Shown: positions 1 through 64,000 of the stretch, piece by piece
Layout of the letters: each line of letters starts with the position of its first letter
Position numbering within the stretch: the first letter of the stretch is position 1
NCBI GenBank assembly: GCA_913046215.1
Contig: CAJWRJ010000002.1
Location: 5,950 to 69,949, forward strand
Source: an uncultured Legionellales bacterium
Lineage (GTDB): Bacteria; Pseudomonadota; Gammaproteobacteria; Eutrophobiales; Eutrophobiaceae
Length of the DNA stretch: 64,000 nt
Direction: 5' to 3'
Notes under the pieces: model-generated
The model's database searches: none
What the model was told of the DNA's origin: nothing
The model's input: only the letters and a program-made list of their open reading frames with translations
Translations under genes and position numbers: made by a program

Positions 1-1881
1 TTAGGTGCAACCGGCCGTGGCGAAAATATGGAGATTGGAACATATATAGAGAAGAGTGTGACGTCAGAGCTGTCTGGCAATGTTATCGATCTTTGTCCGG
101 TTGGAGCTCTCACATCAAAACCATTTCGTTATTCAGCAAGAACATGGGAGCTTGTTCAACGCAATACAGTCGCCCCACATGATTCGGTTGGATCAAATAT
201 TCATCTTCATGTTAAAGGAGATACTGTAAAGCGCGTTGTGCCCGCTGAAAACGAGGCAATTAATGAAACATGGATTTCTGATCGAGATAGATTTAGTTAT
301 GAGGCAATCAATTGTGATGATAGATTACATTACCCTATGGTTAAAGTGGACGGTGTTTGGCAGCAGGTTGAGTGGCAAGAAGCATTAGACTTTATTCAAA
401 AGGAGTTAGGCGCAATAATTGATGATGATCCATCTCAATTAGGTGCGCTTGTCTCACCGAGTTTAACATTAGAGGAATTATATTTATCCCAAAAACTACT
501 TCGAGGATTAGGTTCAAATAATATTGATTGCAGATTAAAACAAATCGATTTTTCTGAACAAGTCTCTACACCTCTTTTTCCATGGTTAGGACAATCAATA
601 GTAGATTTTGAAGAAAATCAAGCGGTGTTCCTAATAGGTAGTAATGTCCGTAAGGACCAACCTATAATTAATCATCGTCTTCGAAAAGCTGTAGTTAATG
701 GTGCTTCAGTGATGGTATTGAATCCAGTCGATTATGATTTTAATTTTTCATTGCACTGTAAATCTATAGTTGCACCGAATGATATGGTAAGCGAACTTGC
801 TTCAGTCTTGAGAGCAGCTGTTAAATTAAGTAATAAAAATATTGATTCATCAATTAAGAAACTAATAACCGGAGTTTCGATTGGTGAAACACATAAGGAA
901 ATTGCACAGCAACTATTCAATTCTGAAAATACAATTATCCTATTGGGTAACCTATCAACAACACATCCTCAATTTACCCTGTTAAGAACGCTAGCGGGCG
1001 TAATTAGTAAGTTGACGAGATCAAAGTTGGGTTATTTATCTGAATCAGTTAATACCTCAGGTGGTTGGTTAGCCGGCGCGTTACCACACAGACTAGCCGG
1101 CGGTGCTGACTGTTCTAAAATTGGTTTAAATAGTTCAGAAATAATAGCGAAGAAACTCAAAGCTTATTTATTAGTTAGTGTTGAACCTGAGCTAGATTGT
1201 TGGGATACGAATGCAGCACATCAAGCAATGAAAAACGCTGATTTAGTAATTATGTTTAGTGCATTTCAAAGTAAATCAGTTAAAGATTATGCGAATGTTT
1301 TATTACCAATCGCGACTTATGCTGAAAATTCAGGCGCCTATATTAATAATGAGGGTGTTACTCAACGTTTTAGCAATGCAGTTCCACCACAATGTGAGGC
1401 ATTACCTGCATGGAAAGCGCTAAAGAATACTGCAAATTGTTTGGGTGTTGACGGCTTTAATTATGAGAGCTCTGATGTAATCTATGATGAAGTGATTAAT
1501 ATTATAGATGAAATCAAACGTGATAATTATCAAGATTGGTCAACAAATGTTACTAGCCTACCTAAAGTTAGAGGCTTACAGCGAATTACAGAAACACCAA
1601 TGAATATGATTGATCCACTAACAAGGCGAGCGACATCATTACAAAATACACGCGATGTTTCAGATGGTTCAATTCACATTAATACAAGTCTCGCAAATAA
1701 GAATAAATTGTCAGAAGTTGATATGGCATTAGTTTATCAAGCTGAAAAAGAAGTCCAGATGACTGTTGAGATCGATGATAGGGTGCCAGATAATTGTGTT
1801 TTAATTCAATCATCACATCCAAGCCAGATCGAGTTAGGTGGCGCTTTTGGTTCGATTAAAATAAAAAGGTCTAAGGCGTGA
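1..1881 (+). CDS. nuoG: NADH-quinone oxidoreductase subunit G, C-terminal ~2/3 (5' end cut by window edge; the reading frame is open from base 1, so the ATG at 28 is internal)
   Basis: Translation reads [20 protein letters not shown], then a molybdopterin-oxidoreductase-like domain. It lies directly upstream of nuoH with a 4-bp stop/start overlap, in the conserved nuoG-H-I-J-K-L-M-N order. Confidence 0.85.
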
Positions 1882-2993
1882 TTGAAACCATATACAATAT
1901 AATTAGCCAATACATATTGTTGCCATTAACAATTGCTGTCTTTCCTGTTGATTATCAAACTGAGGCGATGTTATTTTTTCAGACAACAATAAAAATATTA
2001 GCAATCGTTGTTCCTGTTATGATTGCCGTTGCTTACTTTACATATGCTGAACGAAAAGTAATTGGTTTTATTCAAGGTAGAATAGGCCCAAATCGAGTTG
2101 GTTTATTTGGTTTTCGTTTATGGGGATTAGGGCAACCCATAGCGGATGCGGTTAAATTGATCGCAAAAGAGATTATAATTCCATTAAATGCAAATCGTTC
2201 ACTATTTATTATAGCACCGATACTTTCACTTGCTCCGGCACTAGCTGCATGGGCGGTTATTCCTTTCGATGACACAAAAGTTTTGGCTAATATAAACGCA
2301 GGTTTATTATATGTTTTAGCGCTAACATCTTTAGCAGTGTATGGTGTAATTATCGCAGGATGGGCATCAAATTCTAAATATGCTTTTTTAGGTGCGATAC
2401 GTTCAGCAGCACAAATAGTTGCTTATGAGATTGCAATGGGTTTTGCATTAGTTGGGGTGTTGATTGCTGCAGGTAGTTTGAATTTAGGAGAGATCGTAAA
2501 TGCACAATCAGGAAGTGTAATTCATTGGTTTTGGTTGCCACTCTTACCTTTATTTGTTATTTATTTTATATCAGGTGTCGCCGAAACTAATCGTGCACCA
2601 TTTGATGTTGCTGAAGGTGAGTCTGAGCTTGTTGCTGGGTTTCATGTAGAGTATAGCGGCATGGCTTTTTCAGTATTTTTTATGGCTGAATATGCAAATA
2701 TGATTTTGATTGCTGTGTTATCAGCGTTATTGTTTTTTGGTGGTTGGTTGTCGCCATTTCAAGGTATTATTTTTCTTGAGGATATTTTTAGTTGGGTACC
2801 AGGTATGTTTTGGTTGCTAGCAAAAACTTCTATTTTTATGTTCTTATTTTTATGGTTTCGTGCGACATTTCCACGTTACCGTTACGATCAAATAATGCGT
2901 CTTGGTTGGAAAGTGTTTATTCCAATAACAATTGTTTGGTTAGTAGTTATTTCTAGTTTAGTAGTTATAGATCTTCCACCTTGGTTTAGTTGA
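1878..2993 (+). CDS. nuoH: NADH-quinone oxidoreductase subunit H
   Basis: GTG start overlaps the nuoG stop (GTGA). Polytopic membrane protein with the NuoH/ND1 signature GxIQxRxGPNRVG (here [13 protein letters not shown]) and a conserved C-terminal PRYRYDQ. Confidence 0.9.
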
Positions 2994-3502
2994 GATTTAA
3001 AATGAAAAAAATTATTAATAGAGTTAAATATTACCTAAATAGTCTTTTTTTATTAGAGCTAATGAAAGGATTATATCTTACTGGTAAATATATGTTTAAA
3101 CGCAAATTGACTGTTCAGTATCCAGAAGAGAAAACACCACAGTCAAATAGATTTCGCGGTTTACATGCATTAAGGAGATATCCTAATGGCGAGGAACGCT
3201 GCATTGCTTGTAAATTATGTGAGGCTGTTTGTCCAGCAAATGCAATAACTATTGAATCAGAGCAACGTGAGGATGGAAGCCGTAGAACAACACGTTATGA
3301 TATCGATTTAACGAAATGTATTTTTTGTGGATTTTGTGAAGAGTCATGTCCAGTTGACTCCATCGTTGAAACCAGAATATTTGAATATCATGGTGAAGAG
3401 AGAGGCGATTTATTGATGACTAAATCAAAACTTTTAGAAATAGGTGATAAGTACGAGAAGGAAATCGCAGCTGATCGTCAGGAAGACGCTAAATTTCGTT
3501 AA
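2990..3502 (+). CDS. nuoI: NADH-quinone oxidoreductase subunit I (2x[4Fe-4S] ferredoxin)
   Basis: Two CxxCxxCxxxCP motifs ([12 protein letters not shown] and [12 protein letters not shown]). Position between nuoH and nuoJ. Confidence 0.9.
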
Positions 3503-3504
3503 TT

Positions 3505-4104
3505 ATGACCCAAATAATATTCTATTTTTTTAGCGCGATATTACTTTTTTCGGCAACTATGGTTGTAGCAATAAAAAATCCGATTCATGCAGCATTATTT
3601 CTTGTACTCTCTTTTTTTTCTACCGCAGCTATTTGGCTGCTTCTTAATGCAGAATTTTTAGCTATTGCACTTGTACTAGTTTACGTAGGAGCAGTGATGG
3701 TACTTTTCTTATTCGTTATTATGATGCTAGATATTAACGTTGCAACATTGAGACAGGGATTTGCACGTTATTTTCCACTAGGGATTATAATCGCATTCTT
3801 TATGGTAGTTGCAATGGGTTTGATTGTCAGCTCAGATTATTTTCTTTCAGATATATATTCTCAGGGAAGTATCTCAACAATACAAAGTAATACTAAACTA
3901 CTTGGATTAGCAATATATCAAGATTATTTATATCACTTCGAAATTGCTGGCGCAATTCTACTTGTTGCTATTATAGCTGCAATTTCATTATGTCTAAATA
4001 AATCAAAGATTACTAAATCAACACAACCTGATGTTCAGGTGCTGGCCAAAAAGGATGATAGATTGCGTGTTGTAAAAATGAAGTCAGAAGAGAAGGAAGA
4101 CTAA
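3505..4104 (+). CDS. nuoJ: NADH-quinone oxidoreductase subunit J
   Basis: 199-aa hydrophobic protein with NuoJ/ND6-like TM pattern. Operon position. Confidence 0.8.
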
Positions 4105-4105
4105 A

Positions 4106-4411
4106 ATGATTACTTTACCCGAAGTATTATCACTTGGAACACTTCTTTTTTGTATTAGTGTTGCTGGTATTTTTCTAAACAGAAAAAATATAATCATACT
4201 GTTGATGTGTATTGAATTAATGTTGTTATCAGTTAATATTAATTTTATCGCATTTTCTTATTTTCTTGGCGATATTCACGGCCAAGTTTTTGTTTTTTTT
4301 ATTTTAACTGTAGCCGCGGCAGAGTCTGCAATTGGACTTGCTATTTTAGTCGTAATGTTTCGTAGCCGAGACACTATAAATGTTTCCGAACTTGATAGTA
4401 TGAAGGGGTAG
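4106..4411 (+). CDS. nuoK: NADH-quinone oxidoreductase subunit K
   Basis: 101-aa 3-TM protein (NuoK/ND4L-like) with a conserved Glu in TM2. Operon position. Confidence 0.85.
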
Positions 4412-4414
4412 CAT

Positions 4415-6388
4415 ATGAGTGGTTATATGGAAACCTTCTACCTAATTATTGTTCTAGCACCGCTTTTTGCCTCATTAATCGCAGGGTTATTTGGAAACCT
4501 AGTTGGTAGACATGGCGCACACTGGGTAACAAATATTGGTGTTGGAATATCTACTGTGCTCTCATTATTGGTATATAAGCATCATATTATCGATGGTGCT
4601 GCAGATTATAATCAATCAATTTATGTTTGGCTGACAAGTGGCGGTATTGATTTTCAAATCGGTTTTTTGATTGACAAACTGTCAGCTACGATGATGGTCG
4701 TCGTAAGTTTTGTATCATGGATGATTCATATTTATACCATTGGTTATATGCAAAATGATCCAGGTTACCAGCGTTTTTTTAGTTATATTTCCTTGTTTAC
4801 GTTCGCAATGTTGATGTTAGTAATGTCAAATAATTTCTTACAATTGTTTTTTGGCTGGGAGGCAGTCGGATTAGTCTCATATTTACTTATTGGGTTTTGG
4901 TATAAAAAAGAGAGTGCTATTTTTGCAAATTTAAAGGCATTTTTAGTTAATAGGATAGGAGATTTTGGTTTTCTTTTAGGGATAGCTGCTGTACTCATGT
5001 ATTTCGATACTCTTGATTATGTAGAGGTTTTTAAAAACGTTGAGCAGCATGCTGATACAACGATAACAATTATTAATGGTGAGCCGTGGTCTTTAATGAC
5101 CGTTATTTGTATAAGTTTGTTTATCGGTGCAATGGGTAAATCAGCACAGGTTCCACTACATGTATGGTTGCCAGATTCAATGGAGGGTCCAACCCCAATA
5201 TCAGCACTAATCCATGCAGCAACAATGGTTACAGCAGGAATATTTATGGTATCAAGAATGTCACCATTATTTGAACTCTCTGCTACAGCATTAAATTTTA
5301 TTTTAATAATTGGCGCAATTACTGCTTTATCTATGGGGATTCTTGGACTTGTTCAAAATGATATTAAACGTGTTGTCGCCTATTCAACACTATCACAATT
5401 AGGTTATATGACTGTGGCTCTCGGCGCATCTGCATATGCGGCAGCAATGTTTCATCTTGTAACGCATGCTTTTTTTAAAGCACTTTTATTTTTAGCAGCG
5501 GGATCTGTCATTATTGTTATGCATCATGAGCAGGATATGAGAAAAATGGGAGGACTTTTTAAATATATGCCAATAACTTGTTTCACTTGTTTTATTGGTT
5601 CTCTGGCTTTAATTGGTTTTCCCGGGACATCTGGCTTCTTTTCAAAGGATATTATTATTGAGGCTGTTCACTATTCATCCTTACCAGCATCTAGTTTTGC
5701 CTATTATTCAGTTCTATTAGGTGTTTTTATTACTGCTCTATATAGTTTTCGCCTCTTTTTCATGACTTTTTTCGGAAAAGAAAACATGAGTCGGGAGAAA
5801 TGGGAAAAATTACACGAGGCGCCAGCCGTTGTTACTACGCCACTGTTAGTTCTAGCTATACCATCACTTATACTCGGTTTTTTCTTAATTGATCCAGTAT
5901 TAAGTGGTAATTATTTCGGTAGCGCAATATATGTCTCGTCAGAAAACAATGCTTTATCAATTATTGGAGCAGAATATAAAGGAATATTTTCTTTCATAAC
6001 CCATGCTTTTTTACATCCACCTGTCTATCTTTCTTTTGCAGGATTGTTCGTCGCTTGGTTATGTTACATTAAGTTTCCTAATCTTCCAGGAATGATAGTC
6101 GGACATATAGGTTTCATTTACCGACTGCTTGTTAATAAATATGGATTTGATGATTTTAATCAAGTTTTCTTTGCTGGCGGAGTAAGAAAAATTGGTCATT
6201 TATTATCTCATTATGGTGATGCTAAATTAATTGATGGTCTTTTAGTTAATGGCTCAGCTAAAAGTATTCGCATTTTTTCCAGTTTTATTCGCCATATGCA
6301 ATCAGGTTATCTCTATCACTATGCGTTCTCCATTATTATAGGGTTGCTTCTTCTGATTGCTATTTTTGTGCATGGAGTTTTCTATTAA
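4415..6388 (+). CDS. nuoL: NADH-quinone oxidoreductase subunit L
   Basis: 657-aa antiporter-like subunit with a long C-terminal extension (the lateral helix of NuoL). Motifs WLPDSMEGPTP and TMVTAG. Operon position. Confidence 0.9.
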   Translation: MSGYMETFYLIIVLAPLFASLIAGLFGNLVGRHGAHWVTNIGVGISTVLSLLVYKHHIIDGAADYNQSIYVWLTSGGIDFQIGFLIDKLSATMMVVVSFVSWMIHIYTIGYMQNDPGYQRFFSYISLFTFAMLMLVMSNNFLQLFFGWEAVGLVSYLLIGFWYKKESAIFANLKAFLVNRIGDFGFLLGIAAVLMYFDTLDYVEVFKNVEQHADTTITIINGEPWSLMTVICISLFIGAMGKSAQVPLHVWLPDSMEGPTPISALIHAATMVTAGIFMVSRMSPLFELSATALNFILIIGAITALSMGILGLVQNDIKRVVAYSTLSQLGYMTVALGASAYAAAMFHLVTHAFFKALLFLAAGSVIIVMHHEQDMRKMGGLFKYMPITCFTCFIGSLALIGFPGTSGFFSKDIIIEAVHYSSLPASSFAYYSVLLGVFITALYSFRLFFMTFFGKENMSREKWEKLHEAPAVVTTPLLVLAIPSLILGFFLIDPVLSGNYFGSAIYVSSENNALSIIGAEYKGIFSFITHAFLHPPVYLSFAGLFVAWLCYIKFPNLPGMIVGHIGFIYRLLVNKYGFDDFNQVFFAGGVRKIGHLLSHYGDAKLIDGLLVNGSAKSIRIFSSFIRHMQSGYLYHYAFSIIIGLLLLIAIFVHGVFY

Positions 6389-6393
6389 TTAAA

Positions 6394-7914
6394 ATGATTT
6401 TAGATAACATACCAATATTAAGCATATTAATATGGATGCCAATTTTAGGTGGTATTTGGTCACTTATTATTGGTGATCAGCAAGAGAAGGTAGTAAAACA
6501 TTTTTCTCTTCTAATAAGCTTAGCTACCTTTTTATTTTCAATTATTCTTTATTATCAATTCGATAATAATTTTTTAGGAATGCAATTTATTGAAGAGTTT
6601 TATTGGATTGAATCATTTTCTATAAAATATCATCTTGGTGTTGATGGTATTGCACTGCCATTAATAATGCTCACAAGTTTCACTACGGTCATTGTGGTAT
6701 TAGCAGCCTGGGAAGTTATAGATGAATATATATCTTTTTACATGTGCGCTTTTCTTATTTTGACTGGATTAATGAATGGTGTTTTTGCTGCATTAGATAG
6801 TATTTTATTTTATGTATTCTGGGAGGCCATGCTTATCCCCATGTTTTTGATTATTGGAATTTGGGGTGGACCAAATCGTGTTTATGCCACCATTAAATTT
6901 TTCCTTTATACTTTTTTGGGATCAGTATTTATGTTAGTAGCACTTCTTTATTTATATTCTATTAGTGGAAGTTTCAATATTGAAGATATGCAGCAAACAT
7001 CACTTGGATTAACAGCACAAAAACTCATATTTATTGCTTTTTTCTTAGCGTTTGCAGTCAAGATTCCGATGTGGCCTATTCATACATGGTTGCCAGATGC
7101 ACATGTTGAGGCACCAACTGGAGGATCTGTTGTACTAGCGGCAATAATGTTAAAAATGGGTGGTTACGGCTTTCTTCGATTTAGTCTTCCTATTGCTCCC
7201 GATGCAAGTTTTTTCTTTGCCACTCCAATGATTTTGTTATCTTTGATTGCGATTGTATATATTGGTTTTGTTGCTTTGGTTCAGGAGGATATGAAAAAAT
7301 TAATTGCATATTCATCAATTTCACATATGGGTTTTGTAACACTAGGTTTTTTTATTCCATTTGGTATTTTTGCGTCAACTAATTCATTATCTGGTGCAGT
7401 AATGGGTATAGAGGGCGCATTGATGCAAATGATATCTCACGGATTTATCTCTGCAGCAATGTTTTTATGTGTCGGTATGATGTATGACAGGCTGCATAGC
7501 CGTATGATTAAAGATTATGGTGGCGTTATAAACAGCATGCCTTATTTTGCTGCTTTTATGATGTTATTTGCTATGGCAAATTCAGGCTTACCAGGCACCT
7601 CAGGATTTGTTGGAGAATTCCTAGTAATACTAAGTAGTTTTAAATTAAATTTTTGGATTGCATTTACGGCAGGACTTACACTTATTTTGGGTGCTGCTTA
7701 TACATTATGGATGTATAAGCGAGTTATATTTGGTGAAGCTATTAAGGAAGAGGTTTCTGATTTAAAAGATATTGATGCAAGAGAGAGTTTAATCCTTTTT
7801 TTATTAGCAGTTGTTGTGTTGTTATTTGGTATTTGGCCTGCACCTCTATTTGATCTTATGCATGTATCAATTCAACAGCTTGTAGAGCAAATTACTCAAT
7901 CAAAGATATTATAA
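6394..7914 (+). CDS. nuoM: NADH-quinone oxidoreductase subunit M
   Basis: 506-aa antiporter-like subunit (WLPDAHVEAPTGGS). Operon position. Confidence 0.9.
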   Translation: MILDNIPILSILIWMPILGGIWSLIIGDQQEKVVKHFSLLISLATFLFSIILYYQFDNNFLGMQFIEEFYWIESFSIKYHLGVDGIALPLIMLTSFTTVIVVLAAWEVIDEYISFYMCAFLILTGLMNGVFAALDSILFYVFWEAMLIPMFLIIGIWGGPNRVYATIKFFLYTFLGSVFMLVALLYLYSISGSFNIEDMQQTSLGLTAQKLIFIAFFLAFAVKIPMWPIHTWLPDAHVEAPTGGSVVLAAIMLKMGGYGFLRFSLPIAPDASFFFATPMILLSLIAIVYIGFVALVQEDMKKLIAYSSISHMGFVTLGFFIPFGIFASTNSLSGAVMGIEGALMQMISHGFISAAMFLCVGMMYDRLHSRMIKDYGGVINSMPYFAAFMMLFAMANSGLPGTSGFVGEFLVILSSFKLNFWIAFTAGLTLILGAAYTLWMYKRVIFGEAIKEEVSDLKDIDARESLILFLLAVVVLLFGIWPAPLFDLMHVSIQQLVEQITQSKIL

Positions 7915-7924
7915 ATTATAGACT

Positions 7925-9349
7925 ATGAGAACAGATTTAATAATTTTGATGCCAGAAATTACTTTGCTTGTGATGACTTGTGTTGTGTTGCTCGTCGACG
8001 CATTCAGCGAAGACAAATTTCGTAAAATAACATATTGGATAACGCAATTGAGTTTATTGTTAACTATTTGCATGGTTTTTTATTATAGCCCCGATTATTC
8101 ATATCTTGCGTTTAATGGAGCGTTTATTACAGACACAATGAGCGTGATACTTAAGATCGTTATCTGCGGTATAAGTATTATTGTTTTCTTTTACTCATAT
8201 GAATATCTAAAAGAGAGTGAATTATTAAAGGGTGAGTACTTTGTGCTCGGTTTATTTGCTGTTCTTGGCATGATGATTATGTCTTCAGCATACCACTTAC
8301 TCTCTGTTTATCTTGGTATCGAGCTACTTTCACTTTCACTTTATGCGATGGTTGCAATGCATCGTAAATCAAAATATTCAACTGAGGCTGCAATTAAATA
8401 TTTTGTTTTGGGAGCATTAGCATCTGGTATGTTGTTGTATGGTATATCTATGATTTATGGTGTAACTGGTTCATTGCAATTAACAAATATCGCTGATGCA
8501 ATAAATAATTCAGCTATTGAAAAAATATATCTAGTTTATGGAATGATATTTATTATTGTTGGGATTGCTTTCAAGTTAGGTGCGGCTCCTTTTCATATGT
8601 GGCTTCCTGATGTTTATCAAGGCGCGCCTACTTCAGTTACACTGTTTATCAGTAGTGCTCCTAAAATTGCAGCTTTTGCAATTACTGTTCGTGTGCTTGT
8701 CGATGGACTTTTTCCACTTATTGATGATTGGCAATCTATCTTAAGTTTGTTGGCGATACTATCAATGGCTATTGGTAACATTATTGCAATTGCACAAGAA
8801 AATATAAAACGTATGTTAGCTTACTCTACCATAGCCCATGTTGGTTATTTATTTCTTGGTTTAATCGCAGGCACTCCATCTGGATTTGCAGGTTCTATGT
8901 TTTATGTTATTAGTTATTCATTGATGACAATAGGTGCTTTTGGAATGATAATTTTATTAGGTCGTTTTGATTTAGAAGCAGAGAAAATTGAAGATTTTAA
9001 GGGCTTAATAGTAAGAAACAGTTGGTTCGCCCTTATTATGCTATTCTTAATGTTTTCAATGGCTGGTGTCCCTCCATTTCTTGGCTTCTGGTCAAAATGG
9101 TTTGTAATAAAAGAGCTAGTTGATTCAGGATTTTTTGTATTAGCTGTAGCAGCAGTGTTTTTCTCAATTATAGGCGCTTATTACTATCTCAGGATTGTTA
9201 AGATTATGTGTTTTGATAAACCTGATACCATGCGTGCGATTAAGGCGTCACAACAAATGCGAACAGTTTTAACAATTAATGGTCTTTTAATATTGATTAT
9301 TGGTCTATCACCTAATACATTAATGAATCTTTGTTTATCTGCATTTTAA
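7925..9349 (+). CDS. nuoN: NADH-quinone oxidoreductase subunit N
   Basis: 474-aa antiporter-like subunit (WLPDVYQGAPTS). It is the last gene of the operon, and its stop is 1 bp from the convergent psd stop. Confidence 0.9.
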   Translation: MRTDLIILMPEITLLVMTCVVLLVDAFSEDKFRKITYWITQLSLLLTICMVFYYSPDYSYLAFNGAFITDTMSVILKIVICGISIIVFFYSYEYLKESELLKGEYFVLGLFAVLGMMIMSSAYHLLSVYLGIELLSLSLYAMVAMHRKSKYSTEAAIKYFVLGALASGMLLYGISMIYGVTGSLQLTNIADAINNSAIEKIYLVYGMIFIIVGIAFKLGAAPFHMWLPDVYQGAPTSVTLFISSAPKIAAFAITVRVLVDGLFPLIDDWQSILSLLAILSMAIGNIIAIAQENIKRMLAYSTIAHVGYLFLGLIAGTPSGFAGSMFYVISYSLMTIGAFGMIILLGRFDLEAEKIEDFKGLIVRNSWFALIMLFLMFSMAGVPPFLGFWSKWFVIKELVDSGFFVLAVAAVFFSIIGAYYYLRIVKIMCFDKPDTMRAIKASQQMRTVLTINGLLILIIGLSPNTLMNLCLSAF

Positions 9350-9350
9350 A

Positions 9351-10208
9351 CTAACCGTTCTCTTTATTTCCCAATATTTGTCCTACATTTATTAAAGTAT
9401 CATTTTTTATATCTCTTCCCCATAATACTTTGTCTTTTTGAAATAATAGTATAACAGTTGATCCCATATTAAAGTGACCAAATTCTTCACCTTGATTTAA
9501 TTTGATTGACTCTCTTAGATATTCATTCATTAATATTTTATCTTTATTAGTTGATTTAATTTCACCTGCCCAAACTGTTTCCATGCTACCAACAAATATT
9601 GCTCCAATCATAATTTGAGCCATTAGACCTAATTTTGTCTCAAAAATTGATATAAGACGCTCATTGCGTGAAAATAATCTTTTAACATTTTCAACACTTG
9701 ATTTATTTACAGGATATAAATTACCAGGCACATATATTGATTTAATGAGGCGACCTGTAATTGGCATATGAATGCGATGATAATCACGTGGAGATAGGTA
9801 AAGAGTCACAAAAGACCCATTTTTAAATTCATAAGCTAGATCTTTTTCAGCACCAAGAAGTCCATCTAGGCTATATTTATAATTTTTAGCTTGTATTAAA
9901 TCATTATTATCAATATCACCTATTTGACTAATTTGGCCATCCACAGGAGAAAGTATGAATCTACTATCTAGAGTCCACTTTCGTACATTTTTTTTTAAAT
10001 TTCTTGTGAAGAAATCATTAAAAGATTCATAATCCTGAATATTTTCATATTCAGCCTCATCCATATCAACATTATAGATTTTTATAAAAATATTAATTAT
10101 AAAGTTTTTAAAAAGTTTTAATTTAATACGAGATAGATGATAAATAAGTTTTGATAATCCATGCTTCGGTAGGAAACGAAGAAATGTAAATTTTATATAA
10201 TTCAGCAT
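9351..10208 (-). CDS. psd: phosphatidylserine decarboxylase proenzyme
   Basis: 285 aa. The conserved PSD self-cleavage site G-S-T is present (FNMGSTVILLF), as is a PRDYHRIHMP-type motif. Confidence 0.85.
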   Translation of the reverse strand: MLNYIKFTFLRFLPKHGLSKLIYHLSRIKLKLFKNFIINIFIKIYNVDMDEAEYENIQDYESFNDFFTRNLKKNVRKWTLDSRFILSPVDGQISQIGDIDNNDLIQAKNYKYSLDGLLGAEKDLAYEFKNGSFVTLYLSPRDYHRIHMPITGRLIKSIYVPGNLYPVNKSSVENVKRLFSRNERLISIFETKLGLMAQIMIGAIFVGSMETVWAGEIKSTNKDKILMNEYLRESIKLNQGEEFGHFNMGSTVILLFQKDKVLWGRDIKNDTLINVGQILGNKENG

Positions 10209-10231
10209 ATAACTAAATAGTAAATATAATT

Positions 10232-10696
10232 TTAATGATGGTGAGACTTGTTATTAATATCTCTTTTTTTGATTTTAGCTTCTAAGTAAATTTTACTTCC
10301 ATCCGAAAAGGTAAATAATAATTCAGGAGCACTACCAATTATCATAGGTTTTTTAGGATTGAAAAGCATTAAATGATAATCACCTGGTAAAAATTCTACT
10401 GATGATTTTGGTGGAATTTCTAATGTAGAAAACCTTTCCATGCTGGCAATATCATCTTTAATAATCGTTTTATGAATTTCTATAGAGGAAAATAATAAGC
10501 TTGAAATATTATTTAGCGATATAGGTAATGTCGAATTATTTTTAAATGTAGCATATGCAACCAAGACAGATGCATTTTTGGGTGCTTCACTTATCCATAA
10601 ATTAGTAATTTCAATTTTAGAGTGATCCTCAGCAGAAATATTATTGATATATGAAAAAAAGAATAGAATAAATAGTATGAAGCTAACTTTTTTCAT
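10232..10696 (-). CDS. periplasmic copper chaperone PCu(A)C (DUF461 family)
   Basis: Signal peptide, then an exact H-x10-M-x21-H-x-M copper-binding motif (H KTIIKDDIAS M ...21... HLM) and a C-terminal His-rich tail. Co-transcribed with SCO1 (14-bp overlap). Confidence 0.8.
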   Translation of the reverse strand: MKKVSFILFILFFFSYINNISAEDHSKIEITNLWISEAPKNASVLVAYATFKNNSTLPISLNNISSLLFSSIEIHKTIIKDDIASMERFSTLEIPPKSSVEFLPGDYHLMLFNPKKPMIIGSAPELLFTFSDGSKIYLEAKIKKRDINNKSHHH

Positions 10697-11330
10697 CTAT
10701 AAACCTTTTTATTTTTTTAAATTTTTTTATTATCTCTTCAGAATTATGAGGTGGTGAAAGTTTTGATACGAGACGCATTTTTGGATCTATAACAAAAATT
10801 GATGCAGAGTGATCGACAAGATAATTTCCTTTTTTATCATCATGATAAAATGCAACTCCAATTTGTTTTGTCAGACTATTTTTGATTTGAGGGCTGCCAT
10901 TTAGACCAATAAATTGACTGTCAAAAAATGAAACGTAAGAATTAAGTTTTTCAGTATCATCACGTTCTGGATCGACTGTAACAAATATAACTTGTACGTT
11001 TTTATATTCATTTTTAATTCTTTTGTAAGTGTCTGCCATTACCGACATTGTAATAGGGCATATATCAGGACAGTTTGTGTAACCAAAGAATATAAAAGAC
11101 CATTTTTCCTCTATTTGTTTTAATCCAAATAATTCACCATTATTATCTGTAGTGTTGAATTCTAATAATTGTTTCGGATTTGGCCAAAATAATCCCTCAG
11201 CTATATTATTTTGCTCAAGTTTTGTCTGTGATTGTTTCAATGAGATATAGAAGCCAGCGGAAGTTGCCAAAATAGCAAGAACTACCATTGATGGTATCAT
11301 GAAATTACTATGACTAAGTTTCTTAAGCAT
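10683..11330 (-). CDS. SCO1/SenC family thiol-disulfide copper chaperone
   Basis: N-terminal TM anchor and a thioredoxin-like domain with the CxxxCP motif (FFGYTNCPDICPITM). Confidence 0.85.
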   Translation of the reverse strand: MLKKLSHSNFMIPSMVVLAILATSAGFYISLKQSQTKLEQNNIAEGLFWPNPKQLLEFNTTDNNGELFGLKQIEEKWSFIFFGYTNCPDICPITMSVMADTYKRIKNEYKNVQVIFVTVDPERDDTEKLNSYVSFFDSQFIGLNGSPQIKNSLTKQIGVAFYHDDKKGNYLVDHSASIFVIDPKMRLVSKLSPPHNSEEIIKKFKKIKRFIDEKS

Positions 11331-11473
11331 TTTTTTATTATACTGGAGAATCCAACTATTGCCGACGAACCTATTTTTTTTCTATATAATAGCCATTTTT
11401 GACTAATTTTTGGTTATTCTAAAGCTATTAAATCAATAATGATAATTTTTACGAGGTTATTATAAATTAAAAA

Positions 11474-11821
11474 ATGTCTTTTTTAAGCTCGTTCAATTAT
11501 TGGGCGGTTATTATACTAATGATGATTGGATTTTACATCATAATTGCAAATAATAATCTCTTAAAAAAAATAATTGGTATCAATATTTTTCAGACATCAA
11601 TTTTTATAATGTTTATTTCTATGGGCAAGGTAGTAGATGGAACAGCCCCAATATTAAATGAAATAAATACATTATATTCGAGTCCACTTCCCCATGTGTT
11701 GATACTAACCGCTATTGTGGTCGGTATATCTACTACAGCTCTTGGTCTTGCTATAATTATTAGAATTCATTCAGCTTTTGGCACTATTGATGACGACGTA
11801 TTAAAGAAGGAAATGGAGTGA
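11474..11821 (+). CDS. mrpC: Mrp/Mnh-type cation:proton antiporter subunit C-like (NuoK-like) membrane protein
   Basis: 115-aa 3-TM protein collinear with Bacillus MrpC (PLPHVLILTAIVVGISTTALGLAIIIR vs PLPQALILTAIVISFGVTSFLLVLAYR). Its stop overlaps the next gene's GTG start (GTGA). Confidence 0.75.
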   Translation: MSFLSSFNYWAVIILMMIGFYIIIANNNLLKKIIGINIFQTSIFIMFISMGKVVDGTAPILNEINTLYSSPLPHVLILTAIVVGISTTALGLAIIIRIHSAFGTIDDDVLKKEME

Positions 11822-13302
11822 TTAGCTCAAATTTACCCGCATTACAAGTAGTATTACCACTTCTTGCTGCACCACTTTGTATTATTTTACATAACCGTAA
11901 ATTAACATGGATTTTAACTATAACAACTTGTATTACGTGTTTTGTTATTTCCTGTTCATTGCTGAATAGAGTATTAATTGAAAACACCATTACATACTCA
12001 ATGGGCGGATGGCTTGCTCCTTGGGGAATTGAATATTACATTGATAAGCTAACAGCCTATATGCTTTTAATTATTAGCGCTGTTGCTACTCTTGTTTCAA
12101 TTGGTGCTAAAGAGAGCATCGAAAACGAAATAGCTTCGGATCGGATATATTTATTTTATACTACTTTTTTACTTAATCTTACAGGTTTACTGGGAGTTAT
12201 TATTACTGGTGATGCATTTAATCTTTTTGTATTCATTGAAATCGCATCATTGTCTTCATATGCAATAATTAGTTTAGGAAAAGACAAGCGAAGCCTTTAT
12301 TCTGCTTTTAAATACTTAATTTTTGGAACTATTGGTGCAAGTTTCATATTAATTTCTGTTGGCTTGCTTTACGCTGTAACAGGCACGCTTAATATATCTG
12401 ATTTATCTCAGCAATTAGCGCATACAGAAAATAGTGCTACGATAACAACTGCATTTGTATTTTTCATAATTGGCATTGGAATAAAAGCAGCAATTTTTCC
12501 TCTACATTTATGGTTACCAGATGCCTATACTCACTCACCATCAATCGTTTCAACATTTCTAGCTGGAACAACAACAAAAGTTTTTATATATGTACTAATA
12601 AGATTTATCTATTCTTTATATGGCTATGAATATAGTTTTTATTTAGAGTCATTTAATTACTTATTAATGATTGTTGCATGTGGAGCAATAGTCTATGGCT
12701 CAATTTTAGCTATAAAGCAAGATAGTATTAAAAGATTATTAGCCTATTCAAGTATTTCTCAAATTGGGTATATGATTTTGGGGCTTGCATTAATAACCGA
12801 GCTTGGACTTGCTGCATGCTTAACGAATATGTTTAATCATGCTTTTATAAAAACTGGTTTGTTTTTAGCAGTGGCAGTGATTATTTACTACTATCAATCT
12901 GATTCAATTAAACAGCTTTCAGGCATGGCTAAGACTTCGCCACTTATCTTTATATTATTTTTAATTTCTGGATTAAGCATTATTGGCGTCCCTCTTACAT
13001 CTGGCTTTATCAGTAAATGGTATTTAATAAAGGCTTCCATTGATGCTGGTTACTGGTTTTTTGTTCTTGTAATTGTTTTTTCATCTGTATTAGCAATAAT
13101 TTATATTGGACGAATTATTGAATCAGCTTATTTTAAATCAGAGGAAAATAGAATTTTAATTTATGATGAAAATAGAAAAACACCATATCTGCTATTTTTC
13201 TCATTATTAATCTTCACATTCATAAATATTTATTTTGGTATAGAGACAACACTTAATGTTGATATAGCAATGCAAATTTCAAGTGATCTAATTAATAAAT
13301 GA
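11818..13302 (+). CDS. Mrp subunit D-like / complex-I NuoM-N-type antiporter-like membrane subunit (paralog 1)
   Basis: 494 aa, ~14 TM. Proton-pump family motifs WLPDAYTHSPS and TFLAGTTTK. GTG start coupled to mrpC. Confidence 0.75.
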   Translation: MISSNLPALQVVLPLLAAPLCIILHNRKLTWILTITTCITCFVISCSLLNRVLIENTITYSMGGWLAPWGIEYYIDKLTAYMLLIISAVATLVSIGAKESIENEIASDRIYLFYTTFLLNLTGLLGVIITGDAFNLFVFIEIASLSSYAIISLGKDKRSLYSAFKYLIFGTIGASFILISVGLLYAVTGTLNISDLSQQLAHTENSATITTAFVFFIIGIGIKAAIFPLHLWLPDAYTHSPSIVSTFLAGTTTKVFIYVLIRFIYSLYGYEYSFYLESFNYLLMIVACGAIVYGSILAIKQDSIKRLLAYSSISQIGYMILGLALITELGLAACLTNMFNHAFIKTGLFLAVAVIIYYYQSDSIKQLSGMAKTSPLIFILFLISGLSIIGVPLTSGFISKWYLIKASIDAGYWFFVLVIVFSSVLAIIYIGRIIESAYFKSEENRILIYDENRKTPYLLFFSLLIFTFINIYFGIETTLNVDIAMQISSDLINK

Positions 13303-13303
13303 T

Positions 13304-14770
13304 ATGAATAATCAATTACTTATTATTTCTTCATTATTTATACCAATATTTGGCATCATTTTTATTTTATTTTTTAAGAAGCATAGCAATTTGAGAGAAG
13401 TGTCTACATTAATTACCTCAGTTGCATTAATTTATTGTATTTATTCACTTCTACCTCAAGTTTTAGATGGGTTACGTCCTGAATTAGAATTATTAAGGAT
13501 AACTAATAATCTGATACTTCATTTTCATGTTGAACCACTGGGGATGTTGTTTGCATGTATTGCCTCATTTCTATGGTTAATAAATTCTATTTATTCGATA
13601 GGTTATATGCGTGCAAATAACGAGAAAAATCAAACTCGTTTTTATGTATTTTTTGCTCTAGCAATAGCAAGTACTATAGGTATAGCTTTTTCAGCTAATT
13701 TATTTACATTATTTATTTTTTATGAATTTCTCACATTATCCACTTACCCACTAGTAACTCACAAAGGTAGCGAGAAGGTTAAGCGCGCAGGTCGTGTGTA
13801 TCTTGGTGTTTTGCTTACAACATCAATATGTTTGTTTCTCCCTGCAATTATTTGGACCTATAGCTTAACTGGATCAATTGAATTTACTAATAATGGAATT
13901 TTCAATAGGAGTCATCAACCCCTAATAATCGTATCGTTATTATTAATATTTGCATATGGGATTGGAAAAGCAGCGCTTATGCCAATTCACTACTGGCTGC
14001 CATCTGCAATGGTCGCACCAACTCCAGTTAGCGCATTACTACATGCAGTTGCAGTTGTTAAGGCGGGCGTATTTAGTATTGTCAAGATTGTGATATATAT
14101 TTTTAGCCCAACGCTATTATCCGAGGTTACTAGTGTTAATTTTTTACTTTATTTATCTGGCATAACAATTATTTTTGCGTCAATAATTGCATTACGCTCA
14201 GATAACTTAAAAAGGCGATTAGCGTATTCAACAATAAGTCAATTATCCTATGTTATATTAGCAACTGCATTACTAGCATCTATTTCTATTATGGGTGCTA
14301 TCCTACACATACTTGCCCATGCATTTGGTAAAATTACATTATTTTTTGCAGCTGGCTCTATATATACTGCTACAAAGAAAACGGAGGTAAGTCAATTGAA
14401 TGGAATTGGCAGAGCAATGCCATGGACCATGTTGGCATTTGCTGTGGGTAGCCTGTCTATGATTGGCATTCCTCCAACTGCTGGTTTTTTGAGTAAGTGG
14501 TTTATCTTGCAAGGCGCGATTGATATACAATCATGGTTTGCAATTTCTGTTATTGTTATAAGCACATTATTAAATGCTGCCTATTTCCTACCAATTATCT
14601 ATGTTGCATTTTTTCGTGATCCAGATACTAAAGATGGGTATTTATATAATGAGGCACCAATTTTGATCGTTTTAACAGTATTATCTACAGCTCTGGTATC
14701 AATTATTTTGTTTTTCTTCCCTCAAATTCCAATCGAGCTTATAAGTCTATTAATAGGGGAGGGGTTATGA
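13304..14770 (+). CDS. Mrp subunit D-like / complex-I antiporter-like membrane subunit (paralog 2)
   Basis: 488 aa. Motifs WLPSAMVAPTPVSALLHA and KAGVF. Starts 2 bp after the previous stop. Confidence 0.75.
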   Translation: MNNQLLIISSLFIPIFGIIFILFFKKHSNLREVSTLITSVALIYCIYSLLPQVLDGLRPELELLRITNNLILHFHVEPLGMLFACIASFLWLINSIYSIGYMRANNEKNQTRFYVFFALAIASTIGIAFSANLFTLFIFYEFLTLSTYPLVTHKGSEKVKRAGRVYLGVLLTTSICLFLPAIIWTYSLTGSIEFTNNGIFNRSHQPLIIVSLLLIFAYGIGKAALMPIHYWLPSAMVAPTPVSALLHAVAVVKAGVFSIVKIVIYIFSPTLLSEVTSVNFLLYLSGITIIFASIIALRSDNLKRRLAYSTISQLSYVILATALLASISIMGAILHILAHAFGKITLFFAAGSIYTATKKTEVSQLNGIGRAMPWTMLAFAVGSLSMIGIPPTAGFLSKWFILQGAIDIQSWFAISVIVISTLLNAAYFLPIIYVAFFRDPDTKDGYLYNEAPILIVLTVLSTALVSIILFFFPQIPIELISLLIGEGL

Positions 14771-15006
14771 AGAAAAACTGGTTTTATAGAAAATCATCTA
14801 TTAAAAAGCTGTATATTTATTCAGCAGTTTTTTTAGGCATAGTGATTATCACTGAATATTTTATTACTATGCATCCACATTTTAAAATTGAAAGTATTTT
14901 TTCTTTTTATGCAATTTTTGGTTTTTTATCTTGTGTTGTTCTAATTTTTATTGCAAAAATACTTGGTTTTTTTATAAAACGTAAGGATGATTATTATGAT
15001 ATGTAG
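14767..15006 (+). CDS. small 2-TM membrane protein of unknown function (Mrp-cluster associated)
   Basis: 79 aa with two hydrophobic helices. ATGA overlap with the upstream gene and a 20-bp overlap with the downstream gene suggest translational coupling. No recognisable family by eye. Confidence 0.4.
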   Translation: MKKNWFYRKSSIKKLYIYSAVFLGIVIITEYFITMHPHFKIESIFSFYAIFGFLSCVVLIFIAKILGFFIKRKDDYYDM

Positions 15007-16660
15007 TTTTCTTCATCCTGGTTTGTTACTTATTTTTTCTGGATTATTGATTCCTTTTTTTTCTGGATTTAGACGAACTTTATTTATTTGTATTATCCCG
15101 CTTATATCGTTATTTATTGTCTGGAATTTATCATTTGGAAGTAGTTGTACTGTCAGTTATCTAGGCTATGAATTAATTTTAATAAATTTCGATTCATTGA
15201 GTAGACTTTTTGCCACTGTATTTTGTATTACAGTTCTAGTAGCAGGATTTTTTTGCTGTAAACAAGCTAAATCTACTGAACTTGCTACTGCTTTTGTTTA
15301 TGCTGGTGCTGCTACATCAGTTATTTTAGCTGGTGATTTAATAAGTCTTTTTCTGTTTTGGGAATTAATGGCCCTTGCATCTACCTTATTAATATGGTCT
15401 TCACAAAATAATAATTCATATCAGGCAGGGATGCGCTATATTTCTATTCATTTACTCGGTGGAGTTATATTGATGTGTGGCATTGTTGGCCATGCTCATG
15501 AAACAAATTCTATTGCATTTACACAAATGCAATTAAATAGTATTTCAACTTGGTTGATTCTTTTCGGTTTCTTATTAAATGCTGGAGCACCTCCACTGTC
15601 AGCTTGGCTTGCTGATGCTTATCCTGAAACCTCGTTTAGCGGCATGGTATTTTTAAGCGCTTTCACTACTAAAACAGCAGTCTATGTTTTGATGAGAGGA
15701 TTTCCTGGTACAGATTTACTAATTTATATTGGCTTATTTATGATTTTTTATGGGATTATTTATGCATTACTTGAAAATGATATGCGTCGAATTCTTGCTT
15801 ACAGTATTATTAATCAGGTTGGTTTTATGGTTTGTGGTATTGGTATTGGCACTGAGATGGCACTAAATGGAACTGCAGCTCATGCATTTACACATATCGT
15901 TTATAAAGCCTTGTTGTTGATGTCAGCCGGTTCAGTTTTATACATGACAGGAAAAAGAAAATGTAGTGAACTGGGCGGGCTAATACAGTCAATGCCAATT
16001 ACGGCAGTTTGTGGAATTATTGGTGCGCTTTCTATATCTGCGTTTCCACTTACCTCAGGTTTTGTAAGTAAATCAATGATTTCTCAAGCTTCTGTAGATG
16101 AGCACTTATTGTGGGTATGGTTGTTATTACAGGCAGCTTCAGCAGGTGTTTTTTTACATGCGGGCATAAAATTCCCATGGTTTGTTTTTTTTCAAAAGGA
16201 CAGTGGATTAAGACCATCTGATCCACCAAAAAATATGCAAGTTAGCATGATATTTTTTGCCATGATTTGTATTTTAATTGGTATTTTTCCTAACATTCTT
16301 TATAGCATGTTGCCATACCCAGTTTTTTATCAGCCTTTTACATCTGCACATATTATTAGCCAACTACAATTACTTTTATTTTCTGGTTTAGCTTTTTTTG
16401 TGATGCTTCCACTAATGAAAAGAACATTGACTATAAGCTTGGATTTCGACTGGTTTTACCGGTGCTTAATACCTAAATTATCCTCGATAATTTTTAATTA
16501 CTTATCTAAAGTTGATATAGCTATAAAGGAAGCACTCCGTAATAAAATAGTTTTTATATTTTATAGAATAAAAATTAATTATCATTTAAGTTTAAGCAAT
16601 AGTATTTTAATAGTAATGATATTATTTTCTGTATTATTATTTTATTATTTTATAAACTAA
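14987..16660 (+). CDS. MrpA/NuoL-type antiporter-like membrane subunit lacking the MrpB-like C-terminal domain (paralog 3)
   Basis: 557 aa. Motifs WLADAYPETSFSG and AHAFTHIVYKALLLMSAGSV. It is longer than the two D-like paralogs but much shorter than canonical MrpA (~770 aa). Confidence 0.7.
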   Translation: MIIMICSFLHPGLLLIFSGLLIPFFSGFRRTLFICIIPLISLFIVWNLSFGSSCTVSYLGYELILINFDSLSRLFATVFCITVLVAGFFCCKQAKSTELATAFVYAGAATSVILAGDLISLFLFWELMALASTLLIWSSQNNNSYQAGMRYISIHLLGGVILMCGIVGHAHETNSIAFTQMQLNSISTWLILFGFLLNAGAPPLSAWLADAYPETSFSGMVFLSAFTTKTAVYVLMRGFPGTDLLIYIGLFMIFYGIIYALLENDMRRILAYSIINQVGFMVCGIGIGTEMALNGTAAHAFTHIVYKALLLMSAGSVLYMTGKRKCSELGGLIQSMPITAVCGIIGALSISAFPLTSGFVSKSMISQASVDEHLLWVWLLLQAASAGVFLHAGIKFPWFVFFQKDSGLRPSDPPKNMQVSMIFFAMICILIGIFPNILYSMLPYPVFYQPFTSAHIISQLQLLLFSGLAFFVMLPLMKRTLTISLDFDWFYRCLIPKLSSIIFNYLSKVDIAIKEALRNKIVFIFYRIKINYHLSLSNSILIVMILFSVLLFYYFIN

Positions 16661-16664
16661 AATA

Positions 16665-17651
16665 TTACTCATATCCCTCTTTATTAAACCAACTTACGGC
16701 ATCATCTAATGCCTCAGATGCTGGTCTTGCATTGTAACCTAACTCTCTTTTTGCTTTATCACTAGAAAAATACATTATTTTTTTTGACATTTTTACGCCA
16801 TCAGTTGTTACAAGAGGTTCACTATGAGTAAATTTCGAGATACACTCCATAATCCATGCAATAGGTAAGATAAAATTGTGCGGCAATTTTATTTTTGGAG
16901 GATTTATTTTTTCAATAGAGCATAAATAATTAATTATTGATTCAAGAGACATGTTGTCCCCACCTAGAATATAACGTTCCCCAATTTTTCCTCTCTGCAT
17001 TGCGAGTAGGTGTCCATGAGCTACATCATCAACATGTGCAATATTCAATCCAGTTTCAACATAAGCTGGCATTCGGTTTCTAATCGTATCAAGAATAATT
17101 TTTCCAGTTGGGGTAGGTTTTATATCTCCCGGTCCGACAGGTGTAGAGGGGTTCACTATTGTAACGGGACATGCTTCGTTTTTTATTAGATCCATTACAG
17201 CTTCTTCTGCCAAAAATTTTGATTTTTTGTAAGTCCCCACCATGTTTTCAAGTGTTGAAAAAGTTGTTTCATTTGCAGAGGTGCCATCTTGATTGGTGCC
17301 GAGAGTTGCTACGCTACTAGTGTATACAATTTTTTTCACTCCCGCTTTTTTCGCTACCTTTATTAGATTTCTAGTTCCATCAATGTTAGTTTTAAACATA
17401 TCTTTAGAATCTGGAACCCATAATCTATAGTCTGCTGCAACATGAAAAACTTGTTCACAGGAATCAACAGCAGATTCCAATGATTCGATATTTTGTAAAT
17501 CACCTTCAATTACCTTAATATCAAAATCGAAAAGATTATGTGTATTGGCACCGGGTCTTTTCAATACCTGTAAGTCATAATCCTGCTTAACGAGCAGTCT
17601 TAATAAAGCAGAACCTACAAATCCAGTCGCACCTGTAATTAATGCTTTCAT
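16665..17651 (-). CDS. hpnA: hopanoid-associated NAD-dependent sugar epimerase/dehydratase
   Basis: N-terminal Rossmann motif GATGFVGS and an SDR extended-family YxxxK. It is the last gene of the shc-hpnG-hpnN operon. Confidence 0.7.
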   Translation of the reverse strand: MKALITGATGFVGSALLRLLVKQDYDLQVLKRPGANTHNLFDFDIKVIEGDLQNIESLESAVDSCEQVFHVAADYRLWVPDSKDMFKTNIDGTRNLIKVAKKAGVKKIVYTSSVATLGTNQDGTSANETTFSTLENMVGTYKKSKFLAEEAVMDLIKNEACPVTIVNPSTPVGPGDIKPTPTGKIILDTIRNRMPAYVETGLNIAHVDDVAHGHLLAMQRGKIGERYILGGDNMSLESIINYLCSIEKINPPKIKLPHNFILPIAWIMECISKFTHSEPLVTTDGVKMSKKIMYFSSDKAKRELGYNARPASEALDDAVSWFNKEGYE

Positions 17652-17655
17652 AAAA

Positions 17656-18264
17656 TTATTTTTTAAGTATTAGATAACTTCTTATTACGAAAAAATAGAA
17701 TATTGGCGCACCAATGGCTGCCGCAGTTATGAAGTAATATTCTAATTTATAATATGTAATGATTGGGAGAATATACAATGAATCCTCTGCTTCGAAACCA
17801 CTTTTGAATGGTTGACGGGCCTTATTTTTACCAATCTCTTTTTCGATTTTATTTCTTGTATAGAATATTGCTGCAACTGAAACACCAGCAACGATTCCTA
17901 TTGGTAGCGCATAAAAACCTAGACTGCTATGAATAAGGCCAATACTAATACCAATAAATAAAAATATATTAACAAGAGCATCAGAGATAAGGTCGTACGT
18001 ATGTCCTTTAATACTAGTTTCATTTTTTAATCTCGCTAACTCTCCATCAGCATGATCTAAAAAATTTGAAAACACAAAACAACACGCACCAGCATTACTG
18101 TATAAATATTCACCAATTGAAAAGAAAAACCCAGCTAAAAGTCCAAAAAATAATCTTAATGTTGTTAAATAATTGGGTGTAACGAAAGTATTACGAAGTG
18201 GATATATCAATCTATATGCGATTTGAGCATCCCATGGTCTACTATCTGATGGATCAATTAGCAT
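17656..18264 (-). CDS. CDP-alcohol phosphatidyltransferase family protein (paralog 1, between hpnN and hpnA)
   Basis: 202-aa polytopic protein with the complete catalytic motif D-x2-D-G-x2-A-R-x8-G-x3-D-x3-D (DHADGELARLKNETSIKGHTYDLISD). 6-bp gap to hpnN and 4-bp gap to hpnA. Confidence 0.8.
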   Translation of the reverse strand: MLIDPSDSRPWDAQIAYRLIYPLRNTFVTPNYLTTLRLFFGLLAGFFFSIGEYLYSNAGACCFVFSNFLDHADGELARLKNETSIKGHTYDLISDALVNIFLFIGISIGLIHSSLGFYALPIGIVAGVSVAAIFYTRNKIEKEIGKNKARQPFKSGFEAEDSLYILPIITYYKLEYYFITAAAIGAPIFYFFVIRSYLILKK

Positions 18265-18270
18265 TTTGCT

Positions 18271-20868
18271 TTATTTGTATGAAGAATCTCGCCATATCAA
18301 AAACGAGGGTAATACTATCATAGTTGCGAACATCATGGATATTAATCCCACTGATAAAAGTAATCCCATGCTTGCAGTGCCTTGATGTGATGAAAACGCA
18401 AGATTTCCGATACTAAATATTGTTGTTAGGCTACTTATAATGACACCCTTCATTGAGCTAGTTATATAAATATTAGTTTGTGTATTTTTTTCCTCATAGA
18501 ATCGCTCCGTAATATGAATACCACTATCAACGCCAATTCCAAGTAGTAACGGAAGACCGATGATATTCGCAAAATTCAGGGGAATATTAAAGAAAAGCAT
18601 GAATCCCAATGTGAAAATACTACCTATTAATACGGAAATAAGAATAATAAGCGCATCATATTTTATTTTTATTAGAAGCATCAATAGTATTGCTATTGCA
18701 ATAAAAGCACATAAAAACGCGAATTTGAATGCACTTTTTACAGCATTTCCAGCTTCAATACTTATAATTGGAGAACCAATAACATCTTTATTGAAATCTT
18801 GAAGTTGATAAACAAAATTTCTCATTGATATATTATTATTTAAATCTTCCTTAGGTAAAATTTTTATTAAATATTTTTCATCACTTACCCATCTTTTATA
18901 AATTTCATCTGGAATATTATTAATCGTAACTTCTTCAGCATTTAATGCATCTGATAATGCTTTTATCCGTCCTGGAAAATTTTCTAAAAATTGATTTTCA
19001 ATAGCTTTAATTTTTTTATCATCATCATCATTTAAATTAGATAATAGATTATTCAAGTTGCTATTTAGTAAAATCATCTGATTATCAGAATTATGCACCA
19101 GATAGTTATCTAATATAGTTTTTAGTTTTTTTATAGCAGCTATTCTATGATTTTTACTTATCTCTAATTCAGACGATCTGTTTTCTAAATTACCCATCAA
19201 TAAGCTCATTTCATCAATAATAATGAGTTTATCATTTTGTTCTTCAGGAATAAGATTATGTATAGATATTGCATTATCAACTAGAGGTAATAATTTAATT
19301 TCATTCTTTTTCAGATTGGTTTGATCAGCAGATTCAACTATTAGTATCCCTTCCCAAGGTGATGTAGAGCTATCTTTAAGTAGTTCCTGATACGTTTTTA
19401 CTGATTCATTTTTAGGATCTTGCAGATTTAATCTATTTTCATCGAAATCTATTTTATTTATGAATAATAAAATAAAAGAAACTATTAAAAATATAAATAT
19501 GAGAATAATTTTTGAATATTTATACGGTAACCAGCATAAAAAATTTATAATATTATTATTTTTTATAATATTAGCAGATCTTAGTGTTTTAATTGATGTA
19601 TAGCTTAGTAATGCAGGTAACAATGTTATGGTTAGGATAAAGCTAATTATCATTCCAGATCCTGCTATCCATCCAAGTTCAGCGACACCTGTATAGCTTG
19701 TTGGTATAAATGCATAAAATCCAATAGCCGTTGTTAAAGCACATAAGACTAGAGGTTTCATTATAAATTTTAATGTGTTTTTAATAATCTTAGTGCGATT
19801 TAACTCGGAAATAGATTCTTCTCTATATCTAAGGGCCATGTGTATTGCAAAATCAATTCCCAATCCGATATATAATACAGCGAATGCTATAGATATTAGA
19901 TTTAAAGTTCCAACTGTAATTGAAGCGAAGGCAGTTGTTATTATTAACCCAACTATAAGTGTCGTAAGGCAAGCTACTACAATACGAAAGGAACCAAGAC
20001 CAATGGTTAAAATAGTTGCGACGAGAATAATCGATAGAAAAATTGCTTTTATATTTGCGTTAGACACACTTTTTAGTTCTTCATAAGCTAAAACCTCGCC
20101 TCCTGTTAATTTGATATTAACTTTCGAATTTTTATATGGTTCTATAGCTTTTCGTATATATTCAATAGTATTTTCATTAGGTAATAGACTGTCATCAATT
20201 GTATTTATTTGTAGTTCAATAAATTCCCTATATGTATTCTTTTTTTCATATTTTGGATCCATTAATCTTTGCCATGAAACTGAATAATTTATATCACCGA
20301 ACGCAAGATTTATTTCAGATAGTATTGGATTTAATTGAATAGATTTATCATCTTGTTTAGCTTCAATAGCATCTCCGAGCATATCAAATAATCCACGTAA
20401 ATTTCTATCTTCAAGTAATGATCCTAAAAAAGGTTGAATTTTAGCGAGATTATCAGATAAGTCTTGTAATTCATCGTGTTCAAGAAATAGAAATGAAGAT
20501 TCCTTGAAGTAGGAAAAATCACTTTGATAGTAGATATTTTTTATGAAATTATTATTTTTTAATGAGGTAGAAATTTTTTGAGCAGTATCACTTGCTAAAT
20601 CTGGTGTTTGAGCTTCAATAACAATGATAATGTTATCTAAAAATTGTGGAAATAATTTTTCATACTGGATATCAAGCTGCCTCCAGTGTAACTTTTCCGA
20701 CAACATCTCACTGGTGTCTGTACTAAAACTTAAATTATTCTTAATAGTACTTAATGATAATATTGTAATTAGAGTGACAGAGAATATTATTAGAATTCTT
20801 CTTTTATCTAGAAACCTGCTCCAGAATGAAACAAGCCTTTCATTACGATATGTATTTTTTTTATTCAC
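18271..20868 (-). CDS. hpnN: hopanoid-associated RND/MMPL-family transporter
   Basis: 865 aa with two 6-TM bundles and large periplasmic loops (MMPL/RND topology). Embedded in the hopanoid operon. Confidence 0.75.
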   Translation of the reverse strand: MNKKNTYRNERLVSFWSRFLDKRRILIIFSVTLITILSLSTIKNNLSFSTDTSEMLSEKLHWRQLDIQYEKLFPQFLDNIIIVIEAQTPDLASDTAQKISTSLKNNNFIKNIYYQSDFSYFKESSFLFLEHDELQDLSDNLAKIQPFLGSLLEDRNLRGLFDMLGDAIEAKQDDKSIQLNPILSEINLAFGDINYSVSWQRLMDPKYEKKNTYREFIELQINTIDDSLLPNENTIEYIRKAIEPYKNSKVNIKLTGGEVLAYEELKSVSNANIKAIFLSIILVATILTIGLGSFRIVVACLTTLIVGLIITTAFASITVGTLNLISIAFAVLYIGLGIDFAIHMALRYREESISELNRTKIIKNTLKFIMKPLVLCALTTAIGFYAFIPTSYTGVAELGWIAGSGMIISFILTITLLPALLSYTSIKTLRSANIIKNNNIINFLCWLPYKYSKIILIFIFLIVSFILLFINKIDFDENRLNLQDPKNESVKTYQELLKDSSTSPWEGILIVESADQTNLKKNEIKLLPLVDNAISIHNLIPEEQNDKLIIIDEMSLLMGNLENRSSELEISKNHRIAAIKKLKTILDNYLVHNSDNQMILLNSNLNNLLSNLNDDDDKKIKAIENQFLENFPGRIKALSDALNAEEVTINNIPDEIYKRWVSDEKYLIKILPKEDLNNNISMRNFVYQLQDFNKDVIGSPIISIEAGNAVKSAFKFAFLCAFIAIAILLMLLIKIKYDALIILISVLIGSIFTLGFMLFFNIPLNFANIIGLPLLLGIGVDSGIHITERFYEEKNTQTNIYITSSMKGVIISSLTTIFSIGNLAFSSHQGTASMGLLLSVGLISMMFATMIVLPSFLIWRDSSYK

Positions 20869-20909
20869 TTCAAATCAATTAGTTTATTTTGTAGGAATTT
20901 ATTCTAGAT

Positions 20910-21659
20910 TTAAACTTTAAAAATATATTCTTTATTAGGGTTACGTTCAATATCAGGAGGATAGCTAAGACGTTTATCAGAATAGTACTTTTCGCGACTA
21001 TCGCCTTCCGACATTGCATTATATGTTACATAGAGCACTCTTCTTTTAACATGAGTTAGATTTGGCCCAGAGCGATGCGGTGCGTATGAATCAAAAAATA
21101 TAGCATCACCGGGTTCTGTTTGTACGGGTTTGTAATCAAGCGCATTTTCCTCAAGGGGCGCCCATTGCTCTCCAATTAAACCTTTATCATGATGATTGGC
21201 AGCTATTTCAAGACATCCATTTTCAGTATTTGAGGCATCAATAGTTACTAATGCTGTAATATGTAGCTTTGCATACTTGTCCCATCCTGCCTGAACATCC
21301 TGATGAGCCTTAAATCCATCACCACCTGGCATTTTAAAATTTATTTTATCCTTGAATAGAATTGCATTTTCTCCAAATAGTTCAGATGTTATGTTTTGAA
21401 TTTTTCCAGATATGAAAAGCTCACTAAAACCTTTATGAAAGGGTTCTAAATTTTCCATACGCGATAGTATTCGTTTTTTTTCATTAATCTTACTTTGTTC
21501 AAAATACATCATATATTTATTTTTAATCTCAGGATAATTTGCAACCTCATCAACCCATTGTGTGATCTCATTCAGTTCTTCTCCGTAGTACAATTTACGT
21601 ACTATTAAAAAACCAGTATTTTTGAAGTTTTGAATTTGTTTATTAGATAATCTCATCAT
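20910..21659 (-). CDS. phytanoyl-CoA dioxygenase (PhyH)-like Fe(II)/2-oxoglutarate-dependent oxygenase
   Basis: 249 aa with a PhyH-like layout. Candidate H-x-D...H facial triad (HQD ... APHRSG). Lies between hpnG and hpnN in the same operon. Confidence 0.55.
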   Translation of the reverse strand: MMRLSNKQIQNFKNTGFLIVRKLYYGEELNEITQWVDEVANYPEIKNKYMMYFEQSKINEKKRILSRMENLEPFHKGFSELFISGKIQNITSELFGENAILFKDKINFKMPGGDGFKAHQDVQAGWDKYAKLHITALVTIDASNTENGCLEIAANHHDKGLIGEQWAPLEENALDYKPVQTEPGDAIFFDSYAPHRSGPNLTHVKRRVLYVTYNAMSEGDSREKYYSDKRLSYPPDIERNPNKEYIFKV

Positions 21660-21674
21660 AAAATTTTAATAAAT

Positions 21675-22397
21675 TTATAATTTATTATATATAAAAAAAT
21701 CTCTTTTCTTAAATTCATCATACATATTATTTAATGATGATAATGACTTAATATAGCTCTTTATTAGGGAGATTAATTGAAATAATTGAAATGGATTTTG
21801 TAATGATGATTTTAAAAAACTTTTTATTTTAATTTTTCCGAAGTTATCAATATTTTCTAAAAATATAGATGGTATATTTGAATATGCATCATCTATTATC
21901 ACACGCGCTGATACAAATTTTATTTTTTTTTCAAGAGAAATTTTAGCTATAGCTGCACTTTCCATATCAACTGCTAATGCTTTTGTTTGGTTTGATAATT
22001 CCCTTTTTTTAATTGATGAATCAAGAATTTTATTAGTTGTCACAATTTTGCCATTTAATACTTTGTATGGTGTAGTCTGAAGATGGGAACTGATAGAGTT
22101 TCTCCATTCATTCGAAGTATAAAATATTTCTTTATCATTTTGTATAGTATCAGCTAGAACGATATCACCTGTTTTTAGTGATTGATCTATACCTCCTGCC
22201 ATTCCCCAACTTATCAATCCATCTATATTTTTTTTAACTAACTCCTTCGCTGCTGATGTTGCAGCATCAAATCCAATTCCGGATATGTATAAAAAAATAT
22301 TCTTTTCAATTTGTATTGATTCTTTCAGAGCTAATTTTTTTAACCGAAAGCATTTTGCTTCAGATGGTATAGCTATAATAATTCCAATTCTTTTCAA
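21675..22397 (-). CDS. hpnG: hopanoid-associated nucleoside phosphorylase/nucleosidase (PNP/UDP family)
   Basis: 240-aa PNP_UDP_1-like fold (GIIIAIPSEA ... GMAGGI). Immediately downstream of shc with a 1-bp gap. Confidence 0.7.
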   Translation of the reverse strand: MKRIGIIIAIPSEAKCFRLKKLALKESIQIEKNIFLYISGIGFDAATSAAKELVKKNIDGLISWGMAGGIDQSLKTGDIVLADTIQNDKEIFYTSNEWRNSISSHLQTTPYKVLNGKIVTTNKILDSSIKKRELSNQTKALAVDMESAAIAKISLEKKIKFVSARVIIDDAYSNIPSIFLENIDNFGKIKIKSFLKSSLQNPFQLFQLISLIKSYIKSLSSLNNMYDEFKKRDFFIYNKL

Positions 22398-22398
22398 G

Positions 22399-24342
22399 TT
22401 ACTTTTCTAATATGTTTCGATATCGAGCAAGCGCCCAAAGAGGAAAATATTTCGAATAGCCATGATATTTTAAATAAAAGACACGGGGAAATCCTGGCGC
22501 TGTAAATGAATTGTCATACCATTGCCCGTTTGATAATTGAGTCGATAGCAGATAATTTACTGCTTTTTTAACAGACGGATTTTTTTCCTCTCTGGATGCT
22601 AATAGCGAGAGCAACACCCATGCAGTCTGAAAAGCGGTACTTTTGAATGGCCTATGTATTTTAGGAGGATAATAACTGTCATTGCTTTCACCCCATCCCC
22701 CATCATCATTCTGAGTAGAAACAAGATATTTGACGGCTTTACGAATATAGTCTTGTTGTGGATCTTGTCCTGCAATCTCAAGAGCGGTCAGTACTGACCA
22801 AGTACCATATATATAATTAGTACCCCAACGACCAAACCAAGAACCATTTTCCTCCTGCTCAGTTTTGAGATATTCAATTGCGCTATTGATTTGTTTTTCA
22901 TACATCTCTACATCAGCTAGACTTAATAGAGCTATTGCTCGTCCGGTTACGTCTGCAGTAGGGGGGTCAAGTAAAGCACCGTGATCTGCAAATGGAATTT
23001 CATTAAGATAATAATGTGTATTATCGGTATCGAACGAACCAAAACCACCATTTCGAGACTGCATACCAGCAACCCAGTTAGCAGCACGATCTATTGATTT
23101 AGAATATATGTTCTTTTTTGTTCTATGCATAGCCCATGCAACGACCGATGTATCATCTAAGTCAGGATAATAATAATTGCTATATTGAAAAGCCCAACCA
23201 CCACCAGCTAATTCTGGTTTTTGTATACGCCAGTCACCGGGTTCATTACTTAACTGACGTTCTTTAAGCCAATCCAGTGCATTTTTAATTTCCGTTGTTG
23301 TATTTTTTTCATTTTCAGTTTCTATTAAGGCATGACTTACTAGCGCGGTATCCCATATAGGCGACATACAAGGCTGGCAATACATTGATGTTCCGTTATC
23401 TTTCAATAATGAATCAATTGCTTGACGAGCTAACTTTCTTTTTGGATCACTTTTTGGGTATCCAAGTACAACTAACGATTCATATACATTAACCATTGCA
23501 GGAAAAATACCACCAATACCGTGTTTTTCATTCATCCTTGCTAAAAACCATTGCTCACATTTTCTTATAGAATATTGTCGTATAAATTTAGGAACTAATT
23601 TTTCAGCTAAACGTCCGAAACGATCAAGAACCAAAAATGCACGTTTTAGAGGTGTTGTTACTTTAAAATAGTTTAATTCATCTTCTGGAGGCGTAATAAA
23701 TAATTCTCTTATATCAATACCTCTTGGATTAGATGCTTTTGGTTTCATTGTGCACAAAACAAATAAAGGCACCATGACAGTACGAGACCAATAGGAGACT
23801 TTGTTAATATGAAATGGAAACCACTTAGGTAAAATTATAACTTCAGCAGGTATAAAAGGTGTTGCTCTCCAAGGCACCTGTCCAAATAGTGCCATCGTGA
23901 TTCTCGTGAATACATTACACATTGCCGCACCACCATGATTTAAAATCATAGTTTTTGCACGAATCATATGTTCTTCATGAGGCTCATCACCTATTAGTTT
24001 TAAAGCAAAATAAACTTTAACAGAGCAACTTAAATCAAAATTACCTCCAGTGTATAAAGACCAGCCACCTTCTTCATTTTGTTGTGAACGTAAATATTCA
24101 GCTATTTTCTCTTCTTTATCGTTATCAATTTCCCCAGTGAAGTGGTTCATTAAAATATATTCAGCAGGAATAGTGCAATCAGCCTCAAGCTCATATACCC
24201 AATGACCATCATTAGATTGTTTTGACAGTAGGTTTTTTTTAGCAGAATTAATTGCTTTATTTAAGCTTAACGTGAAGTCTTTATTGCGTATATTATTAGC
24301 AGACTGGCTGAGCAAGCTCTCGTTTTGATTATCTAATGTCAT
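22399..24342 (-). CDS. shc: squalene-hopene cyclase
   Basis: 647 aa. DxDDTA catalytic motif present as DLDDTS. Multiple QW repeats (QNEEGGW, QSRNGGFGSF, QEENGSWFGRW, QNDDGGWGE, QLSNGQW). Confidence 0.92.
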   Translation of the reverse strand: MTLDNQNESLLSQSANNIRNKDFTLSLNKAINSAKKNLLSKQSNDGHWVYELEADCTIPAEYILMNHFTGEIDNDKEEKIAEYLRSQQNEEGGWSLYTGGNFDLSCSVKVYFALKLIGDEPHEEHMIRAKTMILNHGGAAMCNVFTRITMALFGQVPWRATPFIPAEVIILPKWFPFHINKVSYWSRTVMVPLFVLCTMKPKASNPRGIDIRELFITPPEDELNYFKVTTPLKRAFLVLDRFGRLAEKLVPKFIRQYSIRKCEQWFLARMNEKHGIGGIFPAMVNVYESLVVLGYPKSDPKRKLARQAIDSLLKDNGTSMYCQPCMSPIWDTALVSHALIETENEKNTTTEIKNALDWLKERQLSNEPGDWRIQKPELAGGGWAFQYSNYYYPDLDDTSVVAWAMHRTKKNIYSKSIDRAANWVAGMQSRNGGFGSFDTDNTHYYLNEIPFADHGALLDPPTADVTGRAIALLSLADVEMYEKQINSAIEYLKTEQEENGSWFGRWGTNYIYGTWSVLTALEIAGQDPQQDYIRKAVKYLVSTQNDDGGWGESNDSYYPPKIHRPFKSTAFQTAWVLLSLLASREEKNPSVKKAVNYLLSTQLSNGQWYDNSFTAPGFPRVFYLKYHGYSKYFPLWALARYRNILEK

Positions 24343-24398
24343 TTTTATTATTTATTATAGGTTTTTATTTGTTCACAAACCTTTTTCGAGAGATATTC

Positions 24399-25454
24399 TT
24401 AAAGTTTCTCATGAATATTAACTCTAGGCAAATGTCGCCCAGTAAGTTTAATAAGAAATCTCAATATAGCATCATTTTTTACGAAAATGCTTGTAATTAG
24501 AATGGTTAATTTTACACTAAGATGACTAATTTTTACTTCTTTTCCATTGGTAAAATTTGGGTTTTTTCTAATTTTTTCCAGCGTTAACACGGCCATTCCA
24601 ATAGCCCATAAGCAGAATTTACGCAAACCTATTTCATTTTTTGGGATCAATAAAGTATAAGTCAATGCATTTTCAAGGTGAGCATATGCAACTCCCAATA
24701 ATTCAATTAATGCATTATTAAATTCATTTATATTCTGATTAGGTTTTTTAGTGCTTATGTCAATACCATATTTTTTAAAATGATCTTTTGGTAGCCAACA
24801 TGCTCCCCTACTATGATCTTCCCAAATATCCTTCAGGATATTTGTCATTTGTAATCCTTGCCCAAACGAAACAGCTAGCTCCATTAATTTTTTTTGATTT
24901 TTATCAATATCAGTTGAATAATCACAAAATAACTCAGTTAACATTTCACCCACAACCCCAGCTACATGGTAGCAATAATCATTCATGTCTTTTATATTCT
25001 TTAATCCATTTAATGATTCCTCGATTTGATATTTAGCCATACCCTTACACATAATTGAAACGCAACGATTTAAGGCACTTAATTGTCGCTTGTTAAAACT
25101 ATGTGTTACACGGATAACTTTTTCTGTATTAGCAATTAAGTTATGTTCTGCATCAGTTGCATTTGGTGAGAGTATATCGAATAGTTTTTTAGAAAAAATA
25201 TTAACATTTTTATTATTTCTTACTACATCAATAAACATATCAGCGTACTCTTTCTTTTGTTCAATAGACATTGATTTATCATCTTCAATTGAATCTGCTA
25301 TTCGACAAAGAAGGTATGCATTAGATACAACCAGTCTTAATTTCTCTGGTAATTGGGGTATTGTAAGAGCAAATGTACGGGAAACATGTTGTAATATCAT
25401 ATGTTGGTAAGCAACATCATCCGGAACTGTGTTAAACTCTTGCGTGGATTTCAT
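24399..25454 (-). CDS. sqs: squalene synthase (single-enzyme, eukaryote-type farnesyl-diphosphate farnesyltransferase)
   Basis: 351-aa isoprenoid_synt_type2 enzyme with VSRTFALTIPQLP (the SQS SRSF-type motif) and Asp-rich ADSIEDD. First gene of the operon ending in hpnA. Confidence 0.8.
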   Translation of the reverse strand: MKSTQEFNTVPDDVAYQHMILQHVSRTFALTIPQLPEKLRLVVSNAYLLCRIADSIEDDKSMSIEQKKEYADMFIDVVRNNKNVNIFSKKLFDILSPNATDAEHNLIANTEKVIRVTHSFNKRQLSALNRCVSIMCKGMAKYQIEESLNGLKNIKDMNDYCYHVAGVVGEMLTELFCDYSTDIDKNQKKLMELAVSFGQGLQMTNILKDIWEDHSRGACWLPKDHFKKYGIDISTKKPNQNINEFNNALIELLGVAYAHLENALTYTLLIPKNEIGLRKFCLWAIGMAVLTLEKIRKNPNFTNGKEVKISHLSVKLTILITSIFVKNDAILRFLIKLTGRHLPRVNIHEKL

Positions 25455-25565
25455 ATTTACAAGTTTTAATTTTTAATAAGAAACATGCACACATTAATAT
25501 AAGTATAGAAATTAGGCAAAGAGTATTTTGATAAAGCTAGTGATTTCAGTATAAAAAATTAATAA

Positions 25566-26300
25566 ATGAATATATATAATTTAAATAATAATGAAATTGA
25601 TCTCTCCACAAAGAATATTTATGTTCTATTATTAAATTTTTCCATGTTAAATTATCAAGATTACATGACATATTTATCTGATGATGAAATACAAAGAGTT
25701 GATAACATAAATAATAAAATTAAAAAAAATCAATTTGTTATTTCTAGAGCCATTGTAAAGAAGCTATTATCGAAATATTTGAGTAAAATACCAAATCAAA
25801 TTGAATTCTCATACAACAAACATGGAAAACCATTTGTACCTGAAAAATATAATAATCATAGTTTAGAGTTTAATATTTCACATTCAGATATATATGGATT
25901 AATAGCAATTACATTAGACAATAAGATAGGTGTTGATATACAAAGGGTTAATCATGACATTAATATAGATTCATTATCTGAACGTTTCTTTAGTGAAGAT
26001 GAAAAAGAACAATTAATGAAATTTGATAAAAATAAAAGAGCAGATGTTTTCCATAATTGCTGGGTTAAAAAGGAATCATTTATTAAAGCAATTGGATCAG
26101 GTGTAGCATATGGTCTTGATAATTTTAGTGTCTCATTAGAGGAAAACCATCGTAATTATGTCTTAGATTTAAAAAATAAAAAATGGTACTGTTATAAATT
26201 AATTGAATTTGAAAATTACAAAACTGCTTTAACAATGGAAACAAAATCTAATATTTTTCTATCATATAAAGAAAATTATATCAGTAATATTCTGCACTAA
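25566..26300 (+). CDS. Sfp/EntD-type 4'-phosphopantetheinyl transferase
   Basis: Motifs GKPFV, IGVDIQ and W-x-x-KES-x-x-KA-x-G (WVKKESFIKAIGSG). Confidence 0.75.
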   Translation: MNIYNLNNNEIDLSTKNIYVLLLNFSMLNYQDYMTYLSDDEIQRVDNINNKIKKNQFVISRAIVKKLLSKYLSKIPNQIEFSYNKHGKPFVPEKYNNHSLEFNISHSDIYGLIAITLDNKIGVDIQRVNHDINIDSLSERFFSEDEKEQLMKFDKNKRADVFHNCWVKKESFIKAIGSGVAYGLDNFSVSLEENHRNYVLDLKNKKWYCYKLIEFENYKTALTMETKSNIFLSYKENYISNILH

Positions 26301-26306
26301 AAATAA

Positions 26307-27101
26307 TTGAGTATATCTAGTATGAAAAATACTACGCATAATTGGTATGACCTTCCAACATATTATGACGTTTCATTTTCATATGATATGAAAGATGAAT
26401 TGTCCTTTATTAGTAACGTATTTAGAAAATATTTAATATTGAATTCACCAAAATTGCTCGAGCCAGCATGTGGAACAGGACGTTTAATTGTCCCATTGGT
26501 AAAAAAAGGATTTAATTGTTCTGGATTTGATTTAAATGAAAATGCATTATTATATTTAAAAGAAAAACTTAATCGTAATAATTTGTATGCAAATATAAAG
26601 AAAGCTGATATGTCTACTTTTGAAGTAGAGAATAAATATGATGGAATTTATTGTACAGTCGATACATTTCGACATCTTCTTACGGAAAAAAAAGCAATAC
26701 AACACTTAGAAAATGTTTCGTTCGCACTAAAGAAAAATGGCATATATATATTAGGATTACATATAATTCCTAGACATAAAAAAATTGAAAAAATAGTCAA
26801 GTGGACTGCAAGAAGAGGTTCTTTAACAGTTAAAACAATCATGTCAATGATAAAGCTTGATATGAAAAGAAGAAGAGAGACATTGAGGGTAGTCTTAAAA
26901 ATTAAAAAAAATACTACTAGAGAATCCTATGTATCTATATATCAGTTAAGGACATATACATTGCCTCAGATATTAAACATAATAAATAAAGTAGAGGATT
27001 TAGAAATTATCAATACCTACAATGAGTACTATGATTTATCTAGTCCAATAATTTTAAATTCTGACTCAGATTATGCTGTATTCTTACTTCGTAAAAAGTA
27101 A
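26307..27101 (+). CDS. class I SAM-dependent methyltransferase
   Basis: Motif I LEPACGTGRL and an acidic motif II (GFD). 264 aa. Confidence 0.7.
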   Translation: MSISSMKNTTHNWYDLPTYYDVSFSYDMKDELSFISNVFRKYLILNSPKLLEPACGTGRLIVPLVKKGFNCSGFDLNENALLYLKEKLNRNNLYANIKKADMSTFEVENKYDGIYCTVDTFRHLLTEKKAIQHLENVSFALKKNGIYILGLHIIPRHKKIEKIVKWTARRGSLTVKTIMSMIKLDMKRRRETLRVVLKIKKNTTRESYVSIYQLRTYTLPQILNIINKVEDLEIINTYNEYYDLSSPIILNSDSDYAVFLLRKK

Positions 27102-27111
27102 CTCTCGCAAG

Positions 27112-27699
27112 CTAATTAGTTATTTTTTTTAATAAATAATATGTAAATATTGCAAATATAGGAGCACCTACCGATGCACCGATGAGAAAAGGAAGATGCC
27201 AGTTTAACCAAACTATCGGGGCAAAAAGATATATGATATCGTCGAAATCAAAACCAGCTATTCCTGTGTATGCTTTTTCTCCTGTGGCTCTCTTTTTTTG
27301 ATCTATTTTTTCAGCAAAAATCTCAGAAAAAATTACGCCAATACACGCAGACAAACCCATCATTATTGTCAGATAGTTAGGTAATTTATCTTGTAGGCCT
27401 ATCCCGATTGCTAGAAAAAAAAGTGCCGTAATAAAAGTGTCAGTGTAATAGTCAAATTTATGACCTAAAGAACTAATATTTCCAGAGATTCTAGCAAGCT
27501 CTCCATCAGCTCTATCAAGAAAAGTTGATATTATCCACATTACACCACCCAAAATATTCATTTTTAATGCAAAAGCAACACATGCTGCCAATCCTATTAT
27601 TAGCCTTAAAAGTGTGACGTGATTTGGAGTGATAGGCGTATTGACTAACGGTTTAATACATACTCGAGCAATCTTATGAGTCCAAGAGTCACCAATCAT
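27112..27699 (-). CDS. CDP-alcohol phosphatidyltransferase family protein (paralog 2, last gene of hpnI-J-K operon)
   Basis: 195 aa. Full catalytic motif DRADGELARISGNISSLGHKFDYYTD. Shares N-terminal ITPNxxTLLRL and C-terminal GAPIF segments with paralog 1. 2-bp gap after hpnK. Confidence 0.8.
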   Translation of the reverse strand: MIGDSWTHKIARVCIKPLVNTPITPNHVTLLRLIIGLAACVAFALKMNILGGVMWIISTFLDRADGELARISGNISSLGHKFDYYTDTFITALFFLAIGIGLQDKLPNYLTIMMGLSACIGVIFSEIFAEKIDQKKRATGEKAYTGIAGFDFDDIIYLFAPIVWLNWHLPFLIGASVGAPIFAIFTYYLLKKITN

Positions 27700-27701
27700 T
27701 T

Positions 27702-28433
27702 TTATGAGTTGAAGCCCGAAAGTTCAATATTAAATTTTTCGATAGTTCTTTTTATTCGAGCGTGTATAAGGGCTTTGTATTCTTCAACAAACTCGTAGTT
27801 ATAAAGTGTATTATCATTTTCTGTTGAGGGGTGAGTATAAATTTCAGTTATACCATCTTTTATATGCGGAATAATACGCACAAGTTTATCAATATTCATA
27901 TGCCCACTATCATGTAGACCATAAATATAATTGTTAAAAATAATCTTATTGTTTTTACATTTTTTCTCCATTTGATATGTAAATATCGAAAAAAATAACC
28001 ATCTAATATATCTCATAAAAAATTCTTTTTTATTATAAATAATTGAATTAAGAGGAGGTTCATTTGGAATACGGATGGCTGTTAAATTATACTCCCTTCC
28101 AATTTCTATAATTAAATTAAATATAGTTGGGTGAAGGTGCATATGATTATGTGCATTTACATGATCTAGTTTTAAACCTGTTTTTTTAAATGCTTTAAAT
28201 TGCGCCCGTATTTCTTTTTTTAGTTCAGATCTCGCTTTGTTATTGAAAAAATAATTTACTCCACACCAAAATTTATTATTACTAAACTCACATTTACTAT
28301 TTACCAAATTTGGTATTTCGACAATTGGTAATGAAGATTTCCCATTAGATAGTACAATATGCAAACCTACGTTTAATTCAGGATTTTTTTTTGCAATTTT
28401 TACTGCATGGCTGGCTTCTGGTGCAGCAATCAT
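27702..28433 (-). CDS. hpnK: hopanoid-associated YdjC-family deacetylase HpnK (annotated from first ATG; the true N-terminus very probably extends ~35 codons upstream to a CTG at 28538, see findings)
   Basis: YdjC-like core. The in-frame upstream sequence encodes the family's catalytic N-terminus KKVIVTGDDFGLSVPVNNAILKSFTNGILTTTSL, which aligns to ChbG LLIVNADDFGLS...GIVTSTT. Confidence 0.7.
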   Translation of the reverse strand: MIAAPEASHAVKIAKKNPELNVGLHIVLSNGKSSLPIVEIPNLVNSKCEFSNNKFWCGVNYFFNNKARSELKKEIRAQFKAFKKTGLKLDHVNAHNHMHLHPTIFNLIIEIGREYNLTAIRIPNEPPLNSIIYNKKEFFMRYIRWLFFSIFTYQMEKKCKNNKIIFNNYIYGLHDSGHMNIDKLVRIIPHIKDGITEIYTHPSTENDNTLYNYEFVEEYKALIHARIKRTIEKFNIELSGFNS

Positions 28434-28534
28434 TAGGCTTGTTGTTGTTAATATCCCATTCGTGAAGGATTTTAATATGGCATTGTTTACAGGAACTGAA
28501 AGACCAAAATCATCACCCGTAACAATTACTTTTT

Positions 28535-29956
28535 TCAGACTGTATTCTCCCGTCCAAACAAGAATTTGAAAAATTCAACACCTTCTCTTAGTCTGCGTTT
28601 CATAATTTCCCAATCTTTGCACATTTCAAAAAATAGTATAACCATTTTTTTTGGCCTAAAATAAAAACGTTTATAGAAATTATCAACTGCTTCAAAAATT
28701 TCTTTACTTGAAAGATGTGGATAATTGAGTATTGAGTGTTGAACTCCATCACTACCAACTAAATCATCATCCGCAACTAACCAACCATTTTCAACTGCCT
28801 GATTATATAAGTAAGTTCCTGGATAGGCGGCAGGGAGTGATACCTGTATTGTTTGTGGGTTTAACTCTTGTGCATATTTTATCGTCTCTTCTATAGTTTC
28901 ATTTGTTTCGCCTGGCAAACCCACAATAAATGTTCCATGAATAAGAATTCCCAGTTTATGACAATCTCTTGTGAATTGTCTTGCTATATCAAGCCTTATG
29001 CCTTTTTTTATATTTACTAATATATCTTGATTTCCAGATTCATATCCAACTAGCAGCAAACGCAAACCATTATCTTTCATAATTTTTAGTGTTTCATATG
29101 GGACATTTGCTTTCGCATTACAAGACCATGTAATACCAAGTTTTCCAATTTCTTTTGCAAGAGCTTCAACATGAGAAATATTGTCGGTCAATGTGTCATC
29201 ATCAAAAAAGAATTCTTTAATTTCAGGAAAGTTATCACGCGCCCATAATACTTCTGCAGCAATATTTTCCACAGAACGTGTCCGGTAATTATGTCCAGAG
29301 ATTGTTTGAGGCCATAAACAAAAAGAGCAACGAGATTTACAACCTCGACCCGTATAAAAGGACATATAAGGGTGAAGCATATAGCCATTAAAATAATCAG
29401 TAGTAGTAAGATGTTTTTTATAAACTTTAGTAACCCATGGAAGACTATCCATATTTTCAATCATTGCACGAGGTTTATTATGTATAACAACTCCATTTTT
29501 TTTATAGGTTAATCCATCTATATTTTCTATTATTTTCCCTTCTGCTACTTCTTTAATCGTAAAATCAAATTCATTTCCAGCAACAAAGTCAATTGCATCT
29601 GAAGCAAGAATTGAGTGATCTGGATTAACTGCTACATGCGCACCACAAAAACCAATAATAAGATTTTTGTTTTCATGTTTTAGTGCTTCAGCAATGCGTA
29701 CATCATTAGGAAATGAGGGAGTGCTTGTGTAGAGAACTATTAATTCATAATCTTTAGCTAGAGGTAGAATATCTTCAAGTGAAGTACCTCTTGCTGGCGC
29801 ATCTATTAATTTACTTCCTTCAATTAATGCAGCTAATTGTGCAAGCCATGTTGGATACCAAAAAGATTTAACTTCACGCGTACATTGATAACGTGAACCT
29901 GCACCTCCATCAAAGCCGTTATAGGATGGCGGATTTAAAAAAAGTGTTTTTAACAT
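28535..29956 (-). CDS. hpnJ: hopanoid-associated B12-binding radical SAM protein HpnJ
   Basis: 473 aa. N-terminal cobalamin-binding-like domain followed by a radical-SAM CxxxCxxC (GCKSRCSFC). Its size and domain order fit HpnJ rather than the shorter HpnH. Confidence 0.75.
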   Translation of the reverse strand: MLKTLFLNPPSYNGFDGGAGSRYQCTREVKSFWYPTWLAQLAALIEGSKLIDAPARGTSLEDILPLAKDYELIVLYTSTPSFPNDVRIAEALKHENKNLIIGFCGAHVAVNPDHSILASDAIDFVAGNEFDFTIKEVAEGKIIENIDGLTYKKNGVVIHNKPRAMIENMDSLPWVTKVYKKHLTTTDYFNGYMLHPYMSFYTGRGCKSRCSFCLWPQTISGHNYRTRSVENIAAEVLWARDNFPEIKEFFFDDDTLTDNISHVEALAKEIGKLGITWSCNAKANVPYETLKIMKDNGLRLLLVGYESGNQDILVNIKKGIRLDIARQFTRDCHKLGILIHGTFIVGLPGETNETIEETIKYAQELNPQTIQVSLPAAYPGTYLYNQAVENGWLVADDDLVGSDGVQHSILNYPHLSSKEIFEAVDNFYKRFYFRPKKMVILFFEMCKDWEIMKRRLREGVEFFKFLFGRENTV

Positions 29957-29978
29957 ATTATCATTAATTCAGTTTGTG

Positions 29979-31208
29979 TTATGTATCTTGAGGTGAAATA
30001 GTGTCAGTTGTTTTATTTTCACGGTTTTTCTCTGATGAAATTATTTTTTCATCATGCATTAAACCTAGATGATCAACAGCGAATTTATTTTTACGCCACT
30101 CCACGGAATTTCCAGCATAACTCAATATTCTTATAAAAAAGGTTAGTGTATCTCGTAGCGGAATTAACCATATTTTTCCAACTCTCCCCGAATCTGTAAC
30201 TTCATTAGTTTTAGAATACATATATACTCTTATAATAAGGGTTATAAATATAGGAAATAAAAATAATACAAAACTATTACCTATCACATAAAGTGAAGTC
30301 CCAGCAAAAATGCTCAAAATTAAACTATCCGTTAAAAAAGTGAGAGCATAACCATAAGGCTCTACTCGTCTAAGTGTTCTTGCCCAACGTAGTTCATGTA
30401 AAATTAAATTTTTAAACGAGGATTCCTCAACTACATTCTTCACGATACAGTTCGATAAATGAATTTTATAGCCAATATTAGATATTAGTTTTCCTAACAT
30501 GTAGTCATCAGCTAGATGATTTGATAATGCTTCAAATCCACCAATTTTATGAAGAATACTTCGTCTTACTATCATTGTAGCACCTAGACAATACTCTATA
30601 GGTTTTATCATTTTTGATATTAATACCGATGGTAGAAACCAGTTATTTATGAACATTGTATTTAACATAGATGTTATTTTTTTTGTAGCTGATCCAAAAT
30701 AAAGACAAGTAATAGCACCAGTATTAGGATCGTCAAATGGTTTTATCACTTGAGATAGATAGTTTTCGTTAACCTGCATGTCACTATCAGCGATAAGCAT
30801 AAATTCATACTTTATTGAAGGACACATGTTTATCAAATTTGATACTTTATGATTTGTTCCATGTCGTTCCGTATTTATTATGAAACTTATATCAACATCA
30901 TTCAGCTCTTTTATAATCTTTTTTACTATAGGTAACGCTTCATCATTAACATCTTGCAATCCAAAAATAATTTGGTATTTCGGGTAATTTTGTTGACAAA
31001 AGCTCTTTAGATTTATGTACATTTCCGGATCAAGCCCATAAATCGGTTTTAATATACTAATTGGAGGCTGGAATTTCTTATCGTCTGAAAATGTATTTTT
31101 GTTCTTAAAAATTGAAATAGCTACTAAACCAGCGAATAGATATCCTAAGGAGAAGATCCAAAGTGATATTGATGCCATTAACAATATGTTGAGAAAATCA
31201 ATTTGCAT
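29979..31208 (-). CDS. hpnI: hopanoid-associated family-2 glycosyltransferase
   Basis: 409 aa with an N-terminal TM, GT2 fold, DxD (ADSDMQ) and a C-terminal TM region. First gene of the hpnI-J-K operon. Confidence 0.65.
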   Translation of the reverse strand: MQIDFLNILLMASISLWIFSLGYLFAGLVAISIFKNKNTFSDDKKFQPPISILKPIYGLDPEMYINLKSFCQQNYPKYQIIFGLQDVNDEALPIVKKIIKELNDVDISFIINTERHGTNHKVSNLINMCPSIKYEFMLIADSDMQVNENYLSQVIKPFDDPNTGAITCLYFGSATKKITSMLNTMFINNWFLPSVLISKMIKPIEYCLGATMIVRRSILHKIGGFEALSNHLADDYMLGKLISNIGYKIHLSNCIVKNVVEESSFKNLILHELRWARTLRRVEPYGYALTFLTDSLILSIFAGTSLYVIGNSFVLFLFPIFITLIIRVYMYSKTNEVTDSGRVGKIWLIPLRDTLTFFIRILSYAGNSVEWRKNKFAVDHLGLMHDEKIISSEKNRENKTTDTISPQDT

Positions 31209-31379
31209 ACGTCAATTTTACTCTTTTAGCACCATTTGAAAAATGAGATGTGTTTGTATTTGCACCAATAACTATTAGTAAGTTATTACATGTATAAGAT
31301 ACTATAATATATTGATTTTAACTAATTTATGCAAATTCCTGTTAATTATACCAATTATCTCAATTTAAGAAACAGCAAA

Positions 31380-32354
31380 TTATTCGCTTTTTCGTAGGTA
31401 ATTCATTTCTATGTATTGCCAATAAAGCAATCCAGGAAGATCTATTATTATTTCTCTTATTCGGGTTGCTAAAGACAGGGCAAGAGAAAATTCTGGTGTT
31501 AAACCAATTAAAACTCCCAGCATAAGATAACCACCTTCTTGGACACCGTAACCATTAGGTATTATAAATGCTAGGTCGGTTATGATAGAAGTTAAGCTTT
31601 TAAGCATCAAAGCTTCAAACAAACTAATTGGGTGGCCAAGTAGATAACAAGCCAACCAGACCTCCGATGTCTGCAAAATCAATCCTAGAGTTCGCCACAG
31701 AATAGATACAAAAAATCTTTTTTTATCATTATAAATGTCTTTAACAAGCAGATCTATATCGGTTGCTTTAAGTGTTATTTCACCCCAATCTGTCGTGTTA
31801 TTGTACTTACCAATAATGTTTGCGAAAAAACTAAATATTCCTGCCCGTTGGACAAATATAAAGCCAGCTAAACCTAATCCTAGTAAAAAAGTACCCAACA
31901 TTATGTACATTGCTAATTCATTATCAATTGCAAGAAAAATTAATAAGGCAGTACCAATAATCGCCCATGGTATTAGTGCTAATGCTTGTACGGTTTTATC
32001 TACAAGTACAGACGCACATACATTTTTTGCTGGTCTTCCCCATAAAATTAATAGACGTGCTTTCGCGATTTCCCCGCCTATCGTTGCAACAGGTAAAATA
32101 GTATTTATGGCTCTTCCTATCCACAATGACAAAAATAATTCTTTAAAGGGAGGGATTGTCTTTTTTGGAAATAAGTAATACCACGATATTACAGCAACAA
32201 CAAAACTAGGTAGCCAAACTATCGGCAGAGAGAGCAATAACAAACCAGATTTAGATAATAAATCTAGAATTTCATCAAATCCTTGCCAAAAAATAAGCAA
32301 GGTAAGTACGAAAAGACCAAGTACTAAACCAATGAATGATAGTGTTCTAATCAT
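31380..32354 (-). CDS. hpnL: HpnL-like polytopic membrane protein (UPF0104 / lysyl-PG-synthase TM-region-like)
   Basis: 324 aa with ~8 TM. Located between the hpnIJK operon and CDP-alcohol phosphatidyltransferase paralog 3. Confidence 0.5.
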   Translation of the reverse strand: MIRTLSFIGLVLGLFVLTLLIFWQGFDEILDLLSKSGLLLLSLPIVWLPSFVVAVISWYYLFPKKTIPPFKELFLSLWIGRAINTILPVATIGGEIAKARLLILWGRPAKNVCASVLVDKTVQALALIPWAIIGTALLIFLAIDNELAMYIMLGTFLLGLGLAGFIFVQRAGIFSFFANIIGKYNNTTDWGEITLKATDIDLLVKDIYNDKKRFFVSILWRTLGLILQTSEVWLACYLLGHPISLFEALMLKSLTSIITDLAFIIPNGYGVQEGGYLMLGVLIGLTPEFSLALSLATRIREIIIDLPGLLYWQYIEMNYLRKSE

Positions 32355-32471
32355 GTTTTATATAATAGGAAAGATGCTTGTAAATTACCGTTTTATTTTT
32401 ATCAACTAACACTTAGAATAGCAAGCGAGACAAAATGATACTATATAATTGATAAAACATAGTTAATTATC

Positions 32472-33149
32472 ATGAACACTAAAATAAAAAAATATCCTAC
32501 CCAGATATTCCCTTTAGTTAGGCACTTATCTTATCGACTAACCCCTTTTTTGTTAAAAACCTCCATCACACCCAACCAAATAACACTCTTATCACTAATA
32601 TTTGGTTTGTTATGTGGATTCTGTTTTATCATTGGCTCATATTATCTTCAAATAGTTGGAGCTTTATTCTTCATCATTAGTTATGTGCTAGATAACTGTG
32701 ACGGTGAAATTGCTCGAATAAAAGACATGTCATCTGAGTTTGGTGCAAAATTTGATGACATTGTTGATTGGGTTGTCGATGCATTTTTCTTTATATCACT
32801 CGGGTATGGCGTTAGTGAAGTGAGCGGTCATAGTTTTTGGTTTTTTTTGGGTATTATTGCGGCATCCGGAGCATTTATTGATTACATTATAGATTTACGT
32901 TACCACGCTAGAAACGAATCAAATTCAGTCACTAGAGAGCAACAAGCCAAACAAAAAAAGATACCTGAAAATAAAATTGATTGGCTGATATATATATTCC
33001 ATAAATTGAGTCGTGCTGATTTTTGCTTTATTGTTTTTATACTAACGTTGTTCAATTTAATATATATATTACTCCCATTCGCTGCAATAGGCGCACAGGT
33101 TTATTGGATAACAGATCTATTTGAAAGAGCAAGAGGTTATAAGACCTAG
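32472..33149 (+). CDS. CDP-alcohol phosphatidyltransferase family protein (paralog 3, divergent from hpnL)
   Basis: 225 aa. Full catalytic motif DNCDGEIARIKDMSSEFGAKFDDIVD. N-terminal ITPNQITLLSL as in paralogs 1 and 2. Confidence 0.8.
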   Translation: MNTKIKKYPTQIFPLVRHLSYRLTPFLLKTSITPNQITLLSLIFGLLCGFCFIIGSYYLQIVGALFFIISYVLDNCDGEIARIKDMSSEFGAKFDDIVDWVVDAFFFISLGYGVSEVSGHSFWFFLGIIAASGAFIDYIIDLRYHARNESNSVTREQQAKQKKIPENKIDWLIYIFHKLSRADFCFIVFILTLFNLIYILLPFAAIGAQVYWITDLFERARGYKT

Positions 33150-33154
33150 CTTTA

Positions 33155-34186
33155 CTAGTTTTGTCTATCGACTGAAAATTTAGCTAACATATACAACGCA
33201 TCTAAATATTCCGACTGCGGAAGTTTATCTAACGCATTGATAGCTAATTCTGATTCCCGTTTAGCAATCTCAATAGTGTATGAAATTGCCCCTGTTGAGT
33301 TTATTGTATCTTTTATTAATTCTATATTTTCCAGACTTCCATTTGATATTGAGTTACGTATTATTTTTTCTTCATCTTTCGTGCTATTCCACATAGCGTA
33401 TAGCAATGGTAATGTTGGATTACCTTGAGACAAATCATCACCTATACTTTTTCCTAATTCAATTTCAGAAGAACTATAATCAAGCACATCATCTATTAAT
33501 TGAAATGCAGTTCCCAAGTGTCGCCCATAATTAGCCATTGCATTTTCATCATCTTTTGTTTTTTTTGATATTATTGATCCTAGTCTTGCAGCAGCCTCAA
33601 ATAGTTTTGCTGTTTTGTTACGAATGACATCTAGATAATTTTCTTCACTTGTTTCCGGTCTATGACGATAAATTAATTGTTGAACTTCACCTTCAGCAAT
33701 AGTATTCGTAGCTTCAGATAAAACTCGCATGATACTAAGAGAATTAATATCAACCATCATTTGAAAAGCACGCGAGTAAACAAAATCACCGACAAGAACA
33801 CTCGCTTCATTTCCCCAACGTTGATTAGCAGTTTGATGACCTCGCCTCAATAATGAAGCATCCACTACATCATCATGTAAGAGAGTTGCTGTGTGAATCA
33901 GCTCAATAATTGCTGCAAGATTGATATGTTTATCCCCCTCATAACCTAGAACTTTAGAGCTTAATATAACTAGAGCTGGTCTGAGGCGTTTACCTCCGCT
34001 ATTTACAATATATTGACCAAGTTGGTTAATTAGAGATACGTCAGATGCCAGATTTTCCTCAATAAAGGTATTAACTCGTGCCATTTCATCAGCAATTAGT
34101 CTTTGAATTGGAGAAATATCTACAATTATTGAATTAACGTCTTTTTGAAAGACATTTTTATCTTCGCTGATTTGTTCTTTATACAT
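33155..34186 (-). CDS. ispB: octaprenyl-diphosphate synthase (the long ORF runs to 34309, but the start is most likely the internal ATG at 34186)
   Basis: Near-identity to E. coli IspB around both Asp-rich motifs (IHTATLLHDDVVD; FQLIDDVLD), with small residues at -4/-5 indicating a long-chain product. It is divergent from rplU as in E. coli, and starting at 34186 leaves a 158-bp divergent promoter region. Confidence 0.85.
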   Translation of the reverse strand: MYKEQISEDKNVFQKDVNSIIVDISPIQRLIADEMARVNTFIEENLASDVSLINQLGQYIVNSGGKRLRPALVILSSKVLGYEGDKHINLAAIIELIHTATLLHDDVVDASLLRRGHQTANQRWGNEASVLVGDFVYSRAFQMMVDINSLSIMRVLSEATNTIAEGEVQQLIYRHRPETSEENYLDVIRNKTAKLFEAAARLGSIISKKTKDDENAMANYGRHLGTAFQLIDDVLDYSSSEIELGKSIGDDLSQGNPTLPLLYAMWNSTKDEEKIIRNSISNGSLENIELIKDTINSTGAISYTIEIAKRESELAINALDKLPQSEYLDALYMLAKFSVDRQN

Positions 34187-34344
34187 TGGAATTTTATTTA
34201 AATAATTAGGTAATATAGCTAAATTCACCTTTTTTTTGTCAAATATACATGATTTTAGCATTCTTGCCTTGTCACCACCTGATGAATTTCTTAGAATCTG
34301 CCTCCTCATAAATTAAAGTTTTTATAGAAGTTGGAGAAATTTAG

Positions 34345-34659
34345 ATGCATGCGGTGATTAGGTCCGGTGGCAAGCAGTACAAGGTAGAGAAGGGCGATAA
34401 GCTTAAGGTTGAAAAACTTGATAAAGAAGCCGGTAAAAGCATAAAAATAAGTGATGTACTTATGATTATTGATGGCGATAAAGTTACAGTAGGCACGCCT
34501 ACAGTAAAGGATGCTCATGTAAATGCTAAGATTGAAAGCCATGGCAGAGGTCCTAAAATAAAAATTATCAAATTCCGTCGTCGCAAGCACCATCGAAAAC
34601 AAATGGGGCACCGTCAGGCTTATACAGAAATTAAAATAACGAATATTGCTGCAAATTAA
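34345..34659 (+). CDS. rplU: 50S ribosomal protein L21
   Basis: MHAVIRSGGKQYKVEKGD N-terminus. GGAG Shine-Dalgarno 8 nt upstream. Confidence 0.95.
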   Translation: MHAVIRSGGKQYKVEKGDKLKVEKLDKEAGKSIKISDVLMIIDGDKVTVGTPTVKDAHVNAKIESHGRGPKIKIIKFRRRKHHRKQMGHRQAYTEIKITNIAAN

Positions 34660-34674
34660 GGCTGGAGTTTAGAA

Positions 34675-34932
34675 ATGGCACACAAAAAAGCAGGTGGAAG
34701 CACAAGAAATGGTAGAGACTCACAATCAAAGCGTCTTGGCGTGAAGAAGTATGGCGGTGAAATAGTCAAGGCAGGTAATATCATTATTCGGCAAAGAGGA
34801 ACGAGATGGCATGCCGGAGTTAATGTGGGTTTAGGACATGATCATACACTTTTCGCAACTTCCGCAGGAAAAGTTGAATTTAATAGAAGAGGACCTAAAA
34901 ATCGGACGTTTGTCGATGTTATAGCGGGCTGA
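34675..34932 (+). CDS. rpmA: 50S ribosomal protein L27
   Basis: [17 protein letters not shown]-terminus. 85 aa. Confidence 0.95.
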
Positions 34933-34956
34933 ACATCCAAATGCAATTTAAAATTC

Positions 34957-34984
34957 AAACCCCGCCTTTGGCGGGGTTTTTTTA
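34957..34984 (+). terminator. Rho-independent terminator after rplU-rpmA
   Basis: GC-rich hairpin CCCCGCC-TTT-GGCGGGG followed by a run of 7 T. Confidence 0.8.
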
Positions 34985-35047
34985 TGTTTGTATTAAATTT
35001 TCTATTAGATTATTTTTATTGGTTTAAGATGTTTATATATGTATTAA

Positions 35048-37202
<2,155 letters not shown>

Positions 37203-37223
37203 GTTTTTATTTGCGTGTAAAAT

Positions 37224-37484
37224 TTAAAGAGATTTTACATGACTATTTAGACGGGATTTATGCCTAGCTGCTTTATTTTTATGAATAATGCCTTTTGAGA
37301 CCATTGAGTCGATTACAGGTACAGCAGCATCAAAGGCGCTTTGAGCAGCCTTTTTATCCTTAGCCTCAATAGCGTTGGTAACATTTTTAATGTGAGTACG
37401 CAACATTGAACGTTGGCTCGCATTATGAAGACGTAATTTGATTGACTGCCGTGCTCGTTTTTTTGCTGATGCAATATTCGCCAC
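37224..37484 (-). CDS. rpsT: 30S ribosomal protein S20
   Basis: [15 protein letters not shown]-terminus. 86 aa. Confidence 0.93.
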
Positions 37485-37617
37485 TTAATTCTCCTTATTT
37501 GTTTTTCAAGGCGCGACATCATGCTGATATTAGAGCAATTTGTCAATCCTTTACTATGGGTTATGTTATGCTACTTATTGTATTCAGCTGTACAAAGTTT
37601 TCTAAAGGTTAGTCTAA

Positions 37618-39171
37618 ATGAGTTTTAAATTATTAAAATCAACATTTGTTATTGGTTTTATGACGTCAATATCTCGTGTTTTTGGCCTCATACGTGATGT
37701 TGTCATTGGCAGTCTTTTTGGTCCCGGTTTAGGGGTCGACGTATTTATTGTTTCTTTTAGAATCCCTAATTTTCTACGAAGACTATTTGCCGAGGGTGGA
37801 TTTTCACAGGCTTTTGTACCTGTACTCTCCGAGTATAAAGAAAAACGTGGAGATGAAGATGTCCAAAAATTAATAGATCAGACATCTGCTACATTGGGAT
37901 TAATTTTATTTGTAATTACGATAATTGGTGTTTTAGCAAGTCCAATTTTAATTATGATATTTGCACCTGGTTTTTTGAATGATCCGGACAAAAGTACTTT
38001 AGCAAGTGATTTATTAAGAATTACATTTCCATATATATTTTTTATTTCACTAACAGCTTTTGCTGGAAGCATTTTAAATACTTATAGAAACTTTGCTATA
38101 CCAGCTTTTACTCCAGTTTTATTAAATTTATCGTTAATCATATGTGCAATTTGGTTAGCACCATTATTGGAAACACCGGTTAAGGCACTCGCATGGGCTG
38201 TTTTTTTTGCGGGTATTGTACAATTAATCTTTCAAACACCTTTTTTGTTGAGAATTAAAAAATTTCCACGTCCATCATTAAACAGTGATCGTGATGGCGT
38301 AAGTCGCATCCTTAAACTAATGATGCCAATATTATTCGCTGTATCAATAGTTCAAATAAATTTATTAATAGATACATTGATTGCTTCATTTTTAACTACG
38401 GGTAGTATCTCATGGTTATATTTTTCAGATCGACTTGTTGAGTTTCCTTTAGGTGTATTTGGAATTGCATTAGCGACCGCCGTTCTACCGCATTTGTCAG
38501 AGAAGCATGCTCAAAGGTCTAGTGAAAAATTTTCAAATACTCTTGATTGGTCAATTCGATGTATTTTTCTAATTTCGTTACCAGCAGCTATTGGTTTGGC
38601 TATGCTAGCACCACCTCTGTTAATTACCTTATTTCAATATAAAGAATTTTCAGAATATGATGTATTAATGACCAGTTATAGTCTAATTGCTTATGCTATT
38701 GGCTTGCCTGCATTTGTCTTAATAAAGGTTTTGTCAGCTGGATTTTTTTCAAGACAAGATACGAAAACTCCAGTGAAAATCGGAATAATTGCAGTCATAT
38801 CTAATATTATATTTAACATTATCTTAGTATTTTTATTTAATCGTATAGATTTAGCGCATGTTGGACTTGCATTAGCAACATCCTTGTCGGCTTATTTACA
38901 AGCATTAATGTTATTTTTAAAATTAAAAGAAGTAAAAGTATATAAAACAGAAAGCAGATGGATAGGATTTATAATTAAAATTATATTTTCTCTATTAGCT
39001 ATGATAATTCTAATATTATATGGATTGGATGATAAATCAGTTTGGTTTGGTTGGGATGTTTATCAACGAATATCAAATTTACTTATATGGGTCACAGCAA
39101 GTATTGCATGTTATTTTTGTTTTTTATGGTTAACAGGCTTTCGATTAAGTAATATAAAAATTCCAGACTAA
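37618..39171 (+). CDS. murJ: lipid II flippase MurJ (MviN)
   Basis: 517 aa, 14-TM MOP-superfamily protein (FGPGLGVDVFIVSFRIPNFLRRLFAEGGFSQAFVP). Conserved position before ribF-ileS. Confidence 0.88.
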   Translation: MSFKLLKSTFVIGFMTSISRVFGLIRDVVIGSLFGPGLGVDVFIVSFRIPNFLRRLFAEGGFSQAFVPVLSEYKEKRGDEDVQKLIDQTSATLGLILFVITIIGVLASPILIMIFAPGFLNDPDKSTLASDLLRITFPYIFFISLTAFAGSILNTYRNFAIPAFTPVLLNLSLIICAIWLAPLLETPVKALAWAVFFAGIVQLIFQTPFLLRIKKFPRPSLNSDRDGVSRILKLMMPILFAVSIVQINLLIDTLIASFLTTGSISWLYFSDRLVEFPLGVFGIALATAVLPHLSEKHAQRSSEKFSNTLDWSIRCIFLISLPAAIGLAMLAPPLLITLFQYKEFSEYDVLMTSYSLIAYAIGLPAFVLIKVLSAGFFSRQDTKTPVKIGIIAVISNIIFNIILVFLFNRIDLAHVGLALATSLSAYLQALMLFLKLKEVKVYKTESRWIGFIIKIIFSLLAMIILILYGLDDKSVWFGWDVYQRISNLLIWVTASIACYFCFLWLTGFRLSNIKIPD

Positions 39172-39196
39172 TTATATATAACTTAAATCTTTTCAT

Positions 39197-40141
39197 ATGG
39201 AATTTATATACGGATTATCAAATTTACGAAAAAAACATAAAAATTGTGCAGCAACAATTGGTAATTTTGATGGTGTGCATTTAGGTCATCAAATTGTTCT
39301 AAAGCAGTTAATAGCTATTTCCGAAAGTAATAATTTAGTATCGACAGTTGTAATATTCGAACCTCAGCCGATGGAGTATTTTCATATAGAAAAAGCACCG
39401 CCGAGACTTGCGCGTTTGCGAGAAAAATTAGATCAATTCTCACGTTACAATATTGATCGTGTTGTTTGTTTAAAATTTAATGATGAATTAGCTAATCTAT
39501 CAGCCTCAGAATTTGTAGATGACATACTTATCAATAGTTTAGCTATTAAAAAATTAATAGTCGGAGATGATTTTCATTTTGCAAAAAACCGTGAGGGAAA
39601 TTATGAATATTTATTAGAAACTTCTAAGGAGAAGAATTTTGAGGTTTTTAAAACAAATACATATGAAGAGAATGGGCTTCGAATAAGTAGCACATTAATT
39701 CGTAATTTACTCACCGAAGGCAATATTGAAGTTGCAAACCGTTATCTAGGTAGATTTTTTGTAATTAGTGGCAGGGTAATCCATGGGGATAAGCGCGGTA
39801 AAAGATTAGGATTTCCAACTGTTAATATAAAATTAAATAGATATTTATCGCCTGTAACTGGTATTTTTTCAGGTCGCATTCGTGGAATTGGTAATAAGCA
39901 GCTCGATGCAGTAATTTATGTTGGTACAAAACCTGTTTATAGTGGAATAGAGGTTCTTCTCGAGGCTCATATACTTGATTTTGACGGTGATTTATATGGT
40001 CGTCATATACAAGTCGAATTTCATAATAAGATCCGTGATGATCAGCATATAACTAGCGAACAGGAAATGCTTAAACAAATTAAATTAGATATAAATGAAA
40101 CAAGACAATATTTTAAAAAAATGAGAGTTATTAATAACTAA
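39197..40141 (+). CDS. ribF: bifunctional riboflavin kinase / FMN adenylyltransferase
   Basis: N-terminal nucleotidyltransferase motif IGNFDGVHLGHQ and a C-terminal riboflavin-kinase domain (GDKRGKRLGFPTVN). Confidence 0.9.
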   Translation: MEFIYGLSNLRKKHKNCAATIGNFDGVHLGHQIVLKQLIAISESNNLVSTVVIFEPQPMEYFHIEKAPPRLARLREKLDQFSRYNIDRVVCLKFNDELANLSASEFVDDILINSLAIKKLIVGDDFHFAKNREGNYEYLLETSKEKNFEVFKTNTYEENGLRISSTLIRNLLTEGNIEVANRYLGRFFVISGRVIHGDKRGKRLGFPTVNIKLNRYLSPVTGIFSGRIRGIGNKQLDAVIYVGTKPVYSGIEVLLEAHILDFDGDLYGRHIQVEFHNKIRDDQHITSEQEMLKQIKLDINETRQYFKKMRVINN

Positions 40142-40162
40142 AATATAAAATTATAATAAATA

Positions 40163-42970
40163 ATGACAAACTATAAAGATACATTAAATTTGCCACATAC
40201 AGCTTTCCCCATGAAGGCAAATTTATCTCAGCGTGAACCAGAGATACTCAAATCATGGGAAGAAAATAATCTGTACCAAAAAATACGAACGAAACGTAAA
40301 AAAAATAAAAAATTTATTTTGCATGACGGTCCTCCTTATGCCAATGGAGATATTCATATTGGTCATGCTGTTAATAAGATTCTCAAAGATATTATTATAA
40401 AATCGAAGGGATTTAGCGGTTTTGATACACCATATATTCCTGGCTGGGATTGCCATGGGCTACCAATTGAATTGCAGGTTGAAAAGAAGATAGGAAAAGC
40501 AGGAGTGAAAGTTAATCCCAGAGAATTTCGAGATGCATGTCGTCAATTTGCATCGAAACAAGTTGATAAACAACGAGAGGATTTTAAACGCCTTGGTGTG
40601 CTAGCTGATTGGGGAAAACCTTATCTCACTATGGATCACTTAACAGAGGCAAACATAATAAGATCACTCGGAAAAATAATTTCGTCTGGACATTTAGCAA
40701 AAGGCGTTAAACCTGTACATTGGTGTATTGATTGTTGCTCAGCATTAGCAGAGGCTGAGGTTGAGTACAATGATAAACAATCCCCAGCAATTGATGTTCG
40801 ATTTACTGTTGACGAATCTAGTCAATTTTTTAAAAAATTTAATATTGAAAACAATGTAAATTCAATTTCATTTGTTATTTGGACAACTACTCCATGGACA
40901 TTACCTGCAAATCAGGCAGTAGCAGTTCATCCTGATAACCAATATGTATTTGTACATATTAATGATGAGCTATTGATTATTGCAAGTGAGTTGTGCGAAT
41001 CAGTTTTGTCACGTTTTGGATTTACAGATTGGGAGATTCTGCATGATTGCAATGGCTCTGAGCTTGAAGGTATAAAGCTTAAACACCCTTTTTATGAACG
41101 TATAGTACCCGTTGTATTGGCTAATCATGTAACGCTCGAAGCAGGAACAGGTGTTGTTCACATTGCACCAGGCCATGGTCAGGATGATTATACCGTTGGA
41201 CAAAATTATAATTTACTTGTTGATAATCCTGTTGCTGATAATGGTTGTTTTTTTGAGGACACCGAATTATTTTCTGGTATGTTTGTATTTAAAGCGAATG
41301 ATTCTGTTATTTCAGTTCTTGAAAAAAATGAAAAATTATTAAAACATGAAGTTATTAAGCACAGTTATCCGCATTGCTGGCGTCACAAATCACCAATTAT
41401 TTTTCGTTCGACACCTCAATGGTTTATTAGCATGGATTCTAATCAACTAAGATCTGAATCATTAGCTGCAATTAATGAAGTCCGTTGGGAGCCGTCTTGG
41501 GGGCAGGAGCGCATCTTCAGTATGATTGAAAATCGTCCGGACTGGTGTATATCGCGACAGCGTACCTGGGGAGTTCCTATACCTATTTTTATTCATCGTG
41601 AAACACAGGAACTTCATAAAGACACAGTAAAGATTATGGAGAATGTTGCTAATTTAGTAGAGAAGGAAGGAATTAATGTTTGGTTTGATATAGATAGCGC
41701 AGAGCTGATTGGTTCTGACTCCGAGGATTATATAAAAGTCACAGATACACTCGATGTTTGGTTTGATTCCGGTGTTACGCACGAGACTGTGCTAAATCGT
41801 GATGATCGTTTAAATTATCCAGCAGATCTATATCTCGAGGGTTCTGATCAACACAGAGGGTGGTTTCAATCTTCGCTTCTTACATCTATAGCAATGACCG
41901 GCGATCAAAAACCTTACTATAGTGTGGTGACCCATGGGTTTACTGTGGATGCGGATGGCATGAAAATGTCTAAATCAAAAGGTAATGTTGTTGCTCCACA
42001 AAAAGTTATGAATATGTATGGTGCCGATGTTTTACGTTTATGGGTAGCTGCAACTGATTATCGAACGGAAATGAGTGTGTCTGATGAGATTTTAAAAAGA
42101 ATTGCGGATGCTTACCGAAGAATTCGTAATACTTCAAGGTATTTACTTTCCAATCTTAATGATTTTGAGCCAGAAAAAGATAGTATCCCTTTTTCAGAGA
42201 TGCTGGATTTAGATAAATGGGTGTGTGAGCATGCTTCGCGTGTTCAAAAACAAATTATTAACGCTTATGATAATTATCAGTTCCATCAGATATATCAAAT
42301 ACTTCATCAGTTTTGTGTTATAGAAATGGGTGGATTTTATCTTGATATTATAAAAGATAGACAATATACAACCCAAAAAAATAGCGTGATAAGACGTTCA
42401 GCCCAAACTGCTATGTATCATCTAATTCAAATGTTAATTAGATGGCTTGCCCCTATCATGAGTTACACAGCTGATGAGATATGGAAATATATACCAGGAG
42501 ATCATGGAATTTCAGTATTTCTGGAAGACTGGTATGAGCTAAAAGCAAAAGATGACAATTCGGAATTAAGAAAAATTCGTTGGGAAACTATTATTTCAGT
42601 TCGTGATGAGGTTAATAAACAACTAGAAGCGCTTCGTAGTGATGGCACAATTGGTTCTTCATTAGATGCTGAGGTGAGTGTGTATTGTAACGAAAAAATA
42701 TTGAATGTGCTTAATCATGTTAAAGATGAGTTAAGATTTATTTTCATTACGTCAGGCGCAAAGACTTATTTATTAGATGATTCAATGGATGACGCTGTGA
42801 AATCTGATATCGATGGACTATATATCAGTGTTAAGCCATCTAATTACGAAAAATGTGTCAGATGTTGGCATAGAGATAGTAGTGTTGGAAAAAATGATTC
42901 TCATAATCAATTATGTGCACGTTGTATTAATAATGTTTATGAAAACGGTGAAGTAAGATTACATGCTTAA
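40163..42970 (+). CDS. ileS: isoleucyl-tRNA synthetase
   Basis: 935 aa. HIGH motif (PYANGDIHIGHA), KMSKS present, and a C-terminal zinc-binding CxxC pair. Confidence 0.95.
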   Translation: MTNYKDTLNLPHTAFPMKANLSQREPEILKSWEENNLYQKIRTKRKKNKKFILHDGPPYANGDIHIGHAVNKILKDIIIKSKGFSGFDTPYIPGWDCHGLPIELQVEKKIGKAGVKVNPREFRDACRQFASKQVDKQREDFKRLGVLADWGKPYLTMDHLTEANIIRSLGKIISSGHLAKGVKPVHWCIDCCSALAEAEVEYNDKQSPAIDVRFTVDESSQFFKKFNIENNVNSISFVIWTTTPWTLPANQAVAVHPDNQYVFVHINDELLIIASELCESVLSRFGFTDWEILHDCNGSELEGIKLKHPFYERIVPVVLANHVTLEAGTGVVHIAPGHGQDDYTVGQNYNLLVDNPVADNGCFFEDTELFSGMFVFKANDSVISVLEKNEKLLKHEVIKHSYPHCWRHKSPIIFRSTPQWFISMDSNQLRSESLAAINEVRWEPSWGQERIFSMIENRPDWCISRQRTWGVPIPIFIHRETQELHKDTVKIMENVANLVEKEGINVWFDIDSAELIGSDSEDYIKVTDTLDVWFDSGVTHETVLNRDDRLNYPADLYLEGSDQHRGWFQSSLLTSIAMTGDQKPYYSVVTHGFTVDADGMKMSKSKGNVVAPQKVMNMYGADVLRLWVAATDYRTEMSVSDEILKRIADAYRRIRNTSRYLLSNLNDFEPEKDSIPFSEMLDLDKWVCEHASRVQKQIINAYDNYQFHQIYQILHQFCVIEMGGFYLDIIKDRQYTTQKNSVIRRSAQTAMYHLIQMLIRWLAPIMSYTADEIWKYIPGDHGISVFLEDWYELKAKDDNSELRKIRWETIISVRDEVNKQLEALRSDGTIGSSLDAEVSVYCNEKILNVLNHVKDELRFIFITSGAKTYLLDDSMDDAVKSDIDGLYISVKPSNYEKCVRCWHRDSSVGKNDSHNQLCARCINNVYENGEVRLHA

Positions 42971-42984
42971 TATAAGGTTTTATT

Positions 42985-43458
42985 ATGCTTAGATGGTACA
43001 TGCTATCGTTTACTGTAATCATAATTGATCAAATTACAAAATATTTTGCTGTAGAAAAATTAGCGCTACATGAAGTGAAAAGTATCTATGAAGGCTTTAA
43101 TTTAATATTGATTTACAATGAAGGAGCCGCTTTTAGTTTTCTAAGTGATGCAGGAGGTTGGCAACGTTGGTTTCTAATAGGTGTTTCATGCGTTGTTTGT
43201 GTATTTATAGTAGTTTGGATGTATCAATCGATATCAAAAAGTAAATGCTTGTTGGCCGGTCTGTCATTAATTCTTGGTGGTGCATTAGGAAATTTATGGG
43301 ATAGATTATCTCTTGGATATGTCGTAGATTTTATTGAGGTTTATTATAAGGATCTGTATTGGCCTGCATTTAATATCGCTGATTCAGCGATTACAATTGG
43401 TGCAATTTTGCTAATTCTCGATATTTTTCTAAAAGAACCGTCAAAGACACCATCATAG
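42985..43458 (+). CDS. lspA: lipoprotein signal peptidase II
   Basis: 157-aa 4-TM protein with the conserved FNIAD motif ([10 protein letters not shown]). Position after ileS. Confidence 0.9.
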
Positions 43459-43523
43459 CTTATTTTGTATATCTCAATTCCCTGTATAATATATTCTAGC
43501 TTACTTTTTTTGGATAAAGTCTT

Positions 43524-44495
43524 ATGCAAATATTATTAGCAAATCCACGTGGATTTTGTGCTGGAGTCGACCGAGCAATCGAAATTGTTGAGAGAGCACT
43601 CGATTTGTTTGGAGCCCCTGTTTATGTGCGTCATGAGGTTGTCCACAATAAGTATGTTGTAAATTCACTTCGTGACAAAGGCGCAATATTTGTTGAGGAG
43701 CTTGATGAAGTTCCTGATGAAGCGACAGTTATATTCAGTGCTCATGGTGTGTCAAAAGCAGTTCGTGATGTTGCAGCTCGGAGAGGGCTTAGGGTGTTTG
43801 ATGCTATCTGTCCTCTTGTAACTAAAGTACATATGGAAGTTGGTAAATATCAGGACGAGGAAAGAGAATGTATTTTGATTGGTCATGAAGGACATCCTGA
43901 GGTTGAGGGAACTGTTGGGCAGTACCAGCCTAAAAGTGGGAAGGGTGGAATGTACATTGTTGAATCAGTTGAAGATGTAATGAAGTTGAAAGTTAAAAAC
44001 CCAGATTTTTTGGCTTTTGTTACACAAACAACATTATCAATGGATGATACATCAGAAGTTATTGATGCATTAAAAACACGTTTTCCAAATATCGATGGAC
44101 CAAAAAAGAAAGATATATGTTACGCGACACAAAATCGACAGGATGCTGTAAAAAAACTTGTAAAGGAGTGTGATTTAATTTTAGTTGTTGGATCACCAAA
44201 TAGTTCAAATTCATCACGACTGATGGAAATATCACAAAAAGCAGGAGTGCCTGCATATCTTATCGATGATGCCAAGGAAATCCAAGATCACTGGTTGGAT
44301 AGTAAAAAGAATATTGGCTTAACAGCGGGCGCATCCGCTCCGGAAATACTTGTTGAAGAGGTGATAACAAAATTAAAAAAATTTGGTGCTAATATTGTTA
44401 AAGAGTCTCCAGGAATTAAGGAGAGTGTTGTTTTCTCTCTACCAAGAGAATTAACTGAAAAAAGTAAAAGAAATAGTGTAAAAATCAATTTTTAA
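43524..44495 (+). CDS. ispH: 4-hydroxy-3-methylbut-2-enyl diphosphate reductase
   Basis: LytB N-terminus ([16 protein letters not shown]) and the conserved Cys and His residues. Position after lspA, as in E. coli. Confidence 0.92.
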
Positions 44496-44552
44496 AATCT
44501 AATTTGTATTTAGTTTTTTTATCTCACCTTATAGCTATAGTTTAATGCTTCT

Positions 44553-45638
44553 ATGAAATACGATTATATTGTTATCGGTGGCGGTGTCATTGGAATGACA
44601 ACATCACGGGAAATTGCAGCTCGCGGTGCGTCTATCGCAATTATAGATCGTCAAAATTTTGGTAATGGAGCATCAAAAGTTGCCGGTGGTATTTTGTCAT
44701 CTATGCGACCTTGGGATGAGAATATTGATTCCCATAAACTTTCCGAGGAATCAAAAAAAAATTATTCAGAATTTATTTTTAAACTTCAAGAAGAATCAGG
44801 GATAAATGTTGAATTCATTAAATCTGGGCTAATTATAATGAATGAAGAGCATTCTGAAAAAACAAAAAAATGGGCAATTAATAATGACATTAAATTAACA
44901 CAAGAAATTGATAATAATTACCCTGAGATCAATATTCCCTCATACTCGATTTTACTTCCAGAAATCTATCAGATTCGTCCGCCACTTCTATTAAATGCGT
45001 TACATAAAAGTTTACAAAAAAAATCGGTAGATATGTTTGAAAATTCTAATATTTCCAATATAGAAATTATAGATAATAAATTTCGATGCATCACACTTGA
45101 CAGCGGAGAGAAAATTTATGCTGATAATCTGATAATTACAGCTGGTGCTTGGACTGATCTATTATTAAAGAAAATTAAAACTTCAGCGAATATAAAACCA
45201 ATTAGAGGGCAGATGCTCTGTGTCAAATTAAAAAATTTGACAATCAATAGTATAATTTTAGATGAAGGAAATTATTTAATTCCAAGGTTGGATGGGCATG
45301 TATTGGTAGGCAGCACAATGGAAGATGTGGGTTTCATGAACAAAACAACACAAATAGCAAAAGATGAACTATTAAATTGGATGTATTCCATAATAGCTGA
45401 TAAGAAGAAGATAGATGTTTTAGATCATTGGAGTGGATTACGCCCAGCTGTCGATATTGGAAAGCCTGTTATTGGAAATATTCCTGATTTTGAAAATATA
45501 TTCATCAATACCGGTCACTTTAGAAAGGGAATACTTCAAGCGCCAGCCTCTGCTCAATTACTAGCAGACTATCTATTTAAAAATACATCTTTTATGGATA
45601 TTGATAGATTTAGCCTTGGAACAATAGAAAAAATATAA
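44553..45638 (+). CDS. thiO: FAD-dependent glycine oxidase-like enzyme (ThiO/DAO family)
   Basis: GxGxxG dinucleotide fold (VIGGGVIGMTTS). C-terminus collinear with B. subtilis ThiO (GHFRKGILQAPASAQLLADYL vs GHFRNGILLAPATGALISDLI). Confidence 0.55.
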   Translation: MKYDYIVIGGGVIGMTTSREIAARGASIAIIDRQNFGNGASKVAGGILSSMRPWDENIDSHKLSEESKKNYSEFIFKLQEESGINVEFIKSGLIIMNEEHSEKTKKWAINNDIKLTQEIDNNYPEINIPSYSILLPEIYQIRPPLLLNALHKSLQKKSVDMFENSNISNIEIIDNKFRCITLDSGEKIYADNLIITAGAWTDLLLKKIKTSANIKPIRGQMLCVKLKNLTINSIILDEGNYLIPRLDGHVLVGSTMEDVGFMNKTTQIAKDELLNWMYSIIADKKKIDVLDHWSGLRPAVDIGKPVIGNIPDFENIFINTGHFRKGILQAPASAQLLADYLFKNTSFMDIDRFSLGTIEKI

Positions 45639-45711
45639 AAAATAGCGTAATAGATGATAATCACTCTTATTTCGACTCCACATTTTTAAATGCATCTAAT
45701 ATAATAACTTC

Positions 45712-46143
45712 ATGAAAAGTATCTTAAATGACACAAATATGAGTAAAGAATCAGCCCGAAGGGTTCTGAGCCAATATCATATTAAGCCAACAGCCCAACG
45801 ATTAGATATCGCAAGAATCACTTTATATAAAGACCAACATCTTTCAGCAGAAGATGTAATTATGCGGCTGAATAGCAATACAGATGGTATTTCAAGAGCA
45901 ACTGTTTACAACACTTTGAATTTGTTTGTTGATAAAGGGCTTTTGAGGCGCGTTATAATTGATTCGTCAAAGATCTATTATGATTCAAAAACAAAACCAC
46001 ACTCTCATTATTTTAATGTAGACACCGGTGAAATATTAGATTTTGAATTTGATGATATAAAGATAGAACCTTCACTTGATTTACCTAAAAACACTCTTAA
46101 AGAAGGTGTTGACGTGGTAATTCGAATTAAAAATTCAAAATAG
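45712..46143 (+). CDS. Fur-family transcriptional regulator (atypical, lacks the Cys pairs and most His of the metal sites)
   Basis: Winged-helix region aligns to Fur (HLSAEDVIMRL / ISRATVYNTLNLFVDKGLLRRV vs HVSAEDLYKRL / IGLATVYRVLNQFDDAGIVTR). HHDH is replaced by HSHY, and there is no CxxC. Confidence 0.55.
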   Translation: MKSILNDTNMSKESARRVLSQYHIKPTAQRLDIARITLYKDQHLSAEDVIMRLNSNTDGISRATVYNTLNLFVDKGLLRRVIIDSSKIYYDSKTKPHSHYFNVDTGEILDFEFDDIKIEPSLDLPKNTLKEGVDVVIRIKNSK

Positions 46144-46183
46144 TATTTGTCAGAAAAATAAATTATAAAAATATGAGGTTATA

Positions 46184-47455
46184 ATGAAATTAGAAACAAT
46201 AGCTGTCCACGGTGGTTATACGCCAGAACCTACAACTAAATCAGTTGCTGTTCCAATTTATCAAACTACATCATATGCTTTTGATGATACTCAGCACGGT
46301 GCTGATTTGTTTGATTTAAAAGTAGCTGGAAATATTTACACACGCATTATGAACCCGACAACGGCGGTTCTTGAACAACGTGTTGCAGAAATGGAAGGCG
46401 GTATAGCTTCATTAGGATTATCTTCTGGCATGGCTGCAATTAATTATGCAATTCAAACAATTGCTGAATCTGGCGATAATATTATTTCAACGAGTAGTTT
46501 GTATGGGGGAACCTATAATTTATTTGCTCATACTTTTCCGCAAATGGGTATAGAGGTACGTTTTATTGATGCGCCAAATTATGAAGATATCGCAAAACTA
46601 GCAGACGAAAAAACAAAGGCTGTTTTTTGTGAGTCTATAGGTAATCCCGCAGGTAATGTTGCTGATCTTAGTAAAATTTCTGAGATAGCCCATGAACAAG
46701 GATTTCCTGTTATTGTTGATAATACAGTACCAACTCCATACCTATGTCGACCATTTGAATATGGGTGCGATATTGTTGTTCATTCATTAACAAAGTATAT
46801 GGGTGGTCACGGAAGCAATATTGGCGGAGTTCTTGTTGATTCAGGTAAATTTCCATGGGCAGAACATGCAAGTCGTTTTAAGAGATTAAACGAACCTGAC
46901 CCTTCTTATCATGGAGTTGTTTACACTGAAGCCTTGGGTGAGGCAGCATATATCGGTCGAGCTCGTGTTGTGCCACTAAGAAATACTGGTTCTGCAATAT
47001 CTCCAATGAATAGTTTCATGATACTTCAGGGTATTGAAACACTACCTGTAAGAATGGATCGTCATTGCGAGAACGCAGTTAAAGTAGCTGACTATCTAAC
47101 AAAACATAAAAAAGTAGATTGGGTAAGATACGCCGGATTATCTGATCATCAAGATTATAAATTACTTGAAAAATATTGTGATGGTAAGGCCGCTGGTATA
47201 TTAAGTTTCGGAATTAAAGGTGGTAGCGAGGCTGGTACAAAATTTATAGATGCCTTGGAGCTAGTTACACGTCTTGTGAATATAGGTGATGCAAAGTCGC
47301 TCGCATGTCACCCAGCTACAACAACACATCGACAGTTATCACCAGAGGAGTTAGTGAAAGCGGGAGTTTCTGATGATCTAGTTAGGTTATCTATAGGTAT
47401 CGAGCATATAGATGATTTATTGAGTGATATTGAACAGGCTTTATCAAAAGCGTAA
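46184..47455 (+). CDS. metY: O-acetylhomoserine (thiol)-lyase / O-acetylhomoserine sulfhydrylase
   Basis: PLP-dependent Cys/Met-metabolism fold with the Schiff-base lysine in SLTKYMGGHG. 423 aa. Confidence 0.85.
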   Translation: MKLETIAVHGGYTPEPTTKSVAVPIYQTTSYAFDDTQHGADLFDLKVAGNIYTRIMNPTTAVLEQRVAEMEGGIASLGLSSGMAAINYAIQTIAESGDNIISTSSLYGGTYNLFAHTFPQMGIEVRFIDAPNYEDIAKLADEKTKAVFCESIGNPAGNVADLSKISEIAHEQGFPVIVDNTVPTPYLCRPFEYGCDIVVHSLTKYMGGHGSNIGGVLVDSGKFPWAEHASRFKRLNEPDPSYHGVVYTEALGEAAYIGRARVVPLRNTGSAISPMNSFMILQGIETLPVRMDRHCENAVKVADYLTKHKKVDWVRYAGLSDHQDYKLLEKYCDGKAAGILSFGIKGGSEAGTKFIDALELVTRLVNIGDAKSLACHPATTTHRQLSPEELVKAGVSDDLVRLSIGIEHIDDLLSDIEQALSKA

Positions 47456-47493
47456 TAATTGGAACTCTCTGGTTAAGTCGCACTCATAGATGC

Positions 47494-47958
47494 ATGCGAC
47501 TGTTTTTCTTATTTCTTTTGATACTTACATTAGTATCTTGCTCTCAGTATGAGAATCCAAAATCCTTTTTTGACAAAGGTAATTACAAAAAAGCTTTTTC
47601 TTTGTGGTTGCCGCTTGCAAATGATGGTGATTCATTCGCTCAAAATTACATTGGTATACAATACTATCTTGGTTTAGGTATAGATCGAAATTTGGGTTTG
47701 GCAAAAAAATGGTTCGAAAAAGCATCGATAGGTGGTTCCGCGGATGCTCAACATAATCTTGGCCTCATGTATGAAAATGGCGATTACCTTGAACAGGATT
47801 TGATTGTTGCCTCAATGTGGTTTTACGTTGCATCTCAAAATGGTAGTACTAATGCAAAAAAAAGAATTCAAAGATTATTAAATGACGATAAAATTTTTCC
47901 TAATCAATATAATCATGCTAAAGAGTTAGCAAAACAATATTTGTCTGTAGAAAACTAA
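47494..47958 (+). CDS. Sel1-repeat (TPR-like) lipoprotein
   Basis: Lipobox signal peptide (LTLVSC). Repeated xGxxYxxGxGxxxNxxxAxxWFxKAA-type Sel1 units. Confidence 0.7.
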   Translation: MRLFFLFLLILTLVSCSQYENPKSFFDKGNYKKAFSLWLPLANDGDSFAQNYIGIQYYLGLGIDRNLGLAKKWFEKASIGGSADAQHNLGLMYENGDYLEQDLIVASMWFYVASQNGSTNAKKRIQRLLNDDKIFPNQYNHAKELAKQYLSVEN

Positions 47959-47960
47959 AA

Positions 47961-49385
47961 TTAGTTATTTTTTTTTATTGAGGCAAATGCTGCTAATGCA
48001 ATTTCCCTTGATTCTGAAACAATAACAATAGGTTTTGGGTAATCAACACCAAGTTCGATTCCGGCAGTCGATAATATTTCCTTTGGCGCTTCCCAGGGGC
48101 AGAAAAGATACTTATCTGGTATTTTTTCAAGCTCAGGCAAATACTGACGAGTGTAAGTGCCAGCAGCATCAAACTTATTACCCTGTGTAATGGGATTAAA
48201 TATTCTAAAGTAGGGTGCTGCATCAGCTCCACAACCTGCAACCCACTGCCAACTTGCACTATTATTTGCAAGATCGGCATCAACCAAGCAATCCCAAAAC
48301 CATCTTTCACCGTAGCGCCAGTCAATAAGAAGATTTTTTACTAAAAAGGATCCAACTACCATTCTAATACGATTATGAATATAACCTGTTTGCCAAAGCT
48401 CTCTCATCCCAGCATCAACAATTGGAAAACCAGTTTTTCCTTGTTTCCATGCTTCTAGTTTTATTTTATCTTGTTTCCATGGAAAGGAATCAAATTTATT
48501 TTGTAAATTTTTATGAGGTAGATTGGGAAAATGATATAGAAGACTATATGAAAATTCTCTCCAACCAAGTTCACTTAGAAAATGATCTTTATCATTTACA
48601 TCACAGTCACTACTAACTTTCGCTGCGTACCAGATTTGATTAGGCGATACTTCACCAAAATGCATGTGTGGAGAAAGGCGAGATACATTATGTTTTGCAG
48701 GAAAATTTCTGCCATTCTTGTATCCATTTAATCCTTTATTAATAAATTTTTTAAGTTTATTTTGTGCTGCATCCTCACCAATCTGCCAATGATTTAGAAT
48801 TTTTTCACCCCATGATATTTTCGGCAAAAGATCTAATTCTTTTAGAGTTTTCGAGTATTTACTATCAGCAACTACATTTAATTTATTGGGTGTTGGTAGA
48901 GGTTCTCTTGGTGGGTTTGCTTTTGTACAACCCTTACGGAAGAAGGGCGTGAAGACTTTATATGGTGTGCCATCATCTTTTAGTGTTTCCCATGGCTCCC
49001 AAAGCAAGGATCCATTGAATGTATTAACTGTTATATTTTTTCCTTTTAATATTTCTTTAATATTTTTATCTCGATCTATTCTCCATTTTTCATAACAACG
49101 ATTCCAATAAATTTGGTTTATATTATATTCATCTATTAGTTCTAGAATTATTTTTAATGGATTACCAATATAAAAAGAAAGTTTATTTTTTAAACTCTCA
49201 TCAAGTGAATCAAGCGAATAGTGCAGCCAACATTTACTTGCTGATCCCATAGCGTGATCTTTTGAATTTTCAATATCGTGGATATATATAGGAAGTATAT
49301 TACCGGCTTTTGAGGCTTCTGTGAGTGCTGGATTATCTGATATTCGCAGATCCTTTCTAAACCAAAATATTTTTGTATTATTCAT
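47961..49385 (-). CDS. phrB: deoxyribodipyrimidine photolyase (class I CPD photolyase/cryptochrome family)
   Basis: N-terminal photolyase domain (IFWFRKDLRISDNPAL) and a C-terminal FAD-binding domain with the W-rich electron-transfer region. Confidence 0.85.
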   Translation of the reverse strand: MNNTKIFWFRKDLRISDNPALTEASKAGNILPIYIHDIENSKDHAMGSASKCWLHYSLDSLDESLKNKLSFYIGNPLKIILELIDEYNINQIYWNRCYEKWRIDRDKNIKEILKGKNITVNTFNGSLLWEPWETLKDDGTPYKVFTPFFRKGCTKANPPREPLPTPNKLNVVADSKYSKTLKELDLLPKISWGEKILNHWQIGEDAAQNKLKKFINKGLNGYKNGRNFPAKHNVSRLSPHMHFGEVSPNQIWYAAKVSSDCDVNDKDHFLSELGWREFSYSLLYHFPNLPHKNLQNKFDSFPWKQDKIKLEAWKQGKTGFPIVDAGMRELWQTGYIHNRIRMVVGSFLVKNLLIDWRYGERWFWDCLVDADLANNSASWQWVAGCGADAAPYFRIFNPITQGNKFDAAGTYTRQYLPELEKIPDKYLFCPWEAPKEILSTAGIELGVDYPKPIVIVSESREIALAAFASIKKNN

Positions 49386-49450
49386 AACGTATTTTTTATA
49401 CTACTCACAAAAAATACTCAATAATAATTATTATTACCGAATAAGACGTC

Positions 49451-50740
49451 TTATAGAGATGCTGCTTCTGCTACTAATGTATTTTCAGAGCCAGATACCT
49501 GATCCCAGAAGTTTTTCATGTAATTGTCATCAAATCTAGAGATTGAAAACTCATCTATCTCATCAATAAAGACACCATCTCCTGTAATTGCATCTGCAAT
49601 TAATTCACCAAATACCGGGGCATATTTAAAGCCCTGTCCTGAGCCTAAACAATGAAATAGATTACCTACCTTGTCATCCTTACCAAGGATAAATTTAAGA
49701 TCTGGTGTGATATCAAAATAAGAACGATACCCAGAGCTATAAATTGAGTTTTCAAGTTCAGCGAACCTTTTTCTTGCGATATCTTCATAAATTCTTATTT
49801 GCCCATACCCAAGAGATTGGTTAGTTGGGTCATTTACTAAATCACCGCCGGTAATATGGAGCGGGTTTTCACTGAAGGTTCGTGCTATTTCCCTTGTGTT
49901 TCGATGTCTGGGTTGGTGCATGTGGATTTCACCGTTACGCCACAGTCTAAAGTATGCCAAATTCTTGTAGTCAGCAATGATTGGCATTTTGTAATCAATA
50001 TCAAATTGACTAGTTAGCCAATTGACTACGTTAACAGTTTCGATACTGACTGGTATGTTAATTCCTAAGCTATCAAAAATTGATGGACTCCAAGCTCCTG
50101 CTGCATTTACAACATTCTCACAACTTATATCACCATTATCAGTAAGAACTTTCGTAATCTTGCCATCATTACCAGTAACAAAACCCTTAACATTCGTTTT
50201 TTCTTTAATATCTATTTTATTTATTTTAATTGCTTCGTATAAGGCTCTTCTTACTTTTGTAGGATCAAATTGAATTGCCCCTGGCTCAAAATAAAATACC
50301 TCATCATCCTGCAAATTAACATTCTTCGTACATATTTCTTGAGCTTGATGTTTATCAATTTGACCAAATTGGATATCTAAATCCGATAACGATTCAGCAA
50401 GTTTAGTCCAGTCTTCATTTTTTCCGCTTCCTGTGTCACGCGCAATCCATATTGCGCCATTTGATTCGTATTCACACTGTACTCCCCAGATTGAAACAAG
50501 ATTTTTCCAATAGTCAGTTGCATTCTTTGCTAATTTTGCCGCTTTTTTTACTGCGTTTGCAGAGCGGACAATTCCTGAATGTCTTGCTGAAATACCTGAG
50601 CTAAGAACGGTTTTTTCAATCAAACATACTTTTTCGTTACTGTTGCCGTTCAGCTTTCGTAGGCGTTTTTGGGTGGATATCGCGCTGGCACAACCGAGGA
50701 TTCCTCCCCCGATGATTACCGTATTTACCGTATTTGTCAT
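49451..50740 (-). CDS. FAD-dependent oxidoreductase (DAO family; sarcosine/dimethylglycine-oxidase-like)
   Basis: N-terminal GxGxxG (VIIGGGILGCASA). 429 aa. Specific substrate not assignable by eye. Confidence 0.55.
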   Translation of the reverse strand: MTNTVNTVIIGGGILGCASAISTQKRLRKLNGNSNEKVCLIEKTVLSSGISARHSGIVRSANAVKKAAKLAKNATDYWKNLVSIWGVQCEYESNGAIWIARDTGSGKNEDWTKLAESLSDLDIQFGQIDKHQAQEICTKNVNLQDDEVFYFEPGAIQFDPTKVRRALYEAIKINKIDIKEKTNVKGFVTGNDGKITKVLTDNGDISCENVVNAAGAWSPSIFDSLGINIPVSIETVNVVNWLTSQFDIDYKMPIIADYKNLAYFRLWRNGEIHMHQPRHRNTREIARTFSENPLHITGGDLVNDPTNQSLGYGQIRIYEDIARKRFAELENSIYSSGYRSYFDITPDLKFILGKDDKVGNLFHCLGSGQGFKYAPVFGELIADAITGDGVFIDEIDEFSISRFDDNYMKNFWDQVSGSENTLVAEAASL

Positions 50741-50975
50741 AGAATAACTGCTGTTTTCGTATTGCCTGTGTCGTTGGCCCGTATTCTACGACATAAAATG
50801 ATTAGTACACAAATAATTTGTTCACTTAGTAATTTTAGAAAAACTAGTATTTTTGATATAAATATAATAAATTAATAAAATATTTATAAAATTCATATAG
50901 ATAGTGTAAATTCACATGAAAGGTTAGTTAAAAAAATAATAATTATTAGAGAATAGAAAAGGGAGAGGTGAGAGT

Positions 50976-52349
50976 ATGTCGAAGTCGACCGTCAGTGCTA
51001 CAAAAACTAAAGAGTATTTCAGTCGCTATATGGAAGGCGTTAAAAAACGTAATCCCGGTGAGTCGGAGTTTGTTCAAGCAGTTCATGAGGTTGCCTCAAC
51101 AGTATTCCCGTATATTTCTGACAAACCAATTTATCATGAAATGCAGATATTAGAGCGAATGGCTGAGCCAGAACGTGTCGTCTCATTTCGTGTACCGTGG
51201 ACCGATGATGATGGAAACATCAGAACGAATCGTGGTTGGCGTGTGCAATTCAATAGTGCGATCGGGCCCTACAAGGGTGGTTTACGTTTTCACCCCTCCG
51301 TTAATCAGAGCATTCTAAAATTTCTAGGATTCGAGCAGACTTTTAAAAATAGCTTAACAGGTCTTCCAATGGGTGGCGGTAAAGGGGGTGCGAACTTTAA
51401 CCCAAAGGGTAAATCTGAATTAGAGGTAATGCGTTTTTGTCAGAGTTTTATAACTGAACTTTTTCGACATATCGGACAAGATACTGATGTTCCAGCTGGA
51501 GATATTGGAGTTGGCGCCCGTGAGATAGGTTTTATGTTTGGTCAATACAAGCGAATCACCAATCAATTTGTTGGGATCCTAACAGGTAAGGGGCTTTCAT
51601 TTGGCGGTTCAAAAATGCGTACCGAAGCAACTGGCTATGGCGCAATATTTTTTGCACAAAATATGTTGCAGCAAATAAAAGAGGATGTTGATGGTAAGAG
51701 AGTTTTAATATCTGGTTCAGGTAATGTCGCAACACATGCAGCGGAGAAGGTGCTTCAGTTAGGCGGCAAACCTATTACATTGTCCGACTCCGGCGGATTT
51801 ATTGAATGTTCAGATGGATTAACGCAAGAACAGATCGACTGGATAAAAGAATTAAAAGATGTGAGAAGAGGGCGTATATCAGAAGCTGCTGATGAGTTTG
51901 CAAATATTAACTTTCATGCAGATAAAAGACCATGGGGTGTTGGCGCTGATTTGGCGGTACCCTCGGCAACACAAAATGAAATTAATGGAGATGATGCCGC
52001 AGCAATGATCAAGAATGGTATTCAGCTTGTTGCAGAAGCAGCTAATATGCCATGTGAACAGAAAGCGGTTGATGCATTTATTGATGCAGGCGTTAATTTT
52101 GGTCCAGCCAAAGCAGTTAATGCTGGCGGTGTTGGTGTATCTGGTCTCGAGATGAGCCAGAATAGCGCTCGAATTGCGTGGGATGAGAAACAGCTGGCAG
52201 ATATGTTGCAATCAATGATGAAAAATATACATGATAGCTGTGTTGAGTATGGCGAAGAATCCGGAGGTAAAGTGAATTATTTAAGAGGCGCTAATATTGC
52301 AGGATTTGTAAAAGTGGCCGAGGCTATGCTGTCATACGGGCATGTTTAA
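50976..52349 (+). CDS. gdhA: NADP-specific glutamate dehydrogenase
   Basis: Catalytic GGGKGG lysine box (PMGGGKGGANF), Rossmann motif GSGNVA and hexameric GDH layout. 457 aa. GGAG Shine-Dalgarno. Confidence 0.9.
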   Translation: MSKSTVSATKTKEYFSRYMEGVKKRNPGESEFVQAVHEVASTVFPYISDKPIYHEMQILERMAEPERVVSFRVPWTDDDGNIRTNRGWRVQFNSAIGPYKGGLRFHPSVNQSILKFLGFEQTFKNSLTGLPMGGGKGGANFNPKGKSELEVMRFCQSFITELFRHIGQDTDVPAGDIGVGAREIGFMFGQYKRITNQFVGILTGKGLSFGGSKMRTEATGYGAIFFAQNMLQQIKEDVDGKRVLISGSGNVATHAAEKVLQLGGKPITLSDSGGFIECSDGLTQEQIDWIKELKDVRRGRISEAADEFANINFHADKRPWGVGADLAVPSATQNEINGDDAAAMIKNGIQLVAEAANMPCEQKAVDAFIDAGVNFGPAKAVNAGGVGVSGLEMSQNSARIAWDEKQLADMLQSMMKNIHDSCVEYGEESGGKVNYLRGANIAGFVKVAEAMLSYGHV

Positions 52350-52410
52350 TTTTTGTAATTAACAAATAATTATTAATTGAGAATAAAAAAAACATCATGG
52401 AGGTGAAGTT

Positions 52411-54072
52411 TTGAAAGCATCTGATTTATTTGTCCGTTGTTTAGAAGCAGAGGGTGTAGAAAAAATTTTTGGGGTACCTGGAGAAGAGAATGCTGACTTC
52501 ATGATTTCTCTGATTGATAGTCCGATAGAATTTGTACTATGTCGTCATGAGCAGGCGGCTGCATTTATGGCTGACGGGTACGGACGCTTAACAGGGAAGG
52601 CAGGGGTTTGTCTCTCAACATTAGGTCCAGGCGTTACTAATCTAGTCACTGGATTAGCCGATGCTAATATGGATAGAGCACCAACCGTTGCTATTATTGG
52701 TCAGGCAAGTACAAGCCGACTTCATAAAGAAAGTCATCAGAATATGGATTCAATAAGAATGTTAAGACCTATAAGTAAATGGGCTCATAGCATATATAAA
52801 CCCGATACAATCCCTGAAATGGTTAGAAAAGCTTTTAAAATTGCCGAGCAAGAAAAACCGGGAGTAACTGTACTCGAGTTACCAGAAGACATCGCAAAAA
52901 AGGAAGCCGAATCTCCGACATTAATTGAGCCACGTAAAACAAGACGTGCTGCTGCCGATCACAAAGCAGTGAAAGCAGCTGTTGATGCAATCATGAATGC
53001 AAAGAACCCTATTATATTGTCGGGTAATGGCGCTATTAGAAAACGTGCATCAAATCAATTAAGAAGGATGGCTGAAAAAACAGGCATTAGAGTTGTTAAT
53101 ACATTTATGGGGAAGGGCGCGGTATCAAGGAGTGATCCACATTGTTTATATACAATTGGTCTACAAGGGCAAGATCATGTTAATGCAGCTTTGTACGAGG
53201 CAGATGTGGTCGTTGCTATCGGATATGACCTTGTTGAATATGCCCCCAAACTTTGGAATAAACAGACAAAGAAAACAATAGTACACATTGATTTTTGGGC
53301 TGCTGAAATTGATGAGGATTATATCGTCGATGTGGAGGTGGTTTCTGATGTCGCTGATGCATTGTGGCAGATTAATGAATTACTTGATGCGGAATATAAA
53401 GACAAACTACCGCTATTTAAAATAGAAGATCATCAAACTTTAAGAAAAACAATCACTGACGATTTTGAAATGGAAAAGGATGACAAAACATTTCCAATGA
53501 AACCACAGAAGGTCCTCTGGGATATTCGTGAGGCATTAGAGCCATCAGATATATTATTGTCCGATGTTGGTGCTCATAAAATGTGGATTGCACGTTACTA
53601 CCAATGCGACGAACCCAATACCTGTCTTATTTCTAATGGTTTTTGCACGATGGGTTTCGCGTTTCCAGCTGGAATGGGCGCAAAATTTGCATTTCCTGAC
53701 ACACGTGTTGTTGCTGTTTGTGGCGATGCTGGTTTTTTAATGAATGTCCAAGATATTGAAACTGCCGTCAGACATAAACTCAATATAGTTACAGTAATTT
53801 TAATGGATGGTGAGTACGGTTTAATTAAATGGAAACAACAAAATCAATTTGAGGGGAAGCATTCCGAACTTAAATTTGATAACCCCGATTTTGCGATGTT
53901 GGCGCAATCATTTGGTGCATGGGGTAAAGTGATTTCATCTGCTGATGAATTTAAACCAGCACTTGAAGAAGCATTCAAACAAAATGGTCCAGCATTAATT
54001 GGAGTGCCGATTGATTATTCAGAGAATATGAAACTTACAAAGCGTCTAGGTGAATTACAGTTTACTATATAA
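52411..54072 (+). CDS. alsS: thiamine-diphosphate enzyme, catabolic acetolactate synthase (AlsS)-like
   Basis: TTG start 5 nt after GGAGGTG. Pyr and PP domains collinear with B. subtilis AlsS (IGYDLVEYAPKLWN vs IGYDPIEYDPKFWN). TPP-binding GDAGFLMN. Confidence 0.6.
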   Translation: MKASDLFVRCLEAEGVEKIFGVPGEENADFMISLIDSPIEFVLCRHEQAAAFMADGYGRLTGKAGVCLSTLGPGVTNLVTGLADANMDRAPTVAIIGQASTSRLHKESHQNMDSIRMLRPISKWAHSIYKPDTIPEMVRKAFKIAEQEKPGVTVLELPEDIAKKEAESPTLIEPRKTRRAAADHKAVKAAVDAIMNAKNPIILSGNGAIRKRASNQLRRMAEKTGIRVVNTFMGKGAVSRSDPHCLYTIGLQGQDHVNAALYEADVVVAIGYDLVEYAPKLWNKQTKKTIVHIDFWAAEIDEDYIVDVEVVSDVADALWQINELLDAEYKDKLPLFKIEDHQTLRKTITDDFEMEKDDKTFPMKPQKVLWDIREALEPSDILLSDVGAHKMWIARYYQCDEPNTCLISNGFCTMGFAFPAGMGAKFAFPDTRVVAVCGDAGFLMNVQDIETAVRHKLNIVTVILMDGEYGLIKWKQQNQFEGKHSELKFDNPDFAMLAQSFGAWGKVISSADEFKPALEEAFKQNGPALIGVPIDYSENMKLTKRLGELQFTI

Positions 54073-54123
54073 AGCATAAGTAGATAATTTAATTACCTCT
54101 TATGAAGTATAGTAACAATAACA

Positions 54124-54702
54124 ATGAAAAATTTTAATGATCCTTTAGAAATTCATAATCAGATATGGTCCTTTATGGAGAAGGGTGTTAAGGACAGAAA
54201 TAGCGCATTTCATACACCCACATTAATCACATTAGAGGATGATAATAATGCTGCTGCTAGGACACTAGTTTTAAGAGAAGTTAATAAAAACTCAAGAACA
54301 TTCAGATTTCATAGCGATCAGCGCTCAAAAAAAATTGAACAAGTACACAGCAATCCAAATGCATTAATTCATGTATATAGCCAAGAAGATAAATTACAGC
54401 TTCGTTTTAAATCAAAATTAAGCTTACATATTAATGAGGTGTTGGTTGATGAAGCATGGGAGAAAAGCTATGGCATGAGTAAGATTTGCTATCAAGTTGA
54501 TGAGTCACCAGGCTCTCAAATTAATATTCCTGACGGATATCAATTTACCCCTGAGAAAAATCATGAGGGAAAAGATAACTTTATTGTAATCATCGCAAAA
54601 ATTATTGAAACTGAATGGCTTTATTTATCTTGTGACGGGCATAGACGCGCTAAATTCACGTATGATAATGAAGAATTTAAAGTAACTTGGCTCGTTCCTT
54701 GA
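54124..54702 (+). CDS. pyridoxamine 5'-phosphate oxidase-like FMN-binding split-barrel protein
   Basis: PNPOx-like N-terminal pattern (..NSAFHTPTLITL..ARTLVLREV...FRFHSD.RS.K). 192 aa. Confidence 0.5.
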   Translation: MKNFNDPLEIHNQIWSFMEKGVKDRNSAFHTPTLITLEDDNNAAARTLVLREVNKNSRTFRFHSDQRSKKIEQVHSNPNALIHVYSQEDKLQLRFKSKLSLHINEVLVDEAWEKSYGMSKICYQVDESPGSQINIPDGYQFTPEKNHEGKDNFIVIIAKIIETEWLYLSCDGHRRAKFTYDNEEFKVTWLVP

Positions 54703-54798
54703 AAAATATTCTTCACAAATGACCTACGCATTACGAATGATGAAGTTTAATTTAACGATTAATAAAAACAACACAGCGTTGAGGGTAGAATTGTAGGT

Positions 54799-55257
54799 AT
54801 GACTAAAAAGATTCTATATGTTGATATGGATAATGTATTAGTAGATTTTCGGTCTGCTTTTTCAAAGATCTCGCAAGAGACTTTAGATAAATATAAAGAT
54901 AACGAAGACGAGATTCCCGGTATTTTTCGTTTAATGGATCCTATAGAGGGTGCTATTGAATCTTTTCAAACACTATCTCAATATTTCGATACCTACATTC
55001 TTTCAACATCTCCATGGGAAAATCCAACAGCAAGTTCAGATAAGGTAGACTGGGTTAAAAAACATATAGGAAAAACAGCTCATAAGCGTTTAATTCTATC
55101 TCATCATAAAAATCTTAATAGAGGTGATTATATTATTGACGATAGAACTGCTAGAGGAGTTGATCAATTTGAAGGAGAGCATATTCACTTTGGTCAAGGT
55201 AATTTCAGAACCTGGGATGACGTAATGAGATATTTGATAGGTAAAATTGAAACATGA
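54799..55257 (+). CDS. HAD-superfamily 5'(3')-deoxyribonucleotidase
   Basis: N-terminal DxDxV catalytic motif (VDMDNVLVDF) and the conserved C-terminal D of the 5'-nucleotidase (deoxy) family. 152 aa. Confidence 0.65.
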   Translation: MTKKILYVDMDNVLVDFRSAFSKISQETLDKYKDNEDEIPGIFRLMDPIEGAIESFQTLSQYFDTYILSTSPWENPTASSDKVDWVKKHIGKTAHKRLILSHHKNLNRGDYIIDDRTARGVDQFEGEHIHFGQGNFRTWDDVMRYLIGKIET

Positions 55258-56375
55258 AAAACATTCTTTACACAATCATTCTCTCTTTCTCGTTTTCATT
55301 CAGTGTGTTTGCTGAAGAATCTATTGCATGGAAGATAGATAATAAATATTTAACTCCGAAATGTTTTATATACGAATGGATGTCTAGTGATAATTTTAAA
55401 GAATTCTATAATAGATACGTTCAAGACAATAAAGAATGGGAGAATTGGTGGAATAATATTGGGTTATATTTTGGTAATGAAATTCCTCTAGAAGATAACT
55501 TCGAGGCTTCATGGGGTGATGATACCTTATCATTAACTCGATATTTAAAAGATTGCACAAGTTCAAAACCAATAACAGAAGATGAAGAAGAACAGTTGTC
55601 TTATGCAGTAAATGAAATAAAACCCAAAGATTCATGTAAAATTTTAGCTCCAAATGTTAACGCTAAATGCTTAGATATAAAAATTATAAACGTTCTTCAA
55701 AGTTTTCCCGCGATGAGCTCCGTAATAACTTCAAATATTTATGGTATTTTTGAATTAACTAATAAAAATAAAATAATTTTACCACTAAAGATGGATTATA
55801 TTATTGAAGAAACAAAGGAAGTAAAAACAAGCGAAGAACAAGCAGAAATTTCCACAATAAATTTTGAGTGGATTAAAAAGCAAAAAGAAATCACAAATAC
55901 AAACCAATTAGTTTGGGAAGATAAATTTATACAATTACTTGAATATAATATTCCCTCAATATCTCTATATTTAGGAATGAGTAAACGTAATAAAGTACCT
56001 TTACTGGATAATATTCAGGCAGTATTAGGCGGACCACCAGATGCAATAAAATATTTTAATAATAGAAGATACGTTGTTGCTAGCGCCTGTAGGGCACACT
56101 CATGCCCTGAAAAAGGTCTTGTTTTTATTGATACAAAAGACAAAAAGATTATTGGGATAATACGTCATTTCTTCCTTAATGATTTGGATAGTTATTCAGA
56201 AGATGGGAATTTTTTAATTTTTTCTAAAAATCATAAAACATTTAATGATATTCCAAAAATGTTTTTTGAGGTTGTAAAAGAATGGGGTAAAGAGAGAGAA
56301 TTAAGTCCAAAAAAAGTAAGATTTGTTGGTGCTGATAATAAAATAATAGATGTAACTAAAGGATATGGTGATTAG
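55254..56375 (+). CDS. secreted protein of unknown function
   Basis: Cleavable signal peptide (SFSFSVFAEE). 373 aa with no recognisable motif. ATGA overlap with the upstream nucleotidase gene. Confidence 0.4.
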   Translation: MKNILYTIILSFSFSFSVFAEESIAWKIDNKYLTPKCFIYEWMSSDNFKEFYNRYVQDNKEWENWWNNIGLYFGNEIPLEDNFEASWGDDTLSLTRYLKDCTSSKPITEDEEEQLSYAVNEIKPKDSCKILAPNVNAKCLDIKIINVLQSFPAMSSVITSNIYGIFELTNKNKIILPLKMDYIIEETKEVKTSEEQAEISTINFEWIKKQKEITNTNQLVWEDKFIQLLEYNIPSISLYLGMSKRNKVPLLDNIQAVLGGPPDAIKYFNNRRYVVASACRAHSCPEKGLVFIDTKDKKIIGIIRHFFLNDLDSYSEDGNFLIFSKNHKTFNDIPKMFFEVVKEWGKERELSPKKVRFVGADNKIIDVTKGYGD

Positions 56376-56482
56376 GATTTAAATCTATTCCTATCCAAAA
56401 GTTCTTACTAACTTATATTTGAACAACTCCGCAACATACAAAAACTCTGATAGTGTTGTTATACTTTGCGTTTTCAGACATT

Positions 56483-56558
<76 letters not shown>

Positions 56559-56582
56559 AATATGATTTAAAGAGCGAATAAA

Positions 56583-57854
56583 GTGAAAAAAATATATTCA
56601 CATAAAATATTTTTGCTATCACTGCTATTATATTTTACTACTGCATATAGTGAAATTTATAAGTCTGTCGATGAAGATGGCAATATTATTTTTACCGATA
56701 AGAAACCATTAACCTACTCTGAGGAGATCGAACTCGAAGAAGATCAAACAATTGAAAGTAATAAATCGTTAAACCCATCTGAAATAAATCATAACCAAGA
56801 GAAAAATGAAAATCCTGGTTTGGATATAGATATTTCATTACTCAATCATTATAAAAAGATGAGACCATCACTAAATAAAGATGATTGGCATATACACGAC
56901 CCATCACGTGTAATCATGACTTCTTCAGGACAATTAATTTCTGTTACTGGGAAGGCACAGGAAGATGGTTACAATTGTGGCCTTGAAACTTGGTATAGAG
57001 CTAGCCCTAAAGATAATTGGGAACCCCGTGAATGTTTGTTTATTGATAAACCCGACTGGATTTCTAAATTTGTACCGACAAATGATGGAGCTTTTTGGGC
57101 GCCTGAATTCATAGATAATGAAAGAATATTATATAGTGTTGCATCAAATTTTGATGATGGTGGTCCTTCTTGCACAGCGCTAGCTATTGCTGAGAAAGAG
57201 GAAGGAAAAATAATTTGGAAAGATAGCGGTATACCACTTACCTGTACTACAGGCACCCCAACAAAAACCAAAAATGGTGAAATCGAAGTGGAAGCAATTG
57301 ACCCCGCTTTTATTTTTTCACCAAACGGAAGAGCATACTTAATAACGGGAGGAGGGTTAATTCACGGTACAGAAGTTAATCCAGAAAATTTTCAACCATT
57401 ATCAGGAAATTGGTTTTCATTAGATGATTCAAGTTGGAAAACCTTAGCTAGGGGCCCGATGAGTAAAGAAGATGAGGAGGGGATTGGTGATGGTCATGAG
57501 TGGGTGGAAGCTCCTTACGTTTATTACCGTGAAGGCTTCTATTACTTATTTGTCAATTGGGGATCATGTTGTCGGGGAGCCGATTCTGATTACAATATAA
57601 GAGTTGGGCGTTCTAAAAATCCAATAGGTCCTTTTTTAGACAAAAAAGGAATTGATATGGTTGATGGAGGAGGTTCTTTAGTTCTCGAATCGAAAGGAAC
57701 TAAACGTGGACCTGGGCATGCTGGGATATGGAAAAATGAAAAGGCACAAGATATTTTAAGCTTTCATTACTACGATGCAAAACGTGATGGAATTCCCTTA
57801 TACGGTGAACGAAAAATAGTTTGGAAAAATAATTGGCCAACAATAATGAATTAA
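56583..57854 (+). CDS. secreted glycoside hydrolase family 43-like five-bladed beta-propeller protein
   Basis: GTG start. Signal peptide. Putative catalytic base region WHIHDPSRVI and acid region EAPYVYYREGFYYLFVNW, resembling the GH43 HDPS.../EGP..YYL.. pattern. Sits between tRNA-Thr and its 3' direct repeat. Confidence 0.5.
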   Translation: MKKIYSHKIFLLSLLLYFTTAYSEIYKSVDEDGNIIFTDKKPLTYSEEIELEEDQTIESNKSLNPSEINHNQEKNENPGLDIDISLLNHYKKMRPSLNKDDWHIHDPSRVIMTSSGQLISVTGKAQEDGYNCGLETWYRASPKDNWEPRECLFIDKPDWISKFVPTNDGAFWAPEFIDNERILYSVASNFDDGGPSCTALAIAEKEEGKIIWKDSGIPLTCTTGTPTKTKNGEIEVEAIDPAFIFSPNGRAYLITGGGLIHGTEVNPENFQPLSGNWFSLDDSSWKTLARGPMSKEDEEGIGDGHEWVEAPYVYYREGFYYLFVNWGSCCRGADSDYNIRVGRSKNPIGPFLDKKGIDMVDGGGSLVLESKGTKRGPGHAGIWKNEKAQDILSFHYYDAKRDGIPLYGERKIVWKNNWPTIMN

Positions 57855-57865
57855 ACTTTACCATT

Positions 57866-57909
57866 CGTAATGCGTAGATCGGTGGTTCGAATCCACTTTC
57901 CGGCAAATT
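57866..57909 (+). repeat. 44-bp direct repeat of the 3' half of tRNA-Thr (att-like integration scar)
   Basis: CATTCGTAATGCGTAGaTCGGTGGTTCGAATCCACTTTCCGGCA matches tRNA positions 30-73 with one mismatch. Confidence 0.8.
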
Positions 57910-57931
57910 CTAAACTAAGCTTTGTAACATT

Positions 57932-58135
57932 TTAGCAGGGTAGTGCCGTTTCCAAGTTTTTATTAACGACTTGATCCCTGATTTCACAAACTTGCTGTTC
58001 GCACATGCCACATTGGTTAATACAACCAAGTTTTTCCCGGAGACTTTGAGTTGTGTTCGCACCTTCTTCAATAGCAAGGCGCAACTCTTTATCTGTTATT
58101 GCTTTACATACACAAACATACATCGCATTCACCAA
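57932..58135 (-). CDS. bfd: bacterioferritin-associated ferredoxin
   Basis: 67 aa with a BFD-like [2Fe-2S] Cys pattern (CVCKAIT...C..CGMC). Confidence 0.85.
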   Translation of the reverse strand: MVNAMYVCVCKAITDKELRLAIEEGANTTQSLREKLGCINQCGMCEQQVCEIRDQVVNKNLETALPC

Positions 58136-58211
58136 TTAAAATCGATAACTTTATGATAAATAGTTAAACGTAAATACGAATCATTGTCAATTGTATTAAA
58201 TAAGTAAATAT

Positions 58212-58226
58212 TAATCATAATGATTA
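58212..58226. promoter_or_regulatory. putative Fur box in the bfd-bfr divergent intergenic region
   Basis: Perfect 7-1-7 palindrome TAATCATAATGATTA inside AATATTAATCATAATGATTACTAT, resembling the Fur consensus GATAATGATAATCATTATC. Confidence 0.4.
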
Positions 58227-58332
58227 CTATTTAAAAAAATCTATATTTTACAATCACTTATGTGTTGATGTAGTTAAAAGATTAGCTATACTTTAAAGAA
58301 TTGTTTTTAAATTTAGCTTCAGGAGAAACGTT

Positions 58333-58797
58333 ATGAAAGGAGATAGTAAATCTATTGAATTTTTAAATGGTGTTTTGAAAAATGAACTGACAGCAATTAA
58401 CCAATACTTTTTACATGCCAGAATATACAAGAATCAGGGGCTTAATAAGCTGAATGAGCATGAATATAAAGAGTCACTTGATGAAATGAAGCATGCAGAT
58501 GAATTAATCGAACGTATATTATTTCTTGAGGGGTTACCAAATCTTCAGGATATAGGTAAGTTATTTATCGGTGAAAATGTTCCTGAGATGCTGAAGAATG
58601 ATCTTATGATTGAGCAAAAGGCGCACTCATATTTGCTTGAGGGCGTTAAGTATTGCGAATCAAGTAGTGATTTTGTTACGCGTGAGCTATTCGATAAAAT
58701 CCTTGAAGATGAAGAAAGTCATATTGATTGGTTAGAAACTCAACTTGATTTAATTGATAACGTAGGCTTACAAAATTACTCTCAATCAATGATGTAA
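58333..58797 (+). CDS. bfr: bacterioferritin
   Basis: 154 aa. Ferritin-like four-helix bundle with ferroxidase ligands (E..H pairs) and the heme-ligand Met region. LNxxLxxELxAINQY N-terminus. Confidence 0.88.
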
Positions 58798-58880
58798 AGC
58801 CACGATTACCTTGACTTTTTTCCATAGGATTAATTAAATTTTCATACCCCTGCAAGTGATATATACGCTATTATCACAAA

Positions 58881-60326
58881 ATGAAATTAACTCCTATTTT
58901 TTTGGCAGGCGGCGGCGGTACGCGCTTATGGCCATTATCAAGAGAACACTATCCAAAACAATTTTTACAATTATTTGAAAATAATACGTTATTTCAAAAT
59001 ACACTTTTGCGTCTAGATGATATAGAAACCTCAATTGAGGTTTCATCTCCTGTAATTATTTGTAATGAAGCACATCGCTTTCTTGTTGTTGATCAGGCAG
59101 CACAAATTTCAAAAAAAATTGATCTTATTATTCTTGAACCTGAGGGTAGAAATACTGCACCTGCATTAACTGTTGCGGCATTAAATCAATATCAAAATTA
59201 TGGAGACTCAATCATTATTATGATGCCATCTGACCATGTTGTAAAAGAAACAAAGCTATTTCATAAAGCGGTAGCAGCAGGAATTGAAATGGCTAATGAT
59301 GATTATCTGGTTACTTTTGGGATCAAACCAACGCAGGCAGAAACGGGTTATGGTTATATTCAAACTGCAAAAAAAATACCAGCACAAAACAAGCAGGATA
59401 TTTTTTCAATTGGTGGATTTACAGAAAAACCAGATAAAGCTCTAGCTGAAAAATACTTAAGTTCCGGTAGTTATTTATGGAATAGCGGAATATATATGAT
59501 GAAGGCATCAGTGTGGTTAAAAAAAATCCAACAGCATCAAAAATCAATTTATGAGGCATCTAACAAAGCTTTTGAAAATGGAAAAGCAGATGGAGTATTT
59601 TTCAGATTAGATGAAAAATCTTTTTGTCAAAATCCAAATGATTCTATCGATTATGCGGTAATGGAGAAGTTATCAATTAGTGATAATGAAAAACTCGCAG
59701 TTCTGCCTGTTGATATTGGTTGGTCTGATGTTGGTGCTTGGTCATCTGTCATGAAAATTAAGAATAAAGACAAAAATAAAAATTACATAGAAGGAGATGT
59801 GGTTGTTGAGGAGACAAATAATAGTTTTATTAGAAGCGAACGCGGATTGATTGCAACAATTGGATGTGAAAATATGATTATAATCGATAGTGATGATGCG
59901 ATTTTAATTGCTGATAAAAATAAAACACAAGATATTAAAAAAATTGTAAATCAATTAAAAAATAATGATAGAAAAGAATGTATAGCACATAGAAAAAACT
60001 ATCGACCATGGGGTCACTATGACACAATTGATTCAGGTAAGAATTTTCAGGTTAAACGTCTAACTATCTATCCTGGTAAAAGACTCTCGTTACAACTACA
60101 TCATAAACGCTCTGAACATTGGGTTGTTGTAAAGGGTGTGGCTACTGTAACAAAAGGCGAGGATAAGTTTGTATTAAATGAAAATGAATCTACGTATATT
60201 CCTCCCGAAACAATGCATCGTCTCGAAAATGCTAGTGATAATATTTTAGAAATTATTGAGGTACAATCTGGGTCCTACTTAGGTGAAGATGATATTGTTA
60301 GACATGATGACGATTTTGGGAGATAG
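58881..60326 (+). CDS. manC: mannose-1-phosphate guanylyltransferase / mannose-6-phosphate isomerase (type II PMI)
   Basis: N-terminal nucleotidyltransferase motif GGGGTRLWPLSR. C-terminal cupin PMI domain. 481 aa. Confidence 0.85.
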   Translation: MKLTPIFLAGGGGTRLWPLSREHYPKQFLQLFENNTLFQNTLLRLDDIETSIEVSSPVIICNEAHRFLVVDQAAQISKKIDLIILEPEGRNTAPALTVAALNQYQNYGDSIIIMMPSDHVVKETKLFHKAVAAGIEMANDDYLVTFGIKPTQAETGYGYIQTAKKIPAQNKQDIFSIGGFTEKPDKALAEKYLSSGSYLWNSGIYMMKASVWLKKIQQHQKSIYEASNKAFENGKADGVFFRLDEKSFCQNPNDSIDYAVMEKLSISDNEKLAVLPVDIGWSDVGAWSSVMKIKNKDKNKNYIEGDVVVEETNNSFIRSERGLIATIGCENMIIIDSDDAILIADKNKTQDIKKIVNQLKNNDRKECIAHRKNYRPWGHYDTIDSGKNFQVKRLTIYPGKRLSLQLHHKRSEHWVVVKGVATVTKGEDKFVLNENESTYIPPETMHRLENASDNILEIIEVQSGSYLGEDDIVRHDDDFGR

Positions 60327-60359
60327 TAAAAAGATGTTTATCTCAGGGATGTTTGAATA

Positions 60360-60755
60360 GTGAGTATTAAAATAGAGTTATCAGTTGGTGAGTTATTAGA
60401 CAAAATTTCTATTCTCCAAATCAAGATTGAAAGAATCGATGATCCTTCAAAGTTGGTGAATATTAAAAAGGAGCTTGATGTATTGCTGACACTATGGGGA
60501 GATTCTGATTATTCAAACCACGATCTCGAATCAGAAAAAAATAAGTTAAAAGTAATTAATGAAGAACTCTGGGATATTGAAGATAAAATAAGAGATAAAG
60601 AGAGAAATCAGCTATTCGATAAGGACTTCATTGAATTGGCTAGAGCTGTTTACATCACAAATGATAAACGCGCAGATATTAAAAGAATAATTAATAGTAA
60701 AACTGGATCTGAGTTAATAGAAGAAAAATCTTATAGCGATTATTCTACGGAATAA
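60360..60755 (+). CDS. hypothetical coiled-coil protein
   Basis: 131 aa, charged and predicted helical. Probable GTG start. No recognisable motif. Confidence 0.35.
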   Translation: MSIKIELSVGELLDKISILQIKIERIDDPSKLVNIKKELDVLLTLWGDSDYSNHDLESEKNKLKVINEELWDIEDKIRDKERNQLFDKDFIELARAVYITNDKRADIKRIINSKTGSELIEEKSYSDYSTE

Positions 60756-60763
60756 CAAATCTT

Positions 60764-61684
60764 ATGAGTATCAATAAAATTCTCTTTATTGGTCTGAGTT
60801 CTGTGGGCGATGTAGTTATGACAACGCCCGTCTTAACATCTCTACAGAATGAATATCCCAAAGCTTTATTTGATATCGTTGTTGATAAGCGAGGAATTGA
60901 ACTATATAAAAATTTTCCAAAGCTCAATAAGCTATATATAAAAGATAAAGACAAACCCCTAAGAGGAGCACCGGACTTACTATTACGATTATGGAAAAAT
61001 CGTTATGACATCATTGTCGATGTAAGATCAGACGGACTTGCTTATTTACTACGAGCAAAAAAAAGATACACGAAGTGGTTCTCAAGAAGTTATGGCCCAC
61101 ATGCAATCGAAGATTTGATGGGAATTATAGCAACATTACATAAAGATAAGCCGATCCCACATACAAGTGTTTGGCCGGCTGAGCGTGATCGAAAATATGC
61201 AAAAAAGGAAATAGCAGTTTTTGATAATACGGATTTGTTGTTAGCTATTTCTACTGGCGATAGTCGTAAACCGGAAAAAACCTGGACAACAAATAAATTT
61301 GTTAATTTGTTAAATAAACACAGAGATAGCTTTACTGGCGTCATTTTTTTAGGCAATAGTTTTGAAGCAGAGGGAACCGAAGAGGTCGCAAGTAAAATTG
61401 ATATGCCATATATTAGTACAATCGATAACAGTTTGTTGGAGGCAGCATCCTTACTTGAGAAATCCTGCTTATATATCGGACCTGATTCGGGTTTGGGGCA
61501 TATAGCTAGTGCTGTTATGACACCTACTATTAGTTTTTTTAGTTTAATGAAGCCAGAGCGATATCGCCCGTGGGGTGATAGGGCTATTTGTATTTGCGGC
61601 TCTGATAATGATGCAAGAAATATTACGGTTGATGAAGTGAGTGCAGCAGTGCTTTCAAATCAAAAAAAAGGAGGAGTAACGTAA
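60764..61684 (+). CDS. glycosyltransferase family 9 (ADP-heptose:LPS heptosyltransferase-like)
   Basis: N-terminal GT9 signature ILFIGLSSVGDVVMTTPVLTSL (compare ILVIRLSALGDVVLTTP). 306 aa. Confidence 0.65.
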   Translation: MSINKILFIGLSSVGDVVMTTPVLTSLQNEYPKALFDIVVDKRGIELYKNFPKLNKLYIKDKDKPLRGAPDLLLRLWKNRYDIIVDVRSDGLAYLLRAKKRYTKWFSRSYGPHAIEDLMGIIATLHKDKPIPHTSVWPAERDRKYAKKEIAVFDNTDLLLAISTGDSRKPEKTWTTNKFVNLLNKHRDSFTGVIFLGNSFEAEGTEEVASKIDMPYISTIDNSLLEAASLLEKSCLYIGPDSGLGHIASAVMTPTISFFSLMKPERYRPWGDRAICICGSDNDARNITVDEVSAAVLSNQKKGGVT

Positions 61685-62824
61685 ATGTGTCGTAATTTTA
61701 TTTTTTTATTATTTTTATTTTCAACGCAAGTAGTCGCTGAATATAAAAATTTAGATGAAAAATCAAAGGATGTTTATGAATCTACCAGGCAATATACTTT
61801 CTCTTGGTTGTTCCAAAACGAAAGCGATATGAGACCTAGAGGAGGAACAACAAAGGGCAAGGAAGTAGATCTAAGTATAACTCCAAGTGATGCATGGAAT
61901 CGTTTACAAGAATCCGACGTATCAAAATTCGAGCGCGATCGACGCGCAATACTTGCAATGATTGGAGGATATAGAACAAGTTTTGATTTTATTGAAACTG
62001 TTGGATTTAATCCAACATACAAACCTGCAGCACCTTATCAATCCTGGGGAACAGAATATGTGTACCTAGTTGAGGATCAAGGAGATTTTATCAGTCTGCA
62101 ACATGTCATTGTGATGTTTATTAAAATGCCAGATAAATCAATATCAGATGCAGTGGTCATAAAACACTGGCGACAAGACTGGCAATATGAGGATATTAAT
62201 CTTAATGTATATGTAGGAAATAATACTTGGAAAAAAAAAGAATTTGCTAAAGAAGATATTGCAGGAACTTGGTCGCAATCTGTCTATCAGGTCGATGATT
62301 CACCGCGTTATCAATCCACAGGCCATTGGCAACATAAAAACAATTACTCTAGTTGGTTAAGTCAAGAAACATGGCGTCCATTACCAAGAAGAGAATTTAG
62401 TGTAAGAGATGATTATGATGTTTTAATTGGAACAAATCGACATACAATTACCCCATTTGGTTGGGTACAGGAAGAGGAAAATTTAAAAGTAAAACTTCTA
62501 CAAAATAATAGTAATGAGATAGATAAGATTTTGGCTAAGGAGATTGGTTTAGCTAGATATGAACATATTGTGAATCATGACTGGAAAGCTGGTGATGAAT
62601 ATTGGACTAAAACAACTCCATTTTGGAAGGAGGTTAGAGATATCTGGAATACTATTCTTGAAGATACTAAAGTTTTAGTAGTTAAAAAAACTATAGAAAA
62701 TAAGTCTCTTTATGAATCAATGTTCAAAATGGCAGATAATTCTACTAATAATGAATCACAACCATTGAATAGAAAAGAAATAGAATCAATACTTAATCGT
62801 TATATAGATATTGTTGAGAAATAA
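61685..62824 (+). CDS. secreted protein of unknown function
   Basis: Signal peptide (LFLFSTQVVAEY). 379 aa, Trp-rich, no recognisable motif. Starts 1 bp after the GT9 gene. Confidence 0.4.
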   Translation: MCRNFIFLLFLFSTQVVAEYKNLDEKSKDVYESTRQYTFSWLFQNESDMRPRGGTTKGKEVDLSITPSDAWNRLQESDVSKFERDRRAILAMIGGYRTSFDFIETVGFNPTYKPAAPYQSWGTEYVYLVEDQGDFISLQHVIVMFIKMPDKSISDAVVIKHWRQDWQYEDINLNVYVGNNTWKKKEFAKEDIAGTWSQSVYQVDDSPRYQSTGHWQHKNNYSSWLSQETWRPLPRREFSVRDDYDVLIGTNRHTITPFGWVQEEENLKVKLLQNNSNEIDKILAKEIGLARYEHIVNHDWKAGDEYWTKTTPFWKEVRDIWNTILEDTKVLVVKKTIENKSLYESMFKMADNSTNNESQPLNRKEIESILNRYIDIVEK

Positions 62825-62844
62825 AGATTTTTATTTAGGAATTA

Positions 62845-63711
62845 TTGTTAAATTCGTTAACAGGAGAGGCTTTGATTATGTCTAATTTTGAAAAATTTGA
62901 CCTTAGAGATGGGACTCATATCCGTTTTACTAAAACAGGAAAAGGTGAACCACTAGTACTACTACACACCATAAGGAATCGTCTGGAATATTTTGATCTC
63001 GTTATACCTTATCTAAAAGACAATTATACTGTTTATGCAATTGATCTTCCTGGTTTTGGCGATTCACCTGTCAATAAAAATACTAATTATGATCAATCAT
63101 TTATGACGGATGTAGTTATTGATTTTATAGAGCAGAATGACTTATCTAATGTAACTCTAGCAGGGGAATCAATAGGTGGTGTCCTCCCATTGACAGTTGC
63201 TAATAAAATTTCAAATAGGATTAATAAAATTTTCTCTTTCAATCCTTATGATTACGATAAAAAATTTGGTGATGGCGTCAGACGCGGTAATTTAATAGCA
63301 CGTTTTATTATTTGGAGTATGAGTTTACCTATGCTTGGTAATTTTTTCTCAATGTTAGAAAGTAAAATAGTACTATGGCTTATTTTTATGGGTGGAGTGC
63401 ATAATAAATCTGCTATTACGAATAAATATTTGTCAATTTTGACCTCTTCAATTTTGAAATCAGGAAATTTATATCATTTAAGAAATGTATTTCTAAATTT
63501 TCACTCTTGGACTGAAGCAAAGAAAGTTTATAAAAACATTAAGGTGCCAATAAAATTAATTTATGGAAAATATGACTGGTCAAACGATATAGAAAGAAAT
63601 GAAACTATGCATTTATTAGGATTAAACCAGTATATTACATTGGATAATGTTGGGCACTTTTCATTTCTTGAGGCACCAGAAAAGATAGCTGAAATAATTA
63701 ATAAAGTATGA
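62845..63711 (+). CDS. alpha/beta-hydrolase fold protein
   Basis: HG oxyanion region (LVLLHT), nucleophile elbow GxSxG (AGESIGG) and a C-terminal GH catalytic His. 288 aa. Confidence 0.7.
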   Translation: MLNSLTGEALIMSNFEKFDLRDGTHIRFTKTGKGEPLVLLHTIRNRLEYFDLVIPYLKDNYTVYAIDLPGFGDSPVNKNTNYDQSFMTDVVIDFIEQNDLSNVTLAGESIGGVLPLTVANKISNRINKIFSFNPYDYDKKFGDGVRRGNLIARFIIWSMSLPMLGNFFSMLESKIVLWLIFMGGVHNKSAITNKYLSILTSSILKSGNLYHLRNVFLNFHSWTEAKKVYKNIKVPIKLIYGKYDWSNDIERNETMHLLGLNQYITLDNVGHFSFLEAPEKIAEIINKV

Positions 63712-63742
63712 TGCGAATAAAAAATTGTTACAACCTGTCTAT

Positions 63743-63868
63743 GACAAATAAATCATAAAAGTTTTTTTTATAAATTTGTCCAAGTTTTTTCTAGGAGTTT
63801 TTTTTATCGTCTTAGACAACTAAATCATAAATTTTTTTTCTAGAAATTTGTCCTAGTTTTTTCTAGGA
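63743..63868. repeat. two tandem copies of a ~54-bp AT-rich element with 72-bp period
   Basis: GACAAATAAATCATAAAAG...AAATTTGTCCAAGTTTTTTCTAGGA vs GACAACTAAATCATAAATT...AAATTTGTCCTAGTTTTTTCTAGGAA. Each copy contains CTAG-centred short palindromes. Confidence 0.6.
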
Positions 63869-64000
63869 AAAATTTTAATAGATAGTAAGTTAATGATTGA
63901 CAATAATTAATCGAACACTATTATCGTTCTGTACTTTCTTAATTTAAAAAAAGTTTTAAAATTATTTTTTTGTGGAAGGAAAAATTTTGTGAGGCATTTT

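Follow-up and report, generated by a model that had tools for sequence, protein, structure and literature searches.

The 64-kb stretch of DNA analysed here (the window) carries, in the middle of a hopanoid operon, a minus-strand gene (20910..21659) for a 249-aa protein with an ATG start, which is an intact member of the PhyH-type Fe(II)/2-oxoglutarate (2OG) oxygenase superfamily, as judged by its profile match, its facial triad and 2OG-binding arginine, and its fold. The protein falls within a PhnY/PhnY*-like subfamily. Its relatives and their gene neighbourhoods suggest that an aminoethylphosphonate (AEP) head group is hydroxylated, not the hopanoid carbon skeleton, and the evidence as a whole hints at a chemically undescribed, hopanoid-linked phosphonate lipid.

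The oxygenase gene and its operon

Database searches returned 4419 homologues of the oxygenase at E < 1e-5, many of them 65–76% identical over the full length, so that by sequence comparison the ORF is a genuine gene and not a chance ORF. Since the homologues begin at the second Met, the true start may be at 21656. The Pfam PhyH profile (PF05721) matches residues 13–207 with 67.7 bits (cut-off, 22), and the match covers profile positions 2–212 of 213. When the solved proline hydroxylase H11 (7e01) was used as the reference for motif alignment, the HxD iron-binding motif H119-Q120-D121 (cat-cag-gat; 21297..21305, minus strand) aligned with the HQD of 7e01 and the distal iron-binding histidine H195 (21075..21077, minus strand) with the His of its 'PHSS'. 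Of the adjacent arginines R206-R207 (21039..21044, minus strand), R206 corresponds to the residue that binds the C5-carboxylate of 2OG, according to the HMM alignment to 7e01. The state of the iron triad and this arginine had been set in advance as a check on the first-pass annotation; H119, D121, H195 and R206 are not only intact but invariant in 28/28 sequences, as well as in 77 locus-derived sequences from both of the context groups compared below.

The AlphaFold model of the oxygenase has a pLDDT of 77 and a pTM of 0.81, with the HxD loop below pLDDT 50. The best Foldseek matches of the model are proline hydroxylase H11, PHYHD1, GriE and EctD; a probability of 1.00 and TM values of 0.6–0.71 to these four and to PhyH identify the double-stranded beta-helix fold. 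The structural neighbours found by Foldseek act on small zwitterionic substrates (proline, leucine, ectoine). PDB sequence search and Foldseek found no solved structure of PhnY or PhnY*, only generic PhyH-fold neighbours. PhyH/PAHX, EctD, GriE and H11 have the fold and the iron/2OG ligands in common with the oxygenase but only 16–21% sequence identity, and the name of the PhyH superfamily is no evidence that the oxygenase uses an isoprenoid-CoA substrate.

The operon proved to be arranged as the first-pass annotation had described it, with a PhyH-like protein of 249 aa placed in the order shc-hpnG-oxygenase-hpnN-phosphatidyltransferase-hpnA, an order borne out by profile searches; all of these genes lie on the minus strand. 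The gene of the adenosylhopane nucleosidase/phosphorylase family, hpnG (21675..22397; PF01048), is located 15 bp upstream of the oxygenase gene, and its TIGR03468 score (166.6 bits) is below the cut-off of 187, yet this is its best match. The RND hopanoid transporter gene hpnN (18271..20868; TIGR03480, 785 bits, above the cut-off) follows 41 bp downstream, and both gaps are as originally claimed. Upstream of hpnG are shc, encoding squalene-hopene cyclase (22399..24342; TIGR01507, 802 bits), and a single-gene squalene synthase of the SQS_PSY type (24399..25454; PF00494, 181 bits; TIGR01559, 130 bits). Downstream of hpnN are a CDP-alcohol phosphatidyltransferase gene (CDPOH1, 17656..18264; PF01066), whose product is proposed here as the head-group transferase partner of the oxygenase, and hpnA (16665..17651; TIGR03466, 475 bits), which encodes an SDR protein known as the hopanoid-associated 'sugar epimerase'.

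Between hpnG, the oxygenase gene and hpnN, no terminator-like sites were found on the minus strand. A candidate for a separate promoter inside the end of hpnG (21712-21684, minus strand) was discarded as promoter evidence, because promoter-like sites were fewer than in shuffled sequences (40 vs. 59). Further hopanoid genes of the minus strand are hpnK-hpnJ-hpnI, the genes for bacteriohopanetetrol (BHT) glucosamine and cyclitol ether (27702..31208; TIGR03473, 259 bits; TIGR03471, 762 bits; TIGR03472, 382 bits), and hpnL, coding for a flippase-like/LPG-synthase TM membrane protein (31380..32354; TIGR03476, 254 bits). Two more CDP-alcohol phosphatidyltransferases are encoded in the window, one adjoining hpnK (27112..27699, minus strand; PF01066) and the other on the plus strand (32472..33149), the latter matching NCBIfam archaetidylinositol-phosphate synthase-like models. 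CDPOH1 is 35% and 31% identical to these paralogues, and 47% identical (195 bits) to the CDP-alcohol phosphatidyltransferase of Nostocales cyanobacterium HT-58-2 (locus L086) and 45% to that of locus L061; by sequence, it thus groups with the transferases of AEP clusters and is their probable orthologue. The window itself has none of the genes for PepM, Ppd, AEP transaminase (AEPT) or PntC.

Gene neighbourhoods of the orthologues

The comparison set consisted of 80 species-level genomes or loci with a relative of the oxygenase, in which neighbours within 10 kb were considered. Core hpn genes are present in 64/80, and hpnG together with hpnN in 47/80. In most of the related loci, hpnG adjoins the oxygenase gene. 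The operon of the window also recurs on closed MAG chromosomes such as OZ245888.1 and on JAYQJO010000001.1, a nearly complete contig of 2.66 Mb. The linkage to hpn genes extends across Gamma-, Alpha- and Betaproteobacteria and Cyanobacteria, and this conserved position among lipid genes is not due to chance. In alphaproteobacterial loci, which lack phosphonate genes within 10 kb, the gene is flanked by hpnC on one side and hpnD/E-shc-hpnG on the other, while the cyanobacterial cluster contains the genes for HpnH, HpnI, HpnJ and HpnA. The intact triad and arginine and the hpn neighbours in 64 of the 80 loci therefore uphold that part of the first-pass annotation which placed a PhyH-family enzyme in a hopanoid operon conserved among related genomes. 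The other part, which took a hopanoid carbon as the substrate in the formation of a pentol or hexol, did not fare as well (see below).

Linkage to AEP genes was observed for a subset of the orthologues. Proteins 56–60% identical to the oxygenase are encoded next to PepM-PntC, Ppd, AEPT and a CDP-alcohol phosphatidyltransferase in hopanoid clusters of Nostocales cyanobacterium HT-58-2, Pelomicrobium and several MAGs. The gene order in HT-58-2 is HpnJ, HpnI, CDP-alcohol phosphatidyltransferase, oxygenase, PntC, PepM, Ppd, AEPT, HpnH, HpnA. Locus L089, with flanks like those in the window, has SQS-SHC-HpnG-oxygenase-HpnN-PntC-PepM-Ppd-AEPT on a single strand, and on a contig with the exact gene order of the window, PepM-Ppd-AEPT-PntC is found about 13 kb away. 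The orthologue likewise occurs with AEP genes inside hopanoid clusters in loci L031, L057, L059, L061 and L065 (Pelomicrobium sp. G1), and hpnL adjoins PntC/PepM in L031, L061 and L065. In total, co-location of the oxygenase and AEP genes was found in L031, L057, L059, L061, L065, L080, L086 and L089, plus seven loci of the LPS type. Loci L086–L089 all lie outside the clade closest to the window. On the other hand, AEP genes (PepM, Ppd, AEPT, PntC) are absent within 10 kb in about 59/64 of the hopanoid-linked loci, and a CDP-alcohol phosphatidyltransferase is present within 10 kb in only 28/64.

In 15 loci, an orthologue of 56–60% identity is part of an AEP/LPS cluster that lacks hpn genes within 10 kb. 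The order in such clusters is PepM-NT, Ppd, PEMT-like, AEPT, Glyphos_transf-like, YejM-like, YidC-like, oxygenase, DUF6165, and in the NJ tree the AEP/LPS clade is nested among hopanoid-linked clades. DUF6165 was considered as a partner of the oxygenase and rejected; in the window it is located 40 kb away beside a heptosyltransferase gene, so that it is linked to LPS and not to the oxygenase.

Residue conservation was compared between the AEP-linked (n = 21) and the hopanoid-only (n = 56) sequences. Both groups share 57 residues with an invariance of at least 97%, and they differ at only one site, where the change is conservative; there is no difference in the active site. The basic and polar residues K103, K105, N107, K109, R206, R207 and R222 are also present in a relative that is partnered with PhnZ.

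Among curated families, the closest to the oxygenase is the PhnY* methylphosphonate hydroxylase (NF052437; 207.9 bits; E-value, 1.8e-61), matched over nearly the full length. The equivalog cut-off of this model is 500 bits, and the Nostocales orthologue (208.1 bits) likewise remains below it; the oxygenase is therefore assigned to a related subfamily and not to the PhnY* equivalogs. It scores 37.9 bits with the EctD model TIGR02408 (cut-off, 336.5), and several members of its family are named 2-aminoethylphosphonate dioxygenase in the JGI annotation. A tblastn search against plasmids yielded relatives that are all less than 40% identical, and these served as outgroups, not as orthologues. Among the relatives of 37–38% identity, that of Rhodococcus is paired with an HD-domain, PhnZ-type protein and that of R. 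rhizogenes is located between a PntC-like cytidylyltransferase and LicD; the gene context of a Nostoc plasmid match was uninformative. PhnY* (the Gimesia maris type, NF052437) and PhnY (2-aminoethylphosphonate dioxygenase, EC 1.14.11.46) are, like the oxygenase, PhyH-fold Fe(II)/2OG enzymes of about 250 aa, and they hydroxylate the carbon alpha to phosphorus, a chemistry which by analogy may also be that of the oxygenase. The PhnZ-partnered relative and the oxygenase have in common the HxD...H...R motifs and a conserved set of Lys, Arg, Asn and Tyr residues; the oxygenase is, however, only about 38% identical to it and an HD-domain PhnZ partner was found neither beside it in the window nor in any of the neighbour families that recur across the 80 loci. 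Its operons are biosynthetic lipid operons, not catabolic ones, and thus the hydroxylated product would be retained uncleaved.

Substrate of the oxygenase

With moderate confidence, we propose that the oxygenase is a PhnY-type alpha-hydroxylase that would form a 1-hydroxy-2-aminoethylphosphonate head group as part of a hopanoid-linked phosphonate module. Hydroxylation alpha to phosphorus is a prediction supported by gene context and residue conservation. In this pathway, PepM, Ppd and the AEP transaminase would produce AEP, which PntC would convert to CMP-AEP. The oxygenase would hydroxylate the carbon adjoining the phosphorus of AEP, either free, CMP-activated or lipid-bound, to give 1-hydroxy-2-AEP, and the CDP-alcohol phosphatidyltransferase encoded beside hpnN and hpnA would place the phosphono head group on a lipid alcohol, for which a bacteriohopanepolyol is the most plausible candidate. 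The phosphonate-bearing product would then be exported by HpnN. The substrate, the hydroxylated position and, above all, a hopanoid as the acceptor lipid are what we infer from the relatives and their neighbours.

According to the literature, similar modules have been described. Group 1, or 'Burkholderiales_CDP-OH', phosphonolipid clusters (Yu et al. 2013), as outlined in Li & Horsman 2022 (PMC8942020), comprise a PepM-PntC fusion, Ppd, AEPT, a second PntC, a CDP-alcohol phosphatidyltransferase and a 2OG oxygenase. Exactly this set is carried by L061, L065, L080, L086 and L089, with the target gene as the oxygenase. The product of the Burkholderiales_CDP-OH clusters was never characterised, and the fusion with hopanoid genes is a feature of the present loci. 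CDP-alcohol phosphonolipid clusters are predicted to yield 1-hydroxy-AEP lipids, and in Bacteriovorax 1-hydroxy-AEP does occur as a lipid head group (PMC8942020). In addition, genome mining has revealed 'terpene-phosphonate' hybrid clusters in Nitrosococcus (PMC8942020, PMC7285500) and Roseomonas (PMC8776678), where pepM and AEP genes linked to squalene synthase and hopene cyclase were read as indicating a possible phosphonoterpene. These papers offer one-line speculation; they neither assign a role to the PhyH-like gene nor name a transferase or a product. What is new here is that the linkage is widespread, has the oxygenase at its centre and extends to loci in which AEP genes do not adjoin.

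Several observations weigh against the AEP head group as the substrate. The tightest partners of the oxygenase are hpnG and hpnN rather than phosphonate genes, which are missing from the window and from the vicinity of most hopanoid loci, as is the CDP-alcohol phosphatidyltransferase in more than half of them; the PhnY* score is far below the cut-off (208 vs. 500 bits) and the HxD loop of the AlphaFold model is of low confidence. The AEP module of locus L088, which lies beside a window-like operon, has its own CDP-alcohol phosphatidyltransferase and its own oxygenase of the HalD/2OG-FeII_Oxy_3 type, unrelated and unlike the target, and therefore the enzyme of the hopanoid operon could do another job in L088. 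The literature searched also contains no description of a role for the PhyH-like gene, or of a phosphonate-bearing hopanoid.

The same distribution of neighbours could be read as favouring an enzyme that hydroxylates the hopanoid itself, at the side-chain C-30/C-31 or at a ring carbon, to yield bacteriohopanepentol, bacteriohopanehexol or another oxidised bacteriohopanepolyol, as the first-pass annotation had proposed. Its premise that no enzyme is established for the formation of bacteriohopanepentol and bacteriohopanehexol is correct (PMC12583986), and the gap in this pathway, the position between hpnG and hpnN across several classes and Cyanobacteria, the alphaproteobacterial loci and the general scarcity of nearby AEP genes all speak for it. 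However, orthologues of the same identity (57–59%) reside in AEP/LPS clusters lacking hpn genes within 10 kb and fall inside hopanoid-linked clades, and this argues against direct action on the carbon skeleton of the hopanoid. There is no group-specific change in the active site, the nearest characterised relatives (foremost PhnY*) and the structural neighbours use small charged molecules, and the many conserved Lys and Arg residues fit an anionic substrate. The comparison thus does not favour the hopanoid side chain or ring as the site of hydroxylation, and we regard this reading as unlikely.

The position of the gene directly after hpnG in nearly all hopanoid loci would also agree with action on a small polar side-chain intermediate derived from HpnG, for example at the C-35 anomeric carbon of (phospho)ribosylhopane to give a ribonolactone-type hopanoid, or on a non-phosphonate amino- or phospho-alcohol head group. 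HpnG-type enzymes have been reported to give phosphorylated ribosylhopane, Nitrosomonas is known to contain a ribonolactone hopanoid, and PhnY-type pockets bind a phosphate or phosphonate group. Such a substrate leaves unexplained why orthologues occur in AEP/LPS clusters that lack hpnG and why the oxygenase gene directly adjoins PntC-PepM, and no computed result points to it; we consider it less probable again. Finally, the best NCBIfam match and the JGI names might indicate a catabolic PhnY/PhnY*-type enzyme that opens oxidative C–P cleavage, scavenges environmental AEP or methylphosphonate and is in the operon by chance. The DNA seems to come from a marine gammaproteobacterium of low GC content, and phosphonate scavenging is common in such settings. 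Nevertheless, neither PhnZ nor a phosphonate transporter is encoded beside the oxygenase in the window or in the 80 loci, the score is less than half of the equivalog cut-off and the place among lipid genes is conserved, which makes a scavenging role very improbable.

Implications for hopanoid and phosphonate biology

Hopanoids are among the main membrane lipids of bacteria and serve as geological biomarkers, and phosphonates account for a large part of the dissolved organic phosphorus in the sea. Extending the AEP head-group proposal beyond the window, we tentatively suggest that many hopanoid producers may attach a (1-hydroxy-)2-AEP head group to bacteriohopanepolyols by means of the oxygenase and the CDP-alcohol phosphatidyltransferase, and thereby make undescribed phosphonate triterpenoid lipids. 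The carriers would include abundant uncultured marine Gammaproteobacteria, Nitrosococcus-like Chromatiales, some Alpha- and Betaproteobacteria and Nostocales cyanobacteria. Such lipids were possibly overlooked by standard hopanoid work-ups and would represent a lipid-bound pool of marine phosphonate.

The function is directly testable in cultured carriers. Two of these are Nostocales cyanobacterium HT-58-2 and Pelomicrobium sp. G1, and published work adds Nitrosococcus and Roseomonas with their clusters. Even if only the negative part of the analysis holds, the oxygenase should not be assumed to be the missing hydroxylase of bacteriohopanepentol and bacteriohopanehexol formation. If hopanoids do bear a phosphonate head group, the inventory of composite bacteriohopanepolyols is short of one class, and 2-AEP and 1-hydroxy-AEP would have a biological source and a function that are both new. 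Members of the family, at present labelled "phytanoyl-CoA dioxygenase" or catabolic "PhnY" by automatic annotation, would then need re-annotation, and this would shift metagenomic estimates of phosphonate degradation.

The oxygenase gene and its operon

The ORF at 20910–21659 on the minus strand encodes a 249-aa protein (ATG start; the second Met of the ORF is where the homologues begin) that matches the Pfam PhyH family (PF05721; 67.7 bits, cut-off 22). It belongs to a same-strand series of genes for squalene synthase (SQS; 24399–25454), shc (22399–24342; TIGR01507, 802 bits), hpnG (21675–22397), the oxygenase, hpnN (18271–20868; TIGR03480, 785 bits), a CDP-alcohol phosphatidyltransferase (CDP-OH PT; 17656–18264) and hpnA (16665–17651; TIGR03466, 475 bits). 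The place in a hopanoid operon proposed by the first-pass annotation is borne out by the ORF coordinates and neighbours, with gaps of 15 bp to hpnG and 41 bp to hpnN. No terminator-like hairpin was found on the minus strand between the three genes and, judging by the spacing, they are co-transcribed. A promoter-like site (TTAAGA-17-TATAAT; 21712–21684, −) lies within the hpnG 3′ end, just upstream of the oxygenase start; such sites are not enriched in this AT-rich region relative to shuffles.

Farther along, the window (G+C about 32%) carries hpnK, hpnJ, hpnI, hpnL and two additional CDP-OH PT genes. Among the ORFs annotated in its 64 kb, hpnG, hpnI, hpnJ and hpnK are present, but no hpnH (adenosylhopane synthase) was found. 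The squalene source is a single eukaryote-type SQS and not HpnCDE. Genes for a 4′-phosphopantetheinyl transferase and a class I SAM methyltransferase (25566–27101, +) separate SQS from the second CDP-OH PT, an arrangement that recurs in three other loci (L010, L014 and L040). Locus L081 (1–5838), from a related MAG, differs in that SQS there adjoins a PUFA/PKS-like megasynthase and a PfaD-like enoyl reductase. HpnA is close to sterol-modifying SDRs: against the model for the sterol C-4 demethylase SdmB it scores 219 bits, under the 600-bit cut-off.

In an alignment of 28 homologues (64–76% identity), H119, D121, H195, R206 and R207 are invariant, and a PDB profile search aligned the triad and Arg to the HQD, H and R of proline hydroxylase H11 (7e01/7dzz). 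The catalytic codons are readable directly from the window sequence. The AlphaFold model (pLDDT 77, pTM 0.81) shows a beta-rich core, as expected, and its Foldseek neighbours (TM 0.6–0.71, 16–21% identity) are H11, PHYHD1, GriE, EctD and human PhyH. The iron triad and 2-oxoglutarate (2OG) Arg anticipated earlier are thus in place, so the assignment cannot be faulted for loss of the triad. The best curated model, NF052437 (PhnY* methylphosphonate hydroxylase), covers nearly the full length at 207.9 bits (E-value, 1.8e-61), far under the 500-bit equivalog cut-off; it does not describe a lipid hydroxylase. The protein is an intact Fe/2OG oxygenase with the PhyH fold and belongs to the PhnY/PhnY* lineage.

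Genomic context of the relatives

With each species represented by a single genome, the scan gave 80 loci encoding relatives 54–75% identical to the protein, and their hpn context was scored by tblastn with the window hpn proteins. At least one core hpn gene lies within 10 kb in 64 loci, so the refuting condition named in the first-pass annotation, no conservation beside hpn genes in any related genome, does not apply; both hpnG and hpnN are present in 47, mostly in the order SQS-(shc)-hpnG-oxygenase-hpnN-(CDP-OH PT)-hpnA; in alphaproteobacterial loci, the gene stands between hpnC and hpnD/E-shc-hpnG. The association with hopanoid genes is genuine and very strong. It extends across phyla, and the gene is also linked recurrently to the PepM-PntC-Ppd-AEPT genes for synthesis and activation of 2-aminoethylphosphonate (AEP), together with a CDP-OH PT.

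The key to reading the function is the 16 loci with no hpn genes nearby, 15 of them of an AEP/LPS type. In Lysobacterales/Xanthomonadales-type MAGs, an orthologue of 57–59% identity lies in a conserved block ordered PepM fused to a nucleotidyltransferase (PepM-NT; TIGR02320, 394 bits), phosphonopyruvate decarboxylase (Ppd; TIGR03297, 425 bits), PEMT-like methyltransferase, AEP aminotransferase (AEPT; TIGR03301, 386 bits, above cut-off), Glyphos_transf-like, YejM/sulfatase-family, YidC-like, oxygenase, DUF6165 and LPS core genes, which is an AEP biosynthesis and envelope-decoration cluster. In clusters of this type, the YejM/sulfatase-family gene (DUF3413 + Sulfatase) and a 470–490-aa YidC-like paralogue are always directly upstream of the orthologue (L066, 6668–9972; L051, 6650–9981); no PepM was found within reach of it in L051 and L054. 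In the window, a DUF6165 protein (60360–60755, +), 53% identical to the one always 3′ of the Lysobacterales orthologue, is encoded beside an LPS heptosyltransferase gene at a distance of 40 kb from the oxygenase gene. The sixteenth locus, L080, carries CDP-OH PT, oxygenase, PepM-NT, Ppd and AEPT, with neither hpn nor LPS-type genes.

Other loci join the two settings. Target-bearing hopanoid clusters include AEP genes inside or directly beside them in L057 and L059, and run ...hpnN-hpnA-hpnL-PntC-PepM-Ppd-AEPT in L031, oxygenase-PntC-PepM-Ppd-AEPT-CDP-OH PT-hpnA-hpnL in L061, and CDP-OH PT-oxygenase-PntC-PepM-Ppd-AEPT-hpnL-hpnN in Pelomicrobium sp. G1. Combining a PepM search with the oxygenase search yielded two further cases and a third contig. 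The cultured Nostocales cyanobacterium HT-58-2, whose orthologue shares 60% identity with the window protein, has the order HpnJ (819 bits), HpnI, B12 radical-SAM protein, CDP-OH PT, oxygenase, PntC, PepM-NT, Ppd, AEPT, Rieske oxygenase, HpnH (548 bits) and HpnA (491 bits). A Logan contig, L089, carries polyprenyl synthase-SQS-shc-hpnG-oxygenase-hpnN-PntC-PepM-Ppd-AEPT on one strand, with the MurJ/ProB/Obg flanks of the window. The 66-kb contig L087/L088 has the exact window order from SQS to hpnA, and PepM-Ppd and AEPT-PntC about 13 kb away; thus, a "hopanoid-only" neighbourhood does not imply a genome without AEP synthesis.

The HT-58-2 locus (L086) holds two further genes of note: the Rieske oxygenase is KshA/VanA-like (15775–16755, −) and makes a more conventional candidate than the PhyH gene for hydroxylating a hopanoid C-H bond, and the 543-aa B12 radical-SAM protein (7738–9369, +) has only weak similarity to PhpK-type P-methyltransferases.

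The three window CDP-OH PTs (17656–18264, −; 27112–27699, −; 32472–33149, +) all fall in a 16-kb stretch of hopanoid genes, are mutually 31–36% identical and have archaetidylinositol-phosphate/PIP-synthase-like best models. The one beside hpnN shares 47% identity with the HT-58-2 transferase abutting the oxygenase in the AEP block and 45% with its L061 counterpart, whereas its identity to the two paralogues is only 31–35%; it alone clusters with the AEP-cluster transferases. In eukaryotes, enzymes of the CDP-alcohol phosphotransferase family produce AEP lipids from CMP-AEP.

Family relationships and predicted substrate

Several family members are named 2-aminoethylphosphonate dioxygenase by JGI. 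Plasmid-borne relatives (37–38% identity) occur in Rhodococcus, next to an HD-domain protein as in the PhnY*/PhnZ arrangement, and in Rhizobium rhizogenes, flanked by a phosphocholine-cytidylyltransferase-family (PntC-like) gene and LicD. With the latter relative as root, a neighbour-joining tree places the family in one tight clade, in which the AEP/LPS clade is nested among hopanoid-linked clades and the loci with both gene sets are basal or intermediate. The protein and the PhnZ-partnered Rhodococcus relative have in common K103, K105, N107, K109, D141, N147, S197, N200, R206, R207, Y210, T212, N214, R222 and Y225.

The most likely mechanism, we infer, is hydroxylation of C-1 of a 2-AEP unit in a lipid phosphono head-group module. 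CMP-AEP made by PntC would be the donor, and the CDP-alcohol transferase would attach the phosphono head group from it to a lipid alcohol. That hpnG, hpnN, hpnA and hpnL are conserved companions suggests a bacteriohopanepolyol as this acceptor. Free, activated and lipid-bound AEP are all conceivable substrates, and the lipid-bound form would account best for the gene keeping company with the lipid genes and not with pepM.

The first-pass annotation, right about the family and the hopanoid linkage, proposed the enzyme as a candidate hydroxylase of the hopanoid side chain or ring (for example in pentol or hexol formation). No AEP genes were found within the 64-kb window, nor within 10 kb in about 59 of the 64 hopanoid loci, and only 28 of these have a CDP-OH PT. 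The AEP module of L088 (9490–10848, −) has its own 239-aa HalD/2OG-FeII_Oxy_3-type oxygenase, unrelated to the present one, and its own CDP-OH PT, so that this genome has two oxygenase/transferase pairs. The literature that could be searched contains no report of a phosphonate-bearing hopanoid. Direct hopanoid hydroxylation therefore stays a live rival, although we consider it unlikely. Comparison of AEP-linked (n = 21) and hopanoid-only (n = 56) proteins revealed 57 residues at least 97% invariant in both sets, a conservative I/L at 162 as the sole group-specific position, and no sign of a switch toward a large hydrophobic substrate. Given these shared residues and the orthologues in AEP clusters, a hopanoid carbon is probably the wrong substrate.

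In Bacteriovorax, 1-hydroxy-AEP does occur as a lipid head group, and phosphonolipid clusters of the CDP-OH type that include a 2OG oxygenase were predicted, never shown, to yield 1-hydroxy-AEP lipids (Li & Horsman 2022, PMC8942020). For Nitrosococcus AEP clusters, the same authors remarked that the genes for squalene synthase and cyclase "hint at a possible phosphonoterpene", the source they cite being an antiSMASH label only (PMC7285500), and genome mining of Acetobacteraceae linked shc to pepM in Roseomonas (PMC8776678); none of the three papers assigns a role to the present gene. The genes for BHpentol and BHhexol are listed as unknown in a 2025 survey (PMC12583986), in agreement with the first-pass statement that no enzyme is established for this step.

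The gene would thus represent a branch of the PhnY-type phosphonate hydroxylases that is biosynthetic and resides in hopanoid operons, with AEP as the predicted substrate, and its family should not be taken for catabolic PhnY in metagenomes. The product class it indicates is so far uncharacterised, and the gene, for which cultured carriers exist, is a testable lead toward a hopanoid-phosphonate lipid that widespread bacteria may make.

Follow-up and report, generated by a model that had tools for sequence, protein, structure and literature searches.

The hpnK gene in the stretch of DNA analysed here, a window of 64,000 nucleotides from an uncultured Legionellales bacterium, is in all likelihood intact, and comparison of its sequence with that of its relatives indicates that translation very probably starts at a rare CUG codon (28538-28536, minus strand), which overlaps the UGA stop codon of hpnJ and lies 8 nt after a GGGAG motif. 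Selection has kept the resulting CTGA arrangement in a clade of marine bacteria, so that it can be put down neither to a sequencing error nor to damage of the gene. The elements of the junction and its surroundings are the following.

27702..28538, minus strand: proposed full-length hpnK coding sequence, 278 codons plus stop, with CTG as start
28536..28538, minus strand: candidate CTG (CUG) initiation codon of hpnK, with its T and G also serving as bases one and two of the hpnJ stop
28535..28537, minus strand: hpnJ stop codon TGA, creating the 4-nt stop-start overlap CTGA (28538-28535)
28547..28551, minus strand: GGGAG, Shine-Dalgarno-like, 8 nt upstream of the CTG and inside the hpnJ codons CGG GAG
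28434..28535, minus strand: hpnK codons 2-35 (KKVIVTGDDFGLSVPVNNAILKSFTNGILTTTSL), absent from the ATG-based gene call
28503..28514, minus strand: DDFG motif (D9, D10, F11, G12) with the proposed general base and Zn ligand
28431..28433, minus strand: internal ATG (Met36), the first canonical start and the one chosen by gene callers
28575..28577, minus strand: TGA in the hpnK frame, the upstream limit of the open stretch before the CTG
28535..29956, minus strand: hpnJ, radical SAM ring-contraction enzyme, the upstream partner in the overlap
28537..28583, minus strand: candidate hairpin in the hpnJ 3' end, which would pair the Shine-Dalgarno and start region with upstream hpnJ codons
29979..31208, minus strand: hpnI, glycosyltransferase (TIGR03472, 381.5 bits, cutoff 310)

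The hpnJ-hpnK junction and the HpnK protein

On the minus strand, hpnJ ends with ...GGA CGG GAG AAT ACA GTC TGA, in which three are minority codons in this genome, as counted in the window (CGG 2.2% of Arg, GAG 31% of Glu, GTC 10.8% of Val). Relative to hpnJ, hpnK is read in the -1 frame, which stays open over the 13 codons that precede the CTG; its sequence reads TGA(28577-28575) ATT TTT CAA ATT CTT GTT TGG ACG GGA GAA TAC AGT CTG(28538-28536) and proceeds as AAA AAA GTA ATT GTT ACG GGT GAT GAT TTT GGT ... to the ATG at 28433. The minus strand bears out the original prediction that this frame is open upstream of the ATG, is closed by a TGA and encodes a YdjC/HpnK N-terminus with the DDFG motif, and that it contains no ATG, GTG or TTG between the TGA at 28577-28575 and the ATG at 28433; the overlap of the CTG with the hpnJ stop as CTGA and the GGGAG with its 8-nt spacer are likewise present in the sequence. 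The prediction had named the CTG at 28538 and an ATT at 28574 as the only candidate initiators. Both exist, and two further near-cognate in-frame codons had been overlooked, namely ATT at 28565 and ATT at 28526, the latter being codon 5 and encoding the Ile of KKVIV. The feature goes beyond chance: among the 57 genes of the window, hpnK alone has an open, unoccupied stretch of at least 20 codons before its first canonical start, and a genome-wide habit of non-canonical starts was rejected on this count (1/57). Six junctions of the NTGA type occur in the window, and C is used only between hpnJ and hpnK, the others being GTGA (two), TTGA (one) and ATGA (two).

Translated from the CTG, the predicted protein of 278 aa matches TIGR03473 with 315.2 bits (cutoff 232.6) over profile positions 2-279 of 283, and Pfam YdjC (PF04794) with 216.7 bits (cutoff 29.7) over positions 1-265 of 266. 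Translation from the ATG at 28433 lowers the TIGR03473 match to 259 bits and confines it to positions 36-279, and confines the YdjC match to 34-265. Matches found by tblastn in relatives span HpnK residues 1-278. Residues D9, D10, H60 and H130 align with D10, D11, H61 and H125 of Klebsiella pneumoniae ChbG (PDB 7VI8), where D10 is the proposed general base, D11 a Zn ligand and the two histidines metal ligands (PMC9402603). H60 and H130 are invariant in the HpnK family alignment. Met36 is invariant too, as an internal residue, and this includes homologs that have a canonical start further upstream. The original prediction was right to identify the gene as hpnK and the upstream stretch as its active-site N-terminus.

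Upstream, hpnJ matches TIGR03471 with 762 bits (cutoff 577.6) up to profile position 470 of 472, so that the TGA at 28537-28535 is the natural end of that gene. The two genes belong to an operon-like row of hpnL-like, hpnI, hpnJ and hpnK, with shc, hpnG, hpnN and hpnA nearby. HpnK is a predicted hopanoid deacetylase whose substrate would be BHT-N-acetylglucosamine, within a pathway in which HpnI is the first of three enzymes and is followed by HpnK and then HpnJ (PMC12583986). In its full-length profile matches, its D-D...H...H residues and its hpnI-hpnJ-hpnK context, the protein resembles the known HpnK/YdjC deacetylases (TIGR03473, PF04794, ChbG 7VI8) and is itself no different from them; the start codon alone is unusual. 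Public gene models within the clade depict it otherwise: none of 120 clusters starts at the CTG position, which means that a canonical start at that codon is absent from every cluster sampled, and 60 of the 120 calls lack the active-site motif with its catalytic Asp pair, the rest beginning at assorted nearby codons. Structural or functional inferences drawn from these models would be wrong.

Conservation of the CTG codon and the GGGAG motif

The CTG is retained in 18/18 genomes of the gammaproteobacterial clade (the window and 17 GTDB species-level relatives) and in four further metagenome lineages, so that all 21 other lineages examined carry it, at HpnK identities of 55-72% and with synonymous sites saturated. 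One of the relatives with CTG lies on an 812-kb contig, apparently from a long-read assembly. The CTGA overlap is kept in all close relatives, and the CTG is constant although the last hpnJ residue varies among V, I, A and T. Together with the signs of purifying selection given below, this distribution supports the rare non-canonical start that the original prediction had offered as one of its options. The clade-wide spread of the feature had been overlooked there. In the survey of homologs, which covered the best 80 of about 600 homologous GTDB loci, the motif [GASC]DD[FY]G occurs in the window and in all 80, and, in favour of the original prediction, the proteins start at exactly the aligned CTG codon rather than after DDFG, the more distant ones having ATG, GTG or TTG at this codon followed by K-[KR]-[LV]-I-V-T-[GA]-D-D-F-G. 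The hpnK genes of cultured Burkholderiaceae and Methylobacterium start with GTG or ATG; when plasmid and chromid records were searched at the protein level for a cultured carrier of the CTG junction, only these two groups came up. A related alphaproteobacterial clade has CTG in 10/10 genomes; since 8/10 also contain an in-frame GTG, TTG or ATG seven codons upstream, which gene callers pick, and codon usage is GC-rich, that clade is ambiguous and confounded as independent support.

The reading frame under selection switches at the CTG. Codon-position variability, measured as entropy, follows the hpnJ frame up to precisely this codon and the hpnK frame from it onwards, and across the 18 relatives hpnK codons 2-35 have an entropy of 1.13 at codon position 3 against 0.37 and 0.16 at the other two, a concentration which indicates that these codons are translated in the hpnK frame. 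Counted from the CTG, the nearest upstream stop in that frame lies between -15 and -144 nt in 17 close relatives, and L080, a more remote locus with CTG, has it at -3 nt; a stop position this variable, and this close, implies that the stretch before the CTG is not hpnK coding sequence. Further downstream, a TTG at codon 4 or a GTG at codon 6 is present in 11/18 genomes, and 7/18, the window included, have no canonical start before the essential N-terminus even when codons 4-6 are counted.

Two bases of hpnJ stand out from its synonymous sites. In the hpnJ codon alignment, none of 128 strict four-fold columns has an invariant third base, and among the 228 columns with residues of at least three-fold degeneracy only two are invariant: the Arg NGG that completes GGGAG and the final NNC that provides the C of the CTG. 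Four-fold sites are otherwise saturated (pairwise identity 0.27-0.57 across at least eight lineage groups), and in hpnJ of the window they carry C in 9% of cases against T in 42%. Judging from these alignments, in tests that count lineages as independent, the C of the CTG and the Shine-Dalgarno-like motif are under purifying selection. The motif is invariant as CGGGAG or AGGGAG in 28 sequences. GGGAG accompanies the CTG at 27/27 junctions, and the four junctions with TTG or GTG have GGGAA or GGCAA instead (with a GAA or CAA codon), as one would predict if a stronger Shine-Dalgarno sequence has to make up for a weak start.

Alternative readings of the junction

Might translation begin elsewhere? 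A start at another weak or downstream codon (ATT at 28526, codon 5, in the window; TTG at codon 4 or GTG at codon 6 in relatives) would shorten the protein by 3-5 residues and retain DDFG. Such a start gains some plausibility from the observations that ATT, ATC and ATA are near-cognate codons of about CUG strength in E. coli (bioRxiv 10.1101/063800), that every close relative has an Ile codon at position 5 (ATT, ATC or ATA, with ATT in the window) and that gene callers make use of the nearby codons. We nevertheless consider it improbable: the Shine-Dalgarno-like motif would be 20 nt distant, the 7/18 genomes mentioned above offer no canonical codon at codons 4-6, the invariant C and the invariant GGGAG would be left unaccounted for, and the canonical start of distant homologs sits at the CTG position. 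Moreover, neither codon 4, which varies freely among TTG, TTA, CTA, CTT and GTA, nor codon 6, which does so among GTT, GTC and GTG, acts as a conserved start. The ATG at 28433 fares worse. It is the first canonical start, and 60 of the 120 public gene calls begin there, in which case hpnK would either make a protein of 243 aa or be decaying, the DDFG stretch being a relic and the product inactive or truncated. The missing stretch, however, holds the general base and a metal ligand, codons 2-35 show the pattern of purifying selection in the hpnK frame across 18 genomes, Met36 is internal and conserved in homologs with canonical upstream starts, and no Shine-Dalgarno-like motif precedes this ATG; we regard it as very unlikely to be the true start. 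An even smaller chance, close to negligible, is left for the view that the CTG is a sequencing or assembly error or a strain-specific mutation of ATG, GTG or TTG. The sole basis for it is the prior rarity of CTG starts, and the original prediction had listed it as its second option. It is refuted by three further, independent assemblies of this species, L084, L085 and L086, all identical at the junction and one of which differs at synonymous sites close by, and by the presence of CTG clade-wide, in 21/21 other lineages.

Recoding could in principle bypass the need for a start codon altogether. An HpnJ-HpnK fusion might arise from a -1 frameshift near the hpnJ end, or from UGA read-through combined with -1 slippage on A_AAA_AAG (28535-28529), and the frame relationship and the 13 open codons before the CTG speak for it; the UGA AAA AAG of the window even holds a classic slippery heptamer in the correct register. 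Yet the heptamer is peculiar to the window and lies after the stop, relatives having AAG AAA, AAA CAA or AAA CGN at this place, and a slippery sequence before the hpnJ stop is absent. In addition, the close relative L013 and the distant L080 have hpnK-frame stops at -15 nt and -3 nt, respectively, which leave no room for a shift site, and the stretch upstream of the CTG evolves in the hpnJ frame only. As neither a conserved slippery heptamer nor a conserved open -1 frame is found, frameshifting into a fusion was rejected, and we deem a fusion by either route hardly credible. An alternative genetic code with TGA as a sense codon was also discarded: the window is densely coding under code 11, hpnJ ends where its profile ends, and the TAA and TAG codons found in the hpnK frame upstream of the CTG in relatives mean that recoding of TGA would not supply a start.

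Proposed initiation at CUG and comparison with known systems

How might initiation at the CUG proceed? We envision that ribosomes which terminate on hpnJ, or which are recruited by the Shine-Dalgarno-like motif, initiate at the near-cognate CUG with the initiator tRNA, so that fMet-tRNA would read the CUG and the product would begin Met-Lys-Lys-Val-Ile-Val-Thr-Gly-Asp-Asp-Phe-Gly..., with the catalytic Asp pair included. In E. coli, initiation at CUG reaches about 1-2% of the AUG level (bioRxiv 10.1101/063800). Given the weakness of CUG as a start, little HpnK would be made, and its amount would follow the translation of hpnJ. Initiation may depend on the termination of hpnJ, that is, the genes may be translationally coupled, and weak expression may be a selected property. 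Replacing the C by A, G or T would produce AUG, GUG or UUG through a substitution that is synonymous, or almost synonymous, in hpnJ, and none of these is seen in this AT-rich clade; in prokaryotes generally, selection tends to favour AUG (PMC5622118). Conceivably, CUG is actively preferred over AUG, GUG and UUG, and the CUGA junction is a selected device that fixes HpnK as a small fraction of HpnJ via obligate termination-reinitiation, a more far-reaching proposal against which we would lean slightly. Alternatively, selection on the C could act on RNA structure or on termination context instead of start-codon strength. For the candidate hairpin, an RNAalifold consensus pairs GGGAGAR with GUUCUUC and the CCUG region with AGGN, 96% of cells being pairable, but covariation is weak (17-20 of 500 shuffles equal it). 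Single-sequence folds give the same topology in 12/16 cases with z-scores from -2.2 to +1.2, and the fold of the window itself has a different inner stem and a z-score of -0.5 to -0.9. Masking of the Shine-Dalgarno and start region by this hairpin is possible, being compatible with the sequences and without statistical support.

If the proposal of a selected CUGA device is borne out, the junction would be a natural and evolutionarily validated case of reinitiating bacterial ribosomes using CUG. A CUG that is maintained although three silent changes would each lead to a canonical start, and that is accompanied by a co-conserved Shine-Dalgarno sequence and a stop overlap, would make an unusually clean natural case, and it bears on two questions: how the strength of a start codon sets enzyme ratios, and whether ribosomes become less strict about the start codon when they reinitiate. 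Bacteria differ widely in their ratio of BHT-glucosamine to BHT-cyclitol ether (PMC12583986). HpnK makes the substrate of HpnJ, and a built-in limit on HpnK relative to HpnJ would be a testable contributor to this variation. Our full-text literature searches found no description of a CUG start of hpnK within a CTGA overlap.

From a more general perspective, the junction can be set beside three known arrangements. In the programmed +1 frameshift of prfB, which encodes RF2, an SD-like element is followed by an in-frame UGA. The hpnJ-hpnK junction shares with it an internal SD-like motif shortly before a UGA at the end of a reading frame. The resemblance is superficial: a +1 shift would here enter the wrong frame, one that closes after few codons and is not that of hpnK, and a shift of the prfB type was rejected for this reason, whereas the 8-nt spacing of the motif to the CTG fits initiation and not frameshift stimulation. 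A closer likeness exists to gene pairs with 4-nt stop-start overlaps (ATGA, also GTGA and TTGA), which are coupled by termination-reinitiation (Huber et al., 2019, PMC6728339; reviewed in PMC12548453). As in these pairs, hpnJ and hpnK run in the same direction, two bases of the start belong also to the UGA, and the Shine-Dalgarno sequence lies inside the upstream gene; what differs is that the start would be the near-cognate CUG and that the coupling of hpnJ and hpnK is a predicted one. A text search of these two articles (PMC6728339, PMC12548453) found no mention of CUG or CTGA.

Conserved near-cognate starts that limit or tune a single gene are known from E. coli, where infC (encoding IF3) and pcnB begin with AUU (described in PMC3592434), and infC, like hpnK, directly follows another cistron. 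HpnK, by comparison, is no translation factor and comes without a known autoregulatory logic, and in its gene the codon would be CUG and overlaps the upstream stop.

The hpnJ/hpnK junction and the N-terminus of HpnK

The end of hpnJ and the beginning of hpnK overlap as CTGA, the T and G of the CTG at 28538 being common to the hpnJ stop. The relevant features are:

28535..29956, minus strand: hpnJ (TIGR03471, 762 bits, matched up to profile position 470 of 472), with the 3' end ...TTT GGA CGG GAG AAT ACA GTC TGA
28577 to 28433, minus strand: hpnK frame, one base off the hpnJ register, TGA(28577) ATT TTT CAA ATT CTT GTT TGG ACG GGA GAA TAC AGT CTG(28538) AAA AAA GTA ATT GTT ACG GGT GAT GAT TTT GGT ..., open through to ATG(28433)
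28551-28547, minus strand: GGGAG, Shine-Dalgarno (SD)-like, with a spacer of 8 nt to the CTG

From the closing TGA to the ATG at 28433, the hpnK frame holds no ATG, GTG or TTG. The original prediction thus described the junction accurately: an open frame without a canonical start, the CTGA, and GGGAG 8 nt upstream. The near-cognate candidates that it named are present, but its list was incomplete, omitting two more in-frame ATT codons at 28565 and 28526 (codon 5).

Profile coverage and alignment to a related structure argue that the stretch upstream of the ATG is part of hpnK and needed. The 278-residue protein read from the CTG matches positions 2-279 of 283 in the HpnK profile TIGR03473 (315 bits) and 1-265 of 266 in Pfam YdjC, against 36-279 (259 bits) and 34-265 for the protein read from the ATG. 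HpnK D9, D10, H60 and H130 align with D10, D11, H61 and H125 of Klebsiella pneumoniae ChbG (PDB 7VI8), where D11, H61 and H125 are zinc ligands and the general base is proposed to be D10 (PMC9402603). Translation from Met36 would leave out two of these four residues, which bears out the claim that the YdjC/HpnK active-site N-terminus lies upstream of the ATG. HpnK deacetylates BHT-N-acetylglucosamine, a step between HpnI and HpnJ (PMC12583986), and profile matches of the neighbouring genes indicate a complete hopanoid cluster around it.

The same cluster holds two genes of the CDP-alcohol phosphatidyltransferase family (27112-27699 and 17656-18264, both minus strand), whose top NCBIfam match, archaetidylinositol phosphate synthase, scores 55-59 bits, far under cutoffs. 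One lies 2 nt 3' of hpnK, a placement kept in relatives (also in L081, L091-L095 and L099); these genes could point to a step in hopanoid or lipid head-group synthesis that is not yet described. An unexpected neighbour in the hpnN-hpnG interval (20910-21659, minus strand) encodes a 249-residue protein resembling PhnY-type methylphosphonate hydroxylase (NF052437, 208 bits, cutoff 500). Adjoining shc, 24399-25454 (minus strand) encodes a squalene-forming enzyme that fits the single-enzyme squalene synthase model TIGR01559 (130 bits, below cutoff) more closely than it fits HpnC or HpnD, and the stretch examined showed no hpnCDE trio.

Among the 57 genes of the window, hpnK alone has 20 or more open, unoccupied codons ahead of its first canonical start, and its CTGA is the only one at six NTGA junctions, which marks this as a gene-specific feature. 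TGA is the rarest stop here (9 of 57 genes in the ORF list) and most of its occurrences overlap the following gene by 4 nt as NTGA (1878, 2990, 11818, 55254, 34309 and 28538).

Conservation and constraint at the CTG

A sequencing error or start-codon mutation, offered in the original prediction as the other option, is refuted by three further metagenome assemblies of the same species (L084, L085, L086; protein identity 99-100%), in which the junction is identical, one of them differing from the window at nearby synonymous sites. Relatives were drawn from a scan with one genome per species, of which we used the best 80 of about 600 matches. Among the matches listed are 17 gammaproteobacterial relatives (HpnK identity 55-69%, G+C 32-43%; labelled uncultured Legionellales, Thiotrichaceae or Gammaproteobacteria), and all 17 end hpnJ in NNC TGA with a CTG in the hpnK frame. 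The final hpnJ residue varies (Val, Ile, Ala, Thr); its third base is C every time. Four more metagenome lineages share the arrangement, one of them on a contig of 812 kb, apparently assembled from long reads. In a neighbour-joining tree of HpnK, the 18 gammaproteobacterial and 10 alphaproteobacterial sequences form one clade, with CTG at every hpnJ-overlapping junction.

Distant homologs (about 40-45% identity) align an ATG, GTG or TTG with the CTG codon, and the residues after it are likewise Lys-[Lys/Arg]-[Leu/Val]-Ile-Val-Thr-[Gly/Ala]-Asp-Asp-Phe-Gly. Ortholog N-termini therefore begin before Asp-Asp-Phe-Gly, in line with the earlier claim, and by this alignment the CTG position is that of the family's start codon. 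The coding-frame switch from hpnJ to hpnK falls exactly at the CTG, and in-frame stops lie 15 to 144 nt ahead of it in close relatives and 3 nt ahead in the distant CTG locus L080; together, these place all hpnK coding sequence downstream of the CTG and none upstream.

Codon comparison of hpnJ across the 18 genomes argues that the C of the CTG and the SD are under selection. Of 128 strictly four-fold degenerate columns, not one is invariant at the third base; with residues of at least three-fold degeneracy included, 2 of 228 columns are, namely the Arg NGG completing GGGAG and the final NNC giving the C. Four-fold sites are near saturation (pairwise identity 0.27-0.57, at least eight lineage groups), and in the window hpnJ they carry 9% C and 42% T. 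Eight C in eight would arise by chance a few times in 100,000, counting only C and T at four-fold frequencies and taking the eight groups as independent lineages, kinship ignored. A T in this place, silent in hpnJ, yielding UUG and favoured by base composition, was never found. Three of the junction codons are in the minority in this genome (CGG, 2.2% of Arg; GAG, 31% of Glu; GTC, 10.8% of Val). In the aligned overlaps, GGGAG (CGG or AGG, then GAG) accompanies 27 of 27 CTG junctions, whereas all four TTG or GTG junctions carry GAA or CAA in place of GAG, as one would predict if weak starts depended on a better ribosome-binding site.

Departures and gene calls

In the alphaproteobacterial sister clade the start is ambiguous: hpnJ Leu-Trp (CTN TGG) creates an in-frame NTG seven codons (21 nt) before the CTG, as GTG, TTG, ATG or CTG (L016, L019, L027, L033, L036, L040, L052, L054, L055, L075). 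Gene calls begin there in 110 of 120 clusters, giving proteins M/V-GPGERGLKRLIV... and putting the SD inside the called gene. The gamma clade is without this option because it has Leu-Phe there, giving GTT. Two lineages have lost the CTGA. L081 (P0041) carries an insertion of about 230 nt precisely at the junction (2374-2600); its hpnJ ends GCT TGA, and hpnK is called from a far-upstream ATG with a 36-residue extension. In L082 and L083 (P0043; 2495-2520), hpnJ stops at TAG, the A-run frame offset is shifted by one base, and the hpnK start is a GTG lying 11 nt within hpnJ (MLSRKLIVTGDDFG), an evolutionary escape from CTGA. L062, an alphaproteobacterial metagenome-assembled genome (MAG), has CTG at the aligned start (2940-3030), no upstream hpnJ and no canonical start before DDFG; either an uncoupled CTG start or a MAG assembly error could account for this. 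In a protein search of plasmid and chromid records, the cultured organisms recovered were all Burkholderiaceae or Methylobacterium, whose hpnK genes begin with GTG or ATG.

Across the 120 closest protein clusters, no gene call begins at the CTG: 60 start at the internal Met or later, without DDFG, 23 at codon 4, 26 at codon 6, and 11 are extended upstream (7 overlapping hpnJ, 4 with the L082-type GTG).

Probable initiation at the CTG

How might hpnK be translated? Most likely, ribosomes that terminate on hpnJ or sit at the SD initiate at the CUG and yield little HpnK. E. coli initiates poorly at CUG, reaching about 1-2% of AUG (bioRxiv 10.1101/063800), and CUG initiation complexes are less stable (PMC11497404); gene pairs with a 4-nt overlap are typically coupled via termination-reinitiation (PMC6728339, PMC12548453). 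Ribosomes fresh from hpnJ termination, or held at GGGAG, would start at the CUG with initiator tRNA, and HpnK output would be low. CUG initiation, its reliance on translation of hpnJ and what selects for the C are all inferred.

It is improbable that initiation occurs at another codon just downstream. TTG at codon 4 or GTG at codon 6 is present in 11 of the 18 gamma genomes, but these codons vary synonymously and seven genomes, including the window, have neither; Ile codon 5 is near-cognate in every genome, yet its distance to the SD is 20 nt, and it would leave the invariant C unaccounted for. Another possibility is a hairpin hiding both SD and start:

28537-28583, minus strand, and the same region of relatives: candidate hairpin pairing GUUCUUC (hpnJ Glu-Phe-Phe codons) with GGGAGAR, and AGGN with NCCU at the start codon

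Minimum-energy folding gives this hairpin in 12 of 16 relatives, but its stability is no greater than that of shuffled controls and its covariation is unconvincing; if real, it would fit coupling. An HpnJ-HpnK frameshift fusion was rejected: the window has A_AAA_AAG directly after the UGA in the correct register, yet these are only Lys-Lys codons and unconserved, and stops close by in the hpnK frame leave no place for a shift site.

A clade-wide hpnK CTG start did not turn up in text searches of the literature. Near-cognate AUU starts are known from infC and pcnB, and hpnK would likewise use a near-cognate codon, but CUG. Stop-start overlap coupling is also known, from which the hpnK overlap differs by its CUG start; what would be new is a clade-wide, selected CUG within such an overlap.
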